64,000 nucleotides of DNA from Candidatus Omnitrophota bacterium. GTDB lineage: Bacteria > Omnitrophota > Omnitrophia > Omnitrophales > Aquincolibacteriaceae. The notes below the pieces were generated by a model. It was not told the DNA's origin. It searched no databases and was given only the letters and a program-made list of their open reading frames with translations. Positions 1 to 64,000 of the stretch are shown piece after piece. A program made the position numbers and the translations under genes. The stretch covers positions 642-64,641 of the forward strand of contig JAKJDL010000008.1 in NCBI GenBank assembly GCA_022705945.1, written 5' to 3'. How positions within the stretch are numbered: position 1 is the first letter of the stretch; each line of letters opens with the position of its first letter.

Positions 1-297
1 AAGCTGAAGGGCCCTCTCCTTATTAGGAGCTGGAGCCGCGTCAATAAGGGTATGGAAAGCGAATAAGTTCTTTTTCGGGGAAATCAGACTGCTTTCACTC
101 CCTTCCGGACGCCTCGGCAGCCATTTTGATGCGGACGAATCCGCCGTTGCCGTGCGGCAGATCGGAGGCTAGAATACGGCACTGTCCGGTATCAGGATCA
201 ACCTGTCCCCGATGTGTCCGATGCCGTTCATTTGAATCTGATGATTCCGGTATATTTTTGATATAATCACAATTACAACACGCGAGATGCTCCTGTT

Positions 298-1704
298 ATG
301 AAAACACTTAAAACGCCGATCATAATCGCCGCTATTTTAACCGGGGTAGCGATTTTTTTGCCCGCCCTCGGATTCACCTCGAAACAGGTTATTTCATCCG
401 TTGTTTTTTTAATGATTTTGTGCGGGACTCTTTTTTACTGGAAATTTCGGCTTGCTTTCGCCTTTACAGGCATCGCGGTGTTGCTTGGAACCAAGTTGCT
501 TGATGTGCCGCACGTGATAGAGTTCGCCGGTCTCGATATCATTTTGTTTCTTGTCGGCATGATGACGATCATCGGTTTTCTGGAAGAAAACCACTTCTTT
601 GAATATCTTGTCTCCCGGGTCGTGGATCGCGTTGGGGAGCGGCCCTATCTACTCATTTCCATATTGATGTCCATGGCTTTTTTTTCAGCGGCATTGGTTG
701 ACGAGGTCACCTCGATTTTATTCATGATGTCTACGGTTTTTCACATTACAAAGCGCTATAAAGTCAATCCCGTCCCGTTTTTACTTATGGTTGTTTTCGC
801 AACGAATATCGGAAGCAGTGCGACAGCCGTCGGGAATCCCATCGGTGTAATGATTGCCCTCCGCGCGCAGCTTACGTTTGTGGATTTTTTGAGGTGGGCG
901 GCTCCCATTTCACTGGCGTGCCTCGGGATAACAATCCTGCTGTCTTTCTTTTTGTTTAAGAAACCCATAGCGCAGCTAGAAGCGAACATGAAGAAAAAAG
1001 GTAATGAGCCGCATGAGCTTGAACGTGTTTCTTATACCAGGGCGGGTATTTACCGGAGCTGGATTCTTTTTTTAGCGACGGTAATTTGCCTTGTTTTACA
1101 CCACAGCATTGAGGAGGCGCTTCACCTCGAAAAAAACACTCTCCTGATCGGGACCGCATTATTCTTCGGGGGGATTTCTGTTTTTCTCAAGGGAAGTAAT
1201 GCGCGAGAGTTTTTCATGCGCCGTGTTGACTGGTGGACGCTCACTTTTTTTATGAGCCTGTTCGCATCCGTAGGAACGTTGAAATATGCGGGCGTCACAG
1301 AGCAGATTGCCAAGGGGATGATCCGGGCGGGCCAGGGGGGGAATTTTGTTCTTTTGAATATTTTTACGGCGGCCGTCTCGTTATTAACCGCTTTTATGGA
1401 CAATGTGCTGGCGGTAGCCACCTTCATCCCCATCCTTGCCGATATTCAAAAAATCGGGGTGTATATTTTCCCGTTTTGGTGGGCCATGCTTTTTGGCGGA
1501 ACCATGTTCGGAAACGCTACGGTAATCGGAAGTACCGCCAATATCGTTGCCGTGGGAATGCTCGAAAAGGATACCGGTGAACACATTAAATTTATGGATT
1601 GGCTAAAACCGGGCCTTGTTGTGTCTGTGGTTACCGTGGTTGTGGCCATGCTTCTGCTGTATGCCCAGTTTCACCTAATGCCCGGCGCTCCGTCAAAATT
1701 TTAA
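298..1704 (+). CDS. Polytopic anion permease, ArsB/NhaD/CitMHS-type (ion-transporter superfamily)
   Basis: 468-aa ORF, about 10-12 hydrophobic helices, and a GSSATAVGNPIGVMIA motif typical of ArsB/YbiR-like permeases. No search was run. Confidence 0.55.
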   Translation: MKTLKTPIIIAAILTGVAIFLPALGFTSKQVISSVVFLMILCGTLFYWKFRLAFAFTGIAVLLGTKLLDVPHVIEFAGLDIILFLVGMMTIIGFLEENHFFEYLVSRVVDRVGERPYLLISILMSMAFFSAALVDEVTSILFMMSTVFHITKRYKVNPVPFLLMVVFATNIGSSATAVGNPIGVMIALRAQLTFVDFLRWAAPISLACLGITILLSFFLFKKPIAQLEANMKKKGNEPHELERVSYTRAGIYRSWILFLATVICLVLHHSIEEALHLEKNTLLIGTALFFGGISVFLKGSNAREFFMRRVDWWTLTFFMSLFASVGTLKYAGVTEQIAKGMIRAGQGGNFVLLNIFTAAVSLLTAFMDNVLAVATFIPILADIQKIGVYIFPFWWAMLFGGTMFGNATVIGSTANIVAVGMLEKDTGEHIKFMDWLKPGLVVSVVTVVVAMLLLYAQFHLMPGAPSKF

Positions 1705-1879
1705 CTCCCTCAGAAGCCACCTGCCGGTTGCCCCGTGGAATTTAAAACATTTCCGGGATTTTGCTCCCGAAATTGTTCCGCGGTTTTAGGGAGCGAAAGT
1801 CGGACGGACGGGAAGCCCTGTGCGCCTGTCGCATTTTATTCCTCGCTATTTCCGCCCATTCCTTCTATACTCCCCCTCT

Positions 1880-3130
1880 ATGCATCAACATCCCGCAAGT
1901 GAACCGCCCGTCCAGGCGAGCTTCTACGGCCTCGGTATCGCTCCGCAAATGCTCGAAACCCTGACCAGGCATAATTTCAAGGTCCCGACACCCATCCAGC
2001 AGAAGGCCATCCCCATCGCCATCGCCGGGAAGGACGTTGTCGGCATCGCCCAGACCGGTACCGGTAAGACAATGGCTTTCGGTATCCCGATGATCCAGCG
2101 CCTTGCCGCGAAAGAAGGCCGGGGACTGATCCTCGTCCCGACCCGCGAGCTCGCGCTCCAGGTCCACCAGAGCCTTCATAAGCTCTCGCCGAACACGAAA
2201 TACGCCGTCCTGATCGGCGGCGCGTCGATGCACAACCAGATCCAGGAACTCCGGCGCCATCCGCGCATCATAATCGCGACGCCGGGCCGTCTGATCGATC
2301 ATATGGAACAGCGCTACGTTTTTCTGGATGAGGTGAAGATCCTCGTTCTCGACGAAGCGGACCGGATGCTCGACATGGGCTTCGCACCGCAAATCAACAT
2401 CATCCTGAAAAAGATCCCGCGCGACCGTCAGACGATGCTTTTTTCGGCCACCATGCCGGACCAGATCATGAGGATCGCGGCCCGGCACATGAAACTGCCC
2501 GTTTCGATCGAGATCGCGAAATCCGGCACCGTCGCGGAAAAGATCACGCAGGAGGTTTTCATCGTCAAGAAGGAGGCAAAACGCCAGCTCCTGCAGAAGA
2601 TCCTCGCCCAGTATCACGGAACCGTTCTCATTTTTTCGCGCACGAAGATCAACGCGTGGAAAATCACGAGGGCGATCCGCGACATGGGCCACAAGGCGGC
2701 CGAGATCCACGCGGACCGCACACTCGGCCAGCGCCGGGAGGCGCTCGACGGCTTCAAGTCCGGAAAATATCGCATTCTCGTCGCGACCGACATCGCCGCG
2801 CGCGGGATCGACGTCCGGGGGATCGAGCTGGTCATTAACTACGACCTCCCGGACGAGGCGGAGAATTATGTTCACCGGATCGGCCGCACGGGCCGGATCG
2901 GGCACAAGGGACACGCCATCTCGTTCGCGACACCCGAGCAGGGCAAGGAGGTCAAGAACATCGAGAAGCTCATGCGCATGGCGATTCCGATTTCGGAACA
3001 TCCGGAGATGCCTCTCGAAAAACTTATCGATGTCAAACCGCAGGTCGTCGCTTCCTTCTCGGGCCGCCACTTCAGCCGCGGCCGCCGCTCCCGCGGATTC
3101 ATCTCCTCCGCCTTCCGCAAATCCCGATAA
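1880..3130 (+). CDS. DEAD-box ATP-dependent RNA helicase
   Basis: Motifs AQTGTGKT (Walker A), PTRELA, DEAD (VLDEADRMLDMGF), SAT (FSATMP), HRIGRTGR and an Arg-rich C-tail. The ORF is open from 1820; the ATG at 1880 (MHQHP...) is the more plausible start. Confidence 0.85.
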   Translation: MHQHPASEPPVQASFYGLGIAPQMLETLTRHNFKVPTPIQQKAIPIAIAGKDVVGIAQTGTGKTMAFGIPMIQRLAAKEGRGLILVPTRELALQVHQSLHKLSPNTKYAVLIGGASMHNQIQELRRHPRIIIATPGRLIDHMEQRYVFLDEVKILVLDEADRMLDMGFAPQINIILKKIPRDRQTMLFSATMPDQIMRIAARHMKLPVSIEIAKSGTVAEKITQEVFIVKKEAKRQLLQKILAQYHGTVLIFSRTKINAWKITRAIRDMGHKAAEIHADRTLGQRREALDGFKSGKYRILVATDIAARGIDVRGIELVINYDLPDEAENYVHRIGRTGRIGHKGHAISFATPEQGKEVKNIEKLMRMAIPISEHPEMPLEKLIDVKPQVVASFSGRHFSRGRRSRGFISSAFRKSR

Positions 3131-3263
3131 CGGAAAGACTTGCCCAGAGGCAGAGAAGGCCTCAGGTTTCCCGGAGGATTTTTATTCTCCCTTCCCTGCC
3201 GAGATGTTACACTAACCGCCTTCCCAAAGCATTTTGACACCTGAATTGAAGGAGGACATTCTG

Positions 3264-4013
3264 ATGTATAAACTCGTTTTGATCCGTCACGGCGAAAGCA
3301 CTTGGAACAAAGAGAACCGGTTCACCGGCTGGACCGACGTTGACCTCTCCGAAAAAGGTCTCGGGGAGGCCAAGGAGGGCGGCGCGCTGCTCAAAAAAGA
3401 AGGCTACACTTTTGATATCGCTTACACGTCCGTCCTGAAACGCGCGATCCGGACCCTCTGGAACGTGCTCGACCGGATGGACCTCATGTGGATCCCGGTC
3501 GTCCGCGACTGGCGTCTCAATGAGCGCCATTACGGAGCGCTCCAGGGCCTCAACAAATCCGAAACGGCCGCGAAATACGGCGAAGCCCAGGTCAAGATCT
3601 GGCGCCGGAGCTACGACACCCCGCCGCCCGCGCTCGAAGCGAACGATCCCCGGTCCCCGGCTTTCGACCCGCGCTACAAAAACCTCAAAGCAAATGAATG
3701 CCCCCTCACGGAATGCCTGAAGGACACCGTCGCGCGCGTAATCCCTTTCTGGAACGACACGATCGCTCCGGCCATCAAGTCGGGCAAGAAAGTCCTCGTC
3801 GCGGCGCACGGCAACAGCCTGCGGGCCATGGTGAAGTTTCTCGATAACATCCCGGAAAGCGAGATCGTCGAGCTCAACATCCCGACCGGTATGCCGCTCG
3901 TCTACGAGCTCGACAAAGACCTGAAGCCGATCAGGCACTACTACCTCGGTGATCCGGAAAAGGTCAAGGCGGCAATGGAAGCCGTCGCGAACCAGGGCAA
4001 GGCGAAAAAGTAA
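3264..4013 (+). CDS. gpmA: 2,3-bisphosphoglycerate-dependent phosphoglycerate mutase
   Basis: N-terminus [28 protein letters not shown] with catalytic His in RHGES. GGAGGA RBS 8 nt upstream of the 3264 ATG. About 250 aa, typical for GpmA. Confidence 0.9.
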
Positions 4014-4033
4014 CCCGGGTCTCGCGATCTGTT

Positions 4034-4090
4034 AAAGCGGGACGCCCGGGCAAGTACCGGGAGAAAAGTCCCGAGTCTCTTTTTTTTAGG
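4034..4090 (+). terminator. Candidate rho-independent terminator after gpmA
   Basis: GC stem cgggac...gtcccg followed by the T-run tctcttttttttt, about 20-70 nt after the gpmA stop. Confidence 0.4.
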
Positions 4091-4275
4091 AGAAATTGTA
4101 CCGGTCTTCCGACGGAGATCATAAGCGCGACGGGCAAATTCTCTAGCCGGTTCCTTGACAATCCTCCGGATAAAACGGCTGTTTTTGCGGTGAGATTTAT
4201 TTTCTGACTTGCGGTTGTTTTTCTGCTGACCAAACAGGACTTCCTGCTTCCGGAGATTCCGAAGCCCTCCGTGCC

Positions 4276-5421
4276 CTAACGGATCCCGGGCGTTTCCGTC
4301 TTTTGAAGCAGGAATCCGAAAACATCCTCCGGGAGAAACTTTCCCTTGGCTGTGAGCCGGATCGCGTCGCCGGCGCTCTCCAAAAAACCGGTCTCAAGAA
4401 GCTCGCGGACCCGTTCCCCGATTCTGGGATAAAGAGCCGGAAAATCGGCCGGAATGACCCCGCCGCTTAGTCTGAGCCGCATCGCAAAACTTTCGGTCTC
4501 TTTTTCCTCATCGGTTAAAACGTCTTCGATATCGTTCGTCCAGTCCCCCGCCTCGCATTTCCGGAAATAATTCTTCATGTCGCGCGCAAACTGGCAGCGG
4601 ACACCATTCAGATAGGAAAAAGAGCCGGGTCCGAGACCGAGGTATTCCCCGTTACGCCAGTAGATCAGGTTGTGTTTCGACGCGAATCCCGGTTTCGCGA
4701 AATTCGAGATTTCGTAATGCTCGTATCCGGCGCTTTCCAGCAGGCTGATCGCTGTCCCATACATCGCCGCATGGACATGTTCGGCGGGAAGATCGAGCCT
4801 GTTCTGATTTTTGAGTTCCCCGAAAACCGTTTCTTCATGGACCTCGAGGTCGTAAAGCGAAACTTGAGACACCTCAAGCTCGACCGCGCGGGCGATCGAA
4901 TTCCGGAAGTCTTCGTGCGTCTGGCCCGGAATCCGCAGCATGAGATCCAGGCTGATGTTCGAGATCCCGGCGCGGCGGATCTTGTCCAGGGTGACGATCG
5001 TGTCGTGCGCGCGATGACGCCGTCCGAGCCGTTCGAGCAGGCAATCTTCAAAGGACTGCGCCCCCAGGCTGACCCGGTTCACGCCAAGCACCCGGAAAAG
5101 ATCAAGCTTCTCGTCGTCCCCGTCCCCGGGGTTCCATTCGAAGGTGATCTCGGCAACGGTGCCGATCTCAAATGCATCGCGGACTCTATTGATGAGGCGG
5201 GTGATTTCTCCGACGGTCAGAAATGACGGAGTGCCGCCGCCAAGATAGAGGGAGTCGAATGCAAGCCTGCCGTATTTTTTATGGGCATGATCAATCTCGT
5301 TGAAGAGGCATTCGAAAAAACCCTTCCGCACCTCCGGTGCCGGATCCGGAATCGAAATGAAATTGCAATAGCGGCATCGTCCGCGGCAGAACGGAATGTG
5401 GATATAAAGCCCTTTAGTCAT
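4276..5421 (-). CDS. hemW: Radical-SAM heme chaperone HemW / oxygen-independent coproporphyrinogen-III oxidase-like
   Basis: CRGRCRYCNF (CxxxCxxC radical-SAM cluster motif) near the N-terminus, HemN-like length. The likely start is MTKGLYIHIPFC at 5421 rather than the ORF-track start at 5466. Confidence 0.8.
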   Translation of the reverse strand: MTKGLYIHIPFCRGRCRYCNFISIPDPAPEVRKGFFECLFNEIDHAHKKYGRLAFDSLYLGGGTPSFLTVGEITRLINRVRDAFEIGTVAEITFEWNPGDGDDEKLDLFRVLGVNRVSLGAQSFEDCLLERLGRRHRAHDTIVTLDKIRRAGISNISLDLMLRIPGQTHEDFRNSIARAVELEVSQVSLYDLEVHEETVFGELKNQNRLDLPAEHVHAAMYGTAISLLESAGYEHYEISNFAKPGFASKHNLIYWRNGEYLGLGPGSFSYLNGVRCQFARDMKNYFRKCEAGDWTNDIEDVLTDEEKETESFAMRLRLSGGVIPADFPALYPRIGERVRELLETGFLESAGDAIRLTAKGKFLPEDVFGFLLQKTETPGIR

Positions 5422-5544
5422 GGGAAGATTATACTCCCGATGTCGGTCACAAAACCACAACGGCACAAGGCCGCAAGGGCGACGTCCGGCGGGAAATGGG
5501 CTGGTTTTTTCCGTCGGTCCCGGTAATCGGTTTCGGAACCCCTT

Positions 5545-6441
5545 CTATTTTAAGGGGAGTTTATCGAGGGCGAGAAAGATCCCTTCGAGGATTGCTTCCG
5601 GCCGCGGCGGACATCCCGGCACGTAAACGTCTACCGGCACGCAGCGGTCCACACCGCCCGTTACCGCGTAATTTTCATTAAAGATTCCGCCCCCCACGGC
5701 GCAGCTCCCGCATGCCACAACCAGCTTCGGAGAAGGTGCGGCTTCGTAAGTTTTCACAAGCGCGAGTTCCATCTGCCGCGTCACCGGACCTGTCACAAGA
5801 AGCATGTCCGCATGCCTCGGGGAAGCGACGAAGTGTACTCCGAACCGCTCCGCGTCATAGAAAGGATTGGAAAGGTTCACGGCCTCCACCTCGCATCCGT
5901 TGCAGGACCCCGCGTCAACCTCCCGGATATGAAGCGAACGCCCGAAGAGGTGCCGGATCCTATCCTTGAGTTTGCGTCCGATGTCCTCAACCGAAAGATG
6001 TCCCGCAAAATCTCCCCCGGAAAAATCCCGGTCGTTTTCCGCCGGAGTTTTTACGGGCAATGCGTCCCCGGAAATAAAGAGCTTGTCCTTCCGGCACTCC
6101 TGCAGAGGAAAAAGAAGGTCTTGCCGCAGTTCTTTTTTTGTCCGCGCCGCGAATTTGAATTTCCCGTTAAAAGAGATCGCTTGATGGGGGCAAGCCGGCC
6201 CGCAGAGCGCACAGAAGATGCAGTCGCCGTAAGAAACGCGGAAGGTTCGCCCGGTTCCGTCTTTGTCGATCATCGCGAGGGCGCTTGACGGACAGGCCGC
6301 GACACATTGCCCGCAGCCCGTGCATTTGGCCGGATCAATCACGGGTGCTCCCGAAAATCCTCCGGGTGCCTCCGCGGCTTGCGGCGCATAAGGGATCGTT
6401 ACTTTGCCTGTTTTTATATTTTTCTTAAGGATTCTGAACAT
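5545..6441 (-). CDS. Fused 2x[4Fe-4S] ferredoxin (HycF/NuoI-like) plus NuoB/hydrogenase small-subunit-like (HycG-like) protein
   Basis: N-terminal half: CTGCGQCVAACP and CIFCALCGPACP ferredoxin motifs. C-terminal half: GSCNGC...ACGSCAVGGG...VPGCPPRPEAILEG, the NuoB/HycG cluster-binding motifs. Confidence 0.75.
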   Translation of the reverse strand: MFRILKKNIKTGKVTIPYAPQAAEAPGGFSGAPVIDPAKCTGCGQCVAACPSSALAMIDKDGTGRTFRVSYGDCIFCALCGPACPHQAISFNGKFKFAARTKKELRQDLLFPLQECRKDKLFISGDALPVKTPAENDRDFSGGDFAGHLSVEDIGRKLKDRIRHLFGRSLHIREVDAGSCNGCEVEAVNLSNPFYDAERFGVHFVASPRHADMLLVTGPVTRQMELALVKTYEAAPSPKLVVACGSCAVGGGIFNENYAVTGGVDRCVPVDVYVPGCPPRPEAILEGIFLALDKLPLK

Positions 6442-6450
6442 GTTTTGTCC

Positions 6451-8028
6451 TCAACGATCATTCCCGGAATACGACAGGTTCATGCTTTTATTGATGAGCG
6501 GAAAATCCGGGATGATATTCTCGAGTACCGCGTACTCGATCAGCGGCCAGTTCGCGAAAGACGGCGACTGGACCTTCCAGCGGACGATATTTCCGTCTCT
6601 GCCCGTTTCAACCCAGTGAAAACATTCGCCGCGAGGCGATTCCGTATAGCCCAGAGCGCTCCGAAACGGCCGGAAAGGCTTCGGAGCTCCGCACAAAGGA
6701 CCCGCCGGCATTGTCTGAAGGGCGTCATGGATCAACCTGAAGGATTCACAGACTTCCCGGACTTTCACTTTCATGCGGCTTTCGACATCGCCGTCGGTAA
6801 AAACCGGCACCCTGAATAAAAGATCCTTATACGCGGCGTAGGGGTGTTCGCGCCGCATGTCCCGGTCCACGCCGGACGCTCTCGCAATCGGCCCCACCCC
6901 TCCCAGGGCCTCGACCACTTCCTTTTTGAGTGCTCCCGTAATCTCGATTCTGTCCATGAGAGAATCCATCTGCCAAAGAATCCGGATCGTTTCGTCGAAA
7001 TCTTCCTTGATCTTCCCAATCTCGCCGAGAAGCCATTCTTTTTGTTCCTCCGTGATATCGCGGCGGACGCCGCCCAAAGCGGCCACGGACCGCAAAAGCC
7101 GTGTCCCCGTCAGCCGTTCGTTCGCACGCAAAAGGGTTTCTTTCAGGCGCATGAGCTGGCTCGCGCCGAAACTGAACGCGACATCCAGAGAAATCCCCGC
7201 AATATCGCTCATGTGATTATGAATCCGTTCCATTTCAAGGAAAATAACGCGGAGAAACCGGGCCCGAGGAGGAACCTCGATCTCTCCGAGGTTTTCGAGA
7301 GCCTGCGCGCACGCGACGGCGTGGGCCAGGGAGTTGTCCCCCGAGATCCTCTCGGCAAGACAAAGAAGATGGTCCGGTTTTTTCCCTTCACCCGCTTTTT
7401 CCGTGCCTTTGTGCGTGTAAAAATGCCGGATCTCAAGCTTGAGAATGCTTTCTCCGGCGCAGGAAAACCGGAAATGTCCCGGCTCGATGATGCCGGCGTG
7501 GACCGGTCCTACGGGGATCTCGAAGATCCCTTCCCCCTCGACGCGCTCAAAAATATAATCTCCAGCGACCCTGGGGATCTTCTGACGACCGTCGAAATCC
7601 TTTCTTAACGGAAAAATCCCCGGGGGCCAATCCTCGTGAAGCACAAGCCGCCTTGGATCCGGATGGCCCGCGGCGACAAGGCCCAGCATATCCTGGACTT
7701 CCCGCTCCTGCCAGTTCGCCTGCGGCAGGAAACGGCTCAGGGACGGGAACCGGGGATCTTTTTCTTCGACCCTCGTTTGCACGATCAGGAACCGGTCCTC
7801 ATGAGCGAAGGAAAAAACATAGTAAAGACTGAAAAACCCGTTTTCTTTTCTCGTGTCGGAACCGGAAAGAAAAAGGAAGCGCATTGCGAAAGTCCCGATA
7901 AGGAACTCCGCGACCCTCACGATCGAATCTTTGGCGACAAGCACATGCCATTGCCTCGCGGATTCTTCCCAATGCTTTTGGACCACACCGCCAAACTTTT
8001 CTTTTAACATTTCCGGGACCGGCTTCAT
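6451..8028 (-). CDS. NuoC-NuoD fusion / group-4 hydrogenase large-subunit homolog (HycE-like) lacking the [NiFe]-binding cysteines
   Basis: N-terminal NuoC-like region (MKPVPEMLKEKFGG...), then a NuoD/HycE-like core (GPVHAGIIEPGHFRF...ERISGDNSLAHA...). The start ATG at 8028 overlaps the upstream stop (ATGA). The C-terminus NLSYSGNDR replaces the DPCxSCTDR nickel site. The N-terminal RxCGxC site reads FRFSCAGES. Confidence 0.8.
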   Translation of the reverse strand: MKPVPEMLKEKFGGVVQKHWEESARQWHVLVAKDSIVRVAEFLIGTFAMRFLFLSGSDTRKENGFFSLYYVFSFAHEDRFLIVQTRVEEKDPRFPSLSRFLPQANWQEREVQDMLGLVAAGHPDPRRLVLHEDWPPGIFPLRKDFDGRQKIPRVAGDYIFERVEGEGIFEIPVGPVHAGIIEPGHFRFSCAGESILKLEIRHFYTHKGTEKAGEGKKPDHLLCLAERISGDNSLAHAVACAQALENLGEIEVPPRARFLRVIFLEMERIHNHMSDIAGISLDVAFSFGASQLMRLKETLLRANERLTGTRLLRSVAALGGVRRDITEEQKEWLLGEIGKIKEDFDETIRILWQMDSLMDRIEITGALKKEVVEALGGVGPIARASGVDRDMRREHPYAAYKDLLFRVPVFTDGDVESRMKVKVREVCESFRLIHDALQTMPAGPLCGAPKPFRPFRSALGYTESPRGECFHWVETGRDGNIVRWKVQSPSFANWPLIEYAVLENIIPDFPLINKSMNLSYSGNDR

Positions 8029-9500
8029 GAGATCGGACCTCCGCCGGCCACGCGGCTTGCCTGCTGAAGCAACTGCTGGAACGGACCCGGGACATAAAAA
8101 CCGGTCACCAGGATCACGATGAGACCCGCCACCAGAACGCTGTCCATGAGGAGACTTTTTTTGAGGACGGCCGGATTTTCGGGAACACCCAGCGTCATCT
8201 GGCTCGCGTGTTTCAGGAAACCGATAAAAACAAGCGAGAGCAGGATAAGGAGCAGGGCGCACGCAACGAATTTTTTCGCCGAAAATCCGGCGGCCAGGAT
8301 AAGGAATTCACTGACAAAAATGCTGAAAGGCGGCATCCCCGCGATGGCCAGGGCCCCGAGAAAGAAGACGATACCCAGGAGCGCCCTCTTCCGGAAAACG
8401 CCCCTCACCTTTTCGATCTCCTTGGTCTGAAAAAGGTAAAGCAGGTGGCCGGAACTGAAAAAGAGCAGTGATTTTGTGAACGCGTGGTTCACGATGTGAA
8501 GGAGCGCGCCGTAAATCCCGAGCGCGCCGCCGAATCCCAATCCCACGGCCGCGAGCCCCATATGCTCGACACTCGAATACGCCAGGAGGCGTTTGTAGTC
8601 CTTCTGCTCAAGGATGAAAGGCACGGACACGGCCACCGAAAGCACTCCGAAGAAGACAAGGAGCGTGCCGGAGAACGAGGAGCCGGTGGCGGCGCTGGTC
8701 AGGATGTGGAACCTCAGGATCCCGAGGGTCGCACAGCTCAAAAGTACGCCGGAAAGGAGCGCGCTCACCGGGGCCGGCGCCTGGCTGTGCGCGTCCGGAA
8801 GCCAGGAATGGAACGGCGCGAGACCGGCCTTGGTGCCGTATCCCACGAGGATGAAAATGAAGGCAAGCCGGAGGACCCGCGGGTCCAGCTGACCGGCCCT
8901 GCTTAAAAGAAAGGTCCAATCGAGCAGCAACTCGCCTTCTCCCGCAGCGGCCTGCGCGATGGCGGAATAATAGACCAGGATGATCCCGAAAAGCGCGAGC
9001 GCGATCCCCACACTGCAAAGGATCAGATATTTCCACGCGGCTTCAATCGAGCTTCTCTTGTCATCCACGTTAACCAGGAACGCGGAAGCGAGCGTCGTTC
9101 CCTCGATCGCGATCCACATGATACCGAGGTTGTTGGAAAGAACGGTCAAAAGCATGGTGAAAAGAAAAAGGTGGAAAAAAAAGGCATACCGGCGGATCTT
9201 CGCGGGAGAAAGCACGGCGTCCTCCTTCCCGAAAATATATCCTCCCGCGTAAGCGGCCGAAAGCACGCCGACGCTCGTGATCAGCAACACAAAGACCGCG
9301 GACAAGGCATCCATCATGAGGTTCTTGCCGAACGCGAACACGCATTCCGGCCGATCGGGCGCAAACACAAAGAACCACGCCCCTACCGCGGAAAGCGCGG
9401 CGCCGGCCATGAACACAAGGCGCGTGATCCTTTTGGGACACGGAACCAGGCAGAGGAACGCAAAAACCAGCGGTGCCCAAAGCACCTTATCGATCGTCAT
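8025..9500 (-). CDS. Proton-pumping antiporter-like membrane subunit, NuoM/NuoN/HyfD-F family
   Basis: 491 aa and 13-14 predicted TM helices, with conserved antiporter-type stretches (WLPDAHSQAPAPVSALL). Part of the ATGA-coupled operon. Confidence 0.75.
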   Translation of the reverse strand: MTIDKVLWAPLVFAFLCLVPCPKRITRLVFMAGAALSAVGAWFFVFAPDRPECVFAFGKNLMMDALSAVFVLLITSVGVLSAAYAGGYIFGKEDAVLSPAKIRRYAFFFHLFLFTMLLTVLSNNLGIMWIAIEGTTLASAFLVNVDDKRSSIEAAWKYLILCSVGIALALFGIILVYYSAIAQAAAGEGELLLDWTFLLSRAGQLDPRVLRLAFIFILVGYGTKAGLAPFHSWLPDAHSQAPAPVSALLSGVLLSCATLGILRFHILTSAATGSSFSGTLLVFFGVLSVAVSVPFILEQKDYKRLLAYSSVEHMGLAAVGLGFGGALGIYGALLHIVNHAFTKSLLFFSSGHLLYLFQTKEIEKVRGVFRKRALLGIVFFLGALAIAGMPPFSIFVSEFLILAAGFSAKKFVACALLLILLSLVFIGFLKHASQMTLGVPENPAVLKKSLLMDSVLVAGLIVILVTGFYVPGPFQQLLQQASRVAGGGPIS

Positions 9501-9504
9501 CTCG

Positions 9505-10164
9505 TCATCCTTTTAAAGCGGTCATGTCATCCACGTTGATACTCTCGAAAGCGCCGCGGATCTTGAAAACAAAGATACCCATGATCAGCCCGGCGACCAG
9601 CACGTCAAAAAAGATCCCTATCTCGACCAGGAGCGGCATGCCAAAGGTCATCGTAACACCCATCAAAAAAAGACCGTTCTCGATCAGGAGCAGGCCGAGG
9701 ACTTGACTGATCGCCTTTTTTCGCGTCGTCATCATCAGCATACCGAAAAAAACGGTCGAGACCGCGAGGGGGATAAACTCGCCCAATGAGACCGGGTTCA
9801 GGATCTTGCCTTCCCTCGTCACATAGAACGAAACAAATACGAGCAGCACGGCCAGAAGGAGCGAGAACGGGATATTGATGTAGCTTTCGATCTCCTTGCG
9901 GATACCGAGCCGCAGAATGATCCGGAAAAAGACGTGCGGGATCACGATTGTTTTCAGAACAAGCGTCAGAACGGCCGAGACCATCAGGTGTTCGACGTGG
10001 TTTGTGGACGCAATCACGGCCGTAATCGCCGCGAGAAAGAACGAGTGGGTCGCATAAGCGCGTATGCACGCCCCGATCTGCGGGGACGCCAGCATCCAAA
10101 AGGAAGCGATCACGAGCATCATGCCGAGAAAATGTGTCAGTGAAACCGCGATGCTGTCGGTCAT
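9505..10164 (-). CDS. Small membrane subunit of hydrogenase-4/FHL-like complex (HyfE-like)
   Basis: 219-aa hydrophobic protein starting MTDSIAVSL. Its ATG at 10162-10164 overlaps the stop of the upstream gene. The longer ORF-track version (to 10905) is a frame artefact overlapping the neighbouring gene. Confidence 0.55.
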   Translation of the reverse strand: MTDSIAVSLTHFLGMMLVIASFWMLASPQIGACIRAYATHSFFLAAITAVIASTNHVEHLMVSAVLTLVLKTIVIPHVFFRIILRLGIRKEIESYINIPFSLLLAVLLVFVSFYVTREGKILNPVSLGEFIPLAVSTVFFGMLMMTTRKKAISQVLGLLLIENGLFLMGVTMTFGMPLLVEIGIFFDVLVAGLIMGIFVFKIRGAFESINVDDMTALKG

Positions 10165-11111
10165 AGCCCCCTCCCGATGATTAATTGCCCCAGAAGTGAA
10201 AGGATCGCCAGAACAAATGCGACGGCAAGCAGGTCCGGGGCCCTGAAAAGGCGCAATTTCGAAGAGTGGATCTCGATCCAGCCGACTACAAAGGCCAGAA
10301 TAAAAATTTTCGCGAGAAAGAAGACCAGCGAAAATCCAAGGGCCGGAAAATCCCCGGCCGCCGCAATCCCCCAGGGAAAGAAAAGATCCGCCAAAAGCGT
10401 CAGGAACACGAGCTGCTTGATCTGATGGCTCCATTCGATCAGGGCCAGGTAGCGGCCGGAATATTCGAGGATCATGGCTTCGTGAATCATGGTTAGCTCG
10501 AGGTGCGTGGCCGGATTGTCCAGGGGGATCCGTCCGCTTTCCGTAATCGTAACGATCAGGAGCGCACCGAAAGCGAGACTCGTGAAGAAAAGGACCTGCA
10601 TCGGAGGTTCGGAAGCAAAATACACAGACATGCTTTCCAGAGACAGTGTCCGGGCGCGAAAACTCAGGGCGAAAAATGCCAGCAGGAGCGCCGGTTCCGC
10701 GAGCGACGAAAGCGTCATCTCGCGGCTCGAACCCATGCCGCCGAATGTCGTTCCCGTGTCCAGAGCCGCGAGAGCCAGAAAAAACCGCCCCAGCGCCAGA
10801 AGATAAACAAAAAGGATCACATCTCCCGTAAAACCGAAGAGGGACCGCGTCCAGAGGACGGGAACCATCGATGCCGCCGCAAGAGTCGACGCGAAAAGGA
10901 CCCACGGCATCGCGTGGAAAATCCAGGATGCCGTTTCCGGGATCACCATGTCTTTGCGGAACAATTTCCAGAGGTCCGCATAGGCCTGGATGAGGCTGGG
11001 TCCCACACGGTTCTGGGAAGCCGCTTTCATTTTTTTGATGAACCAGCTCACGGCAGGCGCGAGCGCCATGAGAAAAAAGACCTGAAAAAGGGACAAAAGA
11101 ACGGCGCTCAT
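10161..11111 (-). CDS. NuoH/HycD-like membrane subunit
   Basis: 317-aa polytopic protein with a NuoH/HycD-like pattern (PLDNPATHLELTMIHEAMILEYSGRY). True start MSAVLLSLFQ at 11111 overlaps the upstream stop (ATGA). Confidence 0.7.
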   Translation of the reverse strand: MSAVLLSLFQVFFLMALAPAVSWFIKKMKAASQNRVGPSLIQAYADLWKLFRKDMVIPETASWIFHAMPWVLFASTLAAASMVPVLWTRSLFGFTGDVILFVYLLALGRFFLALAALDTGTTFGGMGSSREMTLSSLAEPALLLAFFALSFRARTLSLESMSVYFASEPPMQVLFFTSLAFGALLIVTITESGRIPLDNPATHLELTMIHEAMILEYSGRYLALIEWSHQIKQLVFLTLLADLFFPWGIAAAGDFPALGFSLVFFLAKIFILAFVVGWIEIHSSKLRLFRAPDLLAVAFVLAILSLLGQLIIGRGL

Positions 11112-13138
11112 GTCCGACCTCCGTAGAAAAGGAGAAGGAGGATCAGCGTCACGAAAATATAGCTCAGATAAAGCTGGATGTGCCCGGTCTGGATCTGTTT
11201 GGCTTTCCTGGAAAGTTCGGCGACAATGTCCGCGAGCGGCTGGTAGACCCATTCGTCGGCATGATGCGTGATTTTTGACTCAAAACGCTGGGTGGTCCGG
11301 AGCAGTTCGTGGCCTTCGTCCTCAAGCTCGACCCGGCTCGTCGGCTGATAAAGGAAAGAGAGGATCCGGCGCAAAGGTTTGGAATAACCCGTAGCCGTGT
11401 ATTGCATTCGCGGACTAAGCCGGGGCATCCCGCAGTCCCATCTCGGACCGATACGGAAAAGTTTTTTCCCGAGCAGAACCCGCAGGAGAACCATGCTGAC
11501 AACCATGAAACCCAAAAGGATCACGGCGACAAAAGCGGGGGAAAACTGGCTTGCGCCCGAGGGCGAGGTTAAAAAGAATTTCCGTACCACGGCGGCCATC
11601 GGAAGATCCGCTCCCGACAGTTCTCCGGCAATTCTGCCGAGAATCTTCACGATCCACGGTGCCGCAAGAGCCAGCCCGAAACAATTCACGGCCAGGATCC
11701 CCATGCCCGTCTTCATGGACCCGCTCACCTCGCGCGCTTCAGACGCGTGAGCGGAACGGTGCTGACCCAAAAAAGTGATCCCGAAGGCCTTCACAAAACA
11801 GGTGGCCGCGAGGGCGCCCGCGAGACCCAGAAGCGCGGCGAGGATCGGCGAAAAAGACCGTATGGTAACGTCCGCGCTTTCGGATCCCATAAGAAGCGCG
11901 ACAAAGGTCAGCCACTCGCTTACAAAACCGTTGAGCGGCGGAAGCGCGGAGATCGCTATGGCTCCGGTCAGGAAAAAAACTGCGGTCCATGGCATTTTCC
12001 GGATTAACCCCCCGAGATCTTCCATACTGCGCGTATGCACCGCGGAGAGGACGGCGCCGGAGCCGAGAAAGAGAAGGCCTTTGAAAAATGCGTGATTGAT
12101 TACGTGATAAAGCGCGGCCATCAGGGAAAATCCCGCGTAAAGAGGCTGGTGAAACGCCTTAAAAACAGCCGCCATCCCGACCCCAAGAAGGATGATCCCG
12201 ATATTTTCAATACTTGAAAAAGCGAGCAGTTTTTTCAGATCGTTTTCCATCAAGGCATACAGGATGCCGAGGAGCGTGGAAAGAACGGCCACCGCGAGGA
12301 TCGCATAGCCCCACCACACCGGCACCTCTCCCAGAAAATCAAAAAGGAATAGCAGGAGTGCGTAAACCGCGGTTTTGATCATCACACCCGACATGAGCGC
12401 CGAGATGTGACTCGGGGCCTGCGGGTGAGCCTGGGGCAGCCAGATATGGAGCGGAATCACACCGGCCTTGGTTCCGAAACCGATAAGCGCCGCGAGAAAG
12501 ATAGTGTTCCTGAGCCCCGGAGAAAGCGTCCCGGCGGCCGCCCGGAATGCTTCGAACGAGAAACTTCCGGCGTGCATGGAAAGGAGCCAGAATGCCGCGG
12601 CGATCAATGCCGTCCCGGCATGCGTCATGATGAGATACAGCATACCAGCCTTGCGGGCTTCGGGTTTTTCGTGTTCAAAGACAACAAGAAAATAGGACGC
12701 GAGCGACATCAGTTCCCAAAACATGAGGAAGTAAAAGGCGTTCCGGACGGTTACGACAAGCAGCATCGCCAGAATGAAGACGTTGTAGAAAAATCCGAGC
12801 AGCGCGATGTTCTTCCTGCCTCGGAACTCGCGGCGGGTATAACCGACGGCAAAAACAGAGGCCGCAAGCGAGATCGAGGAAATAACCAGTATGAAAAATG
12901 CGGAAAGGGGGTCGGCTGCGAATCGCAAAGGACCCACAGGGAGGCTCCCCCGCCATTCGACGGCCCAGGATGTGCCCGTCAGGAGAACGGAAAGCGAAAA
13001 AAGAACGCCCGCGGCGCTTGCAAGGACCGCAAAACCATGCGTTACGCGGTTTGCGTTCTCACCGCGCTGGTTAAAAAGAAAGCTCGCGATCCCTCCCAGA
13101 CAATGGGAAAGAACCTGTGTATAGAACAGTAATGCCAT
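11108..13138 (-). CDS. NuoL/HyfB-like antiporter membrane subunit (hydrogenase-4 component B-like)
   Basis: 676 aa, at least 14 TM helices, and an NuoL-family signature (HIWLPQAHPQAPSHISALMSG). First gene of the six-gene minus-strand module. Confidence 0.8.
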   Translation of the reverse strand: MALLFYTQVLSHCLGGIASFLFNQRGENANRVTHGFAVLASAAGVLFSLSVLLTGTSWAVEWRGSLPVGPLRFAADPLSAFFILVISSISLAASVFAVGYTRREFRGRKNIALLGFFYNVFILAMLLVVTVRNAFYFLMFWELMSLASYFLVVFEHEKPEARKAGMLYLIMTHAGTALIAAAFWLLSMHAGSFSFEAFRAAAGTLSPGLRNTIFLAALIGFGTKAGVIPLHIWLPQAHPQAPSHISALMSGVMIKTAVYALLLFLFDFLGEVPVWWGYAILAVAVLSTLLGILYALMENDLKKLLAFSSIENIGIILLGVGMAAVFKAFHQPLYAGFSLMAALYHVINHAFFKGLLFLGSGAVLSAVHTRSMEDLGGLIRKMPWTAVFFLTGAIAISALPPLNGFVSEWLTFVALLMGSESADVTIRSFSPILAALLGLAGALAATCFVKAFGITFLGQHRSAHASEAREVSGSMKTGMGILAVNCFGLALAAPWIVKILGRIAGELSGADLPMAAVVRKFFLTSPSGASQFSPAFVAVILLGFMVVSMVLLRVLLGKKLFRIGPRWDCGMPRLSPRMQYTATGYSKPLRRILSFLYQPTSRVELEDEGHELLRTTQRFESKITHHADEWVYQPLADIVAELSRKAKQIQTGHIQLYLSYIFVTLILLLLFYGGRT

Positions 13139-13333
13139 TGCTTCTCAAAACCACCTTAAGACCCTTGTCGTGATCCCTGCGGAGAACACTTGGATCTTTT
13201 GCTTTTCGCGGGTTTCCATGCGGCGAACCTTGCGGTTACACGAGGCTGAATTTTTTTATGTTTCGAAGAGCCCCCTGACAAAATTTACGGCCCGGCTTTC
13301 ATATATACAGGAAAAAAAAACGCTGTCAATGAA

Positions 13334-14551
13334 CTATTTGATCCCGAATCTCTCTCCCAAAATGCGCGAGACCAGCATGCTCGCAACGGTGTCGCCCGTG
13401 GAATTAACCATCGTGGCGGGAGGATCGATCAGCGTGCCGACCATGGAGATCAGCGGAAGCGCTTCGGCCGGAAATCCGTAGAGCGTCACGATCAGAAGCT
13501 CTCCCAGGAACCCGCCGCCCGGGATTCCGCTCATGACCATGCCGGAGAGCAGTGCGATGCCCACGGCCGTGGCATACGTCCCCCACCCGTGAAACGGTAA
13601 GCCAAAAAAAGCAAAAAGAAGCGAAATCTTCACGATCGCTCCCATACAGGTCCCGTCCATATGGATCGTGGCGCCCACCGGGATCACGATGCGGCTGACA
13701 TCCTTCGGCACACCGATCCGGTCCGCGGCTTCGAGGTTCGCGGGGACAGTGGCTACACTGCTCCCCGTCCCCCACGCGGTCAGCGCGGGAGGCATGATAT
13801 TCCCCCAGAAATCCCGGAACCCTTTTTTTCCCCCGGCTAGCCAGACGTAAAGCGATGAGCCCGCGAAAAAATAAAACAGCGCGAACGGATAATAAACCGC
13901 GATCACGCGAAAATAAGAGCCCGGAAGGTCCGGGCCGAGCGTCCCGACAAGGTGCGCGAAATAAGCCCCGAGTCCGACAGGCGCGTAGAACATGATGAGA
14001 TGGATTACTTTCATCATGACCTTGTTTCCCGCAGTCAGAAAATTCACGAATGGTTTTCCCTCTTCGCGCGCGAGCGATGCGGCAAGCCCGATCAGGATCG
14101 CAAAAACAATCAGGGCCGGCATATTCTGTCTTGAGAGCAGGTGCGCGAAATCCGGCACCGTGAATGCGCGCACGATCCGGGCCGTCGCGTTGTTCTGACG
14201 GAAATCCTCCGGAAGCTCGAAGATCGGATGCCCCAAAAGGACAGGCGGGAAAAGCTTTACTCCGAGGATCATCAGGCACGATGAGACGATCCCCGTCACG
14301 ACAAAGATCAGGATCATCCAGCCCATGATCTTTCCGAGCCGGCGGAGGTCGGACATTTCCGCGATCGCGGAGGAGATCGAAAAGAAAACAAGCGGGACCA
14401 CGGCCGTAAAGAGCAGGTTCAGGAAGACATCGCCAAGCGACTTCAGGACCGCCGATTTTTCCTTCAGCAAGATCCCGAGGCCCGCGCCGACGGCGACGGA
14501 GAAAATCAGCAGGATGGAAAAGGAGTAGTGCCTTAAAAAATGATGCTTCAC
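13334..14551 (-). CDS. Dicarboxylate/amino acid:cation symporter (DAACS; GltP/SstT/DctA family)
   Basis: 405 aa, with typical DAACS motifs and hairpin loops (e.g. AVVPLVFFSI). SstT-like length. Confidence 0.75.
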   Translation of the reverse strand: MKHHFLRHYSFSILLIFSVAVGAGLGILLKEKSAVLKSLGDVFLNLLFTAVVPLVFFSISSAIAEMSDLRRLGKIMGWMILIFVVTGIVSSCLMILGVKLFPPVLLGHPIFELPEDFRQNNATARIVRAFTVPDFAHLLSRQNMPALIVFAILIGLAASLAREEGKPFVNFLTAGNKVMMKVIHLIMFYAPVGLGAYFAHLVGTLGPDLPGSYFRVIAVYYPFALFYFFAGSSLYVWLAGGKKGFRDFWGNIMPPALTAWGTGSSVATVPANLEAADRIGVPKDVSRIVIPVGATIHMDGTCMGAIVKISLLFAFFGLPFHGWGTYATAVGIALLSGMVMSGIPGGGFLGELLIVTLYGFPAEALPLISMVGTLIDPPATMVNSTGDTVASMLVSRILGERFGIK

Positions 14552-14770
14552 ATACCCGTTCGCTCGGGACTATGGGTTCGGGACCCGAGTTGGTTCCCCG
14601 TTTAATCTTCCGCGAGGTACGAGCCCCGAGCGACGAGTCCCGTCTGTCGTGTTCAGGCAGACGCATTCTATGTGATTCTTCCGGCAAAATCAGCAATCTT
14701 CCACTCACCGCATCAAGACCGGGTCTTGGCAGGCGGTAAACTCACGGGGTTTTAATGCAAGATCCAAAAT
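14552..14770 (-). promoter_or_regulatory. Long GC-rich structured 5' leader upstream of the DAACS transporter (candidate riboswitch/attenuator)
   Basis: About 220-nt untranslated region with several complementary segments (cgggactcgtcgctcgggg / ccccgagcgacgagtcccg and others). The class is not identified. Confidence 0.25.
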
Positions 14771-15163
14771 CTAAAAAAAGATCCCCATCGTCATTAGCGC
14801 AAGACCAATCGCGGCAGTCGACAGCATTACCGCTTTCATGGCGAGTGGTTCAACCATCAGGGCCAGGATCATTTCCCGGTATTTCTTCCAAAAAAATGCG
14901 CCGCCCGCAACCTTGAGGAGGGTCAGGGTCATAACAAAGGTCACGACGAAACCCTCGCTGCTCATCTCCATGAAAAACATGGCCCACGTCCCCAAAACCA
15001 GGGCTGTCCAAACGACATTGATCCAGAGGACGTATTGCGGCCGTTTTTCGGGCATGACCCTGGGTATCAGGTTTTTCCAGATACCCGGCCAGAACGCGGC
15101 CAAAAATCCTCCAACAACCATCCCCCCGCCCAAAATGATGCTTAAATATTCGAAGAACATCAT
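14771..15163 (-). CDS. Hypothetical small membrane protein
   Basis: 130-aa ORF with 4 hydrophobic helices. No motifs recognised. Confidence 0.4.
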   Translation of the reverse strand: MMFFEYLSIILGGGMVVGGFLAAFWPGIWKNLIPRVMPEKRPQYVLWINVVWTALVLGTWAMFFMEMSSEGFVVTFVMTLTLLKVAGGAFFWKKYREMILALMVEPLAMKAVMLSTAAIGLALMTMGIFF

Positions 15164-15218
15164 TTAATCCCTTTAAGGCCGCAAGACACAAAGTCACGCG
15201 CCGCATGAAAGTTTTCCG

Positions 15219-15413
15219 TCATGTGTCCTTATGGCCCGTGGCTCGCGATCGTCTGTTCCGTCCTTCCATGATGAGTGTCACCCCGACCGAAAAAAAAGAA
15301 AGGAATCCGGCGAGCGCGAAGATTGGCTGTCTCAATGTTCCCGCCCAAAACGCGACCGCGATCAGCACCATCCCCGGAAGAAACCATTTAAGCCAATAGT
15401 CCGTCTTCGTCAT
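15219..15413 (-). CDS. Hypothetical small membrane protein (about 64 aa, MTKTDYWLKWFLPG...)
   Basis: Two predicted TM helices immediately downstream of the 2359-aa gene. The longer ORF-track version overlaps the giant gene's end. Confidence 0.25.
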   Translation of the reverse strand: MTKTDYWLKWFLPGMVLIAVAFWAGTLRQPIFALAGFLSFFSVGVTLIMEGRNRRSRATGHKDT

Positions 15414-15496
15414 GGTGACAGTCTGCCCTGCTTTCTCCTCCGGGTCAATGTTTCCTGACGGGAATAATCGTTTTTTGATCCCGCACTTTATGTGTT

Positions 15497-18400
15497 TTAA
15501 GCGGCGGAGGAGAGAGCGGAGTAAGCGGCATGAATTTCTGTCAGATAATTGCTGAGAAGCCGGCTTGTCGTGCGGACCTTCCCGAAAACCCTCGGCCCGC
15601 CGATCCAATCACGGACGGCGAAAAGGAGCGTGACGCCTTTTTGCGAGTGTTCGCGAGGCAGATCGTCATGGATAAGGTAGGATTCCTTCAGTTTCTCCGG
15701 CGCTACGGCATCCAGCCGGGCCGCAAATTCATCCAGGGTATCGACATTTTCCCGCGCATCAAAAACACATGTTCGTCCCGGATTTTTCAGAAGAAGTTCC
15801 CACGAGGCATTCTGGCGGGCTTCAACAATGATCCGGGATCTTCCCGCCGGCCTCCCCCGCGAACGACGATTCTGCGCCGCTTCCCTGATTAAACCGTTTT
15901 GAAACTCAAGCAATTTTTCTCGCGAAGCACCCGGCACCACAATTTGAATGAAAAGATCGTGAGATACCGCCAAATCCACAGCCTGTCTCACCGCGGGATG
16001 CGAAGGATCGATCATCTCCAAAATAACCGAGAGTTTATCCCCCGCATCCCGGGCTTTCACATCCTGAAAGATTATTTCCAGACCCCGGGTTGCGGCGTCG
16101 CTCTTATTCGCTGCGGAGCCCGATCCGACAAGCAGCGCGATCATTCTTTCGCGTCCCATTTCCAGAACTCTCGAATGACGGATCACTCCCCTCGCGGCAT
16201 TAACCGCTACTTGTCTTTCTGATTCGGCAAGCTCGGCACGCATTTGCTTTTCAGAACCTGTTTCACGGGTTTCGGAACGGGCGAGCTTTCCGTTCATCTT
16301 CAGCGGATCTCCCGTAATAGTTATTGAAAAATTACTTCCGAGGGAGCCCTTATCCGTGAGAAACCCGAGCTTTTCACCCCGAAGCAAATAGTTTTCATAA
16401 AAACGATCCGAGCGCTCCCAGTAGGAGGTCCAGACCAAATCCTTCTCGCCTTTGCGATACAACAAACTTAATACCGCGTCCATCAAAAAAACGCCCTTGC
16501 CCTTATCTCCGTCTTTTTTCGAGACAATTCGTTTGAGATTATTCAAAGAAAAAACCGTTGCCGGCCTTAGATGCGCAAATCCTCTAAGGTTATTCTTTTC
16601 GCCCAGCAACAACAGGGTCGTTGAAACGCCCCCGATGGCCCTGTCCCAATCCTCCTTGTTTCCAAAGGCTTCCCTGTCTTCAAAAGCGGCTCGCTCAAGT
16701 GCCGCGATCTCACCGGCAATATCGCTTTTTGCTTCCGCGGCCAACCTTATGCGGCCGAGGTCAACAATCGTTCCGAACACCGGATCGCTCGCGATAACAG
16801 ATTCGTCAGGGATTGCTAGTTCCGAAAGAGCACCGGCGGGCGGCCGGGGCACATCGGATCCATCCTTCCGAATCTCGCTTCGTTTGGCCGGACTTTCCGG
16901 AGAGGGGGCAAAAACCCACCGGAGCAGGGTGGTATTATCCGGCGCATATTCTCCTCCGGCAAATTCAATATAATCCTGCGCTCGCGCCGATCCCGAAGCG
17001 AGGTAGCGGATCCGTTCATCTTGTATCGTTTTAAGATCGCCGACGTGATAACCATGAATGCCATCGGTCGCAACAAGTATCTCTACCGAACTTTTCGCGC
17101 CTCTCAGATCCAGACGGGTGATGAAGGGTTTCGACACCAAAACCTTTCTGAAGCTTCTGTCACCGAAGGCTCGGGTCAGAGAAAAAAAATGGCGCGTGCG
17201 AAGGTTCATTAACCGCGGGACATTCGAGCTTTTAACTATTTTAAAACCGGGAGCAGAAAGCAGCGCGGGATCATCGCCGACGGTATGCTGAGGGAAAGAC
17301 AGAAACTCACGGTTGTCTTTCAGGACATAAACGGGAGAATCTCCGACAATCATCACGAAGAGGTCCTTTTTATTGTCGGGAACAAAAACCGCTGATAGCG
17401 TCGACCCGGAATCAAACCAAACCGTCAAAAGATGAAGTGTGCGGAATGTCCCGGAGAATGCCGCCCGGATATCACCTCCGCGCAGGAGAACCATAAATCT
17501 AAAAACGGGGGCGAGCAACAACTGAAGCAGTCTTGAGACGCGGGAGCCGTTATGCCCGTCCATAACGGCCATCAACCTCCCGGACGAAAGGAATCCGGGA
17601 ACCGCAACCCGGATCTCCTGATTTATAAAACGGTCCTCCTGATATTTTTTTAATCCCCGGGTTTGGGCCGACTGTGGAACTTCCCGTAACTCGGATCGCT
17701 TTATGACGGCTCCGTCGGGGTTGACCCAAAAGGTTTTGTAAATTTCTTCGTCCAAAAAATGATTGGATTTAACCCGAATGCGGCGGGCTCCGGTCTCATT
17801 ATCGGGCTTTCCGACGCTCACCGCGATCCCGATCATGTGGTCGTGATCATTATGAATTAGCACGGGACCAGAAAAACTTTCCCGAATCGTTTTCAAAAAA
17901 CCCTCTCTCGCCGATTCTCCCGCAGCGAAAAGATGCACTGCCGCTTTTTCTGTAATTCCTTTTTCCAAAAAAATTCTTTTGATGCTGGCAAGATACTCCT
18001 GAAGTTCCGGGTTCGAAATATAATTCCTGTCGCTGTTCCATGGCGAAATGTGCGCCGCACCCACCTTCCCATTTTCAAAAGCGAGAAGGAAAACGCATTG
18101 GCCTGACTGAAGTCCTCCGGAAGCAAACGGCTCATTATCATAAACCTGCAGCATATTCTCCCTGAGATAGCCCCTGATACCCTGGGGAAAGGGTATCCCC
18201 GCGGTGATGTCGTAAACAGGGTTTTCGGGATAATCATCCGGCGGTCTTTCACCCGTGATCATCTCTGTGATCAAATGTCCGAGAACCTTTACCGAGGGAT
18301 TCGTTTGGTAGCGAATAGCGCCGCAAATTTCAAGAAACATTACGGCCGAAAAACCGGTCAGGGCGGTCCGGTAAAGAATTTTCGGCAGCCGGGAAATCCG

Positions 18401-21400
18401 CGGCGAGATTATTTGTCTCAGTTCGCTTCGCCGCGGGTAATTCTTTCCTTCGGGCTCGAAAACAAAGCCCACCTGCCAGCCGCTGACACCGGAATCAAAA
18501 ACAGCTTGCCGTTCAAAAGGTTCCGTAAGCCGGAACCCATGCTTTTCAGCCTCATGAATAAAAAAATCCATCTGCTGAAGATCTTTGGCGGCGCGGATCC
18601 TTTCTTTTAAAAGCCATTCTCCCCTGCGAAAATTTTCTTCGAAGATCTTTAGAATTTCGGCGGTTTTTCCGGGATCCGGGGTGTCGCCGGAAGCGCTGAT
18701 GATAGTTTTGAAAATCTCCAGAACCCGCGAAAGAAAGGCAGCGGATAAAGGATCCTTTTCACCGAAAAACCATATTTCTGCCTGACGTTCGGCCGCCAGG
18801 ATTTTTAAGGTTCTGAGGCTTCTCAATATGCCGGAAAAGCCATTTGGGACATCCGGGGATTCAAGGAAAGCGTTGACGGCTTCAAGAAGACCGCTTTCCC
18901 TGATACGTTCGAATTGCTCCAGATCGATCTTGGCTTTTTCGATGATTCCCGAATCGGCGCGGTGCATGATAAAAAGAGCTCTTGCTCCTTTCTTCATGAC
19001 TCTGGTAAGTTTCAAGAGAACCTCCGCCTCGTTCATGTACTCCAGGGCGTATTGGCTGACCACCGCATCCAGATCTTTCGGGAGTTCCGTCAGGTCCAGA
19101 TCCTCACCCCGGGACCGGACAAAATGAACGCTCTCGGGAATATAATCCTTGCCGATATCCGCTCCGTCCAACGCCCAAAGCTCGAAGTTTTTCTTCGTCT
19201 GAAGCGCTTGCCGGGCAACAAAAAGATTTCCGGCACCGAGATCAAGGACCTTGGAGCCGACAGGAACTCCTTCAAAGAAGTTCTGCCAAAAAGCCCCATA
19301 GGCTTCCTGATGCCTTGCATCCAGAGAGGTTTCACGTTCTCCTGAAAAATGCTGTGTCCACCACAAAAAAGGTTTATCCAATGCGTGATTTTCGGTCTTG
19401 ATGGTCTGTGGAAGCGGAGACGGTTCCGGCTCACTTTGAACGGATCGAACCGCCTCCTCCGGACCGTGAGAAGAAGCAATCCGAAAATTGTTTAAAAAAT
19501 CCCGAACAAACGGGTTCGCCATCAGCTTTTCCATAGAAGAGGATATGTTGAAACTTTCCGTCAGAGACGCATCTGTGAGCTGCTTTTTCGTGAGAAAAAG
19601 AATCTCAGAGACCTCGCCTTGCCCTTTGATGCTCTTTTTCCATTTTTTAAGGCGTTTGATGAATTCAGAATAGTTTTTCCCCCGGGCATCGTCCAAAAAA
19701 ACCTTAAACTCTCTTATTGCCGAAATTTCACGGGGAGTCGGGATATAAACATAAAAACTGGTTCGTCGAGGCTCCCACTTTCTTCCGTCATCAAACATAC
19801 CACGCTCTCCGGCAAGAACGAGATTCCCTTCCGGCTGATAACCTTCACCCCAGATATGCGCCATCCCTGTCTCCTCGGAAATTTCCCTCAGGATTGTTGA
19901 ATCATAAGGGTTCTGGGCCCGGGAGTAAGTGCCGGGCTCTACCATACCTCCGAAAAATTTCATTTTTTGTTTGCCTTCGTTCTCGTGAGGTGAACGCATC
20001 AGAACAAATTCTTCGGTGTCCGGGATAAACAGAACTGCCTTGGCGTTGCGAAGCAAAACCTGTTTTCCCTCCTTCCGTTCCCTTTTAACCGAGCCGCTGA
20101 TAAATGTTCCATCCTCAAGAAAAACAAGATCGGCGACCCCGGCATCCAGGCTGCCGAGGATATGTTCTTCTCCGTTCGACATAACCTCTATCACTTCCAG
20201 ATGCCGGCCCGAAAGACGAAGCTCTCCCGAAAGAACTTTTTGAAGAAGCCGTGTCCGATGTTTCGGAAGGATCGGTGTTTTTGATGTCTTGCCAAGCACG
20301 CCAAGCTGATTGCGAAGCGTGAAATAATCGCGGGGGATTTTAAAAAGACGGGCAATTTTCTTTAACCATTTCCCGGGAGTTTTAAAAAAGAGAACAAGTC
20401 TTCCCCGGACGAATCTTTCTCTGAAATGACGAGGGAAAGAAAACTTGTCATTCGAAGCATTATCAAAGCCTCTCGCTTCGGCTCGGACGGAAACGGCTTC
20501 GCGAGATTCATAAATTGTTTTCGTGCCGCCGGGGACGGCAGAGGGCTCCGCTTGATCCCGATCCGCACCGGATTCTCCCGGGGATTTTTGGGAGGCGACC
20601 GATCTGATTTCATATCTGCCGGTTATTTTTTCCTTTTCATCGCGGAAATCTTCCGCACCCAAACCGGCCTTTCGGGCGTCCGCCGGGAGTTCTCCCCCTC
20701 CCCACGAAAAACCGTGGGCCGCCACCGCCGGGGACCTGAGGCGAGCGATCAACTCATGGTCAGGCACATCCCGGCTGCTGATTTTTTGAAGGGCTTCCCG
20801 AAATTTTTCGAAAAGATGATCAGCGGTAGCGGCGCCAAGGTCGTTTCGAAGATGGGCAAAACCTGCGCCGACGGAGGAGATTCGGATACTGGAAGGCATC
20901 GCCGTATTCCTGAAAGGCTTTTTCGGGGCTTCCTTGCTTTCCGAAAGAGGTTTGCATGTCCGTTCATTTTTAAACCCAAGCATGAGATCAAGATAAGGGC
21001 CCGGATTTTCCGGTTTTGTAATACGCGGTGAAACGCGAATATAAGAAACACCGTTTCTCCGAAATAATTCCGCAATTCCTCCGGAGTGGAATCCTCCCGT
21101 GACAAGAATGGCGTTGGATTCCTTGAGTAAGCGCATCTTCCTGAGCGTTTTATCAAATATTATTTGTTCACGTGCCGTAGCGGTTTTATAAAAACTGAGC
21201 GCGGCCGAAAAAGCCGCCTGAAGGCCGGGGGAAGAATGGAGGGCGGAAAATGGGGTTTTAACTTCACTGTTTCCCGCAGAATGCCATCCGCCATCCAGTT
21301 GCTGGTATTCCTCCCTCGTCATCTCCAGCGCAAAGAGTTTTTTCAGAAGTAGGTATTCCCTGTAGCGTTTTACAGTGTTTTGCTCCTCCCGGCTCGACGC

Positions 21401-22576
21401 GAGTTTATCGAGAATCATGCCGCGGAGCTTCGCGGTTTCTCTTAAAAGATCTTCCGCCTGAATCTCTGAGGAAAGAATCGAAATACCGGTCAACCGGGTC
21501 AAACAAGGGTATTCCTCGAACCGGAATCCCCTGGGCACGGCAACCGCGTAAAAAGTTTCGAGCTGGGTGCGGACATCAGAAACCCGGGAGGATGATGCCG
21601 GCCGCAAGACGGAGTCAAAGTCCCGAAAAAAATCGGTTAATTGTTTTTCTTCCAGCCAGGTTTTTAGTTTTTTTTCTTCGAATTGTTCGCTTCCATCCGT
21701 CCGATCGCCCTCTTTTTCAAGAGCTTTCAGCCTGAAAAACCGAACAAGCTGGGGCCAGTCGTATTGTTCCGCGGGATCAGAAAGATCGACTTTGAGGTAG
21801 CTGACGGCATCCTTCATCAATCTTTCCAAACCGGCAAAGCGCTGGTCCGCGATCTCTTCCCAAAAGGCCCACTCCTTAAAAAAAGCCCTGAGTTCAGGGT
21901 TAAATATCCGGGCAACTTCTCCCGAGATTTTAGTGCGAAGCTTTTTCAGAAAAAGATCCGCCTCCGCCTTGTTGGCGTAAACTTCCCTGAATTGTTCCAG
22001 GTTCTTTTTATAAAGAGCCAAATCTTCCGCCCCCCAAACAACAGGAAGGGTTTCACGGGCCGAACCTTGCTTCGCCGAAGCTGCCGCGGCAAGATCCAGC
22101 TCGACTCCTCCGGCAAGCCCCATGCGGTTAAGCTCGGCAAGAAACTTCATGTTAAGATCAGCGTCGTCAAAAAAATGAAGCGCTTCGGGATCCAGCTTCC
22201 GCCACGCGCCTTCCAGGAAGACCGTTTTCAAACCGTGGGTTCTTCGAAAATAACTTAAGAGTTTTTCAATATTAGCTTGCCCTTCCGGCTGGCCGTGAGC
22301 TTCCTCAATGTGGATAACAAACGGCACCGGGAAGGCCGCGGGAAGCTTTTGATGGAGAGGTTTAAAGCTCTCACGGATCATTCCGAAATCCGGAGGGACC
22401 AGGATTTCATCAATAAGGGAAGGGAGATTAACCTCTGCCCGCGGGCCTGAAACCTGGAGCGGAGCGGCAGCCTGCAAAACCGTGGTTGATGAAAAAATAA
22501 TCAGCATGGCAAAGCTGACCACGCGCAACCAAATATAAGCCGCCCCCTTGTTTATCAGCATAAACTTTTCTTCCAA
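15497..22576 (-). CDS. Giant secreted multidomain protein (2359 aa): signal peptide, shared N-domain, then Nudix, SAM-MTase, PP2C phosphatase and GNAT-like modules
   Basis: Uninterrupted 7.1-kb ORF with a signal peptide (MLINKGAAYIWLRVVSFAMLIIFSSTTVLQAAAP). The N-domain is homologous to those of the 7155-aa and 729-aa ORFs (HIEEAHGQ...NIEKLL; ILVTGGFHSGGIAELFRRNGVSYIRVSP). Nudix box GGMVEPG...ILREISEETG, MTase motif I VLDLGAGN, and PP2C motifs MDGHNGS/SGSTLS/VGDSPVY/LTRAFGD/VATDGI. Confidence 0.85.
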   Translation of the reverse strand: MEEKFMLINKGAAYIWLRVVSFAMLIIFSSTTVLQAAAPLQVSGPRAEVNLPSLIDEILVPPDFGMIRESFKPLHQKLPAAFPVPFVIHIEEAHGQPEGQANIEKLLSYFRRTHGLKTVFLEGAWRKLDPEALHFFDDADLNMKFLAELNRMGLAGGVELDLAAAASAKQGSARETLPVVWGAEDLALYKKNLEQFREVYANKAEADLFLKKLRTKISGEVARIFNPELRAFFKEWAFWEEIADQRFAGLERLMKDAVSYLKVDLSDPAEQYDWPQLVRFFRLKALEKEGDRTDGSEQFEEKKLKTWLEEKQLTDFFRDFDSVLRPASSSRVSDVRTQLETFYAVAVPRGFRFEEYPCLTRLTGISILSSEIQAEDLLRETAKLRGMILDKLASSREEQNTVKRYREYLLLKKLFALEMTREEYQQLDGGWHSAGNSEVKTPFSALHSSPGLQAAFSAALSFYKTATAREQIIFDKTLRKMRLLKESNAILVTGGFHSGGIAELFRRNGVSYIRVSPRITKPENPGPYLDLMLGFKNERTCKPLSESKEAPKKPFRNTAMPSSIRISSVGAGFAHLRNDLGAATADHLFEKFREALQKISSRDVPDHELIARLRSPAVAAHGFSWGGGELPADARKAGLGAEDFRDEKEKITGRYEIRSVASQKSPGESGADRDQAEPSAVPGGTKTIYESREAVSVRAEARGFDNASNDKFSFPRHFRERFVRGRLVLFFKTPGKWLKKIARLFKIPRDYFTLRNQLGVLGKTSKTPILPKHRTRLLQKVLSGELRLSGRHLEVIEVMSNGEEHILGSLDAGVADLVFLEDGTFISGSVKRERKEGKQVLLRNAKAVLFIPDTEEFVLMRSPHENEGKQKMKFFGGMVEPGTYSRAQNPYDSTILREISEETGMAHIWGEGYQPEGNLVLAGERGMFDDGRKWEPRRTSFYVYIPTPREISAIREFKVFLDDARGKNYSEFIKRLKKWKKSIKGQGEVSEILFLTKKQLTDASLTESFNISSSMEKLMANPFVRDFLNNFRIASSHGPEEAVRSVQSEPEPSPLPQTIKTENHALDKPFLWWTQHFSGERETSLDARHQEAYGAFWQNFFEGVPVGSKVLDLGAGNLFVARQALQTKKNFELWALDGADIGKDYIPESVHFVRSRGEDLDLTELPKDLDAVVSQYALEYMNEAEVLLKLTRVMKKGARALFIMHRADSGIIEKAKIDLEQFERIRESGLLEAVNAFLESPDVPNGFSGILRSLRTLKILAAERQAEIWFFGEKDPLSAAFLSRVLEIFKTIISASGDTPDPGKTAEILKIFEENFRRGEWLLKERIRAAKDLQQMDFFIHEAEKHGFRLTEPFERQAVFDSGVSGWQVGFVFEPEGKNYPRRSELRQIISPRISRLPKILYRTALTGFSAVMFLEICGAIRYQTNPSVKVLGHLITEMITGERPPDDYPENPVYDITAGIPFPQGIRGYLRENMLQVYDNEPFASGGLQSGQCVFLLAFENGKVGAAHISPWNSDRNYISNPELQEYLASIKRIFLEKGITEKAAVHLFAAGESAREGFLKTIRESFSGPVLIHNDHDHMIGIAVSVGKPDNETGARRIRVKSNHFLDEEIYKTFWVNPDGAVIKRSELREVPQSAQTRGLKKYQEDRFINQEIRVAVPGFLSSGRLMAVMDGHNGSRVSRLLQLLLAPVFRFMVLLRGGDIRAAFSGTFRTLHLLTVWFDSGSTLSAVFVPDNKKDLFVMIVGDSPVYVLKDNREFLSFPQHTVGDDPALLSAPGFKIVKSSNVPRLMNLRTRHFFSLTRAFGDRSFRKVLVSKPFITRLDLRGAKSSVEILVATDGIHGYHVGDLKTIQDERIRYLASGSARAQDYIEFAGGEYAPDNTTLLRWVFAPSPESPAKRSEIRKDGSDVPRPPAGALSELAIPDESVIASDPVFGTIVDLGRIRLAAEAKSDIAGEIAALERAAFEDREAFGNKEDWDRAIGGVSTTLLLLGEKNNLRGFAHLRPATVFSLNNLKRIVSKKDGDKGKGVFLMDAVLSLLYRKGEKDLVWTSYWERSDRFYENYLLRGEKLGFLTDKGSLGSNFSITITGDPLKMNGKLARSETRETGSEKQMRAELAESERQVAVNAARGVIRHSRVLEMGRERMIALLVGSGSAANKSDAATRGLEIIFQDVKARDAGDKLSVILEMIDPSHPAVRQAVDLAVSHDLFIQIVVPGASREKLLEFQNGLIREAAQNRRSRGRPAGRSRIIVEARQNASWELLLKNPGRTCVFDARENVDTLDEFAARLDAVAPEKLKESYLIHDDLPREHSQKGVTLLFAVRDWIGGPRVFGKVRTTSRLLSNYLTEIHAAYSALSSAA
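17027..17584 (-). other. PP2C-type Ser/Thr phosphatase module inside the 2359-aa protein
   Basis: Ordered PP2C motifs: AVMDGHNGSRV, DSGSTLSAVFV, VGDSPVYVL, LTRAFGD, ILVATDGIHGY. Confidence 0.7.
18932..19294 (-). other. Class-I SAM-dependent methyltransferase module inside the 2359-aa protein
   Basis: Motif I GSKVLDLGAGNLFVARQAL, then an acidic loop (WALDGAD) and motif IV-like VVSQYALEYM. Confidence 0.6.
19697..20044 (-). other. Nudix hydrolase module inside the 2359-aa protein
   Basis: GGMVEPGTYSRAQNPYDSTILREISEETGM matches the Nudix box GX5EX7REUXEEXGU. Confidence 0.7.
20987..22324 (-). other. Shared N-terminal domain (copy 2 of 3) within the 2359-aa protein
   Basis: Aligns by eye with aa 60-545 of the 7155-aa protein and aa 55-440 of the 729-aa protein. 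Conserved His motif plus the TGGFH[ST][DEG]G motif. Confidence 0.7.
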
Positions 22577-23075
22577 GTGCCTTTCCTTAAATGAGTTGAT
22601 CGTGGATTAAGGATAACATCCCGGTTTTTTCTTAGCAAATCGATTTAAAATGTCTTTATAACTAAACATAGCATTAAATAGCTTTGATGTTTAAAATTAT
22701 CTTTTTATTATCTTTTTTATGAATTTATATTTGAAATGGTTCTGTTTGATGGGTGTTTTCCGCCGGACTCCAAGAAAACAGATGCTGCGGCCCTGATCCC
22801 GTTTTTGTCTCCGAATCTCAAAATGTCGGTGATTTAACCTGGAAAAATCTCATGATATAATGCTGTCTCTCTGTGGTTGCCTTTCCCCTTGAGCGGGTGG
22901 GGCATATCCCGGAGTAATATCAATAGCTTGAACCGGCTTTGTTTATCTTTTAAACCTGATTTGCGTCTTGCTCATAACAAAATAGATGGCCCCTCGGGGT
23001 GAGTGGTTCGGAAGGTTTTCCCGACCCGCTCAAATGGATAAAGGAATCGGTTCTTTAACTCAGGAGGAATTTATT
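22577..23075. promoter_or_regulatory. AT-rich divergent intergenic/promoter island between the 2359-aa gene (-) and the SOD gene (+)
   Basis: About 500 bp with GC far below the window average (long A/T runs, e.g. ttatctttttattatcttttttatgaatttatatttgaaatgg). Flanked by divergently transcribed genes. Confidence 0.5.
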
Positions 23076-23654
23076 ATGTCGTTTGAACTGCCGAAACTGC
23101 CCTATGAACTGGAGGCGCTTTCACCTGCTCTTTCAAAAGAGGCTTTAGACTACCATTACGGCAAGCACCACCAGACTTATGTGACAAACCTCAACAAGTT
23201 GACCGAAGGAAAGCCCGAGGCCTCAAAGTCTCTCGAGGAATTGGTCAAAACCACCAGGGGCGGCATTTACAATAACGCCGCTCAGGTTTGGAACCATACT
23301 TTTTACTGGAACTGTTTGAAACCTCAGGGGGGAGGCGTCCCTTCCGGAACGCTCGCTGATGCCATCAACGCATCGTTCGGAAGTTTTGAGGAGTTCAAAA
23401 CCTTTTTCTCAAACGCGGCCCTGACCCTTTTCGGATCCGGCTGGATCTGGCTCGTGAAAGACGAGGATGGATCTCTCGGGGTCGAATCACTTTCCAATGC
23501 CGGCAATCCCCTTGTCAATAATCAGAAGCCGCTCCTCACGATCGATGTCTGGGAGCACGCCTATTACATTGATTACCGGAATGCGCGGGCAAAATATATC
23601 GAGGCTTTCTGGACCGCGGTGAACTGGGATTTTGTCGCATCTCAGCTCGGGTAA
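23076..23654 (+). CDS. Fe/Mn-family superoxide dismutase
   Basis: MSFELPKLPYELEALSPALSKEALDYHYGKHHQTYVTNLN... and C-terminal DVWEHAYYIDYRN, the metal-ligand His/Asp motifs. AGGAGG RBS 7 nt upstream. Confidence 0.9.
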   Translation: MSFELPKLPYELEALSPALSKEALDYHYGKHHQTYVTNLNKLTEGKPEASKSLEELVKTTRGGIYNNAAQVWNHTFYWNCLKPQGGGVPSGTLADAINASFGSFEEFKTFFSNAALTLFGSGWIWLVKDEDGSLGVESLSNAGNPLVNNQKPLLTIDVWEHAYYIDYRNARAKYIEAFWTAVNWDFVASQLG

Positions 23655-23727
23655 AACACGCCTGTCGCCTATATAGCTTACAGCTGAAAAGGTTTTTTTC
23701 TGCGGGCTGAAGGCTATGGGCAGCCGG

Positions 23728-24222
23728 CTAGTTAAGGGCTGACTCCATTCGAAGAACTGCCTTTTCAGCCAGCGTGTATTGAGGGTTTTGTTCCAGGGCG
23801 TGGCGATACGCGTCCAGCGCCTTGAGCCAGTCTCCCCGGTGCTCCCAGACCCGGCCCAAGTTATACCAGGCATAAAAACGACCGTCATAGCGCTCGGCCA
23901 CCGTGGCTTTTTCGATCCATCCAGCGGCTTCTTCCCACCGTCCCGTTTCTATCAGATAGGCGCCGATATCATTGTAGGGGTTTCCGTAATCAGGATCGAG
24001 GCGGATCGCTTTTTCACACTCTCTTATCGCATCCCCGTATCGGCCTTTGAGGCTGTAGGCCCACCCCAAAAAATTATGGGCCTCTGCGGTCGGATTAAGC
24101 TCTATGGATTTTAAATAAAGAGCGATTGCCTCATCGATCCGCCCGACCATCTGATGGTCATAGGCTTCGGTCAGGAGCCGCTGGGCTTCTTCCTGTTTAT
24201 CCCCGGGGTCAAATTCTGTCAT
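23728..24222 (-). CDS. TPR-repeat protein
   Basis: Several 34-aa TPR units (AIALYLKSIELNPTAEAHNFLGWAY...; AIRLDPDYGNPYNDIGAY...; ALDAYRHALEQNPQY). The start is taken at MTEFDPG to avoid overlap with the MBL gene. Confidence 0.65.
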   Translation of the reverse strand: MTEFDPGDKQEEAQRLLTEAYDHQMVGRIDEAIALYLKSIELNPTAEAHNFLGWAYSLKGRYGDAIRECEKAIRLDPDYGNPYNDIGAYLIETGRWEEAAGWIEKATVAERYDGRFYAWYNLGRVWEHRGDWLKALDAYRHALEQNPQYTLAEKAVLRMESALN

Positions 24223-24241
24223 GGATCTTTCCTCAGGCGGG

Positions 24242-24856
24242 TTATCCTCCCGTCCAAGCCTTCTGCATGAACGGGTTGTTTCTTTTTTCGATGCCGATCG
24301 TTGAGCTTGAGGCTTCGCCATAGGCGTGTCCGGAGTAAACCCTGATTTTTTCATCCAGCCCGGAGAGCCGCTTCAGACTCTTTGCCATTTTTCGCTCATC
24401 CCCCCCGGGAAGATCGCAGCGGCCGCAGGCACCGGGGAAAAGGGTGTCCCCCGACAAAAGAATATCCCCCGACAAAAAACATTGCGCTCCCTCCGTATGC
24501 CCGGGCGTGTGGAGAACTTCCAGCTCGACTTCCCCGATCCGGATCTTCATGCCGTCATGCGTTTCGACAATATGCTCCGTAAATTCTTTCAGATATTTCG
24601 CCTCATCTTTATGAACGTAGATCTTGCATCCGGTTTTCCGGATCAGCTCCTCCACTCCGTTCGCGTGGTCAAAATGAGTGTGGGTCAGGAGACCGGCCGT
24701 GATTTTCATCCCGTCGGCTTCGGCTTTCCTTAAAACGGAACCCACATCCCACGCCGGATCAACCATGGCACACTGTTTGCTTTTTAGATCCCCGATCAGG
24801 TAAACAAAGTTGGCCATGTGCCCGACTTCGAGCTGTTTGAAATAAAGATTATTCAC
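24242..24856 (-). CDS. MBL-fold metallo-hydrolase (glyoxalase-II-like)
   Basis: HTHFDHANG (HxHxDH), LHTPGHTEG and SGDTLFPGACGRCD motifs. Confidence 0.8.
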   Translation of the reverse strand: MNNLYFKQLEVGHMANFVYLIGDLKSKQCAMVDPAWDVGSVLRKAEADGMKITAGLLTHTHFDHANGVEELIRKTGCKIYVHKDEAKYLKEFTEHIVETHDGMKIRIGEVELEVLHTPGHTEGAQCFLSGDILLSGDTLFPGACGRCDLPGGDERKMAKSLKRLSGLDEKIRVYSGHAYGEASSSTIGIEKRNNPFMQKAWTGG

Positions 24857-25343
24857 AGCAACAGCATCCGGTTTTTTTGACTTTTTCGTAGTAAATCACT
24901 TCGAGCACAGGGTCGTCCTGGAGTTTGAGCCGCTTCTTTTCGGTAAATACGGGCGGGATCTCCGGATAAAGGACATCGCCGTCATAATCGGCATGGATAC
25001 GGGTCAGATAAATGCCGTCTACAAGATCGATCGTGGTCCGATACAGCTCGGCGCCTCCGATGATAAAGCTGTCCTTCGTCCGGACATGCTTCAAAGCTTC
25101 TTCAAGCGAAGTGAAATAGGTCTGCCCGGGATAAGGGTTCTGTCCGCTCCGGTCAAGAACGATATTGTCACGTCCGGGAAGGGCCTTGCACCCGAGGCTT
25201 TCGAACGTTTTAAGCCCCATAATCACCGTTTGACCAAGCGTGGTCGCTTTAAAATGCTGAAGATCCCTGGGAAAATGCCAGGGAAGCCGGTTGGCCCGTC
25301 CAATAACACGATTGTTCGCAACGGCAACGATGTGAAAAAGCAT
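24849..25343 (-). CDS. folA: Dihydrofolate reductase
   Basis: MLFHIVAVANNRVIGRANRLPWHFPRDLQHFKATTLGQTVIMGLKTFESLG, a classic DHFR N-terminus. AGGAGG RBS. About 164 aa. Lies downstream of thyA. Confidence 0.85.
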   Translation of the reverse strand: MLFHIVAVANNRVIGRANRLPWHFPRDLQHFKATTLGQTVIMGLKTFESLGCKALPGRDNIVLDRSGQNPYPGQTYFTSLEEALKHVRTKDSFIIGGAELYRTTIDLVDGIYLTRIHADYDGDVLYPEIPPVFTEKKRLKLQDDPVLEVIYYEKVKKTGCCCCE

Positions 25344-25417
25344 AAAACAAACCTCCTGAATTATTCTGAAGCGTTGTTCACAAACACAAAATAATACCAA
25401 ACGCCCCGTCTTGAGCG

Positions 25418-26212
25418 TCAAACCGCAACCGGCGCTTTGATCGCCGGGTGAGGATCGTAGCCCTCAAGCGAGAAGTCCTCATACTTGAATTCAAAAAGAT
25501 TGCTTACTTCCGGGTTCAGTTTCATCCGCGGAAGCGCCCTGGGTTCGCGGGAAAGCTGAAGGTTCACCTGCTCCCTGTGATTCGAATAGATGTGGACATC
25601 CCCGAAGGTGTGAATAAATTCTCCCGGCTTAAGTCCGGTTACTTGCGCCATCATCATGGTAAGAAGCGAATATGAAGCGATGTTAAAGGGAACTCCGAGA
25701 AAAACATCGGCACTGCGCTGGTAAAGCTGGCAGGAAAGACGCCCGCCGGCAACATAGAACTGAAAAAAGGCATGGCACGGCATCAAAGCCATTTGATCAA
25801 GGTCCCCGGCATTCCAGGCGCTGACGATGATCCGGCGGCTGTCCGGGTTTTCTTTTATCGCCTCAACGGCTTGGGTGATTTGATCGATCCGGCGGCCGTC
25901 CGCGGCCTCCCAAGAACGCCACTGCTTTCCGTAGACGGGCCCGAGATCCCCGTTCGCGTCAGCCCATTCATCCCAAATCGTCACCCCGTTATCTTTCAAG
26001 AACCTGATGTTCGTGTCGCCGCGAAGCATCCAGAGAAGTTCGTAGGTCACCGATTTCATATGAACTTTTTTGGTCGTAAGAAGCGGAAAGCCTTCCGAAA
26101 GATCAAAACGCATTTGATAGCCGAAAACACTGACCGTCCCGGTCCCCGTCCGGTCCTTTTTTTCATGGCCGTGATCGAGGATGTGCCGGAGGAGATCGAG
26201 ATATTGCTTCAC
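25418..26212 (-). CDS. thyA: Thymidylate synthase
   Basis: 264 aa. [15 protein letters not shown]...[18 protein letters not shown]...[14 protein letters not shown]... and the catalytic region [10 protein letters not shown]. Confidence 0.95.
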
Positions 26213-27234
26213 GGGATCACCGCCTTGTCTTCCGCTGTTTCCTTCACGAATTTGTCATTGGTCACATTCAGATCTTCAAAATAGTGGCCGTTCAGCCTGA
26301 AAACCTGGGGGGAACCTTCCTTTTTAACAAAAAACAAATAATCTTTTGCATCCTTCGCCCCGGCAAAAAGGACGGTTTCTTTTTCCCCCGATGTCACCGA
26401 AAGTTCCCAGACGGGGCTCTCAAGACCGTAACGCTTCCCGTTGGGATCGGCAACCCCTTGAGCCCGGATACTGTTCAGGGTTGCGATGAAACGCAGGATC
26501 TTGTCAGGATCGGCGGGCAAAGCTTCCTTGGGCCCTTTCAACTTCCACCGGCCGGAACCCGGTTCATCGGTCGGTTCCCGTTCAACTCCCGCGACAAGGC
26601 TTGTGACGCCATCCTTCAGGCGTTTCACCGTAATTTTCCGGACCTGAGCGGCATCAAGCCTGAAAAGCGAAAGGTCGGCCCAAAAATCGGGGACAGGAAC
26701 GGATTCTTCAAGTCCCATAAAAAGGCCTAACAGGTGATCCAGCTTTGCGTCCGTATAAAAGATGTCCCCGCGGCCCGTTTGACGTATAAAAAAACTTGAG
26801 TGTCCGGGCTGGCGGGTCCCGATTTTCAGATCAAGAAGGGGCCGGGATAAAGCATCCGTCACGAGGACGGAAAAAGACTCTTCGTCGGTAATACCAAAAT
26901 CCCCGAAAGCCTCTTCCTCGGAGCTTCTCAGGTCTCCCCGCAAATCACCCAACACGGCGAGAAGCGCGTCAACCCTTGCTTCATCGGCCCGGGCTCCCCA
27001 AAGATTTTTGACATGCCACAAATCTTTTTCTTTATAAAGTTCGATAAGCTCCGGTTCGGTTCCTTTTCCGATAAGGATCTTGCCGGCCGTGGATGGATCA
27101 AACGGTGAAGAGAATCGGCCGTAAAGCTCGCGGCTCCGGGCAAAGTCCATCCGGTTCGAAAAATTTCGCGCGAGAAGGGCCGCGGCCAATATCCCAAGAA
27201 TTGCCGTTAAAATCAGAATTTGTCTGCGAGTCAT
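26209..27234 (-). CDS. Membrane-anchored DUF4340-like protein (accessory to GldG-type ABC systems)
   Basis: N-terminal TM anchor followed by a soluble domain. Sits directly downstream of the fused ABC-2 permease/GldG gene with a 4-nt overlap. The family assignment is from memory of gene context only. Confidence 0.45.
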
Positions 27235-27243
27235 AATAAACGA

Positions 27244-29748
27244 TTACGAAAGGTTTTTTAGATATCGCTGGCGAATCCGGCCGCGAAAATAGAAGTGAAG
27301 GAATCCCGCGATGGCGATCAAAAACGGAACGCATAATGTCGTAAAAAAACGCCAGAAGAGTTTCGCCGCGCGCGATACCTTGGGAAGAGCCCGGCTCACC
27401 GTACCCTTGGAGCGAATGCCTATCAGATCGTCTCCCAGGGTCAGGATATCGATTGAGTTAATAAAAAACGCCATATGCCCCCCGCCCTGGATCAGCTGTT
27501 TTTGAAAAGGCGTCGCGGCCCCTATCAAAACAAGTTTCCCCGGAGCCTGCCTGAGCGGTTCTTCTTCAATCGCCGGTTTTTGTTCCGGGATTTCACCCTC
27601 CCCTTCGATTTCGCTGTCCTTTTCATCAGCCCATCCGGGCGTTCCGATACCTTGAAACGCGTCGGCAAACTGCCCCTGCGCAAACACCGCCAACGGGAAA
27701 GGCCCGCCGGGACTCTGCGGCCCACGCAAAAGCTCCTGCGGCAGCATAACGGGAGATTTGAAAGGAACGGTCCACGAATCCCGGGAGGAAGAAAGAAGCG
27801 TTTCCACTTTAAGGTTTTGTGAAGCTATCCTGGCCTGATCCAGAACGAGAGCGCTCCCCCAAAGATAAAAAAAGGCCGGCAGCTGGGAAGTGATCGAAAC
27901 CTTTGAGTTCATCTCGGACGGAGTCAGAACAATTTGGATGGGAAGTCGGACGGGAAAGCTTGTTTCAAAAAAACCGGACCGTCCCCCCGCGACGTTGACC
28001 GCTTCATTCTGCTCGTCCCCAAGGACCCGTGTATCGACCTTGAATCCCCAGGCTTCAAGCAAACCGTTTACCTCCGGTTTCTTTTCATTCGGGACAAGCT
28101 CAAGATCGCCCCGCGAAGGCTTGTAATTGAACTCGTAATTCTGGACCGCCATAAAAACTGATCCCCCCTGAACCAGGAACCGGTTGATCTCGTATTTTTG
28201 TCTCGGCGTCAACTCGACCGGTCCGACCAGCGCCAGGGTTTTTGTTCCTTCGGGGATTGACGATTGTTCAGACAGATCGATCCGGACAGCGGGATAGCCT
28301 TCATATTTAAGCCCCATTTCAAGAAACTCATAGGGATCGTCCTTGAAGCTCTGCTGAAGATCTCCCCCGGCTCCCAGTTGCTCCAGAAGCGCGATCAGGT
28401 TGGGATCAATACTTCGCATTTCAGACGGCGCGACAACGGCGACTTTGGGTATCTCGGGCAAAGTCATCCGGTAGATCTTCGATACGAGAGAGTATTCGAG
28501 CTCTTCAAGATTCCCGGGATAGATCCTTGCAAGAACCTCATCAGCTTTTTCGCGGTAAGAAATGCTGATCGCCGAATAGATCAGCTTAACGCCAAGCTCA
28601 TCCGACTGGACGGATTCCATCTGGAAAGGAACGATGCCTTTTTGGGCGAGCTGTTGTTCTTTCGTTTCCTCCCCGGAATCGCTTCCGTCAACGACCTCTG
28701 CCGCGTCCATGATATGGACTTTGTATTGGAGACGCCCGTTGGAAGCGATTCGGAGCTCGTCAAGCTTGTCCCGGACATCCTGCTCAAGGGTCTTCATTGA
28801 GGTCGGCATTTTTTCCCGGGAAGACACATAGTAGCGGACCGTTGCCGGCGACGGAAGCCCCCGGAGGATCTTTCGGGTTGATTCTGAGATCGTATAAATC
28901 TTTCCGTCCGTCAAATCGAATCTGCCGAGGGGAAGCTCGCGGGCCAGGCCGTTGGCGGCAAGAAAAATTGCACCGCATATCACCGCCGCCGTTGAAAAGA
29001 TCGAAGCCGCTCCGGGCCGCATCCTTCCTTCGATCCAGAACCCGTTCAGGACAAGACAAACCACGATCCCCGTTAAAAAATAAACGAGATCACGATTGTC
29101 CACCACCCCCTTTGCAAAGGAATCGAAGTGGCCGGCCGCGCCCAAAGTGTTTTTCAAAAAACTTCCGAGACCGCTCACCCACCCGTCCAGCGGAACCGCG
29201 ATAAAATCCGTCCCGGCAAGATAAAATCCGAAACAGATCATCATGCTGAGGATAAAAGCCACGATCTGATCACGGCAAAAACCCGATATGAGTATCCCGA
29301 TCGCCAGAAAAAATCCGCCGAGCATTGCGGCGCCCATATACCCGCCGGCGATCGCGCCGAGATCCGGACGTCCGAGAACGGCCAGCATGACCGGGACGGG
29401 CGCGGTACAAAACAAGGCGAACGCGTAAAAACAAAAGCTGGCGAGAAACTTTCCGGCAACCAGATCGAACGGGGCTATGGGAAACGTCAGAAGCAGTTCC
29501 TGGGTATTCCCCCGCTTTTCCTCCGCCCAGAGTCTCATGGAAACGGCGGGGAGAAAGACGCAAAGAATCATCGGGAGCCCGTAGAAAAAAGACCTCATGT
29601 CGGCCCGCCCGATTATGAAAAACTGGGTCATGAAAAGACCGCCGTTCAGGAGCGTGAAGATGATCAGAAAAATATAGGCGATCGCGGAATTGAAATACCC
29701 GCCGAGCTCCTTGGCAAAAATGATCCCGAGGTTCCTGAACCGGTTCAT
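27244..29748 (-). CDS. Fused ABC-2 type permease (GldF-like) plus GldG-like auxiliary component
   Basis: 834 aa. The N-terminal about 250 aa hold 6 TM helices (ABC-2 permease). This is followed by a large extracytoplasmic domain and a C-terminal TM (GldG architecture). Start overlaps the ABC ATPase stop. Confidence 0.65.
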   Translation of the reverse strand: MNRFRNLGIIFAKELGGYFNSAIAYIFLIIFTLLNGGLFMTQFFIIGRADMRSFFYGLPMILCVFLPAVSMRLWAEEKRGNTQELLLTFPIAPFDLVAGKFLASFCFYAFALFCTAPVPVMLAVLGRPDLGAIAGGYMGAAMLGGFFLAIGILISGFCRDQIVAFILSMMICFGFYLAGTDFIAVPLDGWVSGLGSFLKNTLGAAGHFDSFAKGVVDNRDLVYFLTGIVVCLVLNGFWIEGRMRPGAASIFSTAAVICGAIFLAANGLARELPLGRFDLTDGKIYTISESTRKILRGLPSPATVRYYVSSREKMPTSMKTLEQDVRDKLDELRIASNGRLQYKVHIMDAAEVVDGSDSGEETKEQQLAQKGIVPFQMESVQSDELGVKLIYSAISISYREKADEVLARIYPGNLEELEYSLVSKIYRMTLPEIPKVAVVAPSEMRSIDPNLIALLEQLGAGGDLQQSFKDDPYEFLEMGLKYEGYPAVRIDLSEQSSIPEGTKTLALVGPVELTPRQKYEINRFLVQGGSVFMAVQNYEFNYKPSRGDLELVPNEKKPEVNGLLEAWGFKVDTRVLGDEQNEAVNVAGGRSGFFETSFPVRLPIQIVLTPSEMNSKVSITSQLPAFFYLWGSALVLDQARIASQNLKVETLLSSSRDSWTVPFKSPVMLPQELLRGPQSPGGPFPLAVFAQGQFADAFQGIGTPGWADEKDSEIEGEGEIPEQKPAIEEEPLRQAPGKLVLIGAATPFQKQLIQGGGHMAFFINSIDILTLGDDLIGIRSKGTVSRALPKVSRAAKLFWRFFTTLCVPFLIAIAGFLHFYFRGRIRQRYLKNLS

Positions 29749-30479
29749 GAAGGCACCTGTTCCGGCGCGAGAAGCTTGATGAAAACATCTTCAAGGGAAC
29801 CGTTGGGGCATCCGGCCCGGTGGGAAAGCTCCTGGCGGGTCCCGCTTGCGACCAGCTTTCCTTCGTTGATAATAACGATCCTGTCCGCCAAGACTTCAAC
29901 TTCCTGAAGAATATGCGTGGAAAAAAGAATGGTCCTGTTCCGGGCAAGGCTCTTGATAAGGGAACGGACCCCAAGGATCTGGATCGGGTCAAGACCGGAA
30001 GTCGGCTCATCCAGGATCAAAACCCCGGGATCGTGGATCAAGGCCTGTGCCAGACCTGTTCGTTGGCCGTATCCCTTGGAAAGCTCGTTAGTGGGCTGTT
30101 TCCAGACCTTCCTGAGCTGGCAAGCGTCCATAACCCACGCCATCCTCTCTCTTAATCGGGCGCCCGAAAGACCCCGTGCCGCGCCGACAAACCTCAAATA
30201 CTCCTCCACATTCATATACCCGTAAAGAGGCACCGTTTCAGGGAGGTAGCCCATGCGTTTACGGACTTCCACAGGGTTTTTGATGATGTCGATCCCGTCC
30301 ACAATTGCGCGGCCGGAGGTCGGATAAAGATAGGTCGTAAGAATCCTCATGGCCGTCGTCTTCCCGGCACCGTTCGGCCCGAGAAGGCCGAGAATCTCTC
30401 CGGGATTCGCCCGGAAAGAAACACCGGAAAGGGCCGTGATGTGCCCGTATTTCATGGTGAGATCTTTAACGTCGATCAT
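29745..30479 (-). CDS. ABC transporter ATP-binding protein (GldA-like)
   Basis: Walker A GPNGAGKTT, signature LSKGYGQRTGLAQAL, Walker B ILILDEPTSGLD, and an H-loop. Confidence 0.85.
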   Translation of the reverse strand: MIDVKDLTMKYGHITALSGVSFRANPGEILGLLGPNGAGKTTAMRILTTYLYPTSGRAIVDGIDIIKNPVEVRKRMGYLPETVPLYGYMNVEEYLRFVGAARGLSGARLRERMAWVMDACQLRKVWKQPTNELSKGYGQRTGLAQALIHDPGVLILDEPTSGLDPIQILGVRSLIKSLARNRTILFSTHILQEVEVLADRIVIINEGKLVASGTRQELSHRAGCPNGSLEDVFIKLLAPEQVPS

Positions 30480-30548
30480 GAAAATCCCTGCGATAAGTTG
30501 TAAGTGTCAGGCGGTAAGCATCGCCTTTGCTTATCACCTGCCGCGAAT

Positions 30549-31232
30549 CTACCGCCTGCGCCCGAAGATCCTCAGGAGGAACAGGAACATGTTGATGAAG
30601 TCCAGATAAAGCGTCAAAGCGCCGAGAATCGCGTATTGGGACGGAACCGCGCCGGCGTTCTGATGTATCCATTTAAGCTTCTGTGTGTCATAAGCCGTCA
30701 AACCGATAAAAACCGCCACCCCTGCGTAAGAAAGGATCCAGTAAAAGGCGGGCGTCTGGAAAAAAAGGTTCACGATGCTCGCGATGATGAGCCCCCAAAG
30801 GGCCATCCCGCAAAAACTTCCGATCGAAGTCAGGTCCTGCTTGGTGACCCATCCGTAGAGGCTGACGCCGGCAAAGGTTGCGGCCGCGATGAAAAAAGCC
30901 AGGGAGATCGAGGTTGCCGTGTAGTAAAGAAAGATCCCGGAAAGCGTCACGCCGTTCAGCGCCGAATAGATCATGAATCCCGCGGTCGCGGCTTGGAAAG
31001 AGATTTTCCGGATATTTGCCGAGAGCCAGAAAACGATCCCGAGCTCCGCGATAAAGAAAAGCCACATCCCCCCCTTGATGAGGAATTGCAGGAACGTGGC
31101 ATTAAGAAGCGTCATGAATGCCATCACCCCCGAAAGTCCGAGACCCAGGGTCATCCAAAAATAAACGCGCTGGATAAATGTGGACAAAGTGGCTTCACCC
31201 GGATAAGAGCGGATGTTTTGGTTCGGATTCAT
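30549..31232 (-). CDS. Bax-inhibitor-1/YccA family membrane protein
   Basis: 227 aa, 7 TM helices, with the N-terminus typical of BI-1/YccA (MNPNQNIRSYPGEATLSTFIQRVYFWMTLGL). Confidence 0.75.
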   Translation of the reverse strand: MNPNQNIRSYPGEATLSTFIQRVYFWMTLGLGLSGVMAFMTLLNATFLQFLIKGGMWLFFIAELGIVFWLSANIRKISFQAATAGFMIYSALNGVTLSGIFLYYTATSISLAFFIAAATFAGVSLYGWVTKQDLTSIGSFCGMALWGLIIASIVNLFFQTPAFYWILSYAGVAVFIGLTAYDTQKLKWIHQNAGAVPSQYAILGALTLYLDFINMFLFLLRIFGRRR

Positions 31233-31370
31233 GACAGGCCTCCCTGAAAACAGTTTTCGCCCGGCTCTGCTTTTTTAGGGTTGAGTCCGGACAATTTCTT
31301 GAGTGAACAGAAACGATTCTGGGGACATTTTAACCAAAAAAGACCCAACATACAACGCACAACGAGGCCG

Positions 31371-31781
31371 CTAATTTTCAGGCCGTGTATTCTCTTGAAG
31401 AATCTGGGAAGCGTCGGGAGAAACGGAGGACGCCAGGAATTCCTTGACCTTCCGCGCCGGTTTGGCCAGGACGGCCTTCTCTCCCCGCTCCACGATCGGG
31501 CGCTGGAGAAGATCCGGATAAATCACGATAAGGTCAAGCAACTGTTCCTCCGTCAGGTTTTTTTCCGCAAGCCTGAGGTCCCGATAAACCTGTTCTTTCG
31601 TCCGGACAAGATCCTTCAAGCTTGTTCCGAGTTTTTGCGCAAGCTCCCGGAGTTTTGTTTTCGGAACGGGAGCCGTGTAATAGTCGACCGATTCAAAATC
31701 AACATTGGCATCCTTAAGAATCTGACAGACTTCCTTACAAGTGGAGCAGGCCGGTTTTTGATAGATCGTGATTTTATCCAT
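31371..31781 (-). CDS. ArsC/Spx-family (YffB-like) thioredoxin-fold protein
   Basis: MDKITIYQKPACSTCKEV, the CxxC-type N-terminal motif of the ArsC/Spx family. About 136 aa. Confidence 0.7.
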   Translation of the reverse strand: MDKITIYQKPACSTCKEVCQILKDANVDFESVDYYTAPVPKTKLRELAQKLGTSLKDLVRTKEQVYRDLRLAEKNLTEEQLLDLIVIYPDLLQRPIVERGEKAVLAKPARKVKEFLASSVSPDASQILQENTRPEN

Positions 31782-31857
31782 TTTTAAATCCTTTCGAACC
31801 GGGTGACGAACGGCGGAAGGCGGAGAACCTAAAAACCGAAACTCCGTTCACCGTTCG

Positions 31858-32367
31858 TTATCCCGCTTTTAAAAAATACAGCCCCACATAGACTTTAGGA
31901 TCGACAAGAAACCCTTTTTGGGTCATAGTCCCAAGCCAAACTTCCGCTTCGGTCAAAGGGACCTCGTGAACGGTGATCGCCTCGCTCTCGTCCCCGCCGC
32001 CGGAATGTTTTTTAACAAGACCGGTCGCCGCATAAAAAGTGAGAATCTCGGAGCTTAACCCGCTTGAAACGGGCCCTTCGGTGATCCACTCGAGTTTCCC
32101 GGCTTCATACCCCGTTTCTTCGAGAAGTTCCCGCCGGGCCGCGGCTTCCATGGTTTCGGCATCTTGTGCGGTCTTGTCGTTCACGAGCCCCGCGGGCCAT
32201 TCGATCACGTTGGCCCGGACCGGGCGGCGGAACTGTTCGACAAAAACAGCTTTCCCCTCTTTTGTAACCGGCACGATCACGACGATCCCGCTACAGTTTG
32301 TCCGCCGGACATATTCCCACCGATCTTCCTCCATCAAATCCAGATATTTCCCTTTATAGAGAATCAT
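31858..32367 (-). CDS. Nudix hydrolase (ADP-ribose pyrophosphatase-like)
   Basis: Nudix box in GLVNDKTAQDAETMEAAARRELLEETG. Start taken at MILYKGKY. Confidence 0.8.
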   Translation of the reverse strand: MILYKGKYLDLMEEDRWEYVRRTNCSGIVVIVPVTKEGKAVFVEQFRRPVRANVIEWPAGLVNDKTAQDAETMEAAARRELLEETGYEAGKLEWITEGPVSSGLSSEILTFYAATGLVKKHSGGGDESEAITVHEVPLTEAEVWLGTMTQKGFLVDPKVYVGLYFLKAG

Positions 32368-32456
32368 GCTATTCGGGCCTCTGTTCAATTTTATTTCCAA
32401 CAATCACTTGCGGCCTATCGGGTTTTCCGTTCGACGCGCAGGACTTGTCCGGGCCT

Positions 32457-34154
32457 TTATATTGCGGCGGCTCCGTAGGTGTCTCCCCGCAGATCGCTTT
32501 CCGCGATCATTCTACCAGAATCCGTTTCAAAACAGATCATTTGTCCGTTCCCGAGAAAGTCCCGGGCGTGCACTTTGTGCCCCCAAAGCTCCAGCTGGAC
32601 GCGCCAAACCTCTTCATCATAAAGCTGTTTTTCAATCACCATCCCTTCCGGGCGATTGAAAACGCGCGGAATCTCCAGAACGCCTTCGCAAGGCACCTTA
32701 AAGTCTGTTCTTTGCAAGAAAACATTAAGGTTGGTTACAAAAGATTCCGGACCGTCCGAAGCATTCAGGCTTAAAACCGGTCTCCCGTCCTTTAGGACAA
32801 GGACCGGCGCAAAATAATTTTTGGGCCGCTGGCCGGGGGCGGGAGCGTTCGGAAAGTCAGGGTCCGAAATCAGGGATGCGTCCCTGTCAAACCCAAGCAA
32901 AAGATTGTTGAGAAAAAGACCGGTCCCGGGGATTATCCTCCCCGTCCCGAATGCATCACCCAGGCTTGAGGAATAATTGACAACATTCCCGTTCCGGTCA
33001 GCGATCAGAATCGAGGCGGTCAGCTGCTTCGAAACAGGAGTTTGCCCTTCGGTTTTTCTGGCGGAGCGGGAAGCCCTGTTCAAATCAATTTTTTCCGCCT
33101 GCCGCCGGGTCCATTCTTCGGAAACAAATTCGGCAACCGGCAGGTCAAAAATATCGGGGTCCCCTATTTTCGCATCGGCCGACGATGCGTTCTTTATGGT
33201 CTCGGCAACCAAATGGATCGCTTCCGGTCTTCCCGCATAGCCGGAAACATCAAACCTGTTCAGGATATTGCACGATTGAAGAAACAATAATCCCGACGCC
33301 GAAGGCGGGCTTGCGGTAAAAACATCATATCCCCGATAAACTCCGTAAAGAGCGCTCCGTTTCTCGACCGAATAAGATCCCATGTCTCCCGGACTGATCT
33401 TCCCGGAAAGAGGAAGTGCTTCTTGCGCGGTTTTAACAACGGCGGTCGCGAGCTCTCCCTTATAGAAAACTTCCCATCCTTTTTTCTGGATAAGCCGTAA
33501 CGTCCGGGCAAGATCCGGCTGTAGGATTTTGTCCCCTGCCCTGACAAGTATCCCGTTCTTGAAAAAAACAGACCGGAAGTGAGGCTGAACGGCAAGCTCC
33601 CCCATGTCCGACTGCAAAGCCTCTGCCAGCTCCTCGGAAACGGTCACGCCGTTTTCGGCCATCACAGCCGCAGATTCAAGGAGTTCGGCAAAAGAAAACC
33701 GGCCGCTCCCGTAGCGCGAGTGGACCTCGGCAAGCAGTTTCGGGACCCCCGGCACCCCGGATGAAATGCCGCTTTTCCTCAATTCCTGATAAGAAACCGG
33801 CCTTAAAAAAAGATCCCGGGAAAATCCGGAAGGAGACAAAACGGCCCCGTCAAAATAGAGTATCCGGCGCAGAGCGCTATCGTAATAAAGAAGCGCCGCC
33901 CCGCCCGTAATCCCGCTTGATTGCGGAGCCACAACATTCAAAACCGCCTGCGCGGTTACAAGGGCATCGACCGCGGTTCCTCCCTTTTCGAGAACCTCGA
34001 TTGCTGCCTGGGTCGCCCGCGGATCGGATGTCACGGCAGCGATCTTTGACCCGGTCGCGGCACCGCAAGGGAGAATATTGAGAAAAAAACAGAAAGGGAT
34101 CAGCGCAAGAAAGATTAAACCGGCAAAATGGGGGTGTTTAAAATCCCGAATCAT
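32457..34154 (-). CDS. ggt: Gamma-glutamyltranspeptidase
   Basis: Signal peptide, and LTASILIADRNGNVVNYSSSLGDAFGTGRIIPGTGLFLNN aligns with the GGT catalytic-Thr region (TTHFSVVD...GSGVVVPGTGIILNNEM). Start at 34154 (MIRDFKH). Confidence 0.8.
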   Translation of the reverse strand: MIRDFKHPHFAGLIFLALIPFCFFLNILPCGAATGSKIAAVTSDPRATQAAIEVLEKGGTAVDALVTAQAVLNVVAPQSSGITGGAALLYYDSALRRILYFDGAVLSPSGFSRDLFLRPVSYQELRKSGISSGVPGVPKLLAEVHSRYGSGRFSFAELLESAAVMAENGVTVSEELAEALQSDMGELAVQPHFRSVFFKNGILVRAGDKILQPDLARTLRLIQKKGWEVFYKGELATAVVKTAQEALPLSGKISPGDMGSYSVEKRSALYGVYRGYDVFTASPPSASGLLFLQSCNILNRFDVSGYAGRPEAIHLVAETIKNASSADAKIGDPDIFDLPVAEFVSEEWTRRQAEKIDLNRASRSARKTEGQTPVSKQLTASILIADRNGNVVNYSSSLGDAFGTGRIIPGTGLFLNNLLLGFDRDASLISDPDFPNAPAPGQRPKNYFAPVLVLKDGRPVLSLNASDGPESFVTNLNVFLQRTDFKVPCEGVLEIPRVFNRPEGMVIEKQLYDEEVWRVQLELWGHKVHARDFLGNGQMICFETDSGRMIAESDLRGDTYGAAAI

Positions 34155-34203
34155 TGATCCGCTCAGGACATTTTGGGGATCGGGACCCAAGGTGAACGGC
34201 TTC

Positions 34204-35145
34204 CTACCTTGAAAGGACTTTTCTGGCGGCCGAAACAATATAGGGAGCCGTAAGACCGTATCGCTCGAGCAGTTCTTCGGATTTTCCGGATTCGGCAAAT
34301 GTGTCCCGGATCGCGACAAATTCCATCCTGCAGGGATGATGGGCCGAAAGGAATGCGGCGACCGCGCTCCCGAGACCGCCCCAGATTTGGTGTTCTTCCG
34401 CGATCACAAATTTCCCCGTTTTTTTTGCTTCCTCAAGAAGGACTGCCTTATCCAGCGGTTTGACGGTGTGCATATCGATCACGGACGCCTGAACTCCTTC
34501 CTTCGAAAGCGTTTCGGCGGCGTCAAGAGCTTCGGCAACCTCAAAACCGTTGGCAATAATCGTGAGGTCTTTGCCGTCGCGGAGACGCACGGCCTTCCCG
34601 ATCTCAAACTTTGTGGACTCCCGGTGGACGATCGCCGCTTTGGGCCTTCCGGTCCTCATATAAACCGCTCCCTTATGCTTTGCCATTTCGCGGACCAGGG
34701 CACGGGTGGAAATTTCGTCGCAGGGGACGATCACCGAAAAATAAGGAAGGCTTGTCATAAGGGCGATGTCCTCGATCGACATCTGAGAGGCGCCGTCTTC
34801 CCCGACGGTGATCCCCCCGTGGGATCCGACAAGCTTCACATTCAGCTCGGAAAAAGCGATGCTCATGCGAAACTGATCAAACCCCTTGGAGACCAAAAAA
34901 GAGGCAAAGCTTGAAGCAAAAGGAATTTTCCCGCACATGGCAAGCCCCGCCGCCACACCGGCAAGATTCGCCTCCTGGATCCCGACATTGAAAAAACGTT
35001 CCGGGTATTTTTCCGAAAAAAAGACGGATTTCGTGGATTTGGAAAGATCGGCATCAAGCACCACAACATTGCGGTCCTCCGCCCCGATCTCAACCAGGGT
35101 TTCCCCGTAGGCGTCGCGCGTGGCCTTCCCCATTTTGCGTTCCAT
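34204..35145 (-). CDS. Transketolase, C-terminal (pyrimidine-binding) subunit
   Basis: MERKMGKATRDAYGETLVEIGAEDRNVVVLDADLSKSTK...FFNVGIQEANLAGVAAGLA is the split-transketolase B subunit pattern. Confidence 0.9.
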   Translation of the reverse strand: MERKMGKATRDAYGETLVEIGAEDRNVVVLDADLSKSTKSVFFSEKYPERFFNVGIQEANLAGVAAGLAMCGKIPFASSFASFLVSKGFDQFRMSIAFSELNVKLVGSHGGITVGEDGASQMSIEDIALMTSLPYFSVIVPCDEISTRALVREMAKHKGAVYMRTGRPKAAIVHRESTKFEIGKAVRLRDGKDLTIIANGFEVAEALDAAETLSKEGVQASVIDMHTVKPLDKAVLLEEAKKTGKFVIAEEHQIWGGLGSAVAAFLSAHHPCRMEFVAIRDTFAESGKSEELLERYGLTAPYIVSAARKVLSR

Positions 35146-35969
35146 TATTTGAGCTCCTCCAGGGCACGGGCTACTTCATCCGGTGTCGGCGCGACTCCGT
35201 GAAAATGATTGTTCCCTTCCATGAAGCTGACGCCTTTCCCTTTCACTGTATGAGCCACGATCATGACCGGCTGATCCTTTACGGTCTTCGCGCTTTCAAC
35301 GGCCCGGAGGATCGCTCCAAAGTCATGCCCGTCGATTTCAAGGACATGCCATCTGAAAGATTTCCATTTGTCAACGACCGGCTCCATATCACAGATTTCT
35401 TTCGTGGAGCTGTCGAGCTGGTATTTGTTGTAATCGAGGAAAGCGATCAGGCGGTCGACTTTATGATGTGCGGCCATCGCGGCGGCTTCCCAGGTCTGAC
35501 CTTCGTTCATCTCACCGTCGCTTGTGATCACGTAGGTATAATAATCTTTCTGATCGAGCCGGCGCGCGAGCGCGATCCCGACACCGATGGAAAGGCCCTG
35601 GCCGAGGGAACCCGTCGAAGCCTCAATCCCGGGAAGTTTTCTGCGATCAGGATGTCCTTGCAAGGGGCTTCCCAGTTTCCGGAAATCCGTAAGAGTTTCA
35701 GGGTCAAAATATCCCGCCTCCGCCAGCACCGCGTAAAGAGCCGGTGACGCGTGCCCTTTGCTCAGGACCAAGCGGTCCCGGTCGGCCCAGTCGGGCGTTT
35801 TGGGGTCATGGTTCATTTGATTAAAGTAAAGGGCCACAAGCATTTCGGTGCAGGAGAGGGATCCTCCGGGATGCCCCGAAGCGGCAGCGCCGGTCATCTC
35901 GACAATATGGCGGCGAATAATTTTTGCCTTGGCCTTAAGTTCCTCGACGGAAAGTCTCTTCATTGACAA
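35145..35969 (-). CDS. Transketolase, N-terminal (TPP-binding) subunit
   Basis: GHPGGSLSCTEMLVALYF...DRLVLSKGHASPALYAVL...TGSLGQGLSIGVG are TPP-binding motifs. Stop overlaps the start of the C-terminal subunit. Confidence 0.9.
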   Translation of the reverse strand: MSMKRLSVEELKAKAKIIRRHIVEMTGAAASGHPGGSLSCTEMLVALYFNQMNHDPKTPDWADRDRLVLSKGHASPALYAVLAEAGYFDPETLTDFRKLGSPLQGHPDRRKLPGIEASTGSLGQGLSIGVGIALARRLDQKDYYTYVITSDGEMNEGQTWEAAAMAAHHKVDRLIAFLDYNKYQLDSSTKEICDMEPVVDKWKSFRWHVLEIDGHDFGAILRAVESAKTVKDQPVMIVAHTVKGKGVSFMEGNNHFHGVAPTPDEVARALEELK

Positions 35970-36151
35970 ATGAGTGCCCTAGATGTTGATTGTCCCGGGG
36001 GATAAGACAGCCGAGTTTATCCGCTTTCCCCATAAGCGTCAATGTTAAAAATACTCCAAAAGGCGTAAAACGCCCTTTGATTTTGGGGAGGAGATACCGG
36101 CCTCCCCTGACGAAGATTGCGGACGGTCACTCGGCATGATATTCTTATGCC

Positions 36152-37276
36152 ATGCCTCAAGAACATCTCCTGATTATCGGGAGCAGTGAACAAAATCCCG
36201 ACCTCTTCTACGCGACAAAATTTATCGCACCGGATCCTTTCGTTTTCCTCCGCATCAGAGGGCGGAAATATATTTTGATCAGCGATCTTGAGATCGACAG
36301 AGCCAGGAAACAGGCATCCGTCCATTCCGTAGTCAGCACATCTTCTCTTGCGGGGCGGTTTAGAAAAAAATTCGGCCGGGTCCCTTCACTTTCCGATCTT
36401 GTCATGTTGTTCCTTAAAGATCACAGGGTTAAGGCGCTGACGATTCCTTCGGACTTTCCGTATTCTCTCGCGCTTAATCTCAAAAAGGGCGGGATCCGTC
36501 TCGCATGCGCAAAAATACCGTTTTTCCCCGATCGTATGAAAAAAACCGGTACGGAAATCTCCGCTATTGTCCGGGCCTTGCGCGCTACCGAAAAAGCCAT
36601 GGCCGAAGCGGTAAAGATCCTTCGCGCTTCGACGATCCGGAAGGGGTTGCTTTATTCGGACGACACCCCGCTGACAAGCGAATCGCTTCGCCGCGTCATT
36701 CATCACACGCTTCTGGAGCATGACTGCTCCGGAGAACGGACGATCGTGTCTTGCGGCCGGCACTCGATCGATCCCCACGATCAGGGATCGGGACCGCTTC
36801 GGGCGAACAAGTCGATTATTTTCGACATCTTCCCGAGGGATTGCCGTTCGCTTTATTACGCCGATTTCTCAAGAACCCTCGTCAGGGGAAAGGCTTCCCC
36901 CAAACTCCGGGCCATGTTCAAATCGGTCTCGGAAGCCCAGGAAATCGCATTCGGATTGATCCGGGACGGGGTTCCTTCCGGAAAAATCCACAATGCGGTC
37001 CTAAAGCATTTTGAAAAATCCGGTTTTGAGACGGGGTTAAAAAACGGCCGGATGCAGGGGTTTTTTCATTCAACGGGCCATGGACTCGGGCTTGAAGTCC
37101 ACGAGCCGCCGTGCATCGGCCCGGGTGAGGACATCCTGAAAAAGGGCCATGTGGTGACCGTAGAACCGGGACTCTACTACCAGGGGGTCGGAGGGGTGCG
37201 GCTCGAGGATCTCGTTTTGGTCACAAAAAACGGTTGCAGGAACCTAACTCGTTTCCCTAAATTCCTTGAAATTTAA
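36152..37276 (+). CDS. M24-family metallopeptidase (Xaa-Pro aminopeptidase/prolidase-like)
   Basis: Creatinase-N-like N-terminus, then pita-bread metal ligands (DIFPRD...HSTGHGLGLEVHEPP...VTVEPGLYYQGVGGVRLED). Confidence 0.85.
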   Translation: MPQEHLLIIGSSEQNPDLFYATKFIAPDPFVFLRIRGRKYILISDLEIDRARKQASVHSVVSTSSLAGRFRKKFGRVPSLSDLVMLFLKDHRVKALTIPSDFPYSLALNLKKGGIRLACAKIPFFPDRMKKTGTEISAIVRALRATEKAMAEAVKILRASTIRKGLLYSDDTPLTSESLRRVIHHTLLEHDCSGERTIVSCGRHSIDPHDQGSGPLRANKSIIFDIFPRDCRSLYYADFSRTLVRGKASPKLRAMFKSVSEAQEIAFGLIRDGVPSGKIHNAVLKHFEKSGFETGLKNGRMQGFFHSTGHGLGLEVHEPPCIGPGEDILKKGHVVTVEPGLYYQGVGGVRLEDLVLVTKNGCRNLTRFPKFLEI

Positions 37277-37289
37277 GAAGCCGGTATCC

Positions 37290-37335
37290 GGGGTCCGGGG
37301 TCTTCCGGAGAACTTTTTTTATTTTGCTTTGTGAT
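37290..37335. terminator. Candidate bidirectional terminator between convergent genes
   Basis: Short hairpin tccgg-ggtctt-ccgga followed by gaactttttttatttt, between the + M24 gene and the - small ORF. Confidence 0.3.
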
Positions 37336-37609
37336 ATTTAACGGCTACGGCAACCACTGCCGTAAAAAAAACGAGATTGGTCCACCCAAAAAGCCGGAAA
37401 GCGATATCGCTGGATCGCAGGGCCGCCGGACTCATCAGAAGGATGCATCCCCATACTCCGAAAAGCCAGAAAAGACTAATGTCGCCCGCCGATTTTCTCT
37501 TCGCGATCCTGACGATAAGGAAGATATTGAAAAACGGCATACAAAATCCGGCGGCGGCGCCGAGAAATGTCCAGAGTTTCGCTATTATTCCGGGATCCTG
37601 AAAGTCCAT
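37319..37609 (-). CDS. Hypothetical small membrane protein (96 aa)
   Basis: Three hydrophobic helices. No motifs recognised. Confidence 0.35.
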   Translation of the reverse strand: MDFQDPGIIAKLWTFLGAAAGFCMPFFNIFLIVRIAKRKSAGDISLFWLFGVWGCILLMSPAALRSSDIAFRLFGWTNLVFFTAVVAVAVKYHKAK

Positions 37610-37610
37610 A

Positions 37611-38210
37611 TCAGCGGAGTTGATCTTCGAGTTTGGAAGCTAACGCGTCAATCTGCTTGATCACGTAATCGGGGACAAGGTCTTCATTCTCGAGCTGGGT
37701 TTTTGCCCCGTTCAAAAAACCGATCAGTCGCCTGATCACGGCATTGCGCTTGACCTCCTTGGCTTCGGGAGTGTCCTTTGGCTTCGTTTCAGCAACAATC
37801 GCCTTCACCTTCGCGCGCACATCCTTGTATTCCCTGGCTTCATCAAGAACCTCATGGCGCAGTTCCGCGAACTCTTTTACGGGAATATTCTTGTTCTGTT
37901 TCGCAAGACGAAGGAGGTTTACGGATTCATAATCCGGGATCTTTTTAGGCTCCTCCTCGGCCGCATATTCCGGCTTCACCATCCTCGGCTCTTCTCTCTC
38001 AAGAAAACAATAGGACTTCAGGAGTTTGGAAGCGGTCGCTTCCCGTATTTTAAGCTCCTTGACGCAGTAAGCCTCAAATGTCATATAGCCCCATTCCTTA
38101 AACATCCTGTTCTTGGAAATGGCGAAAAGATATTGCCCGAGCTCAATCCAGGACGCCTTGTGGCGTCGCGCTACATCAGCCGTTTTTTCGCGTAATTCGT
38201 CGTTGGACAT
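37611..38210 (-). CDS. Hypothetical protein (199 aa, charged/helical)
   Basis: ORF ends 1 nt before the downstream small ORF. No family recognised. Confidence 0.4.
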   Translation of the reverse strand: MSNDELREKTADVARRHKASWIELGQYLFAISKNRMFKEWGYMTFEAYCVKELKIREATASKLLKSYCFLEREEPRMVKPEYAAEEEPKKIPDYESVNLLRLAKQNKNIPVKEFAELRHEVLDEAREYKDVRAKVKAIVAETKPKDTPEAKEVKRNAVIRRLIGFLNGAKTQLENEDLVPDYVIKQIDALASKLEDQLR

Positions 38211-38292
38211 AAAATCCCGTCTCCCGGAACAGGGGGCTTGAAACTCGCTTTAAAACCGCAATTCCGCAGAACGGGTTCCGAACCCTGATCTT

Positions 38293-39264
38293 CTAAATGA
38301 ATTTCAACTCCACTTTCCGTGGAATGATGCCGTGCCTGTGAGCTTCGTCCAGCAACCGCCGGAACCCTGCCTCGCCGTCGGCTCCGATATCGACCGTCCG
38401 CTCGTTCACATACATCCCGACGAACCGGTCGTTCAGATCCCAGGGCGTACCGCGCCCGAATTGGAGCGCGTATTTTAACGCGTCTTCGCGGTGATTCAAG
38501 GCATATTCGATGCTCTCTTTGAAAAGCGCCGAGAACTCCCGCATCGTCTGTTCTCCGAGGTCTTTGCGGATCACATCGACGCCGAGCGGGAGCGGCAGGC
38601 CCGTTTTCCCGTGCCACCACTCGCCCAGATCCAAGACCTTCCCGAGACCGTGCGCTTCGTGGGTGATCTGACCTTCGTGGATCACGAGACCATAGTCTGC
38701 TTCGCCGGATTTCACGGCATCGAAAATCTTGTCAAAAGGAACAAGCACTGTTTCAAAGTCACGCACAATGTCAGCTTCAGCGGTCGCCGCATAAAGCTGA
38801 AAAACCAGGTAGGCAGTGGTAAGCTTGCCGGGAACTGCAACTCTGGGTTTGGCCGCACGACACGGGCCGAACGCCTCATGAAGGTTTCCGCCGCGGGGCT
38901 TTGTGGCCCGGCGGCTTGCGGCAACAAGTATGGGGCCGTAATTGTCGCCCACGCTCGCGCCCGAGCGCATGACGGCATAACTTTCCGCCAGATAAGCGTA
39001 TGCGTGACAGGAAACGGCGGTTACTTCTAAGGGAACTGGCGGATTTTCAGGGACCGGCTCTCTCGCCGTCTCTTTCCGAAAATCAGCCTGCCCCTTTCCC
39101 AGCGCCCTTTGATTGAGCGACTCGATGTCCTCGATCACATGCTCGATCTTGAAACCGCGCATCGGGATTTTTTCGTGCGCGAGTGCGTAGAACATGAATG
39201 CGTCGTCCGCGTCAGGGCTGTGGCCTACTCTTATCAATCCGGGAGATGTCTTCATGGTAGGCAT
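38293..39264 (-). CDS. MqnA/MqnD-family protein (futalosine-pathway menaquinone biosynthesis, periplasmic-binding-like fold)
   Basis: IRVGHSPDADDAFMFYALA near the N-terminus and overall about 320 aa resemble the MqnA/MqnD (VitK2_biosynth) family. Called from memory without a search. Start at 39264 or 39255. Confidence 0.5.
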   Translation of the reverse strand: MPTMKTSPGLIRVGHSPDADDAFMFYALAHEKIPMRGFKIEHVIEDIESLNQRALGKGQADFRKETAREPVPENPPVPLEVTAVSCHAYAYLAESYAVMRSGASVGDNYGPILVAASRRATKPRGGNLHEAFGPCRAAKPRVAVPGKLTTAYLVFQLYAATAEADIVRDFETVLVPFDKIFDAVKSGEADYGLVIHEGQITHEAHGLGKVLDLGEWWHGKTGLPLPLGVDVIRKDLGEQTMREFSALFKESIEYALNHREDALKYALQFGRGTPWDLNDRFVGMYVNERTVDIGADGEAGFRRLLDEAHRHGIIPRKVELKFI

Positions 39265-39304
39265 TATACCCGCAAATCCGGGATTCGTCCCCCGGGGCCT
39301 AATA

Positions 39305-42300
39305 TTATGCCGATCGCGCCGTCGCGAGATACCCGGCCTGCATCCGCTCAACGAGCTGGCTCACGCCGGCCACGCGTAGAAAGCTCGCGAACTTTTGAGG
39401 CGTCATGACCGAAATGTCGGAAAGCCGTTTCACCAGTTCTTCGGGAAGCGTTTCGGCACCCCACACCATCGCCCTGAGATTCAATTCGCGGCCGCGGGCT
39501 TCCCTGCCCAGGAGTTTTCTCGCATCATCCAAGTGATCGGCCTGAAGAAGGAGGGGCCGGTTGGCTGGGGAGAGCTGGGCAAGAAAGCCGCGATCCGCTG
39601 AGCTGAGTTCGCTCTCGCTCGCGAGCACAATGATCCGCGTGCCGCTGAAGACTTTCTGGACCGCCAGAAGCGCCTTCTGATCGAACGCGAAAGATTTTGT
39701 AAGAATGAGGGCATCCATCCCTTCGACCGTCCTGAAAGCTATTTTGCGGGCATCGGCATAACGTTTTTCTTCCGGTTCCGTCACGGGAGCCGCAAGCACG
39801 TCATCCGGTGTCTCCGCGGCCTGCGCGACAGGAACCACCGCATTCACGATGAGCTTGACAGCGTTCGCGCCAAACGCATAAGGCACGAGCGACACGATGC
39901 CATCCGTAAGTTTTTCCGTGACGCCGAGGAAACCCCGCAGAGTTCCGCCGCCGAGACGGATATTCTCCGGAATGAACGTCTCCGGATCCGCAAAAACCAG
40001 CCGTGTCTGACCCGGCTCTGCCTGCGAGCGCGTCTCGGACCGGACAGGAACTGCGGATTTCTGCCGATACCGTGTTGGTTTGCCGGAAACCGGAACCGGG
40101 CGGTCAAAAGTCGCACTGTCGCCAAGGGCCATCTGAAAGTCTTTTTGAAATTTGTTCAAAGCTTTTTTCAGGCTCCCCCATGTGACCGGGTCTTTGGGAA
40201 GATTCTCCGGAATCCGGACTATCTCCTTGTAAAACCCGCGGAGGACTTTCACGGCGTCGGATTCGCGGCCATAGTTCAGAGAAGCCGACGTTACCATCGG
40301 AACAAAAACATCCCCGCACAACATGAAAAGATCTCGAAGCATGTTCGGGTCAAGCTTCCCAAACTCCTTCCATCCCGATTCCTCCATCTCAAGCAATTCA
40401 CGGTAGTCCGCACCGGCCAGCGCGCGCGGATAATCGCGCGGCAGTCGCGGATAATCCCTCGATGCTTCCTGATTCAGATAATAAAGTTTCCCGAAAAAGC
40501 CCCGGATCAGCCGACGGGACGGGTCATTCATCCCGGGATACCGGCTTTCCATTGTGTCGGTGAGAAGCCGGACAATAAAATGCACCCCCGGTGCGAGATT
40601 TTCCTCCGGCACCGGCTGGGAATAGAAGGAGCGGCCCCAAAAACCCTTTTCCGCAAGCGCTTTAAGATTCGCCTGGGAAATGTTGCCTTTGTTCTTCGCG
40701 TTTCTAGAGCCCCGTAAAACAAACGGCGCGGTTCGCCCCGGCAAGGCCTCGGAAATACTCTCTTCCAATCGGCCCCGCAAAGTTTCATCGACCGGGAGCG
40801 TCTCACCGGAAACAGTCGCGGAGGCGGAAACCTCTGCCGTTGCGGACGCTTCTTCCGGAACGATAGGGGCAGAAAGACCGACCGCCCCGCGATCAAGGAT
40901 CCTCAAAACAGAGCCCTCGAAATCCCAGAAACCGAGCGTCTTGCCCCAGGCAAGAAGGTGGACGGCCATGTCCTTCGGAATCCCGTAACGGGACGCATTC
41001 AGACGAAGGTCTTCCGCTATATCGGGAGGAACTTCTCCCTCCCAGGAGGAGACCCAACTCCGAACCGCTTTCGTGATGAACGGCTGTTGTTCCCGAATAT
41101 AATCCGCCCTGAAACTAACCGTGAGCAATGCGTTCCGGAACGGCACCCGGATTTGCGTATGCTCAAACCGGACACCGTTCTTCATTGTCAGAATAGACTG
41201 GGCATAAATCTGATTGAACATTTTCCTTGTTTGTTCGACAGATAGCTGTTCCCGGCCCGATCGCGCTTCCGCGCGTAGTGGGACAGCCGCAACGTTTGGC
41301 ACAACAATCGGCGTTTCGGCCACATCTGCTGCCGACGCGATAGCCGCATCCGATATCTCAACAGCCCCCGCACGAAGCTCCGAACGGTTCACTCCCACCG
41401 GCACCATCTGAAGGACCTGAAACCGCCATCCCGGCTGCCGGATCCCCGCCGGATCCTTACGTCTGACCACGGGTATCCCCGTTCTCCAGCCTTCTTTGAG
41501 AAGCGCGGAAAGCGTATGTTTCTTTTCGTAGACTTGCCCCAGAATAAGATCGCGAGCCTGATAGATCATCTCCGGCAAGAGACCCAGCGTTGAGATACTG
41601 CCGATCCCGAACCAAACCTTCCCCTCATCCTTATTGTAAGGAGTTTTCGCAAAATGGATCGGGATTACGACATGACGTTTTTGTTCGAGTCCGCCGGTTT
41701 CTTCTTTAAGCGTCCTGGAGATCACAATGGCCGTACCACGGCTGGCATCGTTGAAAAAAACCTCTCCTCTTTCAAAAAGATCTTTCACTGCCGGATCCCG
41801 CATGACGCTCTTGAGGGCCCGGTAAACCTCCCGGGATTCTTCCTCCGGCCCTTCCCAGTCTTTCATGTCTTCGAGAAGTTCCGGTACAAGCGCCGAGATA
41901 AAGGCCATCACGGGACGAACACCTTCCGCGCCGAAAAGCTCTATCGCCGTATCCCGTCCGATCCCGGAAACAGCCTGGAGATGCGTTTTGAGCTCTTCCG
42001 GTCCCCGGTGCTGGTAATAGGTCACCATTTTCTTCAGCCAATAGACCCTCGGCTTTTGCTGGCGCAATTGCTCTCCCGGTTCGCCGGAAACAAGCGCGCG
42101 AAGATCGTCCAGGATGAGAGATGCCAACTGCTTCCTTTTTTCTTCCGGTTTCATCTCGCCCGCGGCCCGGAGTTTCAGGATCTGAATATCGGGAGACGGC
42201 ACCCCGACCGGCAGAGTTCCCTGCGCGAGCATCCAGAAGGGATAAGGCTTCCGGTCCTCGCCCATCCCGTAGACCTCTCCCGTGATCGCATTGAGGACCT

Positions 42301-45300
42301 GATAGGTCATCGTCGCCGATTCCGGATCGGTCTGGCCCGTAAGCCATTCGAACTCTTTCTGCCCGTAAAATTGTCCCCAGGCCTTTGACTCGCCTCCGTC
42401 AATGCCGGGATATTTCGGTTCGCCCAGATTCAGCGCAACGATATACCTGTCCGCGCCTTCCTGAACGGCAAACCCCGCCAGGCTTTTATTCATGGAACCG
42501 AACCGCCGTCCGTTGGTTTCAAGATAGAAGAAGAGGTTCTGCCGAAACAGGTCGTTCTTGAAAAGCGATTCATACTCTTTGCTGCGGGAATGAATATACC
42601 CCTTCAGGACATTCCCCGATAACGTGACAACAAAGCTGTCCAGGAGCCGGAGCGCCGCAAGGTTGGCTTTCACTTTTTCCAGAAGATCCGTAGCAGCCTC
42701 CGCCCGGGACTTCAGGCGGAGCATTTCCTTATAAAGATCCGGTATCTCTCTCTCGAATCCCTCGAGATAACGGAATATCCTGGCGAAGATATCCTCCTTG
42801 CCGGCGTGATACGCCACCGAACGGTAACCGTCCGCGGCATGAGTTCGTATTCGGCGCGCGCTTTCAACAAAGGCGAGCGGTCCCGGGGGAGCGATCTCAA
42901 GCGCGTTGGGAGATTCATTTCTCCAGACGAATCCGGTATCATCGCCCGCTCTTTGGGAAAGAAACCTCAGAGCGCTTTCGGGAGAAAGCCCCGGCTTTTC
43001 CAGCAGGGCTTTTTCCTCTCCGGATTTTACGACTGTCCTCTGCCAAAGTTTTATGTGCGCCCGCGCCTGGCTTTTTTCCATATCCGCGACGGGAGAGGAC
43101 CGGAGAGCTTTCCATATGAGATCCCGACGCGACGAAGATAACCGGTAGCGTTCCCGGAGTTCGGCAAGGGCACCGGCCAGAGAATCCGCGGACGGCGGAC
43201 GCGCGTTCACGGTCTGAATCTTTCCGTCCACAACGGTATTGAGAACGAACTTGCCGTCGCCCGCCGCGGCGTATTCCACCAGAAAACCATTGGTGATCTT
43301 CCAGGCGCCGGCGTGAAGTTTTCCGGCAAGCTCCTCATAGGTAACATGCTCTTTGAAGATATTCACTTCGCGGCCGGTCGCAGATTCTGTGATTGTGAAC
43401 AGTTCCGGCTCCGCGCCGCCCCAAACGCCGATCAGGGCCGCGCCATTCGGAAGCCCCTTCATCATGCTGGTGGCCGAAGCTTCCAGGATTTCATAAGAAA
43501 GCATTACGCTCGCGGAGATCCCCTGGAAAATAACCGGCGCGACTTCAATGTTGTAGTTCTCGATCGTCGCAAATTTATCTTCAAGGCCAAGCTCCCGCAC
43601 CAAATCCTGGATCTCCAGAAACAAGCCGTGCGCATCTTTGCCGAACTCGCGCCCGCCTATGACCGCCCGGGCAGCGTTCTTCTTGTACCATTCCAGCCTT
43701 GCCGGGTCAGCCTTGAGCGCCCGGAGAACCTCGATCCATTTGTCCGGTCCCTTGTAGGAAACCTGGCGTCGCACGTTGGAAACGATCGGAGTCTTGAGAA
43801 ATTCCCGGCTAAGCGCCTGAACCCTGCGATCCGCCAAAAGCGCGGCCCATTCGTTTTCATTTTCAAGCGCGCCCCGGATACGGCGGTTGAGATCCGCCAG
43901 AAGCCGGTCGCCATAAACCTCCGTGAGCCCGAACTCTTCCCGATACGCTTTCATTGCCTGATCGAACCATGCGGGACGGTTTTGACTTTCTTTAAGCCAC
44001 AGCATCAACCGACCGGTCAAAAAGGCTTTAATGACCTCTGTTCTCTCCTTAAATTCACTCAGAAGAAGTGCCTGGGCAGGTTCGCTGAGCTTCGCAAAGA
44101 GGACCCTGTCATCCGATGCGGGGTCCATCCCGAGCTTCTTTTTATAGCTGTCGGTCAATCCCCGAAGGAGCGGTGACTGCCACTGTTCGAGCAGGACCCC
44201 GTTCGTGCTCCGGAGCCCGTCCTCGTTGTAGCTGTCCACCACATCGGCATAGCCGGGCATCACGCCGCCCGTGACGGCAGGCGTGTGTTCATACAAGGCG
44301 ACCCCGGTAACAAGGTCAAATGTCATCCCCGCCGCATCCGTGACACTGATCTTTCCGTTCCGGACGATATAGGGCCGCAGTGCCCTAGAATATCCCAGCA
44401 CCTCCAGAGAAGCCTCTTCAGGCTGATAGATCGTCGGCGTGAAGACAGAGTGGTTTATGTGATGGTGAAGCGCGTCCGGCAGAAGAGGCGTCGGCAAGCT
44501 GACAAAAACCTCATTGTCCACAAAGAGAATCTTCTTCTTGGCCACTCCTTGCTCCTGAAGTTTCAACGTCAGAAGCTCGGTAACTTTCCGGTAAACCCCC
44601 ATTTGCAGGTCGCGCCAAAGATTGGGGGCTCCATAAGGAGCATCGGGATAAACCTCGTCGAAGATCTGGACCTTCTTTCCATAATCATCAATGTAAAAAG
44701 CCTCGATATAAAAATTCGGCATACCCCCGACCGAAGTCTCGGTCGGATAAACCTTGACCCTGATCTCGCGGTCAACCGCTTCCCGGGCTTGCTGGAGTCG
44801 TTTCCTGTATAAAGCATCGCCGGTCCGGCTGATCCACTCGTCGGCTTTCGTGCGAAACTCATCGCCGGCATCCAGAGAGAAACTCAGCCGAAATCCCGGA
44901 TCTTCGGTCAGAACTTCGCGAAGATAATCCCCCAGCGTCTTTTTGCCGCTCACCACCTCTTCCGGAAGGTCTTTGGCGTAAGCCTGCCCCTTGATCTCGT
45001 CATAGATCACGTTCACGGCAAAGACATCTATGTTCTTTTTTTTCGGAGCTCCAAAATTCTTTTGCCAGGAGGGGAAAAGATCGTGCATCAGGGCTCCTAG
45101 GCCTCCGGTCATCGTAGTGGCCGCGACCAGTCCCGCGATCTCTTCGCCGAACTTCGCTTTAAGCTTTTCCAAAATATCACGCGACAACCCGGCCTCAAGC
45201 TGGCGGGAAATGACAGTATAATTCCCAAGTTCCGGGGCATTCTTCGTCGCCCAGGAGCGCATCTCGGAGCGGGAAGATCTTGAAAAAGCGACGGCGAGTA

Positions 45301-48300
45301 CAGCGGCTCCGCCGACAGGTCCGGAAAAATCGGCGAATCCCATCACCGGTGAGGCATGTTTTTTCATCAAGCCGTCCCGCCTGCTCGGCGCGTATCCCTT
45401 GTCAATCCCCGCTTCGCGGACCTCCGACCGGCCCAGGGCCGATAGGGCGCTTTCGATACGCACTAACCGGGGTTCTTCTTTCCGGGCCTTTTCAAGCTGT
45501 TCCAGAAGATAGCGCCGGGTCTCTTCATCGATCTTGGCGAGCGATCTTAAATGCTTTGTGAGTAACGCCCTGACCAAAGACTCTCTCCGTGAGGACCGGA
45601 TGGCCCGAACAACATGGTCGACCGCTTCCCTGGCAGTATAGCCGGCTTTCATCAGCTCATCCGCGGGATCTTTTTGCTTCCGTGCCCTGTGGATCGCGGA
45701 AGCCACTTCCAGGGTCCGGATCTCGGGGACCGGCTCCTCGCCAAGGACATTCATCCATCCGCTCATGTACCGGTTGCGCGCCACATCGATCCATCGCGCG
45801 TCCTGCGTCAACAGCTGATATTGCACTTCCCGCCACGCGGGACGGTCATACCGGTAAACGTCATACATTTTCATTAGCGAACTCAACCAGTAAACGGGGT
45901 TAAAAACCTTGAACCCTTCCGTCAGTTCCCCGCGGGTGACCAGCTTGTCCGCCAGTCCATCCACGTCCCGGAGATGACGCATGATCCCGTTGGCCGCAGC
46001 CTCTTTATCGCTAAGACCGCACGGTTCAAAGGTAGACGGCATATCGAACAGGTCCGAACCGCCATAGATCAAATCGTACATTTCCTCGGTCGTTTTGATG
46101 AAACTCGGCCGGAAATAAACCCGTCCGGAGAAAAGGGACGCAATTTCATTAAATCCTTTTTCGTAGCTGGAGCCCTTTTCCACGCTCCCGGCCACCACAA
46201 ACCGCACATCCGGATGAAGAATGAGCATCACGTCCAGGGCTCTCAAAGCCTCCATCCCGTGCTCTTTGGCAAATTCCCTGAGCGTCCGGGCCTGGGCTTC
46301 CGTCAGCTGGATCCGCACATCCGGATCCGCAAAAAGGTTCCGCATCGGAACCGCCTGCTCGTTGATATTGCCGGACAAACGGAACGGAGGATGCTGCGGG
46401 TTGAGACGCAGACCGTTTGGATCCCTGACCGTCCAGACTTCGGCAAGGAGCAGGTGATGTCCCTTTTGCATGTCGATCCGGTGGAGCATGGAATGCACAA
46501 AAACACGGTCCGGGTCCCCCGCCAGACCTGTCTTCTCCAGCAAAACGCGCCGGGCGACCGGCTGAAGATAATCCAGGACCACTTTCGCGAGCATCCGGCG
46601 ATCACGCTCGTGACCGATCTCCATGAAACTTTTGACAAATCTCGAGGGGTTCCTGACCACCTTCCCAAGATATTCCCGGAACCCTTCCATGCCCGGCTCC
46701 CAGTCCGGGTTTTTCAGATCTGATCGCATTTTTTCAAGCACTCGGGCATCATGAAACCAGCGGTGCAGGAAATCCCTCTGCTGGGTAACAACCTCGATAC
46801 CGTTCGGAATTCCGGTATATCGCCCAAGGCTGTCCTTGTATTGAAGCTCACCGGTCAATCCTCCGAATTCGTTCCAGTAATCATTGTCCAGGCTACGGTC
46901 GTGATACCCTTTCGATACCGTTACGGCCAGGTCCGATGTCTTGAGCGCCGTGAAGCTCGGATTGATGATTCCCCAAATCCCCGGAGCGAAAAGGACATCC
47001 CAGTCTTCCTGTGCGCTTAGTCCGAGGTCATGATAGACCATGGCATTACGCCGGCGTGTTTGTTCGTCGGTAAGGTGTTTTGTCTTCCAATCGTTGCTGA
47101 TATAAACCCAACCCTGATAATCCCGGTGAAGGTTATGGAATATCGAGGTAACGCGGGTTCGGCGAAAGTGCGGGTCCCGCTTCAGGTCTTTCAGCGCGGG
47201 AGCAATGCGGTCCCGGCCTTCCAGGTAAGCTTTCAGGTAGGCCGACGGCCAGTCATTGGTCTGGATGACATCAGGGTGGATGTTCGCCTCGCGAAGAGCA
47301 AGAAGAGCTCCGAGCGAAAGCGCCCTGGCGAATCGAAGCTTGAAGTTGTCCGCCCCGTGATACCCGCTGGGGTCTCCGGACCATCTGCCTCGCAGTCTCG
47401 GAAAAACCGTGTCGTTCATCAGCCCAAGGACCCGGACCCCCCTGATCTTGGTCTTGAAAATCATCAGGTCCTCGTACTGAACGGTTCCGCCGTTATCATA
47501 CGGAACCGGCGCCACGCGCCCTGTGTCTCTGAACCCGTATTGCTTAATCACATCCGCTTTGTTGTGGGAATAGATCGGGGCAACCAGCGTGACATTTACG
47601 CCAAGATGGGCCAACGTCAACGCCAGCTCCGAAACGGCCTTGGCCAGCCCGCCCGTTCCTTCGGTCCACAGGCTTTCGGGACTCACGAGCACCACTTCGC
47701 CGACGGAAGAACTCTGAAGAACCTTGATGGCATCTTCGCTCATTGCGGGATCGCTTTCCTGGTCTTCGACCGCCATACTGACGAGGAACTCACGGATCTC
47801 GTCCTTAAGCTCCGGTTTCAGAACCATAACGTCCCGGAAAACCATCGCGAGGTTCCCCAGATCCAGCCGGCCGCCCGAGGCGCGGATAATCCCGGAAAAT
47901 AACCGGAAAAGCGTCTTGAACTCACGATAACCGCTTTCAAACGCCCTGACGATCTCCCCGGAGACAAAACTATACCTGAACCTGTCCTCAACGCCGTAGC
48001 GGCGGTAGCGCTGAAGCGAATCCTTCAGAAGTTCACGGTAACCGGGCTCACCGGCAAGAGGTAATTTTCCCGAGATTTTCCGAAGGTGATAGATTTTTAT
48101 TTTACCGGACCGGAGAGGATCACGCGGGCCCAGCCCCAAATGCCGCATGGCATTCCCGGTCAGGATCAAAGGTTCCCCCGGATTGCGTACATTTACAGAA
48201 ATGTCCTCACTGTCATGGACCTTGATGAACTCAAACACATCTTCGGGCTGAACTAACAGGATTTTTTCTTTTTCCCCGAAAACCCGTTCCGGAATAAAGT

Positions 48301-51300
48301 TGATGTCGGCGGCAGACGGAGCGCCGGTATGTTCCAGCATGAGAAGAAACCCGTCGCCGCCAAGCTGAAGGGCATGAGCGCGCACCCGGCTATGTCCGAC
48401 ATCCAACGGAATGATGCCGCTTCCGGCTTCAACATCAAGCCGGCGGGCGGCCATCCGGTCGACCGTTTCTTGAAGCTCTTCCTCCGTCACTCCCCCCCGA
48501 ACTTCCGAGCGAAGGGAAAGACTTTCATCTTTTGCACCGACCCGTAATTCGGTACGCATGCCAGAGTTTGCGGCATCTCGATCCACGGGGTGGGGGGCGG
48601 CCGGATCGCGGGACATAAGCGGCAGGCTCCCGGCATAAACATCCCCCGTACCAAAATCCACGGTCAAAAGATCCCCTTCACGTAACTGCCCTCCCCCGAG
48701 CATCACGCTTCCGTCCCGGAGGACGTTAAGACCCTGCACGCTGACCACGGTGGGAATTTTGTCGTAGTTGGCTACCACCGCGGCATGCGAACTCAAACCT
48801 CCCTGGGAGGTTAAAAGCATGAGTCTTTTCCCGACGGTCCCGAGTATGCGATTGGCATTAATAAGGTCCGGAGTATCTTCGGGCGTCGGGAAAGCGCTGA
48901 CAAGAATCAAGGCTTCCACCCCTTTCTGCCTGGCCACGCGTTCCACCAAATCCCCCCGGAGTATTTCGGAGGATTTCAGCGCAACCATCCCCCGCAAGGC
49001 CCCCTCGTTCCCGTAGGCGACATTGCCGTGTCCTTCCGGAATCTGAGAAATTCTTTCGCGGTCCAAAAGCGGAAAGTTTTCCGTATTCCCGACCCTGTGA
49101 TCACTGCCCGTTTGGAGGAGGTACAGTTTTTTGTTTTCAACGGTGAACTCCACCATTTGGGGAACGCCAAAATATTCGGCCAGAAGATTGGTGCCCGCTT
49201 TTAACTTCTCATAAATCTCGGGGTTTATGCGCTGTAAGGATCCGATCGGCTCTGTTTTGCCGCGCCCCTGCATGAGATTCATGCCTCCCGAAGAAAAAAC
49301 AACGTCCCCGCCAAAGGACAGTTCACCCGAGTGAGGATCGTGAGACGTGGCAACCCCCGCGCCGGAATGTTCGTTCAGATCCCCAAAAACATAGGCCTGC
49401 ACGATCACAGGTGTTGACCATGCGTCTGAAATGTTTTTTTCTTTCCGATAGCGACTCGCCTTGGAGTTTCCCCAAGATTCGAAAGTCTTCTCGATCAAAA
49501 AATAAAGTTGTTGGTTCGGGTCCCGGTATAAAGTTTCAAACCTCTCTTTCACACCGTAACGCTCCATGATCCCATAGGCTTCCTGCACCATTTCAGAAAG
49601 ATCCGACTCCCGAAGCTCTCTCCATTTCAGGTTTTTACCATCCCCAAGGAACCGGTTCATCAAAGCTTCAAATTCGTCGTGAGGAACACCCAAACTCGTG
49701 GCCATTGATTCCACAAAACCGAGAAAGGCCCTGTAACCGGATTGAACTCCTCTTGTTTCCAGAACATACTCCAGAATTTCGGGAGTGAACCCCACCGCCA
49801 CGGCCGTTTCAAAAATCCCCGGCATGATAAAGACGGCTCCGGACCGGACCGCGAGAAAAAGAGGTTCGCCATCCTCTTTAAACAGAGGGGTCGGGGCCAT
49901 GCCATAGCGAACGGGGTGCCCCTTCTTCTTGGACCATTCTTCTTCGAGTCTTCGAAGGTGTTCTTGAACGGCTACCTGGAACTGCTCCGGAAATTGTTCG
50001 TAAAAACGATACCGCCCGACATAGGAGGGGATCACAAAAGCGCTCGGAACCGGAAGGCCCAAGGCGTCCATTTCCCCCAAATAGCATCCTTTTCCGCCAT
50101 AGGTCTTTCGTTTGTGCGGCTGGTGGTTAAACCGGGGATCACCGATGTGAGCGATCTCCCCGAACGGTTCCTTTGCTTTTTGCTTGATAAAGTTCCGGTG
50201 CGCCTCGGGGTTGACCGGTTTATCGGGATTCTGGTTCGCCTGGAGCTGCGCTTTGTTTTTAAGTTGTTCGAGAAGATTAATGGCGGCCACCGAGAAGAAT
50301 TTTTCTTTGCGGATCAGGGCAATGGCACGCTCATGCCTCTCATGGTCTTCGCCGTAAAGGGATTTCCCGGCCAAATGATATTGAGAAATCCATCGGGAAA
50401 ACTCCTGCTGGATTCCTCTTTGCATGACATTGATCACATCCAGAAGTTGGCTATAACTCAGCTCCGAATCATTCAGAAGGTCGGACCACTGAGCCGTGTA
50501 CCTTGTGATGAATCCGCTGTCAAACAGTTCATCGGTCAGTTCCGCCATCAGCATCAGCGCATCCCGAAAATCGGCATCGGTTTCTCCCCATTCTTGCAGA
50601 AAAGCTCCGAGCGACAAATTCAACATTTGTCCCAGAGAACGGTCAATCACATAGAGCTCATGCACAAGCCGAGGGTCATTCGCGTTTTCCAGAATTTCTG
50701 TGACCGTCCGCCGCGCGGCAATGATTTGCCTTGTCTTCTCAAAAGGAGATTGCTCATAAGCATCCACAACAAGCTGCAACGCCTTTTCCAGGGAGGGAAG
50801 CTCCTTTACGGTTTGGGTCTGAAGCCAACGTCCGAAAAGGTCGGGTCTGGAAGTCCCTTCAAAAAGGGCGACCAGAGCCTGCTCCAATTTTTTTACATTA
50901 GAATAAATTTCGTTCTCATTCCGTTCGTCATTCGTCATGGAAGCCAGCTCTGCCCGAAGCTCTCGTTCCCGATCGTGTAAAAAGATCCACTCCCGCTGGA
51001 TCGCGCTCTCGTCGCCTGTGCTCAAAAACTCCAGAAAAGCCTGGACTTTGGGGAGCACTTCGTAAGAGAAAGAAGGCCCGTGGAGGGTTTCGCGGATTTT
51101 CATTGAGAACTGGGTGTGGATCAATAATCGCTCGTCCAGGTCTTCTGCTATTCCCCATAGCACGCTATAGAGGTTAAAAAAGGTATCTGCTGCCGCCGAG
51201 TAGGGCAACGAAAGCACAAGCTCTTTAACAGGGCGTCTCAGGGGTTTTGGGGTTTTGGCAAGAAGCTGCGCAGCAAGGTGTCCGGCCTGTTCGGCAAGAT

Positions 51301-54300
51301 CGCTGGGATACTGATCATAATCGCGTGAATGGTTGAGGCGAAGCGTTTTTTTCTTTTCTCTCAAAAGGAGACTCAGCTGGAAGATCAGATCCAGGTTGGC
51401 GGTCAGGTCCCCCTGCTCCAGAATCCACCGGATCGCCGCAAATGCATCGCCCCAGGTCTTGATTCCCCGAATGTCCGGCATATCTTCCCGCGCTTCCGAG
51501 CGGATAGCCGCACCGCCGTGTGAAACGGTTTTGAGGAATTCGCCGAGAGGCATCCCGGATTCCAGGGAAAGGTTTTCCGGGAGAGCGGCGCCGGTCGCTC
51601 TCGAGATCCATCCGGCAAAAACCCTTTGGATTATAATTTTTTTCCCGGGGTGAAAACCTCCTGGCCCGGACAGCTTCCCGAGAATGTTGATCAATTGCAG
51701 GGCTGCCTTTTTCTGTTTTACGGCGTCTTGAAAAATCTCCCGGGGCGTCTCGACAAGAAGCCAGCCTTCCGGTTTGTGCGCATCTCCGCCTCCCATCGCG
51801 AAAAGGATACCGGCCTCGTGCTCTTTCTTGTCCGCTTCCGCATAATTTGCCTTCCGGGCATGAATCAGACCCGGCTTTATTTCAATACCGGACTCATCGT
51901 GAGCATGCGTGTACGTGGAAAAGCCCGCTCCCCTGAGAAGAAGGATGCTCAAGGGATTGGCTTGAAGATGCATCCTGTTCGCCCCATCCATCCGGACGCT
52001 GAAGCTGACGCTCCTGTTTTCCTCTTGCTCTTCGGCCGAAAGGGCCCTATCCGTATTCAGCTCGATCATGGCCTGCACGGGAGTTATCGTGCCCAGGCGT
52101 TTCTTAATGCGTCTCAAGATCTCCTGGCTGATTCTGAGCTGGATACTGCGGTCAAATTTATAAGGATCAATCCACTGATACCGGACAAACTCATGAAATG
52201 TTTTCCCCGCCGGCGGCTCGCTATCGGTCCCCGTAACCTCATTTGTCCCGGCATAGAAACAGAGCATCTTCCAGGCCATGAGCGCTTCGTCCGAAGAAGG
52301 ATCATCCTTGGCGATCTCAAAATAGACCCGCACGATCTCCTGCATATGTTTTTCGAGCTCCGCCTGGCCGCAGATCAAAAACTCCGTCCCTTTCTCTTCA
52401 GAAAGCTGAAACCCTTTTTCTTTTAGATAGGTAACGGCGATCCTGCGCCCTAAAAGCTCGCGAAGATTTTGAAGGTCCTTCGAGAGGCGTCTCTTCTCAT
52501 AACCCGGATCGTCCGTCAAATATTTCAACCGGAAATACATATCGATCTCGGCACCCGTCAACGACCGGACCATCCAGCGGTTGTCTTTTATCGTAACGGC
52601 TCCATGTCTGTCGTTAGAGCGGATCGATTTCATCGTTTTTTCCGAGGACGTTCCCGGGGCAAGAAGCCACTGATAAAATTTTTCGCGAGTTTCGGAACGC
52701 CGTGCTGAACTATATGGCAAAGACTCTGCCGCCGCGGAGACAAAAGCTCCGGAGGCGAAAGCCCGGACCTCGGAACGCCCTGATATCTTTTTACACATTT
52801 CAATAAGCGCTGTCGTCGACTGGTCATGACCGGTGACCTCGGCACCGGCCGGAAGCTGGGGAAGGATATTTTTGGCAAGCAATTTCCCTAGCTGAACACC
52901 CCACTGATCAAAGCTATAGACATTCCAGATCACCCCCTGGACGAAGATCTTGTGCTCATACATCGCAATAAGAGCGCCAAGAACCCTCGGCGTCAACTTC
53001 CTAAAAAGGAAAGTATTGGTGGGATGATTCCCTTCAAAGACTTTATGCGGAGCAAGCTTTTTAGCTTCTTCCGGCGTTTTTCCGTCACGAAGAAGCTGCT
53101 GATACGCCTCCTCGCGGGTCTGGCCCGACATGAGAGCCTCGGTTTGGGCGATGGCATTCGCGATTAATTTATCCTGGTGATCTCCCAACGGATAATGGCT
53201 TGAAGCCGCCAGCAAAAAGTCCGCCGGGATCAGCTTGGTCCCCTGGTGGATCAACTGGAAGAAAGCGTGCTGCCCGTTGGTGCCGGGCTCCCCCCAGATA
53301 ACAGGGCCCGTTTGCCAGCGCACGCGCTTGCCGTCCCGGGTAACGGTCTTGCCGTTGCTTTCCATATCCGCTTGCTGCAGATAGGCTGGAAGACGACGGA
53401 GCGACTGGCTGTAAGGAAGTATCGCGTAGGTTTGGGCGCCAAAAAAATTGTTGTACCAGATCCCGAAAAGCGCCAATAGCACGGGGAGATTTTCTTTCAA
53501 AGGCGCCTTCCGGAAATGTTCATCCATGTCATAGGCGCCCCGGAGAAGCTCCTCGTAATTATCATATCCGATGAAACAGGCAACCGACAATCCGACGGCA
53601 GACCAGAGAGAATAACGCCCGCCGACATAATCCCAGAAGCGGAACATGTTCCGGGTATCGATCCCGAAACCCGTGACCCTTTCTTCCGACGTTGAAACCG
53701 CCACAAAATGCCTCGCGACAAACGAGGGATCCCCGGCTTTTTCCAGAAACCACTCCTTCGCGGTCGCGGCATTCGTAAGGGTTTCCTGGGTGTCGAATTG
53801 TTTCGAGGCGATAATGAAAAGCGTCGTTTCGGGATCAAGCCCTTCCAGCGTCTCCGCAATATGCGTTCCGTCCACGTTCGAAACGAAATGCACGCGAAGA
53901 TCTGGACGCGCCTGGTAGGGCTTGAGAGCTTCCGCCGCCATCATCGGCCCGAGGTCCGAGCCTCCGATCCCTATATTCACGATATCCGTGATGGGCTTGC
54001 CCGTGTACCCCTTCCACCGGCCGGAAATGATCTTCTCGGAAAAATCCTTCATCTGCCTCCGGACTTTCCGGATCTCCGGCATCACATCACGGCCGTCCAG
54101 CATCACAGGCCGGTCTGAAAAGTTCCGGAGCGCGGTGTGAAGCACGGCCCGCCCTTCGGTCCCGTTGATCCTCGCGCCTTCAAACATCATCCGGATCGCA
54201 CGCGGCACTTCCGTTTCCTCCGCAAGCCGAAGAAACTCCTCAACAACATTGTCCGTCAAGCGGTTCTTTGAAAGATCGGCAATGATTTCTTCGCCGTTTC

Positions 54301-57300
54301 CGAGAACGACCTCATGCGTATATTTTTCCGCCCGGCGGGGATCAAGGGAAAAGATGTTTCTCAGATGCAGCTTGCGAACATCCCTGAAAATTTTCTTGAG
54401 CGACCTCCAGGCTTCCGTTTCGGTCGGATCATAACTCGGGAACACCTCGCCTGAAGAAAAATCCTTCTTTCCCGCGGGAATCTCGGAACGGGCTTCGGAG
54501 CGGGCCGCCGAAGATGCTTCAAGTTCATTCTCAAGCAGAGCGGTATCATTCCAGCGAAACGCTCTTCCGTTGATCACGATTTCGCGTTTTCCCTGAGACC
54601 TTGCCTTGACATTGCTTGTGGCGAGACCTTCCAGAAGCTCGCCCCGGCTTGTCGCAAAGAAATTCTTTCCGTCGATCATGACACCGATCTTTCGCGCGTT
54701 CACTTTCCAAACGATCACTTTGCGTGTCTCGGAGCGGGAAACAACAAGATCCGGGAACCATGCGTGGAATTCACCTTCCGTATATTCCCCGGCGGGGTCC
54801 CTGGCCCAAACATCCATATCTTCCGGCGCGGTTAAATGGATGAAATTTCTTCGCACATCAAGTCGTCGCCCTGTCAGACCGAGCGCGGGATCATTCCGGA
54901 AAGCGCGGGCACGCAAACTGTCGGGGTGCTTTACTGCAGCGTCTTTCGGGTCCGTTTCACCTGCAAATTCATCCTTCATCTGCTGGAGCGTAGACGCATC
55001 CGCCGCAAAAGGGTCCTTCTTGAGCCAGATCGCAATGGTAGGCGTTTCGGCCCCGGTAAAATCTTCGGCAAGTGCGGGAAAAAATGCGTTGTAAGCGGGG
55101 ACTGTTTTTCCGCGATAGGCTACCGGAATATAGTCTTCGTCAGGCAAAGAGAGAAGCCCGATGCGAAAAGCCCTGGGACCCTTTCCAAGCTTTTTGACCT
55201 TGCTCATTCCAAAAGGCGCATCCCAAATACTTGCCAGATGTTCCGGCGACAAGCCTGTTTTTTCCATAAGTTCGTTCGCCGAAAACGCAAGCTGGTCCCC
55301 GGGAACAATTTCTTTTGAAAAATCAAGAACCGCCAGATGCTCTTTGACCGCAGTCCGCTCCTCGTCGTTCAAGGCCTTGTCTCCCAGGGTGGCGACTGCC
55401 GCGTGACGAGAATAATGTTCCCCGAGAACATCTTCCCCGCGAATAGTCCCGGCATCCACCACGCGAACGGCATTGGCGAAATAACCGCGTTTTCCGGCCG
55501 CGCCGAGAACCTCGACGATCGTTTTTTCCGTGATCGTCCCGACAGAAGGCTTAATCAAAAGCACGAGGCTGTCTTTCATATCAGGGTCCTGAAGGCGACG
55601 GCCATTCCCGAAATCCACATAGCCGGTCGTTCCCTCCTTATACAATGCGAACGCTTCAGCTGCGATCTTCTCGGCTGTTCGCATTTCGGAACGGTGCTTT
55701 CCGGTCATTATCTGAAACACCGCCAGCCGGGCATTTGGAATATCAAGAGGTAAAACCCGCTTCTTCCCGGACATCCGGGAACTCATTCCGCTTACGGTAA
55801 CCCCCAAGACTCCCGCGCCCGCGCTTCTCAGTTTGTTCAAAAATTCCGGGATTTTCCGGCCCGAACGGGTTTCCGAGCCGGCAGCCGCAGTATCCGTTCT
55901 TGTTTCCGAACGCGCCCAGTCGGTCAGAATGGAACTTAACGCCTTGACATGATCCCCCGTCACAACATAAGACAAACCGCCGCCGTGGGGATTGATCGTC
56001 GCCATCATCGGTTTTTCAAAAACCCCGGCAATCACGCCGTCTGCTTTCATTTGATCCAGAACGTCTTTAGACTTCACCGCACTCTGAGAGTTCGTCCAAA
56101 AAACCACCGGAGTCTGAAACCCGTTCCGGTCAAGCGCCCGCCACATGCTCTCATGCCACCGCGCTTGATCACGACGTCCCGCATAGTCATCAAAACCGGC
56201 CAGAACCAGGTCGAAGGGACGGCTCGCCAGCGCCAGCCAGAGATCTTCCCGCTGAAAAGAAAGGTCGATCGTTTCAATCGTCGCGGCCGGGCTGATAGCC
56301 TGGGCCAGCTGGCGAAGCGACGTTGCGCCGGCTTTTGTATCCGCAACAAGAATTCTTTTGATCCACGGGAACGCATCCATCGAAAGCGGTGTTATATTTT
56401 TCGCCTCCTCTTTTCCTTTTTCGGAAGCCGAGCTGTCACCGCCCTCGCGCGCTTCACTGCGGGTGAGGCCGGTGTCCGGAATGATTTCGATCCATTCAAC
56501 GTTACTGATATCCGGGATCCTCGCTTGCCGGCTCAGCTCATCCACGGTCACAAAACCAAGAACTTCCTTATAAGCTCCTACTGTGATCTGATAAGTGATC
56601 TCCCGGTGCCGAGGACGCACCAGGACAAGGGTCCCATGAAGCGCTTCCTCAGTAACGCCTTGCGCCTTGAGGAAATCCGAGATTTTTCCGCGGCTATCTC
56701 CGATCAACTCTTTCGAAAAGCGCCGTGTCGGAACTTCCGGACGACCTTGTCCGGTCCTGAAGATCTCATCCTCTCCCCTTGTTTCCGAGCGGACAACCGG
56801 AGCTTTTATTCTGGTCAAAAAGTCCTGTGCGGAAAAAAGCCCGTTGGCGCCCTTGCGGCCTCCGGACACAAGCGGCTCCGACAGGAACCGTCCCGCGGTT
56901 TTTCTCACTCCTTGATCCGGATGATTCCTCGCGACGGCTCTGAGCCGGGCACGCACCATTGCCTCGCTTACCTTCTCCCCGCGAACCTCCGAGCGACCGT
57001 CAACCAAACTCCCGCCGTCTCCGCGGCTTAGATCCAAACGCTTCGGACTGCCCGGCGCCCGCAGTGCTTTCCGTGAAGGTCGTGGGGGAGCTTTTTGCCG
57101 AAGTCGAATTTTATCGATTGTCCGCAGCAATTCGCTCCTCTCGGCTTCCGAACCGTTTACTTTTAAAACTTCCCGCTCCGCCGCGTCCAAGGCTTGACGG
57201 ATTCTGGGATCTTCCTGCAGCCCCTCCATTTCGCGGACAACGTCCGTTGCCTCAGACCACTTCCGAGCACCTGCCTGCCTGTCAAGCGCCTTGACCAGCC

Positions 57301-60300
57301 TGGGTATTTCGATGCGGTCTCTGAAAAAACCCCCGACAGAAGCGGGCATTCTGTTGCGGGAAAACTGAACGGAAAACAAAATGAGGGCTCCTGCGGCCAG
57401 GAATCCGGCCCAGCGGAGTCTCCGGTTGGGAGCGTCCTTTCGTGACGGGATCCCGCCGAGAATGGCTTCTATGGAATAGACCAGCAGAGGTCCCGTCAAA
57501 GCAAGCATCCATGCACCATCATGATGCATCCCGGCCCTCGAAACATGGGGGCTAAAAAAGACCCTTATCGCAAAGAACACGACGGCGGCAGCGCTATAGG
57601 TCAATCCGAAAAAAGCGCTGATCCCTATCACCGGATCCCTCTCTTCCGGCTGCTCGTCCGGAACGGGCGGCATGTCCGGCCATTGAATGACGGGCGCGGC
57701 TTCTTTCCGGGCTTTCAACAGATCGGCAAGAATCCAGGGGGTCATTATCGGCGAAAAAAGAATCCCTATCATCTTCAAAAATCCGGGGACAAACAAAGCG
57801 CTCAAAAAAACAATCCCCGCACTGAAAAAATAGGCTCTTAGCACATTCACGACAAAGGGGTACTGCGAGGCATACCAGGGGAAAAGGAACAAGCCCGCGA
57901 GGCCAAGAAACAGCGCGGCACCTCCCAGATAGGCAATCCCTCCTTCCGTATCCAGCTTTTTCTCCGAGGTCATGAAAAATGACGGCATGAAAAAAAACGC
58001 CAGAAGAACCGCTACGCCGAGAGCAATTCGTTTTTTAAACACTCTGTCCCTCTGGGACGGCGAAGAAGCGGCAACCTCCCGAAGCGTCGGGCCATAATCA
58101 ATGAGACCGCTCCCCAGGAGACCCTGATCGAACAAGGGATCCTTGATCGGGTCCGCATGGCGACGGATAACATTCAAAATTTCCAGGGTTGAAAGATTTG
58201 GATTAAACTCCAGGATCCGCGCGATCATCCCTGCGACCCGGGCCGAAGCAATCGATGTCCCCGCAACCTCAAACGAAGTTACTGAAAAAAAGTTGTTTTC
58301 TTGCAGAAAGTCGCGTCCGGAGGCACAGATATGAACGTGGGACCCGAAATTCGAACGAGCCTCCTTTCCGCGCGGCGTTGCATCGCCGACGCCGATCACG
58401 CCGTCAAACGCCGCCGGGAAATTAGGGTTGCCGTCCGGAATGTTCCCGGCCGCCGCCACCAGGATCGCCCCCGCGTCCGCAAGCCGGCCTATCAAGATCT
58501 TCTCCTCTTCGGTATAAAACTTTCCGCCAAAACTCATGTTCACGACAACGCGTCGGTCAGGATTTGCCTTCATAAAATCCAAAACCGTTCCGAGGGCCTT
58601 GTAATAGCGACCGATGTCGACTTGCCCGGACACCGGGTTGACTACAGCGATTGAAATCACTTCAGCGCTAGGCGTCGATTGCCTGAGCACTTTGGCCACG
58701 ATGCTCCCATGATCCACTCGGGTTTCCTCGTCCCCGCGGACAGGGCCTTCCACAAAAGAGCTTTTTATGCCCGTGTCGAGTACAAAAACAGCAACGAGGT
58801 CCTTCTGCGATGCGGCGACAACCTGCATGGGTAAACCGGTCAACGCCGCAGCCAAGACTACCATTCTGAAAATCCTTAAAAAACTCCCTGACATTTCCGC
58901 AAAGGGCCGGGTTCTTCCGGAACGAGTACGCGTCTCGGCCCGCGAGGCGGTGCCGTCTCCGCCTTTCCAGATGCTACGCTCGACTTCCGGTTGCCGGGCA
59001 GTAGCGGATACGGGAAGGGCGCTCCGCGCGGAAACTAAAAACTGCTGTTGCAGATACCGCTGCCCGACTTCCGCAAGAAATTGCGCGTCGCTTCTAAGGG
59101 GCGGCGCCTGCTGGCTTCGTGCGATATCGCTTCCGAGAAGCACGTTCAGATAGTTTTTCCGGTCATCGATGCCTGCCTTGCCGATCTGCGGCGTGATACC
59201 GATATATGTTGCGCCGGAAGCGGTGATTTTTTCTTTCAAACCGTCCGTGTGAAATCCTCCGGTCACAAGTACCGCTCGCGGTTTTTTTGACGATTTAAGC
59301 CGGGCGAGGGAATTGCGGAACATGATGTCCTCGCGCTCGATAGCAGCCGCATAGAAATCGAGCGCTTTCTGAAAAAGCACCCTGATTTCCCGCGCGGAAC
59401 TCGCCTCCCGGCCGTTGGGCCGGGTCCCGAGTCCCCTGACAAGTTTTTCGGGAGTTATTCCCCGCGATTTGACTTGCTGATATTCTTCCCGGCTCAGTTC
59501 GAGATTAAAAAGTTTCCTCAAAAGCCGGTATTCGCGGAGCGCGGCGGCAAGGCGCTTTTCTTCCGGTGTCACAGCGAGTTTTTCGATGATCAGCTTCGTA
59601 AGCGATTCGATCTCTTTCCGGAGCGCGTCGCCCCCGATCTCCGACATGAGGATGATCTGCTGGATGTACAAGCGGAGGTTCGGATAGGGATCGAACGAGA
59701 AATCGGGCGGAAGGGCGTCGAGCAGGCGCTCGAAAACAAAGCGAGTTTTATAAACCGGGAGATCGTGTTTCGCGGCAGATTCGAAAATTTGCTCAATCTC
59801 TCTCAAAAGGGTCTCGGAACCCGTCGCCCGGGACTCGTTTTGATTTCTCGTTTTTCGATCCCCTGGTTCCGAGGAACTGGTTTCAAGTTTTTGGATAGCA
59901 TTCAAAAATTCCTGTTTCTCCTTCTCAACCTTCGCCGCGTCGATCTTCCCGCCGATCTTTCCCAACCGGAAATAACGGACAAGAACAGGCCAGTCCGTTT
60001 GAGCACGAACGTCCTTGAGATCGACAGGTGCATTTTCATCCGTCGTCCGCCCTCCGTCATTCCATACCGGGTTTTTAAAGGCCGCTGTCTTCAGCACCTC
60101 CAGCCAATCCCCGAGCGGAAGGCGCTCTTCATCGAAATCGGTATAACGGATGAGAAATTCGCGGAGATCTTTATTGAGGGAGATGCCGGCCTGCTTTTGC
60201 CATGCAATGCGTTTGGCGGACAAAAATTTCGAAATTGTTTTGCGGCTCTGATAGACCTTGCGAAATGCGTCGAGACCGGCGCGATACGCTGCGGCTTCTT

Positions 60301-60772
60301 CAACTCCGTAGCCTTTCATGGCGCCGGCCGATTCCATTAAATAAGCTTCCGCTCCGGTAAGTTCGGCAACGCGCAGCAGCCGGTCGTTGATGGTGCGGCG
60401 GAGTTCGGCGTCTCCTCCCGAAAGGTCTATCGAATCGGGACGGAGCTCATAACCTGCGCCCTCCAGATAAACTTCCTTGATATTATAATTTTCACTGAGG
60501 AACCGCAGGATGTCCCTGATGTTCTTCTGGGCATCATAATTGGCGTGAGCTTCCTGGACATGAAGAAGAACCGGAGCGTTCGGACTGCCGAAAATGATCT
60601 CGTGAACTTTGCCTAGCTCGGCCGGAATCTCGAAGTTCTGGACCTGGTTTGCGTGAGCCAGCACTTCCGTCGCGGCATAAGCAAGAGGAGACGGAGTGAG
60701 GGTGTTGGTCGTAAAAAAAGTAACGGCAATCAACCCGGCCAGAAGTCTTTTGATCTTCTTTGAGTAGCTCAT
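39305..60772 (-). CDS. Giant multidomain secreted/membrane polyprotein-like protein (7155 aa): signal peptide, shared N-domain, S8 subtilisin, TM block, receiver-like domain, phosphoglucose isomerase, PPDK-type dikinase module, GT5 glycogen synthase, GT35-like glucan phosphorylase and further unassigned modules
   Basis: Single uninterrupted 21,468-nt ORF. GAGG RBS upstream of the ATG at 60772. Signal peptide [33 protein letters not shown]. Domain motifs are listed in the sub-features below. Confidence 0.85.
43553..45175 (-). other. Alpha-glucan phosphorylase (GT35)-like module, aa about 5200-5740
   Basis: [41 protein letters not shown] resembles the GGLGxLAGD...LxGVGLLY N-terminal block of bacterial/archaeal alpha-glucan phosphorylases. 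Weaker than the other calls. Confidence 0.45.
45923..47701 (-). other. Glycogen/starch synthase (GT5)-like module, aa about 4358-4950
   Basis: [40 protein letters not shown] (the KTGGL-type ADP-glucose motif) ... [10 protein letters not shown] ... [34 protein letters not shown] (the PSRFEPCGL...GGLADTV block). Confidence 0.75.
48638..50110 (-). other. PPDK/PEP-synthase-type nucleotide-binding domain plus phospho-histidine swivel domain, without a PEP/pyruvate TIM barrel (dikinase-like), aa about 3555-4045
   Basis: [25 protein letters not shown]; [25 protein letters not shown]; [31 protein letters not shown] (PPDK_N blocks); then [25 protein letters not shown] (PEP-utilising His domain). No PEP-binding barrel is recognisable afterwards. 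Confidence 0.7.
52853..54400 (-). other. Complete glucose-6-phosphate isomerase (PGI) module, aa about 2125-2640
   Basis: [94 protein letters not shown] and [15 protein letters not shown] are the conserved PGI blocks, in order. Confidence 0.85.
56003..56359 (-). other. CheY-like receiver-type domain (possibly degenerate), aa about 1472-1590
   Basis: [11 protein letters not shown]...[10 protein letters not shown]...[10 protein letters not shown]...GVFEKP mirrors the receiver beta-strand/Asp/Thr/Lys layout. The acidic pocket is partly substituted. Confidence 0.35.
57338..58030 (-). other. Multi-pass transmembrane block (about 6-8 helices), aa about 915-1145
   Basis: Consecutive about 20-aa hydrophobic stretches ([18 protein letters not shown]; [20 protein letters not shown]; [19 protein letters not shown]; [21 protein letters not shown]; [22 protein letters not shown]; [15 protein letters not shown]). 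Confidence 0.65.
58088..58810 (-). other. Subtilisin-like serine protease (peptidase S8) module, aa about 655-895
   Basis: Catalytic-triad motifs in order: Asp in [10 protein letters not shown], His in VDHGSIVA, oxyanion Asn in NMSFGG, and Ser in [11 protein letters not shown]. Confidence 0.8.
59138..60595 (-). other. Shared N-terminal domain (copy 1 of 3), aa about 60-545 of the giant protein
   Basis: [22 protein letters not shown] and [29 protein letters not shown], conserved with the 2359-aa and 729-aa paralogs. Confidence 0.7.
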
Positions 60773-60781
60773 GACCTCGTC

Positions 60782-60819
60782 TTGGAACTGATCTTCTTTT
60801 TTGGAACTGATCTTCTTTT
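60782..60819. repeat. Perfect 19-bp tandem duplication (ttggaactgatcttctttt x2) in the 5' leader of the 7155-aa gene
   Basis: Read directly: 60782-60800 and 60801-60819 are identical. They lie 10-48 nt upstream of the start codon on the coding strand, just before the GAGG RBS. Confidence 0.8.
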
Positions 60820-60965
60820 AAAGTGAACTGGAGAAAACTCACGGAAAAGGTAACACAACTTGGTCAAATTTCAAGCGTTTGAAAAAGTTTTTATCAAAGT
60901 TTGTTTTGATGTTTTCTTTTTAGTTTTAACTATTTTTAGTTTGTTATATTTTGCTATAATCCACA

Positions 60966-61040
60966 ACCCACCCACTCCAACACCGGGACTTAGGCCCGGG
61001 TCTTGGGGTGGGTGGGTTTCGGGGGTGGGGCGGAGGGTGT
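60966..61040. promoter_or_regulatory. GC-rich palindrome (aacccacccac...gtgggtgggtt with inner ccggg/cccgg stem) followed by G-tract cluster (candidate G-quadruplex) in the divergent promoter region
   Basis: Read directly. The outer arms 60966-60976 and 61008-61018 are reverse complements, as are the inner arms 60984-60988 and 60995-60999. Then ggggtgggtgggtttcgggggtggggcggagggtg. Confidence 0.5.
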
Positions 61041-61050
61041 CGTGGATTCG

Positions 61051-61090
61051 TTATGGATATTATGGATATATGGGTACATGGATATTAGCA
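61051..61090. repeat. Clustered TATGGATAT direct repeats (3-4 copies) upstream of the 729-aa paralog
   Basis: ttatggatattatggatatatgggtacatggatatt, about 170 nt upstream of the 61262 start. Possible transcription-factor binding array. Confidence 0.45.
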
Positions 61091-61261
61091 ATACAGTGAC
61101 AATTCTACGCAGTGATGGTTCCATGTTGCCTATGCGGAATTTCTCGGTTACAGTTACATATACTTTTACTTTATGTTTTGTCCATGCTGTTTGTTTTGCT
61201 CGCAACGCTTGTTGATTCGCAAAAAATTTCCGCGGGCGGCACCGCATCATAAAGGACCAAG

Positions 61262-63451
61262 ATGAATAAAATCCTCCGTCTTTCGATTTTCCTGATCCCG
61301 GCATTATTCGCACCGGGACATCTCCGGGCAGAAACTCCGGCAGCTCCGGACAATGGAAACATGTCGATTGATTGCCTTTCCGTGCCTGACGAGATCGGGA
61401 GAATTAAAGAAAGATTCAAGGGCTCTTTGCCGCGGACTGTCATCCAGATCCAGGATGTGCATGCCCATGCTGTCGCGCAGGAAAATATAGCGGCGATTCT
61501 TACGCGTCTCAAGACCGTTTTCCGGGTTGACCGGGCCGCGCTTGAAGGCGCCTGGATCTCCACTTCCCTTCCCAAAAGCCGTTCTCTCCCCTCTTCGCGC
61601 GAAAAACAGCTTCTTGCAAGAACCTTGATGGAGGAAGCCCTTCTGTCGGGTCCCGTTTACGCCGCGATCCTTTCCCCCTCCCCGATCACTCTCGTCGGCA
61701 TCGAGGATGAAACCCATTATGAAAAAAATCGTCGTCTCTATCTGGAGCATTCCAAGGTCAGGGCGACCATTGCCGAAAAGCTGGCCGTTTACCTTGATCG
61801 GTTGAAACATTCGCAGAAAACCCTGTGGAATCCGGAGCTATCGGCTTTTTATAAACTTCTCGACAGTTATTACATGAAAGGCGATCTTTCCGTTTATCTC
61901 CCGGGGGCATTAAAAGTTTCAGAGGCGCACCGGATCGATCTTTCGGATCTGGAGCAGATCGCGCTCGTCAGGAAGATCACGGCTCTTGAGAAACAGCTTG
62001 AGCGGGAACGCTTTGAAAAAGAAACGAAACAGCTGCTGCGCGAATATAAAAACATGCCTTATACCCTTGAAGAGCTTATCCGTGGCGGACGAATACCCGA
62101 CGAAAAACTGGGTTTTTATCCGGAGATCAAAAAAATTCAGGCTCTCATAAAACTCAGGGATTCCCTCTTGACCGCTCAGCTTTGGCTTGAGCTGGAAACA
62201 ATGGCACAGCGCATCGCAGATTCCCTGATCAAAAACAAGGACGAAAACGAGCTTTGGCAAAAAACAAGGCGCTTTTATCCGGTTCAAGGTGTTCTGTTCC
62301 TGGAGGCAACCCCGGACACTCTCGTTTTTCTTGAAAAAAATCTTGTCGCCGTCCGTGAGGATATGACCGAGGCCGGGCTCTCCGAAGAATTCGGGCTTTC
62401 CCTCGCTTTCTACGCGGCCGTCAAAGAGCGCGACGAAATTTTCGCGAACAAGTTGCTGACAGACCCGTCCCTGCAGGGAACGGTTGCGATAGTCACGGGA
62501 GGATTTCATACCGAAGGTCTCTCCCGCAAATTCCGGGATGCCGGCATCTCTTACATCACGATCTCACCGGAACTTGGTGACGGAGTATTCGATAAGCTTC
62601 TTTATGAGAAGCGATTGACGGAACCTTTAGTAACGGCCGGACAGGCTTCTTCCGTATCCGCGGCTCCCTTCACCGCCAGTCAGACTCTCTCCGAGCTTAG
62701 GAACCGCCTTGCCCGGGCAGATGAACGCTTCCCGCCGAGCCTGGATGTCCTTCTGGAAACCAAAAACATCCTCACTGCCGTCGGCGTTTACAAAGGCGAT
62801 GTTCCTCTCTCCGGCTTGAAAAAATCCGCTTCGTCTTCTTATTCGCAGGGGCCGGACTCCCCGGCCGATGTTTCGAGAAAATCATTAGCCTTGTTTTCGG
62901 CCGAATCTTTTATTCGGCAGTCCAGGGATTCGCAGCTGGCCGAAATCCGCGCGTGGATGGAAAAATCCGGTCGGGCGGATTCCAGGGCCATGCTCGCCGC
63001 GGAAACGGAAGCGATGAAAAAACTTTTAGAAAATCCCGTTTCGGAAGCGTTGTTTGACCGGATGATTGAAGCCGGGGACATCCTCGCCCTCGCTCAAAAC
63101 CGGACTATCGATCCCGCTCGGCTCCCCGACCGGCTTGTTTTTTCGAAGGGCGTCGAACGTTTTGAGGTCCGCAACGAGGATCCTTCGCTTCCGGATATCG
63201 AGGTCCTGCTTCAGGGAACTCCCCGTTTTAAACGCTTCGCCCAGAAATATCCGTTTGCGATCATGAAATCCGGCTACGCGAACGAAAGGTTCGTCGTTCT
63301 CCCGGAATCCCCTGCCGCGCTTGTTCTTTACCGGCTTATCGCGCTGGACGCGGGGCTCTACAGGGCCGCAAGAAATCCGGAGTTCGTGAAATTGCTGGAG
63401 GGGCTTGTAGCCGAGATCCTGTCGAGCGGGATCGTGGAACGGGCCGCTTAA
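61262..63451 (+). CDS. Secreted paralog (729 aa) consisting of the shared N-domain plus an about 290-aa uncharacterised C-terminal tail
   Basis: Signal peptide MNKILRLSIFLIPALFAPGHLRA. IQIQDVHAHAVAQENIAAIL and AIVTGGFHTEGLSRKFRDAGISYITISP are conserved with the two giant proteins. AAGGA RBS upstream. Confidence 0.8.
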   Translation: MNKILRLSIFLIPALFAPGHLRAETPAAPDNGNMSIDCLSVPDEIGRIKERFKGSLPRTVIQIQDVHAHAVAQENIAAILTRLKTVFRVDRAALEGAWISTSLPKSRSLPSSREKQLLARTLMEEALLSGPVYAAILSPSPITLVGIEDETHYEKNRRLYLEHSKVRATIAEKLAVYLDRLKHSQKTLWNPELSAFYKLLDSYYMKGDLSVYLPGALKVSEAHRIDLSDLEQIALVRKITALEKQLERERFEKETKQLLREYKNMPYTLEELIRGGRIPDEKLGFYPEIKKIQALIKLRDSLLTAQLWLELETMAQRIADSLIKNKDENELWQKTRRFYPVQGVLFLEATPDTLVFLEKNLVAVREDMTEAGLSEEFGLSLAFYAAVKERDEIFANKLLTDPSLQGTVAIVTGGFHTEGLSRKFRDAGISYITISPELGDGVFDKLLYEKRLTEPLVTAGQASSVSAAPFTASQTLSELRNRLARADERFPPSLDVLLETKNILTAVGVYKGDVPLSGLKKSASSSYSQGPDSPADVSRKSLALFSAESFIRQSRDSQLAEIRAWMEKSGRADSRAMLAAETEAMKKLLENPVSEALFDRMIEAGDILALAQNRTIDPARLPDRLVFSKGVERFEVRNEDPSLPDIEVLLQGTPRFKRFAQKYPFAIMKSGYANERFVVLPESPAALVLYRLIALDAGLYRAARNPEFVKLLEGLVAEILSSGIVERAA

Positions 63452-63484
63452 AACCGCCGCGCAAGCGGCGGGCGGAGTCAAACG

Positions 63485-63937
63485 TCATCCGGTGATTTTC
63501 TCGGCTCTTTCCTTCCAGTTCAAAAGCGTCGCCGAAAAACTCTGGTCCAGAATATCCCGGACTTTCTGCTCCCCGAGAAGCATCCCCGCGACGCCGAGGT
63601 CCCACTCGACTCTGACTGAAACTTCAACGGCTTCCTCTTTTTTCCCGAAAGCATGAGTCCGTTTCATGATACCGTTCATGGGGAGTTTGCTTTCGATCAC
63701 GGCGCGCTCCATCGGTTCCCACACGGTGATCTCATTCTCGGTTTCGAGATGCTGGCGGCCAAACTCGCAGGACTCGCGCCATCGCAACCCCTTCCCTTCC
63801 GTGACAGCTCCGGTCCGCTCGCTTTCCTTGACACCGTCGATCCATTCCGGCATACGCTTCACGTCGGCCAGGAGTCCCCATACGGCTTCAATCGGGGCAT
63901 TGATCAAAATAGATTTAGTAAGTAGATGCATAAACAC
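63485..63937 (-). CDS. SRPBCC (Bet v1/polyketide-cyclase-like) family protein
   Basis: 150 aa. N-terminal INAPIEAVWGLLADVKRMPEWIDGVKE is typical of the SRPBCC/polyketide_cyc2 fold. Confidence 0.55.
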   Translation of the reverse strand: MFMHLLTKSILINAPIEAVWGLLADVKRMPEWIDGVKESERTGAVTEGKGLRWRESCEFGRQHLETENEITVWEPMERAVIESKLPMNGIMKRTHAFGKKEEAVEVSVRVEWDLGVAGMLLGEQKVRDILDQSFSATLLNWKERAEKITG

Positions 63938-64000
63938 CGCAAGACAACGGATTGGGGACGGAGGAAGTCGATAGACTGAATCTTGCGCTACCCGCTATCC

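What the first reader, a model, noticed from the sequence alone, without database searches (positions are those of the whole stretch)
57338..58810. Topological puzzle: extracytoplasmic-type S8 protease followed by a 6-8-helix membrane block, then about 6000 aa of cytosolic-type enzymes
The signal peptide plus subtilisin implies the N-terminal about 900 aa are exported. The multi-pass block would then leave the bulk, which needs sugar-phosphate and nucleotide substrates, in the cytoplasm. That gives a roughly 650-kDa cytoplasmic assembly tethered to the membrane with a periplasmic protease head. If instead the whole chain is exported, PGI and glycogen synthase would be operating outside the cell or inside another cell.
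Basis: inference. Interest (0 to 1): 0.65.

Follow-up and report, generated by a model that had tools for sequence, protein, structure and literature searches.

The report
Membrane subtilase module inside bacterial polyprotein
The flagged stretch is a complete secreted, membrane-anchored protease gene fused into a 7,155-residue open reading frame of an Omnitrophota bacterium, whose roughly 19 pieces are separated by a repeated five-residue motif (R-S-E-x-R) that probably marks where the giant chain is cut into ordinary proteins.

Summary
Window 57338-58810 is aa 655-1145 of a 7,155-aa ORF (39305-60772, minus strand). It holds an intact S8 subtilase (D666/H688/N777/S840) followed by seven hydrophobic helices (aa 916-1139). 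About 6,000 aa of cytosolic-type enzymes follow: PGI, a PPDK-like dikinase, glycogen synthase and a GT35-like phosphorylase.

Stand-alone homologues (signal peptide or lipobox, S8, five helices, helical tail) and their loop charges place S8 outside and the C-terminus inside.

- a second, internal signal peptide (aa 627-655) directly before S8;
- the motif R-[S/A]-E-x-R, which occurs 18 times (about 1 expected), only between domains, and is kept at protein level;
- a paralogous 2,359-aa ORF in the window and giant ORFs in eleven Omnitrophota loci that use the same motif, including complete ORFs with no membrane block.

Natural N-termini and canonical signal peptides sit just after the motif. 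My best reading is a polyprotein precursor cut in the cytoplasm, with the S8 block as one cargo module, not a 650-kDa tethered machine. Cleavage is inferred, not shown, and the protease is unknown.

The topology puzzle is already discussed for Omnitrophota giant proteins. The papers I could search do not describe the junction motif.

The parts
39305..60772 (-). Giant ORF of 7,155 aa (the stop codon is included in the coordinates). It is a polyprotein-like chain of 19 segments.
60671..60772 (-). N-terminal Sec-type signal peptide, aa 1-34 ([19 protein letters not shown]|A). It is conserved in all orthologues.
58943..60670 (-). Conserved first module (N-domain, aa 35-610). It is found in all related giant ORFs and is encoded as a separate gene in L005. 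It shows weak Tiki/ChaN/erythromycin-esterase-like signals only.
58928..58942 (-). First junction motif, RAETR (aa 611-615).
58808..58927 (-). Start of module 2 (aa 616-655): an Arg-rich n-region plus an internal signal peptide or signal anchor ([24 protein letters not shown]|S). It corresponds to the N-terminal signal of stand-alone homologues.
58058..58807 (-). Subtilase S8 catalytic domain, aa 656-905 (D666, H688, N777, S840). No I9 propeptide was detected.
57356..58057 (-). Polytopic membrane anchor, aa 906-1139, with seven helices (916-934, 946-964, 977-995, 998-1019, 1051-1073, 1087-1108, 1119-1139). Five are conserved in the family and two are extra.
56996..57355 (-). Soluble helical tail of module 2 (aa 1140-1259), predicted to be cytoplasmic. 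It stands in the place of the HEAT-like tail of stand-alone homologues.
56981..56995 (-). Junction motif RSEVR (aa 1260-1264), which closes module 2.
39308..56980 (-). Modules 3-19 (aa 1265-7155), delimited by 16 further junction motifs and predicted to be cytoplasmic cargo. They include PGI (2096-2670), a PPDK-like dikinase (3096-4077), a glycogen-synthase-like module (4093-5119), a GT35-like module (5173-6467) and the conserved last module (6916-7155).
15497..22576 (-). Paralogous 2,359-aa ORF with the same plan: a signal-like N-terminus, a paralogue of the N-domain, cargo separated by five R[S/A]ExR motifs (a PP2C domain and a weak methyltransferase-like match), and a similar last module.

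Best explanation
The flagged stretch is module 2 of a polyprotein-like giant ORF from an Omnitrophota bacterium.

Module 2 (aa 616-1264) is a full copy of a widespread stand-alone gene type: a signal peptide, a compact subtilase without propeptide, a polytopic anchor, and a short cytoplasmic helical tail. Its own internal signal (aa 627-655) takes the protease domain across the inner membrane. Seven helices then bring the chain back, so everything downstream is cytoplasmic. This part is supported by comparison with the family.

The whole ORF consists of ordinary proteins joined end to end by the motif R-[S/A]-E-x-R: cytosolic enzymes, small proteins, one secreted first module and one membrane protease. 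I infer that this motif is an endoproteolytic processing site used on the cytoplasmic side, before or during membrane targeting. On that reading the ORF is a precursor for about a dozen separate proteins plus short spacers. That would resemble a flavivirus polyprotein, where internal signal sequences serve the exported parts and a cytosolic protease cuts at basic sites.

The S8 module is then cargo. It sits on the wrong side of the membrane to cut 17 of the 18 sites. At most it could cut the first one, and only if the N-domain and S8 are exported together. The processing protease is unidentified.
For: Topology:
- S8 is intact, and seven helices are seen by hydropathy and by AlphaFold2.
- Stand-alone homologues carry SPase I, lipobox or Tat signals before S8 and five conserved helices after it. 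Positive charge sits on alternate short loops and on the post-helix-5 flank.
- The spacing from signal to S8 is the same as in the homologues.

Junction motif:
- RSExR occurs 15 times in the window ORF against 0.2 expected. The relaxed [RK][STA]ExR pattern gave 18 hits (all R[S/A/T]ExR) against 1.2 expected.
- Over 13 related proteins (52,795 aa) RSExR occurs 106 times against 1.3 expected, while the permuted controls RESxR and ESRxR occur 0 and 1 times.
- Codons vary between TCN and AGY for Ser and between CGN and AGR for Arg, so selection acts on the peptide, not on a DNA repeat.
- No motif lies inside any of the seven Pfam domains checked.
- The PGI module matches the NCBIfam profile at positions 5-541 of 544, and the next motif begins 4 residues after that match ends.
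- The motif is kept at the same module borders in P0065, L008 and L012 although the flanking sequence diverges.

Independence of the modules:
- 15 of 43 hydrophobic-segment clusters start within 35 aa after a motif, against 4.1 +/- 1.9 in 2,000 randomisations, none of which reached 15.
- Examples are 'RSELR-SFR-LLMLAGMVAIASFWTAV-SAKA|Q' (L013) and a Tat-like 'RRRFLGAAALG' 22 aa after a motif (L007). Rossmann N-termini 'KIAVIGTGFVG' lie 12-24 aa after a motif.
- The window's internal signal has seven Arg and two Glu in the 26 residues before it, starting at the RAETR motif. That fits a cytoplasmic or free N-side, not an exported upstream domain.
- P0065 has 'RSETR-ELIDLMVMPAMVLGVIGIATFISRHWKRTHNLKKNR', an N-out/C-in anchor that makes sense only with a free N-terminus.
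- The complete orthologues L012 (3,718 aa) and L008 (3,744 aa) have the N-terminal signal, no convincing other membrane segment, and an NAD-dependent UDP-glucose dehydrogenase or a SAM methyltransferase.
- In L005 the N-domain ends at a real stop codon, and the next giant ORF is in another frame.
- Stand-alone S8-anchor genes lie among ordinary genes, not next to giant ORFs.
Against: - There is no direct evidence of cleavage: no proteomics and no N-terminal data.
- No candidate cytoplasmic protease was found in the ORF or in the window.
- The membrane block has only moderate model confidence (pLDDT 50-66), and three of the seven helices are marginal by hydrophobicity.
- In the window copy, the loop between helices 6 and 7 and the flank before helix 1 are positively charged although the model puts them outside.
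- No dedicated topology or signal-peptide predictor (DeepTMHMM, SignalP) could be run. My hydropathy scales are crude, and one of them was written from memory.
- The motif could instead be a docking, phosphorylation or plain linker motif.
- Some hydrophobic segments counted are Rossmann strands, not membrane segments. They still mark natural N-termini.
- The L005 split could be an assembly frameshift.
Confidence: 0.55

Rival explanations
1. The chain stays in one piece: a periplasmic N-domain plus S8 head, a seven-helix anchor, and a roughly 650-kDa cytoplasmic multi-enzyme arm for glycogen and hexose-phosphate metabolism. RSExR is then only a conserved linker, or a docking or phosphorylation motif.
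For: The orientation is supported. The internal signal is only weakly hydrophobic (crude sum +4.2, similar to the N-terminal signal at +4.9), so it might pass through Sec without stopping. A 2026 preprint reads the sugar-metabolism content of Omnitrophota giant proteins as compatible with an inner-membrane-anchored protein whose bulk lies on the cytoplasmic face. The paralogous ORF carries a PP2C phosphatase, and every motif has a Ser or Ala at position 2.
Against: Seven Arg directly before the internal signal would have to cross the membrane. Orthologues without any anchor have the same signal and cofactor-dependent cargo. Canonical cleavable signals, and an N-out anchor that needs a free N-terminus, sit right after motifs. 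Spacers of 15-78 aa bounded by two motifs make little sense as linkers. Module content differs freely between orthologues.
Confidence: 0.25
2. The chain, or most of it, is exported and acts outside the cell or inside a prey or host cell, as a MARTX-like autoprocessing carrier. The conserved first and last modules would serve delivery, and the exported S8 would cut at RSExR to release the enzymes.
For: All family members share an N-terminal signal and conserved first and last modules around variable cargo. Omnitrophota are proposed predators or parasites, and their giant proteins are mostly predicted to be extracellular. MARTX toxins give a precedent for protease-released cargo. From my own knowledge, Chlamydia secretes glycogen enzymes.
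Against: In the window ORF the odd helix count puts the cargo in the cytoplasm. The cargo includes enzymes that need NAD, SAM or ATP, a receiver-like module and a PP2C domain. The PGI scores as a bona fide housekeeping equivalog. Internal signal peptides after motifs would be pointless in a chain that is already exported. No RTX repeats, C80 protease or type I secretion signal were detected.
Confidence: 0.1
3. Artefact: the ORF is a mis-assembly or pseudogene, or the hydrophobic block is not membrane-spanning.
For: The source is a metagenome-assembled genome. pLDDT over the helices is low.
Against: The same gene appears in an independent assembly. Orthologous giant ORFs occur in 11 loci from other metagenome-assembled genomes. 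The frame is open for 21 kb and selection on the motif acts at protein level. The hydrophobic segments are conserved, with alternating loop charge, across 37 homologues.
Confidence: 0.03

Closest known systems
Giant multi-enzyme ORFs of Omnitrophota: the 'Archaeovorins' of West-Roberts et al. 2023 (bioRxiv 10.1101/2023.11.21.568195) and the 'multi-enzyme metabolic cluster' class of bioRxiv 10.64898/2026.06.07.730766
   Same: The phylum matches: eleven loci with orthologous ORFs lie in Omnitrophota or unclassified MAGs. The domain repertoire matches too: an S8 peptidase near the N-terminus, transmembrane helices, GT5, GT1, PGI and a pyruvate-phosphate-dikinase-like domain. Those papers raise the same open question, namely whether glycolytic domains are inside or outside and whether the chain is cleaved.
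   Different: At 7,155 aa this ORF is far below their size thresholds (>30,000 aa and >=10,000 aa). Those papers state that cleavage points are unknown and do not mention junction motifs or functional internal signal peptides. One of them suppresses signal-peptide calls on later chunks of its chunked >100-kAA proteins as artefacts. Here the module borders are explicit.
Flavivirus-type polyprotein processing (textbook knowledge, not tested here)
   Same: One chain carries internal signal sequences for the parts that cross the membrane. The inferred cytosolic cuts lie at short basic motifs between functional proteins.
   Different: This is a cellular bacterial genome, not a virus, and the cargo is metabolic enzymes. 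No protease has been assigned, and cleavage has not been shown.
MARTX toxins (PMC4453568, PMC6315884)
   Same: A very long single chain has conserved end regions around variable cargo modules, and in MARTX the cargo is released by proteolysis between modules.
   Different: No RTX repeats and no C80 cysteine protease domain were found. The cargo here is predicted to be cytoplasmic and housekeeping-like, and a Sec-type N-terminal signal replaces a C-terminal type I secretion signal.
Membrane-anchored exported subtilases such as mycosins of type VII secretion (TIGR03921)
   Same: An S8 domain is exported by an N-terminal signal and held by C-terminal membrane helices.
   Different: The score is 54 bits against a cut-off of 279, so this is not a mycosin. 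It has 5-7 helices plus a cytoplasmic helical tail instead of one anchor helix.

Membership tests
Peptidase S8 (subtilases) | Match to the family profile above the curated threshold | tested here: met
   PF00082 scores 59.1 bits against a cut-off of 21.8, E 5.6e-16. PDB subtilisins match at E down to 9e-16.
Peptidase S8 (subtilases) | Catalytic triad in the order Asp-His-Ser, plus an oxyanion Asn | tested here: met
   D666 (DTG), H688 (HGS), N777 (AAGN) and S840 (GTS). All four are invariant in the 38-sequence alignment.
Classical secreted subtilisins | N-terminal I9 propeptide acting as a folding chaperone | tested here: not met
   There is no Pfam hit between the internal signal and S8, and only about 6 residues separate the predicted signal cleavage site from the first strand.
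Unnamed stand-alone family: signal, S8, polytopic anchor, helical tail (P0008-P0036 and others) | A signal directly before S8, at least five hydrophobic helices after it, and a soluble helical tail | tested here: met
   The segment at aa 627-655 is signal-like. Seven helices follow S8, five of which align with the family's hydrophobic segments. The tail (aa 1140-1259) is shorter than in most members.
Omnitrophota giant multi-enzyme ORFs ('Archaeovorin'-type) | Omnitrophota origin and the domain set GT5, GT1, glycolytic enzymes, PPDK-like domain, N-terminal peptidase and TM helices | tested here: met
   Orthologues occur in 11 loci: eight are titled Omnitrophota or Omnitrophica, two 'uncultured bacterium' and one 'uncultured Planctomycetales bacterium'. 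Domains are, and the published descriptions. I did not see the organism name of the window's own assembly.
Omnitrophota giant multi-enzyme ORFs ('Archaeovorin'-type) | Size criterion of the papers (>90 kb gene, or >=10,000 aa) | tested here: not met
   The ORF has 7,155 aa.
MARTX toxins | Glycine-rich RTX repeats and an InsP6-activated C80 cysteine protease domain | tested here: not met
   No such Pfam or NCBIfam hits were found anywhere in the ORF.
Kexin/furin proprotein convertases (S8B) | A P-domain after the catalytic domain, and cleavage after basic residues | tested here: not met
   No P-domain hit was found; membrane helices follow S8 directly. Specificity cannot be tested with these tools.
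Proteolytically processed polyprotein (functional class) | Demonstrated cleavage at the junctions into separate mature proteins | not testable with these tools
   Only indirect evidence is available: motif enrichment, natural termini, and signals after motifs.
Tiki / ChaN / erythromycin-esterase superfamily (for the N-domain, aa 35-610) | A significant profile or fold match | tested here: inconclusive
   PF04187 matches 2 of 7 family members, best E 0.0046, and does not match the window copy. The top Foldseek PDB hits include 2rad/3b55 and EreC, but at E 0.26-1.4 on a model with pLDDT 66.

The most novel reading that the evidence does not exclude
Some Omnitrophota replace operons by cellular polyproteins. 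Sets of ordinary proteins (cytosolic enzymes, regulators, secreted proteins and membrane proteins that keep their own signal peptides) would be translated as one chain. The chain would then be cut at a lineage-specific junction motif, R-[S/A]-E-x-R in this lineage and SSSP[V/I/A]-type motifs in others, by a still unidentified cytoplasmic protease. This would supply the cleavage map that the published work on Omnitrophota giant proteins says is missing.
Probability: 0.5. Interest if true: 0.9.

Novelty: new variant of a known kind. Interest (0 to 1): 0.75.

Why it matters
Two preprints and a Nature Microbiology paper leave two questions open about the giant proteins of Omnitrophota: whether they act as single chains or are cut, and on which side of the membrane their metabolic domains lie.

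This 7-kAA relative is small enough to read in full, and it gives an explicit, testable answer. The module borders are marked by a five-residue motif, exported modules keep their own signals, and the membrane block belongs to a single module. The predicted cut sites can be checked directly by N-terminomics or by non-tryptic proteomics.

The same logic, with different motifs, seems to hold in other lineages. It could be used to split the 30-150-kAA proteins into units for structure prediction.

If cleavage is confirmed, this would be a rare case of virus-like polyprotein gene expression for housekeeping metabolism in a cellular organism.

Tried and rejected
- Word-indexed homologue search with aa 601-1180 gave only six weak S8 hits. 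The exhaustive HMMER search was needed to find the family.
- A chance origin of the motif is rejected by shuffles and by permuted-motif controls.
- A DNA-level repeat or mobile-element scar is rejected, because Ser and Arg switch between unrelated codon families.
- S8 as a dedicated partner of giant ORFs is rejected. Two stand-alone homologues sit among ordinary genes, and the four complete orthologous ORFs (L007, L008, L012, L015) showed no S8 active-site serine motif in a regex scan.
- The homologue search with the last module (aa 6916-7155) returned three unannotated short proteins and told nothing.
- A kexin-like acidic S1 pocket was looked for by eye in the segment after AAGN across lineages with different motifs. 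No pattern was seen, and this was not pursued.
- Internal translation starts as an alternative to cleavage were considered. They were not tested formally, because the frame is open throughout and Met is not regularly placed after motifs.
- Literature searches for 'bacterial polyprotein' and for Omnitroph* plus polyprotein found nothing relevant.
Full report
**1. What is at the coordinates**

The window holds a 7,155-codon ORF on the minus strand, 39305..60772. NCBI assembly GCA_002069035.1 (contig MWBP01000003.1) calls the same 7,155-aa gene, and an independent Logan contig carries its 3' end next to the same neighbouring genes.

The finding's coordinates, 57338-58810, correspond to aa 655-1145.

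- **S8 domain.** Pfam places a Peptidase_S8 domain at aa 687-875 (59.1 bits, cut-off 21.8). Solved subtilisins match at E down to 9e-16. The catalytic Asp666, His688 and Ser840 and the oxyanion Asn777 lie in the usual DTG, HGS, GTS and AAGN motifs. They are invariant in an alignment with 37 homologues.
- **Membrane block.** Directly after S8 come seven hydrophobic segments between aa 916 and 1139. AlphaFold2, run with the family alignment, builds seven long helices at the same places: 905-938, 946-963, 965-994, 998-1025, 1047-1079, 1084-1105 and 1117-1139. S8 is modelled with pLDDT >90 and the helices with only 50-66. A crude Hessa-type sum (scale values from memory, used only to rank segments) rates helices 1, 2, 3 and 5 as strong and helices 4, 6 and 7 as marginal.
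- **Downstream.** After aa 1139 no convincing membrane segment occurs.
  - The domains found are a bona fide PGI (NF001211, 806 bits against a cut-off of 492), a glycogen-synthase-like GT5 plus GT1 pair, and a weak GT35 phosphorylase match.
  - There is also a PPDK-like ATP-grasp domain plus a swivelling-His domain, with no PEP/pyruvate domain detected.

**2.

- **(a) A domain and a second signal before S8.**
  - Between the N-terminal signal peptide (aa 1-34, AYA|A) and S8 lies a 575-aa domain.
  - A second signal-like segment follows it: [44 protein letters not shown]|S (aa 611-655).
- **(b) A repeated junction motif.**
  - RSExR occurs 15 times against 0.2 expected from shuffles. The relaxed [RK][STA]ExR pattern gave 18 hits, all R[S/A/T]ExR, against 1.2 expected.
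  - The codons differ between sites: Ser uses TCN or AGY, and Arg uses CGN or AGR. The peptide is under selection, not a DNA repeat.
  - None of the 18 sites lies inside any of the seven Pfam domains checked. They cut the chain into 19 segments of 15 to 1,295 aa.
- **(c) A paralogue in the same window.**
  - The 2,359-aa ORF at 15497..22576 (-) has the same plan. It has a signal-like N-terminus, a paralogue of the N-domain, five R[S/A]ExR motifs, a PP2C domain and a similar last module.

**3. The S8-plus-helices block is a complete stand-alone gene type**

An exhaustive HMMER search with aa 621-1160 found 632 representatives at E <= 1e-10. The best are proteins of 476-679 aa in which S8 starts about 20-40 residues from the N-terminus.

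Their N-termini are classical signal peptides (P0015 VNA|E, P0018 AVA|V) or lipoprotein signals (P0012 LSAC, P0013 LAGC). In giant relatives, the S8 copy is preceded by internal Tat-type signals: P0065 MNRRQFLAG...LGGC, P0088 MSRRNFIG...LQGC, P0112 SRRDFLK, P0119 TRREFLKK. The protease domain of this family is therefore exported.

After S8 the family has five conserved hydrophobic segments. The loops after helices 1 and 3 and the flank after helix 5 are short and net positive (+1.0, +1.1, +2.0). Loops 2-3 and 4-5 are longer and neutral or acidic. This is the pattern expected for S8 outside and the C-terminal helical (HEAT-like) tail inside.

The window copy aligns with these five helices and has two more, so the C-terminus still ends inside.

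Two stand-alone members lie among ordinary genes, not next to giant ORFs.

*Weak points.* In the window copy the flank before helix 1 and the loop between helices 6 and 7 are positively charged although the model puts them outside. No dedicated topology predictor could be run.

**4. The ORF family**

A scan of one genome per species with an N-domain profile returned 11 loci. Eight are titled Omnitrophota or Omnitrophica MAGs, two 'uncultured bacterium' and one 'uncultured Planctomycetales bacterium'.

In the ten loci examined the N-domain opens a giant ORF with 5-14 R[S/A]ExR motifs in the first 3,900 aa or fewer. The first motif that follows the N-domain lies at about aa 579-663.

P0065 (5,675 aa) is a further relative with 19 motifs, mostly RSESR.

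All members examined share the first module and a last module of about 240 aa ending ...YLATARSA. The cargo between them varies.

Over these 13 proteins (52,795 aa) RSExR occurs 106 times against 1.3 expected. The permuted controls RESxR and ESRxR occur 0 and 1 times. Around the motif, small residues are favoured upstream, acidic residues downstream, and an uncharged residue at x.

**5. Evidence that the motif marks ends of independent proteins**

- **PGI.** The PGI module matches the NCBIfam PGI profile at positions 5-541 of 544 over aa 2115-2662. The next motif starts at aa 2666, and the preceding one ends at aa 2095.
- **Conserved borders.** The borders of the GT35-like module carry the motif in the window ORF, P0065, L008 and L012, although the flanking residues differ.
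- **Hydrophobic segments after motifs.** 15 of 43 clusters begin within 35 aa after a motif. Randomised motif positions give 4.1 +/- 1.9, and none of 2,000 trials reached 15.
  - Some of these segments are the first strand of a Rossmann fold, KIAVIGTGFVG. From my own knowledge, this is the very N-terminus of free UDP-glucose dehydrogenases.
  - Others are canonical signals: L013 RSELR-SFR-LLMLAGMVAIASFWTAV-SAKA|Q, L009 ...ARA|Q, and L007 RRRFLGAAALG.
  - P0065 has RSETR-ELIDLMVMPAMVLGVIGIATFISRHWKRTHNLKKNR. This is an N-out/C-in anchor that fits the positive-inside rule only if its N-terminus is free.
- **The window's internal signal.** It has seven Arg and two Glu in the 26 residues before it, which fits a cytoplasmic or free N-side. 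Yet the domain upstream carries an export signal of its own.
- **Orthologues without an anchor.** The complete orthologues L012 (3,718 aa) and L008 (3,744 aa) have the N-terminal signal and no convincing other membrane segment. They carry an NAD-dependent UDP-glucose dehydrogenase or a SAM methyltransferase plus an aldose epimerase. The paradox of an export signal joined to cytosolic enzymes therefore exists in the family without any membrane block. The block cannot be its general solution.
- **A split relative.** In L005 the N-domain ends at a real stop codon, and the following giant ORF (13 motifs in 3,343 aa) is in another frame. This could also be an assembly error.

**6. Mechanism**

*Shown or well supported.*
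- Module 2 is an exported, membrane-anchored subtilase whose chain re-enters the cytoplasm.
- The downstream 6,000 aa have no membrane segment.
- The motif is a selected peptide feature at natural protein borders.

*Inferred.*
- The motif is a processing site used on the cytoplasmic side. Each module then behaves as its own protein. The N-domain and the S8 module would be exported through their own signals, and the enzymes would stay in the cytoplasm.
- The logic resembles flavivirus polyproteins, which combine internal signal sequences with cytosolic cuts at basic sites (textbook knowledge).
- The S8 domain is on the wrong side for 17 of the 18 sites, and it is absent from the four complete orthologous ORFs (by a regex for the active-site serine motif). 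It is therefore probably cargo, not the processing enzyme.

*The protease is unknown.* The N-domain is a lead only. PF04187 (ChaN, Tiki superfamily) hits two of seven members at E 0.0046. The top, non-significant Foldseek hits include erythromycin-esterase-like structures. However, its own signal peptide would put it outside the cell.

**7. Rivals**

It remains possible if the weakly hydrophobic internal signal slips through Sec. It has difficulty with the arginine cluster, with the anchor-less orthologues, and with the short spacers bounded by two motifs.
- **Whole chain exported, MARTX-like.** It fits the conserved end modules and the predatory lifestyle proposed for the phylum. It conflicts with the odd helix count, the cofactor-dependent cargo and the internal signals. 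No RTX or C80 domains were found.
- **Artefact.** It is excluded by independent assemblies and orthologues.

**8. Relation to the literature**

- West-Roberts et al. 2023 describe Omnitrophota giant proteins with N-terminal S8 or C39 peptidases, many helices, GT5, GT1, PGI and PPDK-like domains. They note that glycolytic domains come out as 'extracellular', perhaps through missed helices. They suspect proteolysis and state that cleavage points are unknown.
- A 2026 preprint surveys topology with DeepTMHMM and treats sugar-metabolism content as compatible with a cytoplasmic, membrane-anchored reading. It mentions neither cleavage nor motifs. It suppresses signal-peptide calls on non-first chunks of its chunked >100-kAA proteins as artefacts.
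- Seymour et al. 2023 call the role of the giant ORFs poorly understood.
- I found no paper that describes junction motifs. My access is limited to open literature.

**9. Verdict**

The topology puzzle itself is already known for this phylum. The junction motif, the functional-looking internal signals and the cargo status of the S8 block appear to be new, and they make the cleavage question directly testable. I rate the finding a new variant of a known kind, interest 0.75.

Noticed in passing
window 15497-22576 (-): A second large ORF (2,359 aa) is a paralogue of the same architecture. It has a signal-like N-terminus, a paralogue of the N-domain (FVIHIEEAHG..., DWPQLVRFFRL, ILVTGGFHSGG), five R[S/A]ExR junctions, a PP2C domain, a weak methyltransferase-like match, and a last module ending ...AAYSALSSAA.
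   Followed up: partly
P0120, P0088, P0067, P0119, P0140 (giant or large ORFs that share the S8 module): Other lineages use different repeated junction motifs of the SSSP[V/I/A] or SSSS type. SSSP occurs 7 times in P0120 against 0.05 expected, and SSSS 9 times in P0067 against 0.2 expected. Natural N-termini follow these motifs too: an adenylate-kinase-like P-loop (IIVLFGPPGAGKS) in P0140, and a receiver-domain start and a Tat-lipobox signal (MSRRNFIG...LQGC) in P0088.
   Followed up: partly
L005 721-2469 and 2441-12469 (JGI 3300037129): In one relative the N-domain is a separate 582-aa gene that ends at a TAA stop. The following giant ORF is in another frame and has 13 junction motifs. This is either a real split or an assembly frameshift.
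   Followed up: partly
window 58943-60670 (-), aa 35-610: The conserved first module has weak, non-significant similarity to the Tiki/ChaN/erythromycin-esterase superfamily. PF04187 matches 2 of 7 homologues at E 0.0046. Foldseek's top hits 2rad/3b55 and EreC have E 0.26-1.4. The motifs [12 protein letters not shown] and TGGFHT are conserved.
   Followed up: partly
window 48542-51487 (-), aa 3096-4077: The PPDK-like module has the ATP-binding domain (PPDK_N) and the mobile phospho-His domain, but no PEP/pyruvate-binding domain was detected. It also has an unassigned N-terminal half of about 460 aa. Among glycogen enzymes it might be a glucan or other dikinase rather than PPDK.
   Followed up: no
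window 39308-40027 (-), aa 6916-7155; also the ends of P0065, L008 and L012: A conserved last module of about 240 aa (...YLATARSA) closes the complete ORFs of this family that were read to their ends. It has no Pfam match, and only three short unannotated homologues were found.
   Followed up: partly
window 54488-54721 (-), aa 2018-2095; P0065 aa about 2061-2143: Some short segments bounded by two motifs are conserved small domains rather than spacers. One example is ...VIDGK...ING.AFRWNDT..LE..L..., which is shared with P0065.
   Followed up: no
P0007 (122 aa, 98% identical to aa 637-756): A fragment from another data set matches the internal signal and the start of S8. It has a one-alanine deletion in the h-region and a divergent end, probably a strain variant or a low-quality contig.
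   Followed up: no

Follow-up and report, generated by a model that had tools for sequence, protein, structure and literature searches.

Conserved, predicted divergent promoter region and lineage-specific repeats between a giant gene and its paralog in Candidatus Omnitrophota

The gene pair and its spacer

Two genes of Candidatus Omnitrophota, one of them encoding a product of about 780 kDa, are transcribed away from each other across a spacer rich in repeats. Do these repeats control the two genes, as proposed in a preliminary description that called the spacer an unusual control region, or does control lie in other parts of the spacer? The window (the whole 64-kb stretch of DNA that was analysed) originates from Candidatus Omnitrophota, and its proteins match Omnitrophota only. 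The divergent layout and the length of the spacer given in that description are borne out by the coordinates of the open reading frames:

39305-60772, minus strand: 7155-aa open reading frame, an Archaeovorin-like giant gene
60773-61261: intergenic spacer of 489 bp between the divergent giant and 729-aa genes
61262-63451, plus strand: 729-aa open reading frame, paralogous to the N-terminal domain of the giant

The two genes had also been called paralogs. This relationship is real (24% identity over 538 aa, E 1e-15) but partial, the alignment of the 729-aa protein being limited to the ~570 N-terminal residues of the giant. Neither a Pfam search with the 729-aa protein nor a PDB sequence search with its family profile returned a match. 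More than 20 Omnitrophota genomes share the divergent pair formed by the N-terminus of the giant and the 729-aa gene, and in them about 160 bp of the spacer recur and the proteins are only 42-59% identical. The promoter region of the giant gene and its divergent paralog is conserved across Omnitrophota, more so than the proteins. A tRNA/tmRNA scan detected none, and small proteins within the spacer are unsupported.

A conserved core with two predicted promoters

A profile of the relatives' spacers matches window positions 60800-60961 (E 8e-24) and nothing beyond, so that homology ends 4 nt ahead of the palindrome described below. The conserved core comprises a predicted minus-strand promoter (TTGAAA-N16-TGnTAnnTT), a TTGCTAT direct repeat with a 10-bp period, and a predicted plus-strand promoter (TTGATT-N17-TATATA). 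The corresponding features of the window are as follows:

60831-60840, minus strand: GAGTTTTCTC, just downstream of the -10 and conserved in the subclade of L002, L006, L013, L017 and L019
60847-60855, minus strand: extended -10 TGTTACCTT of the giant's predicted promoter, with TG-n-TA and the final T present in 24 of 24 orthologous spacers
60869-60874, minus strand: -35 hexamer TTGAAA of the same promoter, conserved in 22-24 of 24 and lying 16 nt upstream of the -10 hexamer
60869-60898: block B, a conserved palindrome TTTCAA-N4-TTGAAA followed by AAAAGnnTTTATCAA
60941-60960, plus strand: block C, in which TTGTTATATT/TTGCTATAAT form a direct repeat of 10-bp period and a candidate binding site for a transcription factor
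61126-61154, plus strand: candidate promoter of the 729-aa gene, TTGCCT-N17-TACAGT, a weak match

From this pattern we infer a sigma-70-type promoter for the giant gene, since TTGAAA, 16 nt and TGTTACCTT together have the form of an extended -10 promoter. The penultimate T of the extended -10 is kept in 20 of the 24 orthologous spacers. Transcription would start at about 60840. A generic promoter scan, stricter in how it scores hexamers, reported none at its threshold, and the generic promoter/terminator scan returned one terminator-like hairpin (minus strand, 61246-61231), which is at chance level. Just upstream of the -35, block B forms on the minus strand an A/T-rich tract that resembles an UP element or is a candidate for protein binding. 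Each orthologous locus has a single copy of it, with none seen elsewhere, and the candidate site can also be written TTTCAA-N4-TTGAAAAAG; the pattern AATTTCAA-N4-TTG-N-AAAAG has exactly one match in each of 18 orthologous loci, one in the window and none in paralog loci.

Block C, with the form TTGCTAT-N3-TTGCTAT, probably marks a transcription-factor site, and its second copy in the window reads as a perfect extended -10, TGCTATAAT. Block D, the plus-strand promoter, takes the form TTGATT-N17-TATATA in most relatives and stays with the 729-aa gene where the giant is not adjacent (L007). In the window, the spacer of the candidate 729-gene promoter contains GGAATTTCTCGGTTA, 15 nt identical to the promoter block of L018.

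The core resembles back-to-back divergent sigma-70 promoters in its near-consensus -35 (TTGAAA), its 16-17-nt spacers, the A/T-rich tract upstream of the -35, the confinement of conservation to sigma-contacted positions (TG, TA and the final T) and the opposite-strand promoter TTGATT-N17-TATATA. It differs from known sigma-70 promoters in being predicted from sequence, and the window's own 729-gene promoter matches weakly. To our knowledge, Omnitrophota promoters are undescribed, and the word 'promoter' does not appear in two papers on Omnitrophota giant genes. The conservation pattern appears to pinpoint a -35/extended -10 promoter and two candidate protein-binding sites, and these motifs and predicted starts would offer a concrete handle on giant-gene expression in uncultured bacteria. 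The near-consensus -35, the extended -10 and the UP-like A/T tract look made for strong expression, which would not agree with the earlier expectation that the ~780-kDa product plausibly needs tight control.

The core gave no sign of a structured RNA. RNAalifold analysis of 24 core sequences gave 0 compensatory pairs and only the invariant TTTCAA/TTGAAA pairing (-2.06 kcal/mol), and the core, lacking covariation, does not qualify as a structured cis-regulatory RNA. For the segment 61019-61261, folding is no stronger than in shuffled controls (z +0.87). A sigma-54 reading of TGGTTCCATGTTGC (61116-61129) was rejected by inspection, its GG-GC spacing being one nt short.

Repeats confined to a single lineage

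The preliminary description had listed three distinct repeat structures in the spacer. All three are real and beyond chance. Together with neighbouring features, they are placed as follows:

60773-60781, minus strand: last 9 nt of the giant's leader, sense GACGAGGTC, with a GAGG Shine-Dalgarno-like motif
60782-60800 and 60801-60819, minus strand: 19-bp tandem TTGGAACTGATCTTCTTTT twice (sense AAAAGAAGATCAGTTCCAA twice), copies 100% identical
60958-61048: whole window-specific hairpin unit, in which an outer 7-bp stem AATCCAC/GTGGATT encloses the 54-bp palindrome
60965-61018: imperfect GC-rich palindrome of 54 bp, arms 60965-60987 and 60996-61018
61005-61040, plus strand: G-run cluster (4,3,3,5,4,2,3), a canonical G4 motif
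61051-61087, plus strand: TTATGGATA array, period 8-9, ~4.3 copies, 79% matches
61147-61158, plus strand: GTTACA twice, another small local duplication (6-bp tandem)

The 19-bp tandem was correctly described as a perfect duplication abutting the ribosome-binding site of the giant gene: its two copies end 9 nt from the ATG. It is the top-scoring tandem repeat of the window (TRF score 76; next best 50), and no further copies with up to 3 mismatches are found in the window (expected 0.05). The 9-nt leader end, GACGAGGTC, is shared with L019, and L002 has the similar GCTGAGGCT. The tandem lies in the predicted 5'UTR of the giant, where 74 nt lie between the -10 hexamer and the ATG, compared with 45-55 nt in 17 of 22 loci; as 74 equals 55 + 19, the tandem accounts exactly for the excess leader length. 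A transcription start downstream of the repeats had been named as excluding a leader role, and the conserved promoter would place none downstream of the 19-mer. Small leader duplications are also seen in L018 (9 bp twice) and L006.

The palindrome, for which 53 bp had been claimed, spans 54 bp, with arms of 23 nt each that are 87% complementary and lie 8 nt apart. In a list of the window's 25 longest hairpin-type inverted repeats, two are longer and none is more complementary, its own value being tied for the top, and its combination of length and match beats every other inverted repeat listed. Its folding z-scores are -3.4 for plus-strand RNA, -5.0 for minus-strand RNA and -4.2 for DNA, and one arm mismatch is G.U in plus-strand RNA and A.C on the minus strand. 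In the larger hairpin unit, the 23 G-rich nt bulge out on one side. The start of the palindrome is 5 nt past the perfect extended -10 TGCTATAAT, so that a transcript could start exactly at the palindrome base. An attC-like reading was rejected by inspection, as the R''/R' core sequences misfit.

The G-run series GGGG/GGG/GGG/GGGGG/GGGG/(GG)/GGG at 61005-61037 is the densest G-run cluster in the 64 kb, with 7 runs of at least three G within 40 nt against a maximum of 4 elsewhere in the window. It had been described as following the palindrome; its first three runs are in fact the palindrome's right arm, and they are paired within the hairpin in the RNA fold. With at least 4 G3+ runs, loops of 1-7 nt and G4Hunter above 1.5 as the definition of a G4, the segment 60998-61037 is a G4 motif, and its G4Hunter score of 2.60 is the window maximum (next 1.92). 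The candidate G4 thus stands as a canonical motif, but none of the 23 orthologous spacers carries one (maximum G4Hunter 1.28). Allowing G-quadruplexes stabilises the RNA fold by ~4-5 kcal/mol through the distal G-runs. The distal part of the cluster resembles a degenerate duplicate of the palindrome's right arm.

The reported array of three to four copies was recovered by TRF with period 8, 4.3 copies and 79% matches. TATGGATAT occurs perfectly twice (61052 and 61061), together with CATGGATAT (61077) and the degenerate ATGGGTAC. Counted over the whole window, the array 9-mers are not significantly enriched (8 against an expected 4.5), while their clustering is real. The array had been said to adjoin an AT-rich stretch, which is not the case: the AT-rich stretch (60850-60949, 23% GC) is across the palindrome, ~100 bp away. 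The last copy of the array runs into TGGATATTAGCAA, a weak inverted copy of TTGCTATAATCCA in block C. A larger ancestral palindrome pairing TTGCTATAATCCA (60951-60963) with TGGATATTAGCAA (61079-61091) was considered, whose right arm would have been expanded by the 23-nt G-tract and the 36-nt array; the geometry fits, the outer-arm match is no more than marginal (p ~0.04 by shuffling), and the model stands as a hypothesis.

Not one of the 23 orthologous spacers contains the 19-mer, the palindrome, the G-tract or the TGGAT array, nor does any of these turn up at another place in the 64 kb or ahead of paralog loci. The suggested search for the 19-mer and the array ahead of other giant or paralog genes thus had a negative outcome in the 64 kb and the paralog loci. 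Uniqueness to this locus with no conservation in related genomes had been named in advance as refuting the proposal, and on that measure the functional reading fails. The idea of an unusual control region holds for the conserved divergent promoter region, whereas the flagged repeats are not the conserved parts. The palindrome, G-tract and TGGAT array all lie in a variable linker between the two promoters; in relatives the linker from block C to block D is ~35 to ~290 nt long.

The relatives available for this comparison are distant. The closest one with a usable spacer has 59% protein identity only, and absence from relatives leaves room for a young lineage-specific function. The best hit of a metagenome scan for closer relatives was a 44% relative, and a protein search with the giant's N-terminus reached 46% at best. 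L003 has 88.8% nucleotide identity, covering window positions 62145-63283 only; its other 950 nt are unrelated. A digester lineage, JAAYCF01, shows 89% identity in the 729-aa gene. The sole independent assembly of the region, L001, is 100% identical and begins at window position 60977; it bears out the G-tract and the TGGAT array but neither the 19-mer nor the left palindrome arm.

We favour the explanation, with a probability of roughly 0.6, that the spacer is a back-to-back promoter region shared by a conserved gene pair and that the flagged repeats are lineage-specific additions, likely neutral or mildly modulating. The regulatory work would be done by the conserved parts, namely the giant's sigma-70-type promoter (TTGAAA, a 16-nt spacer and the extended -10 TGTTACCTT, preceded by an A/T-rich tract, UP-like or an operator), the TTGCTAT direct repeat and the 729-gene promoter. 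The repeats are most likely by-products of local DNA duplication: the 19-mer pair may be a recent slipped-strand duplication in the giant's 5'UTR, the G-rich arm of the GC-rich quasi-palindrome may have been extended by degenerate duplication into a G4-like tract, and the 8-9-bp TGGAT unit may have been amplified locally. Possible effects would include a longer leader, a 5' hairpin if TGCTATAAT fires, and wider promoter spacing. As slippage products and a quasi-palindrome in tolerant intergenic DNA, the repeats would matter little alone. Against their neutrality, the hairpin (among the inverted repeats listed) and the G-tract are the extremes of their types in the 64 kb, and such extremes exceed what neutral drift by itself would be expected to give; the 19-mer copies have kept 100% identity, and the wobble position of the hairpin favours plus-strand RNA. 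A function of the flagged repeats is nevertheless unsupported.

Alternative roles for the repeats

The hairpin and G-tract could instead form a functional lineage-specific regulatory element, which we consider unlikely. Three routes are conceivable: (a) as RNA, a 5'-terminal stem-loop acting as stabiliser or attenuator in a long 729-gene leader or a short TGCTATAAT transcript; (b) as non-B DNA, a cruciform or G4/i-motif extruded by negative supercoiling between the divergent promoters; and (c) a G4 opened by transcription with the G-rich strand as non-template, as at Neisseria pilE. The unmatched combination of length and complementarity among the listed inverted repeats, the top G4 score of the window, the fold z-scores of -3.4 to -5.0, the perfect extended -10 ending 5 nt before the stem, the G.U-compatible mismatch, which favours the plus strand, and the stabilisation of the RNA fold by the distal G-runs speak for such an element. 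The element also lies between two predicted divergent starts, near 60840 (minus strand) and 61161 (plus strand), that would be ~320 bp apart. Against it, 23 of 23 orthologous spacers lack the element and any G4 motif. A search of Rfam 15 at a permissive E-value yielded no family at its gathering score; the top hit, drum RNA, scored 22.5 bits (gathering score 43; E 0.2), the rest being miRNA-type hairpin noise. Rho-independent terminators and 5' stabilising stem-loops, of which the ompA 5'UTR is an example, share with the palindrome a long G+C-rich stem-loop and, for the latter, a position at the 5' end of the possible TGCTATAAT transcript, which is hypothetical. An intrinsic terminator was defined by at least 5 T in the 8 nt after a G+C-rich stem; here the stem is followed by TTTCGGGG on the plus strand and GTGGATTA on the minus strand, with only UUU behind it, the terminator scan did not call it, and no upstream gene is there to be terminated. 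For the G4 route, Cahoon and Seifert reportedly described a G4 with an adjacent sRNA promoter at pilE of Neisseria gonorrhoeae. The cluster resembles it in its G3-5 runs with 1-nt loops (GGGGTGGGTGGG...), its position upstream of a surface-protein gene and a promoter-like element that would transcribe with the C-rich strand as template. It differs in that silent donor cassettes or recombination partners are not visible, identity between the paralogs is only 24%, relatives do not conserve the element, half of the G-runs, including the first three, are locked in the hairpin stem, and the G4 is known from prediction only.

Alternatively, the palindrome, alone or together with its 7-bp outer stem, would be a miniature palindromic mobile or REP-like element in an insertion-tolerant linker, a reading that we regard as improbable. 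Its GC-rich imperfect form, its place in an intergenic linker and its presence in a single lineage are typical of REP/MITE-like elements, and it starts exactly where homology to the relatives stops. Palindromes are also found in other lineages. L004 has, independently, unrelated palindromes in the C-D linker, with MITE-like, multi-copy-looking elements bearing TGTAACCGTTCA termini and a perfect 44-bp palindrome in linker and leader; L039 has a 26-bp perfect palindrome. The window's palindrome has no similarity to the elements of L004 or L039. Multiple copies and conserved termini would be expected of a MITE or REP, yet the palindrome and G-tract are single-copy in the 64 kb and absent from 81 Omnitrophota loci (~600 kb) and from viral contigs, and the palindrome has no target-site duplication and no family.

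It is equally improbable that the palindrome and G-runs form a non-B DNA/RNA switch (cruciform, G4 or 5' hairpin), triggered by supercoiling or transcription, that couples or insulates both genes in this lineage, with the 19-mer as a second dial tuned by copy number.

The 19-bp tandem had been suggested as a translational-control or sRNA target, and it might also be a copy-number-variable, phase-variation-like switch for the giant; such a role seems very unlikely. Contingency (phase-variable) repeats are known near translation starts, for example in Neisseria and Haemophilus, and the 19-mer shares with them perfect head-to-tail copies directly upstream of the start codon of a large surface-type protein gene, in the predicted 5'UTR, and small duplications that recur in the corresponding leader of other lineages. 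Its unit holds GTTCCAA, a degenerate counterpart of the leader motif TTCCGAAAGGA conserved in relatives, and codons 4-8 repeat the 11-mer AAAGAAGATCA at a distance of exactly 2 x 19 nt. Unlike contingency repeats, however, it consists of just two copies of a long unit and not of a homopolymer or short-unit tract, and it is found in no relative. Predicted accessibility of the ribosome-binding site is unchanged between one and two copies (0.44 vs 0.46), and no sequence complementary to the 19-mer, as a possible sRNA partner, is present in the window. Coupling through an upstream open reading frame of 32 codons (60867-60769, minus strand), whose ATGA overlaps the ATG of the giant, was rejected: its sole start, TTG 60867, precedes the predicted start of transcription, leaving no in-frame start downstream of it, and the 19-nt duplication shifts the frame.

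A replication origin or DnaA-regulated site is hardly credible: TAATCCACA at 60957 is one mismatch from TTATCCACA, and two ATATCCATA boxes (2 mismatches) and CGAATCCAC accompany it beside the 23% GC stretch, but boxes with up to 2 mismatches occur 143 times in the 64 kb (~1 per 450 bp), so that 3 in 489 bp are no enrichment, they are not conserved in orthologous spacers, and the window combines no TTATNCACA box cluster and AT-rich element with a GC-skew switch, the skew being negative throughout, with no dnaA/dnaN context evident and no general switch of gene orientation downstream.

Apart from this locus, a second AT-rich divergent spacer of the window also holds a perfect tandem, of 11 bp twice.

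Gene pair and its relatives

The layout given in the preliminary description, a 7155-aa ORF and a 729-aa ORF transcribed away from a 489-bp spacer, was confirmed as follows:

39305–60772, minus strand: giant gene, 7155-aa ORF
60773–61261: divergent spacer, 489 bp
61262–63451, plus strand: 729-aa ORF

The two genes had also been called paralogs. The homology is real (24% identity, E = 1e-15) but covers only the N-terminal ~570 residues of the giant protein, and the invariant motifs QDVHA and VTGGFHT are common to the 729-aa family and this N-terminal domain. The 729-aa protein carries a signal peptide and has neither a Pfam domain nor a sequence relative in the PDB; its more than 120 homologs (P0001–P0120) in the homolog search all belong to Candidatus Omnitrophota. 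The 7155-aa ORF is a mega-fusion that brings together the unclassified paralogous domain at its N-terminus, an S8 subtilase, TM segments, a full-length phosphoglucose isomerase (E = 1e-222), PPDK_N/PEP-utilizer domains, glycosyltransferase domains of the GT5 glycogen-synthase-like and GT1 types, and part of a phosphorylase. The same domain mix has been published for the "Archaeovorin" giant proteins of Omnitrophota (bioRxiv 10.1101/2023.11.21.568195), which the present protein, of about 7 kaa, resembles in this respect.

Scanning one genome per species gave 79 loci, more than 20 of which have a divergent ortholog of the giant N-terminus (29–54% identity) ahead of the 729-aa ortholog (42–59% identity); the spacer between them is usually 260–320 bp, compared with 489 bp in the window. 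The nearest relative with an available spacer shares 59% protein identity, and metagenome and protein searches yielded none closer. Bases 953–2088 of contig JAAYCF010000317.1 (L003), labelled Thermotogaceae, are 88.8% identical to window 62145–63283, with the spacer falling outside the contig. The first 950 nt of this contig are unrelated to the window, and it is probably chimeric or mis-binned; it places a close Omnitrophota relative in an anaerobic digester.

Predicted promoter architecture of the spacer

The orthologous spacers keep long near-identical blocks although the proteins have diverged to about 45% identity. Approximately 110 bp of non-coding DNA (window 60847–60960), seen in the spacers of loci L002–L024, L042 and L081, has been retained among Omnitrophota species with no more than 42–59% identity in the flanking proteins. 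A profile of the relatives' spacers matched window 60800–60961 (E = 8e-24), with no match beyond. The window and each of 18 orthologous loci contain a single match to AATTTCAA-N4-TTG-N-AAAAG, whereas ~40 paralog loci contain none.

On the giant-gene strand, column counts across 24 aligned spacers gave TTGAAA (22–24 of 24), a gap-free 16-nt spacer, and then TG-n-TA-n-n-T-T, in which all 24 sequences share TG, TA and the final T, with the positions between them free. Since the invariant positions are those needed by an extended −10 sigma-70 promoter, we read this element as the predicted giant-gene promoter, with the following parts assigned from the conservation pattern:

60874–60869, minus strand: predicted −35 element of the giant gene
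60855–60847, minus strand: predicted extended −10 element of the giant gene
near 60840, minus strand: predicted transcription start of the giant gene

Directly upstream of the −35 element, the A/T tract TTGATAAAnnCTTTTTCAA (minus strand) is as conserved as the promoter itself and makes with the −35 the palindrome TTTCAA-N4-TTGAAA (block B; also written TTTCAA-N4-TTGAAAAAG with the UP-like tract); the tract may serve as an UP-like element or as a protein-binding site. RNAalifold found no structure with compensatory changes over the conserved core, which places the constraint at the DNA level. Block C, a candidate transcription-factor site, is a direct repeat TTGCTATAAATTGCTAT with a 10-bp period, present in the window as TTGTTATATTTTGCTATAAT (60941–60960). 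Block D (TTGATT-N17-TATATA) stays with the 729-aa gene in L007, a locus that lacks block B and has no giant gene next to it, and is therefore the predicted 729-gene promoter. In the window it can hardly be made out; TTGCCT-N17-TACAGT (61126–61154) is the strongest candidate, and its spacer shares a 15-mer exactly with the matching block of L018.

Two published papers on Omnitrophota giant genes do not use the word "promoter". Most of the modest interest of the locus lies in this by-product, a predicted promoter architecture of an Archaeovorin-like giant gene conserved phylum-wide.

Palindrome, G-runs and array between blocks C and D

All of the repeats described from the sequence are present. 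The palindrome arms (60965–60987 and 60996–61018, 23 nt each, 87% complementarity) form the best combination of length and complementarity among the inverted repeats listed across the 64-kb window, and the palindrome folds much more stably than shuffled sequence, with z-scores of −3.4 and −5.0 on the two strands and −4.2 for DNA. Seven G3+ runs lie within 40 nt (61005–61037; G4Hunter 2.60), against a maximum of four elsewhere in the window and a runner-up score of 1.92. The TTATGGATA array (61051–61087) has a period of 8–9, about 4.3 copies and 79% matches. Two details were corrected: the G-runs do not simply follow the palindrome, as the first three are its right arm, and the AT-rich stretch (60850–60949, 23% GC), said to adjoin the TGGAT array, lies on the opposite side of the palindrome. 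An independent contig, L001 (Logan SRR29782965), matches the window at 100% identity over 4.3 kb and starts inside the palindrome (L001:1 = window 60977). It may end there because the hairpin/G-tract was hard to assemble or poorly covered, or because the population is heterogeneous at this point.

The palindrome begins 4 nt past the end of homology to relatives and, together with the G-runs and the array, fills a C–D linker of about 165 nt, which in most relatives is roughly 35–100 nt of unconserved sequence. Across 23 orthologous spacers there was no related palindrome, no G4 motif (maximum G4Hunter 1.28) and no TGGAT array. The orthologous spacer of L004 (3092–3991) is inflated to 900 bp and holds two MITE-like elements with TGTAACCGTTCA-type inverted termini, a palindrome with 34-nt arms and a perfect 44-bp palindrome, distributed over both the leader of the giant gene and the C–D linker. 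The palindromes are independent of and unrelated to that of the window, so the linker tolerates such insertions.

We consider it fairly probable (about 60%) that this is a conserved back-to-back promoter region in which slippage and template switching would have yielded lineage-specific repeats, with products that would be neutral or mildly modulatory. The distal G-runs resemble a second, degenerate version of the G-rich arm. At the end of the TGGAT array, block C recurs weakly in inverted form, which would fit, with marginal support (p about 0.04), a once-larger palindrome with its right arm expanded by 23 + 36 nt, and the 6-bp tandem GTTACA x2 (61147–61158) fits a history of local slippage.

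The main rival, in which the hairpin and G-tract form a functional element of recent origin, is unlikely. Both are the most extreme sequences of their kinds in 64 kb, the stem begins 5 nt after the end of a perfect extended −10 TGCTATAAT, such that a transcript could begin with the hairpin, the palindrome's single wobble position favours plus-strand RNA, and divergent transcription would concentrate negative supercoiling at this site; however, neither is conserved in orthologous spacers, the hairpin has no Rfam family and no U-tract, and half of the G-runs are sequestered in its stem. A REP/MITE-like origin of the palindrome is less likely still, as it is single-copy across the window, related loci and viral contigs.

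A small GC hairpin CGCGGGCGGCACCGCA (61231–61246) precedes the 729-gene ATG by 16 nt; its minus strand reads as a terminator-like stem with a T-run, at chance level in the scan.

Tandem duplication in the predicted giant-gene leader

The 19-mer TTGGAACTGATCTTCTTTT occurs as two perfect tandem copies (60782–60819), ranks first among the window's tandem repeats (score 76 vs 50 for the next), and has no further copy in the window at ≤3 mismatches. L001 starts at 60977 and thus does not confirm it. Lying between the predicted start and the ATG, it falls within the predicted 5′UTR. The −10 hexamer is 45–55 nt from the ATG in 17/22 loci and 74 nt (55 + 19) in the window; the extra copy matches this excess exactly, which indicates a recent lineage-specific duplication, and the unit is absent from every relative compared. 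That the 19-mer acts as a translational switch or sRNA target is improbable: start-region accessibility is unchanged in leaders folded with one or two copies (0.46 vs 0.44), and the window holds no complementary partner. An oriC or DnaA-box reading of the region is highly improbable: DnaA-box-like matches are no denser than background, and the GC skew shows no switch across the window.

The preliminary description is supported in part: the spacer is a control region, with the 19-mer in the predicted giant-gene leader, but the flagged repeats are not its conserved control elements. They are unique to this locus and unconserved in relatives, an outcome that the description itself had named as a refutation.

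Giant-gene leaders of other lineages carry independent small duplications, namely TATATTGGA x2 in L018 (3600–3625) and a 9-nt TTCC-containing insertion in L006 (3625–3640), counted as a tandem duplication. The window's other AT-rich divergent spacer, upstream of a 2359-aa ORF (15497–22576, minus strand), has a perfect 11-bp x2 tandem ATTATCTTTTT (22696–22717) and also an extended −10-like element, TGATATAAT, near 22852–22860. The 11-mer AAAGAAGATCA (sense) of the 19-mer unit occurs at 60753–60763, 60791–60801 and 60810–60820; the first of these copies lies in codons 4–8 of the giant gene, at a distance of exactly 2 × 19 nt from the proximal copy, and is either chance or a remnant of an earlier duplication across the start codon.
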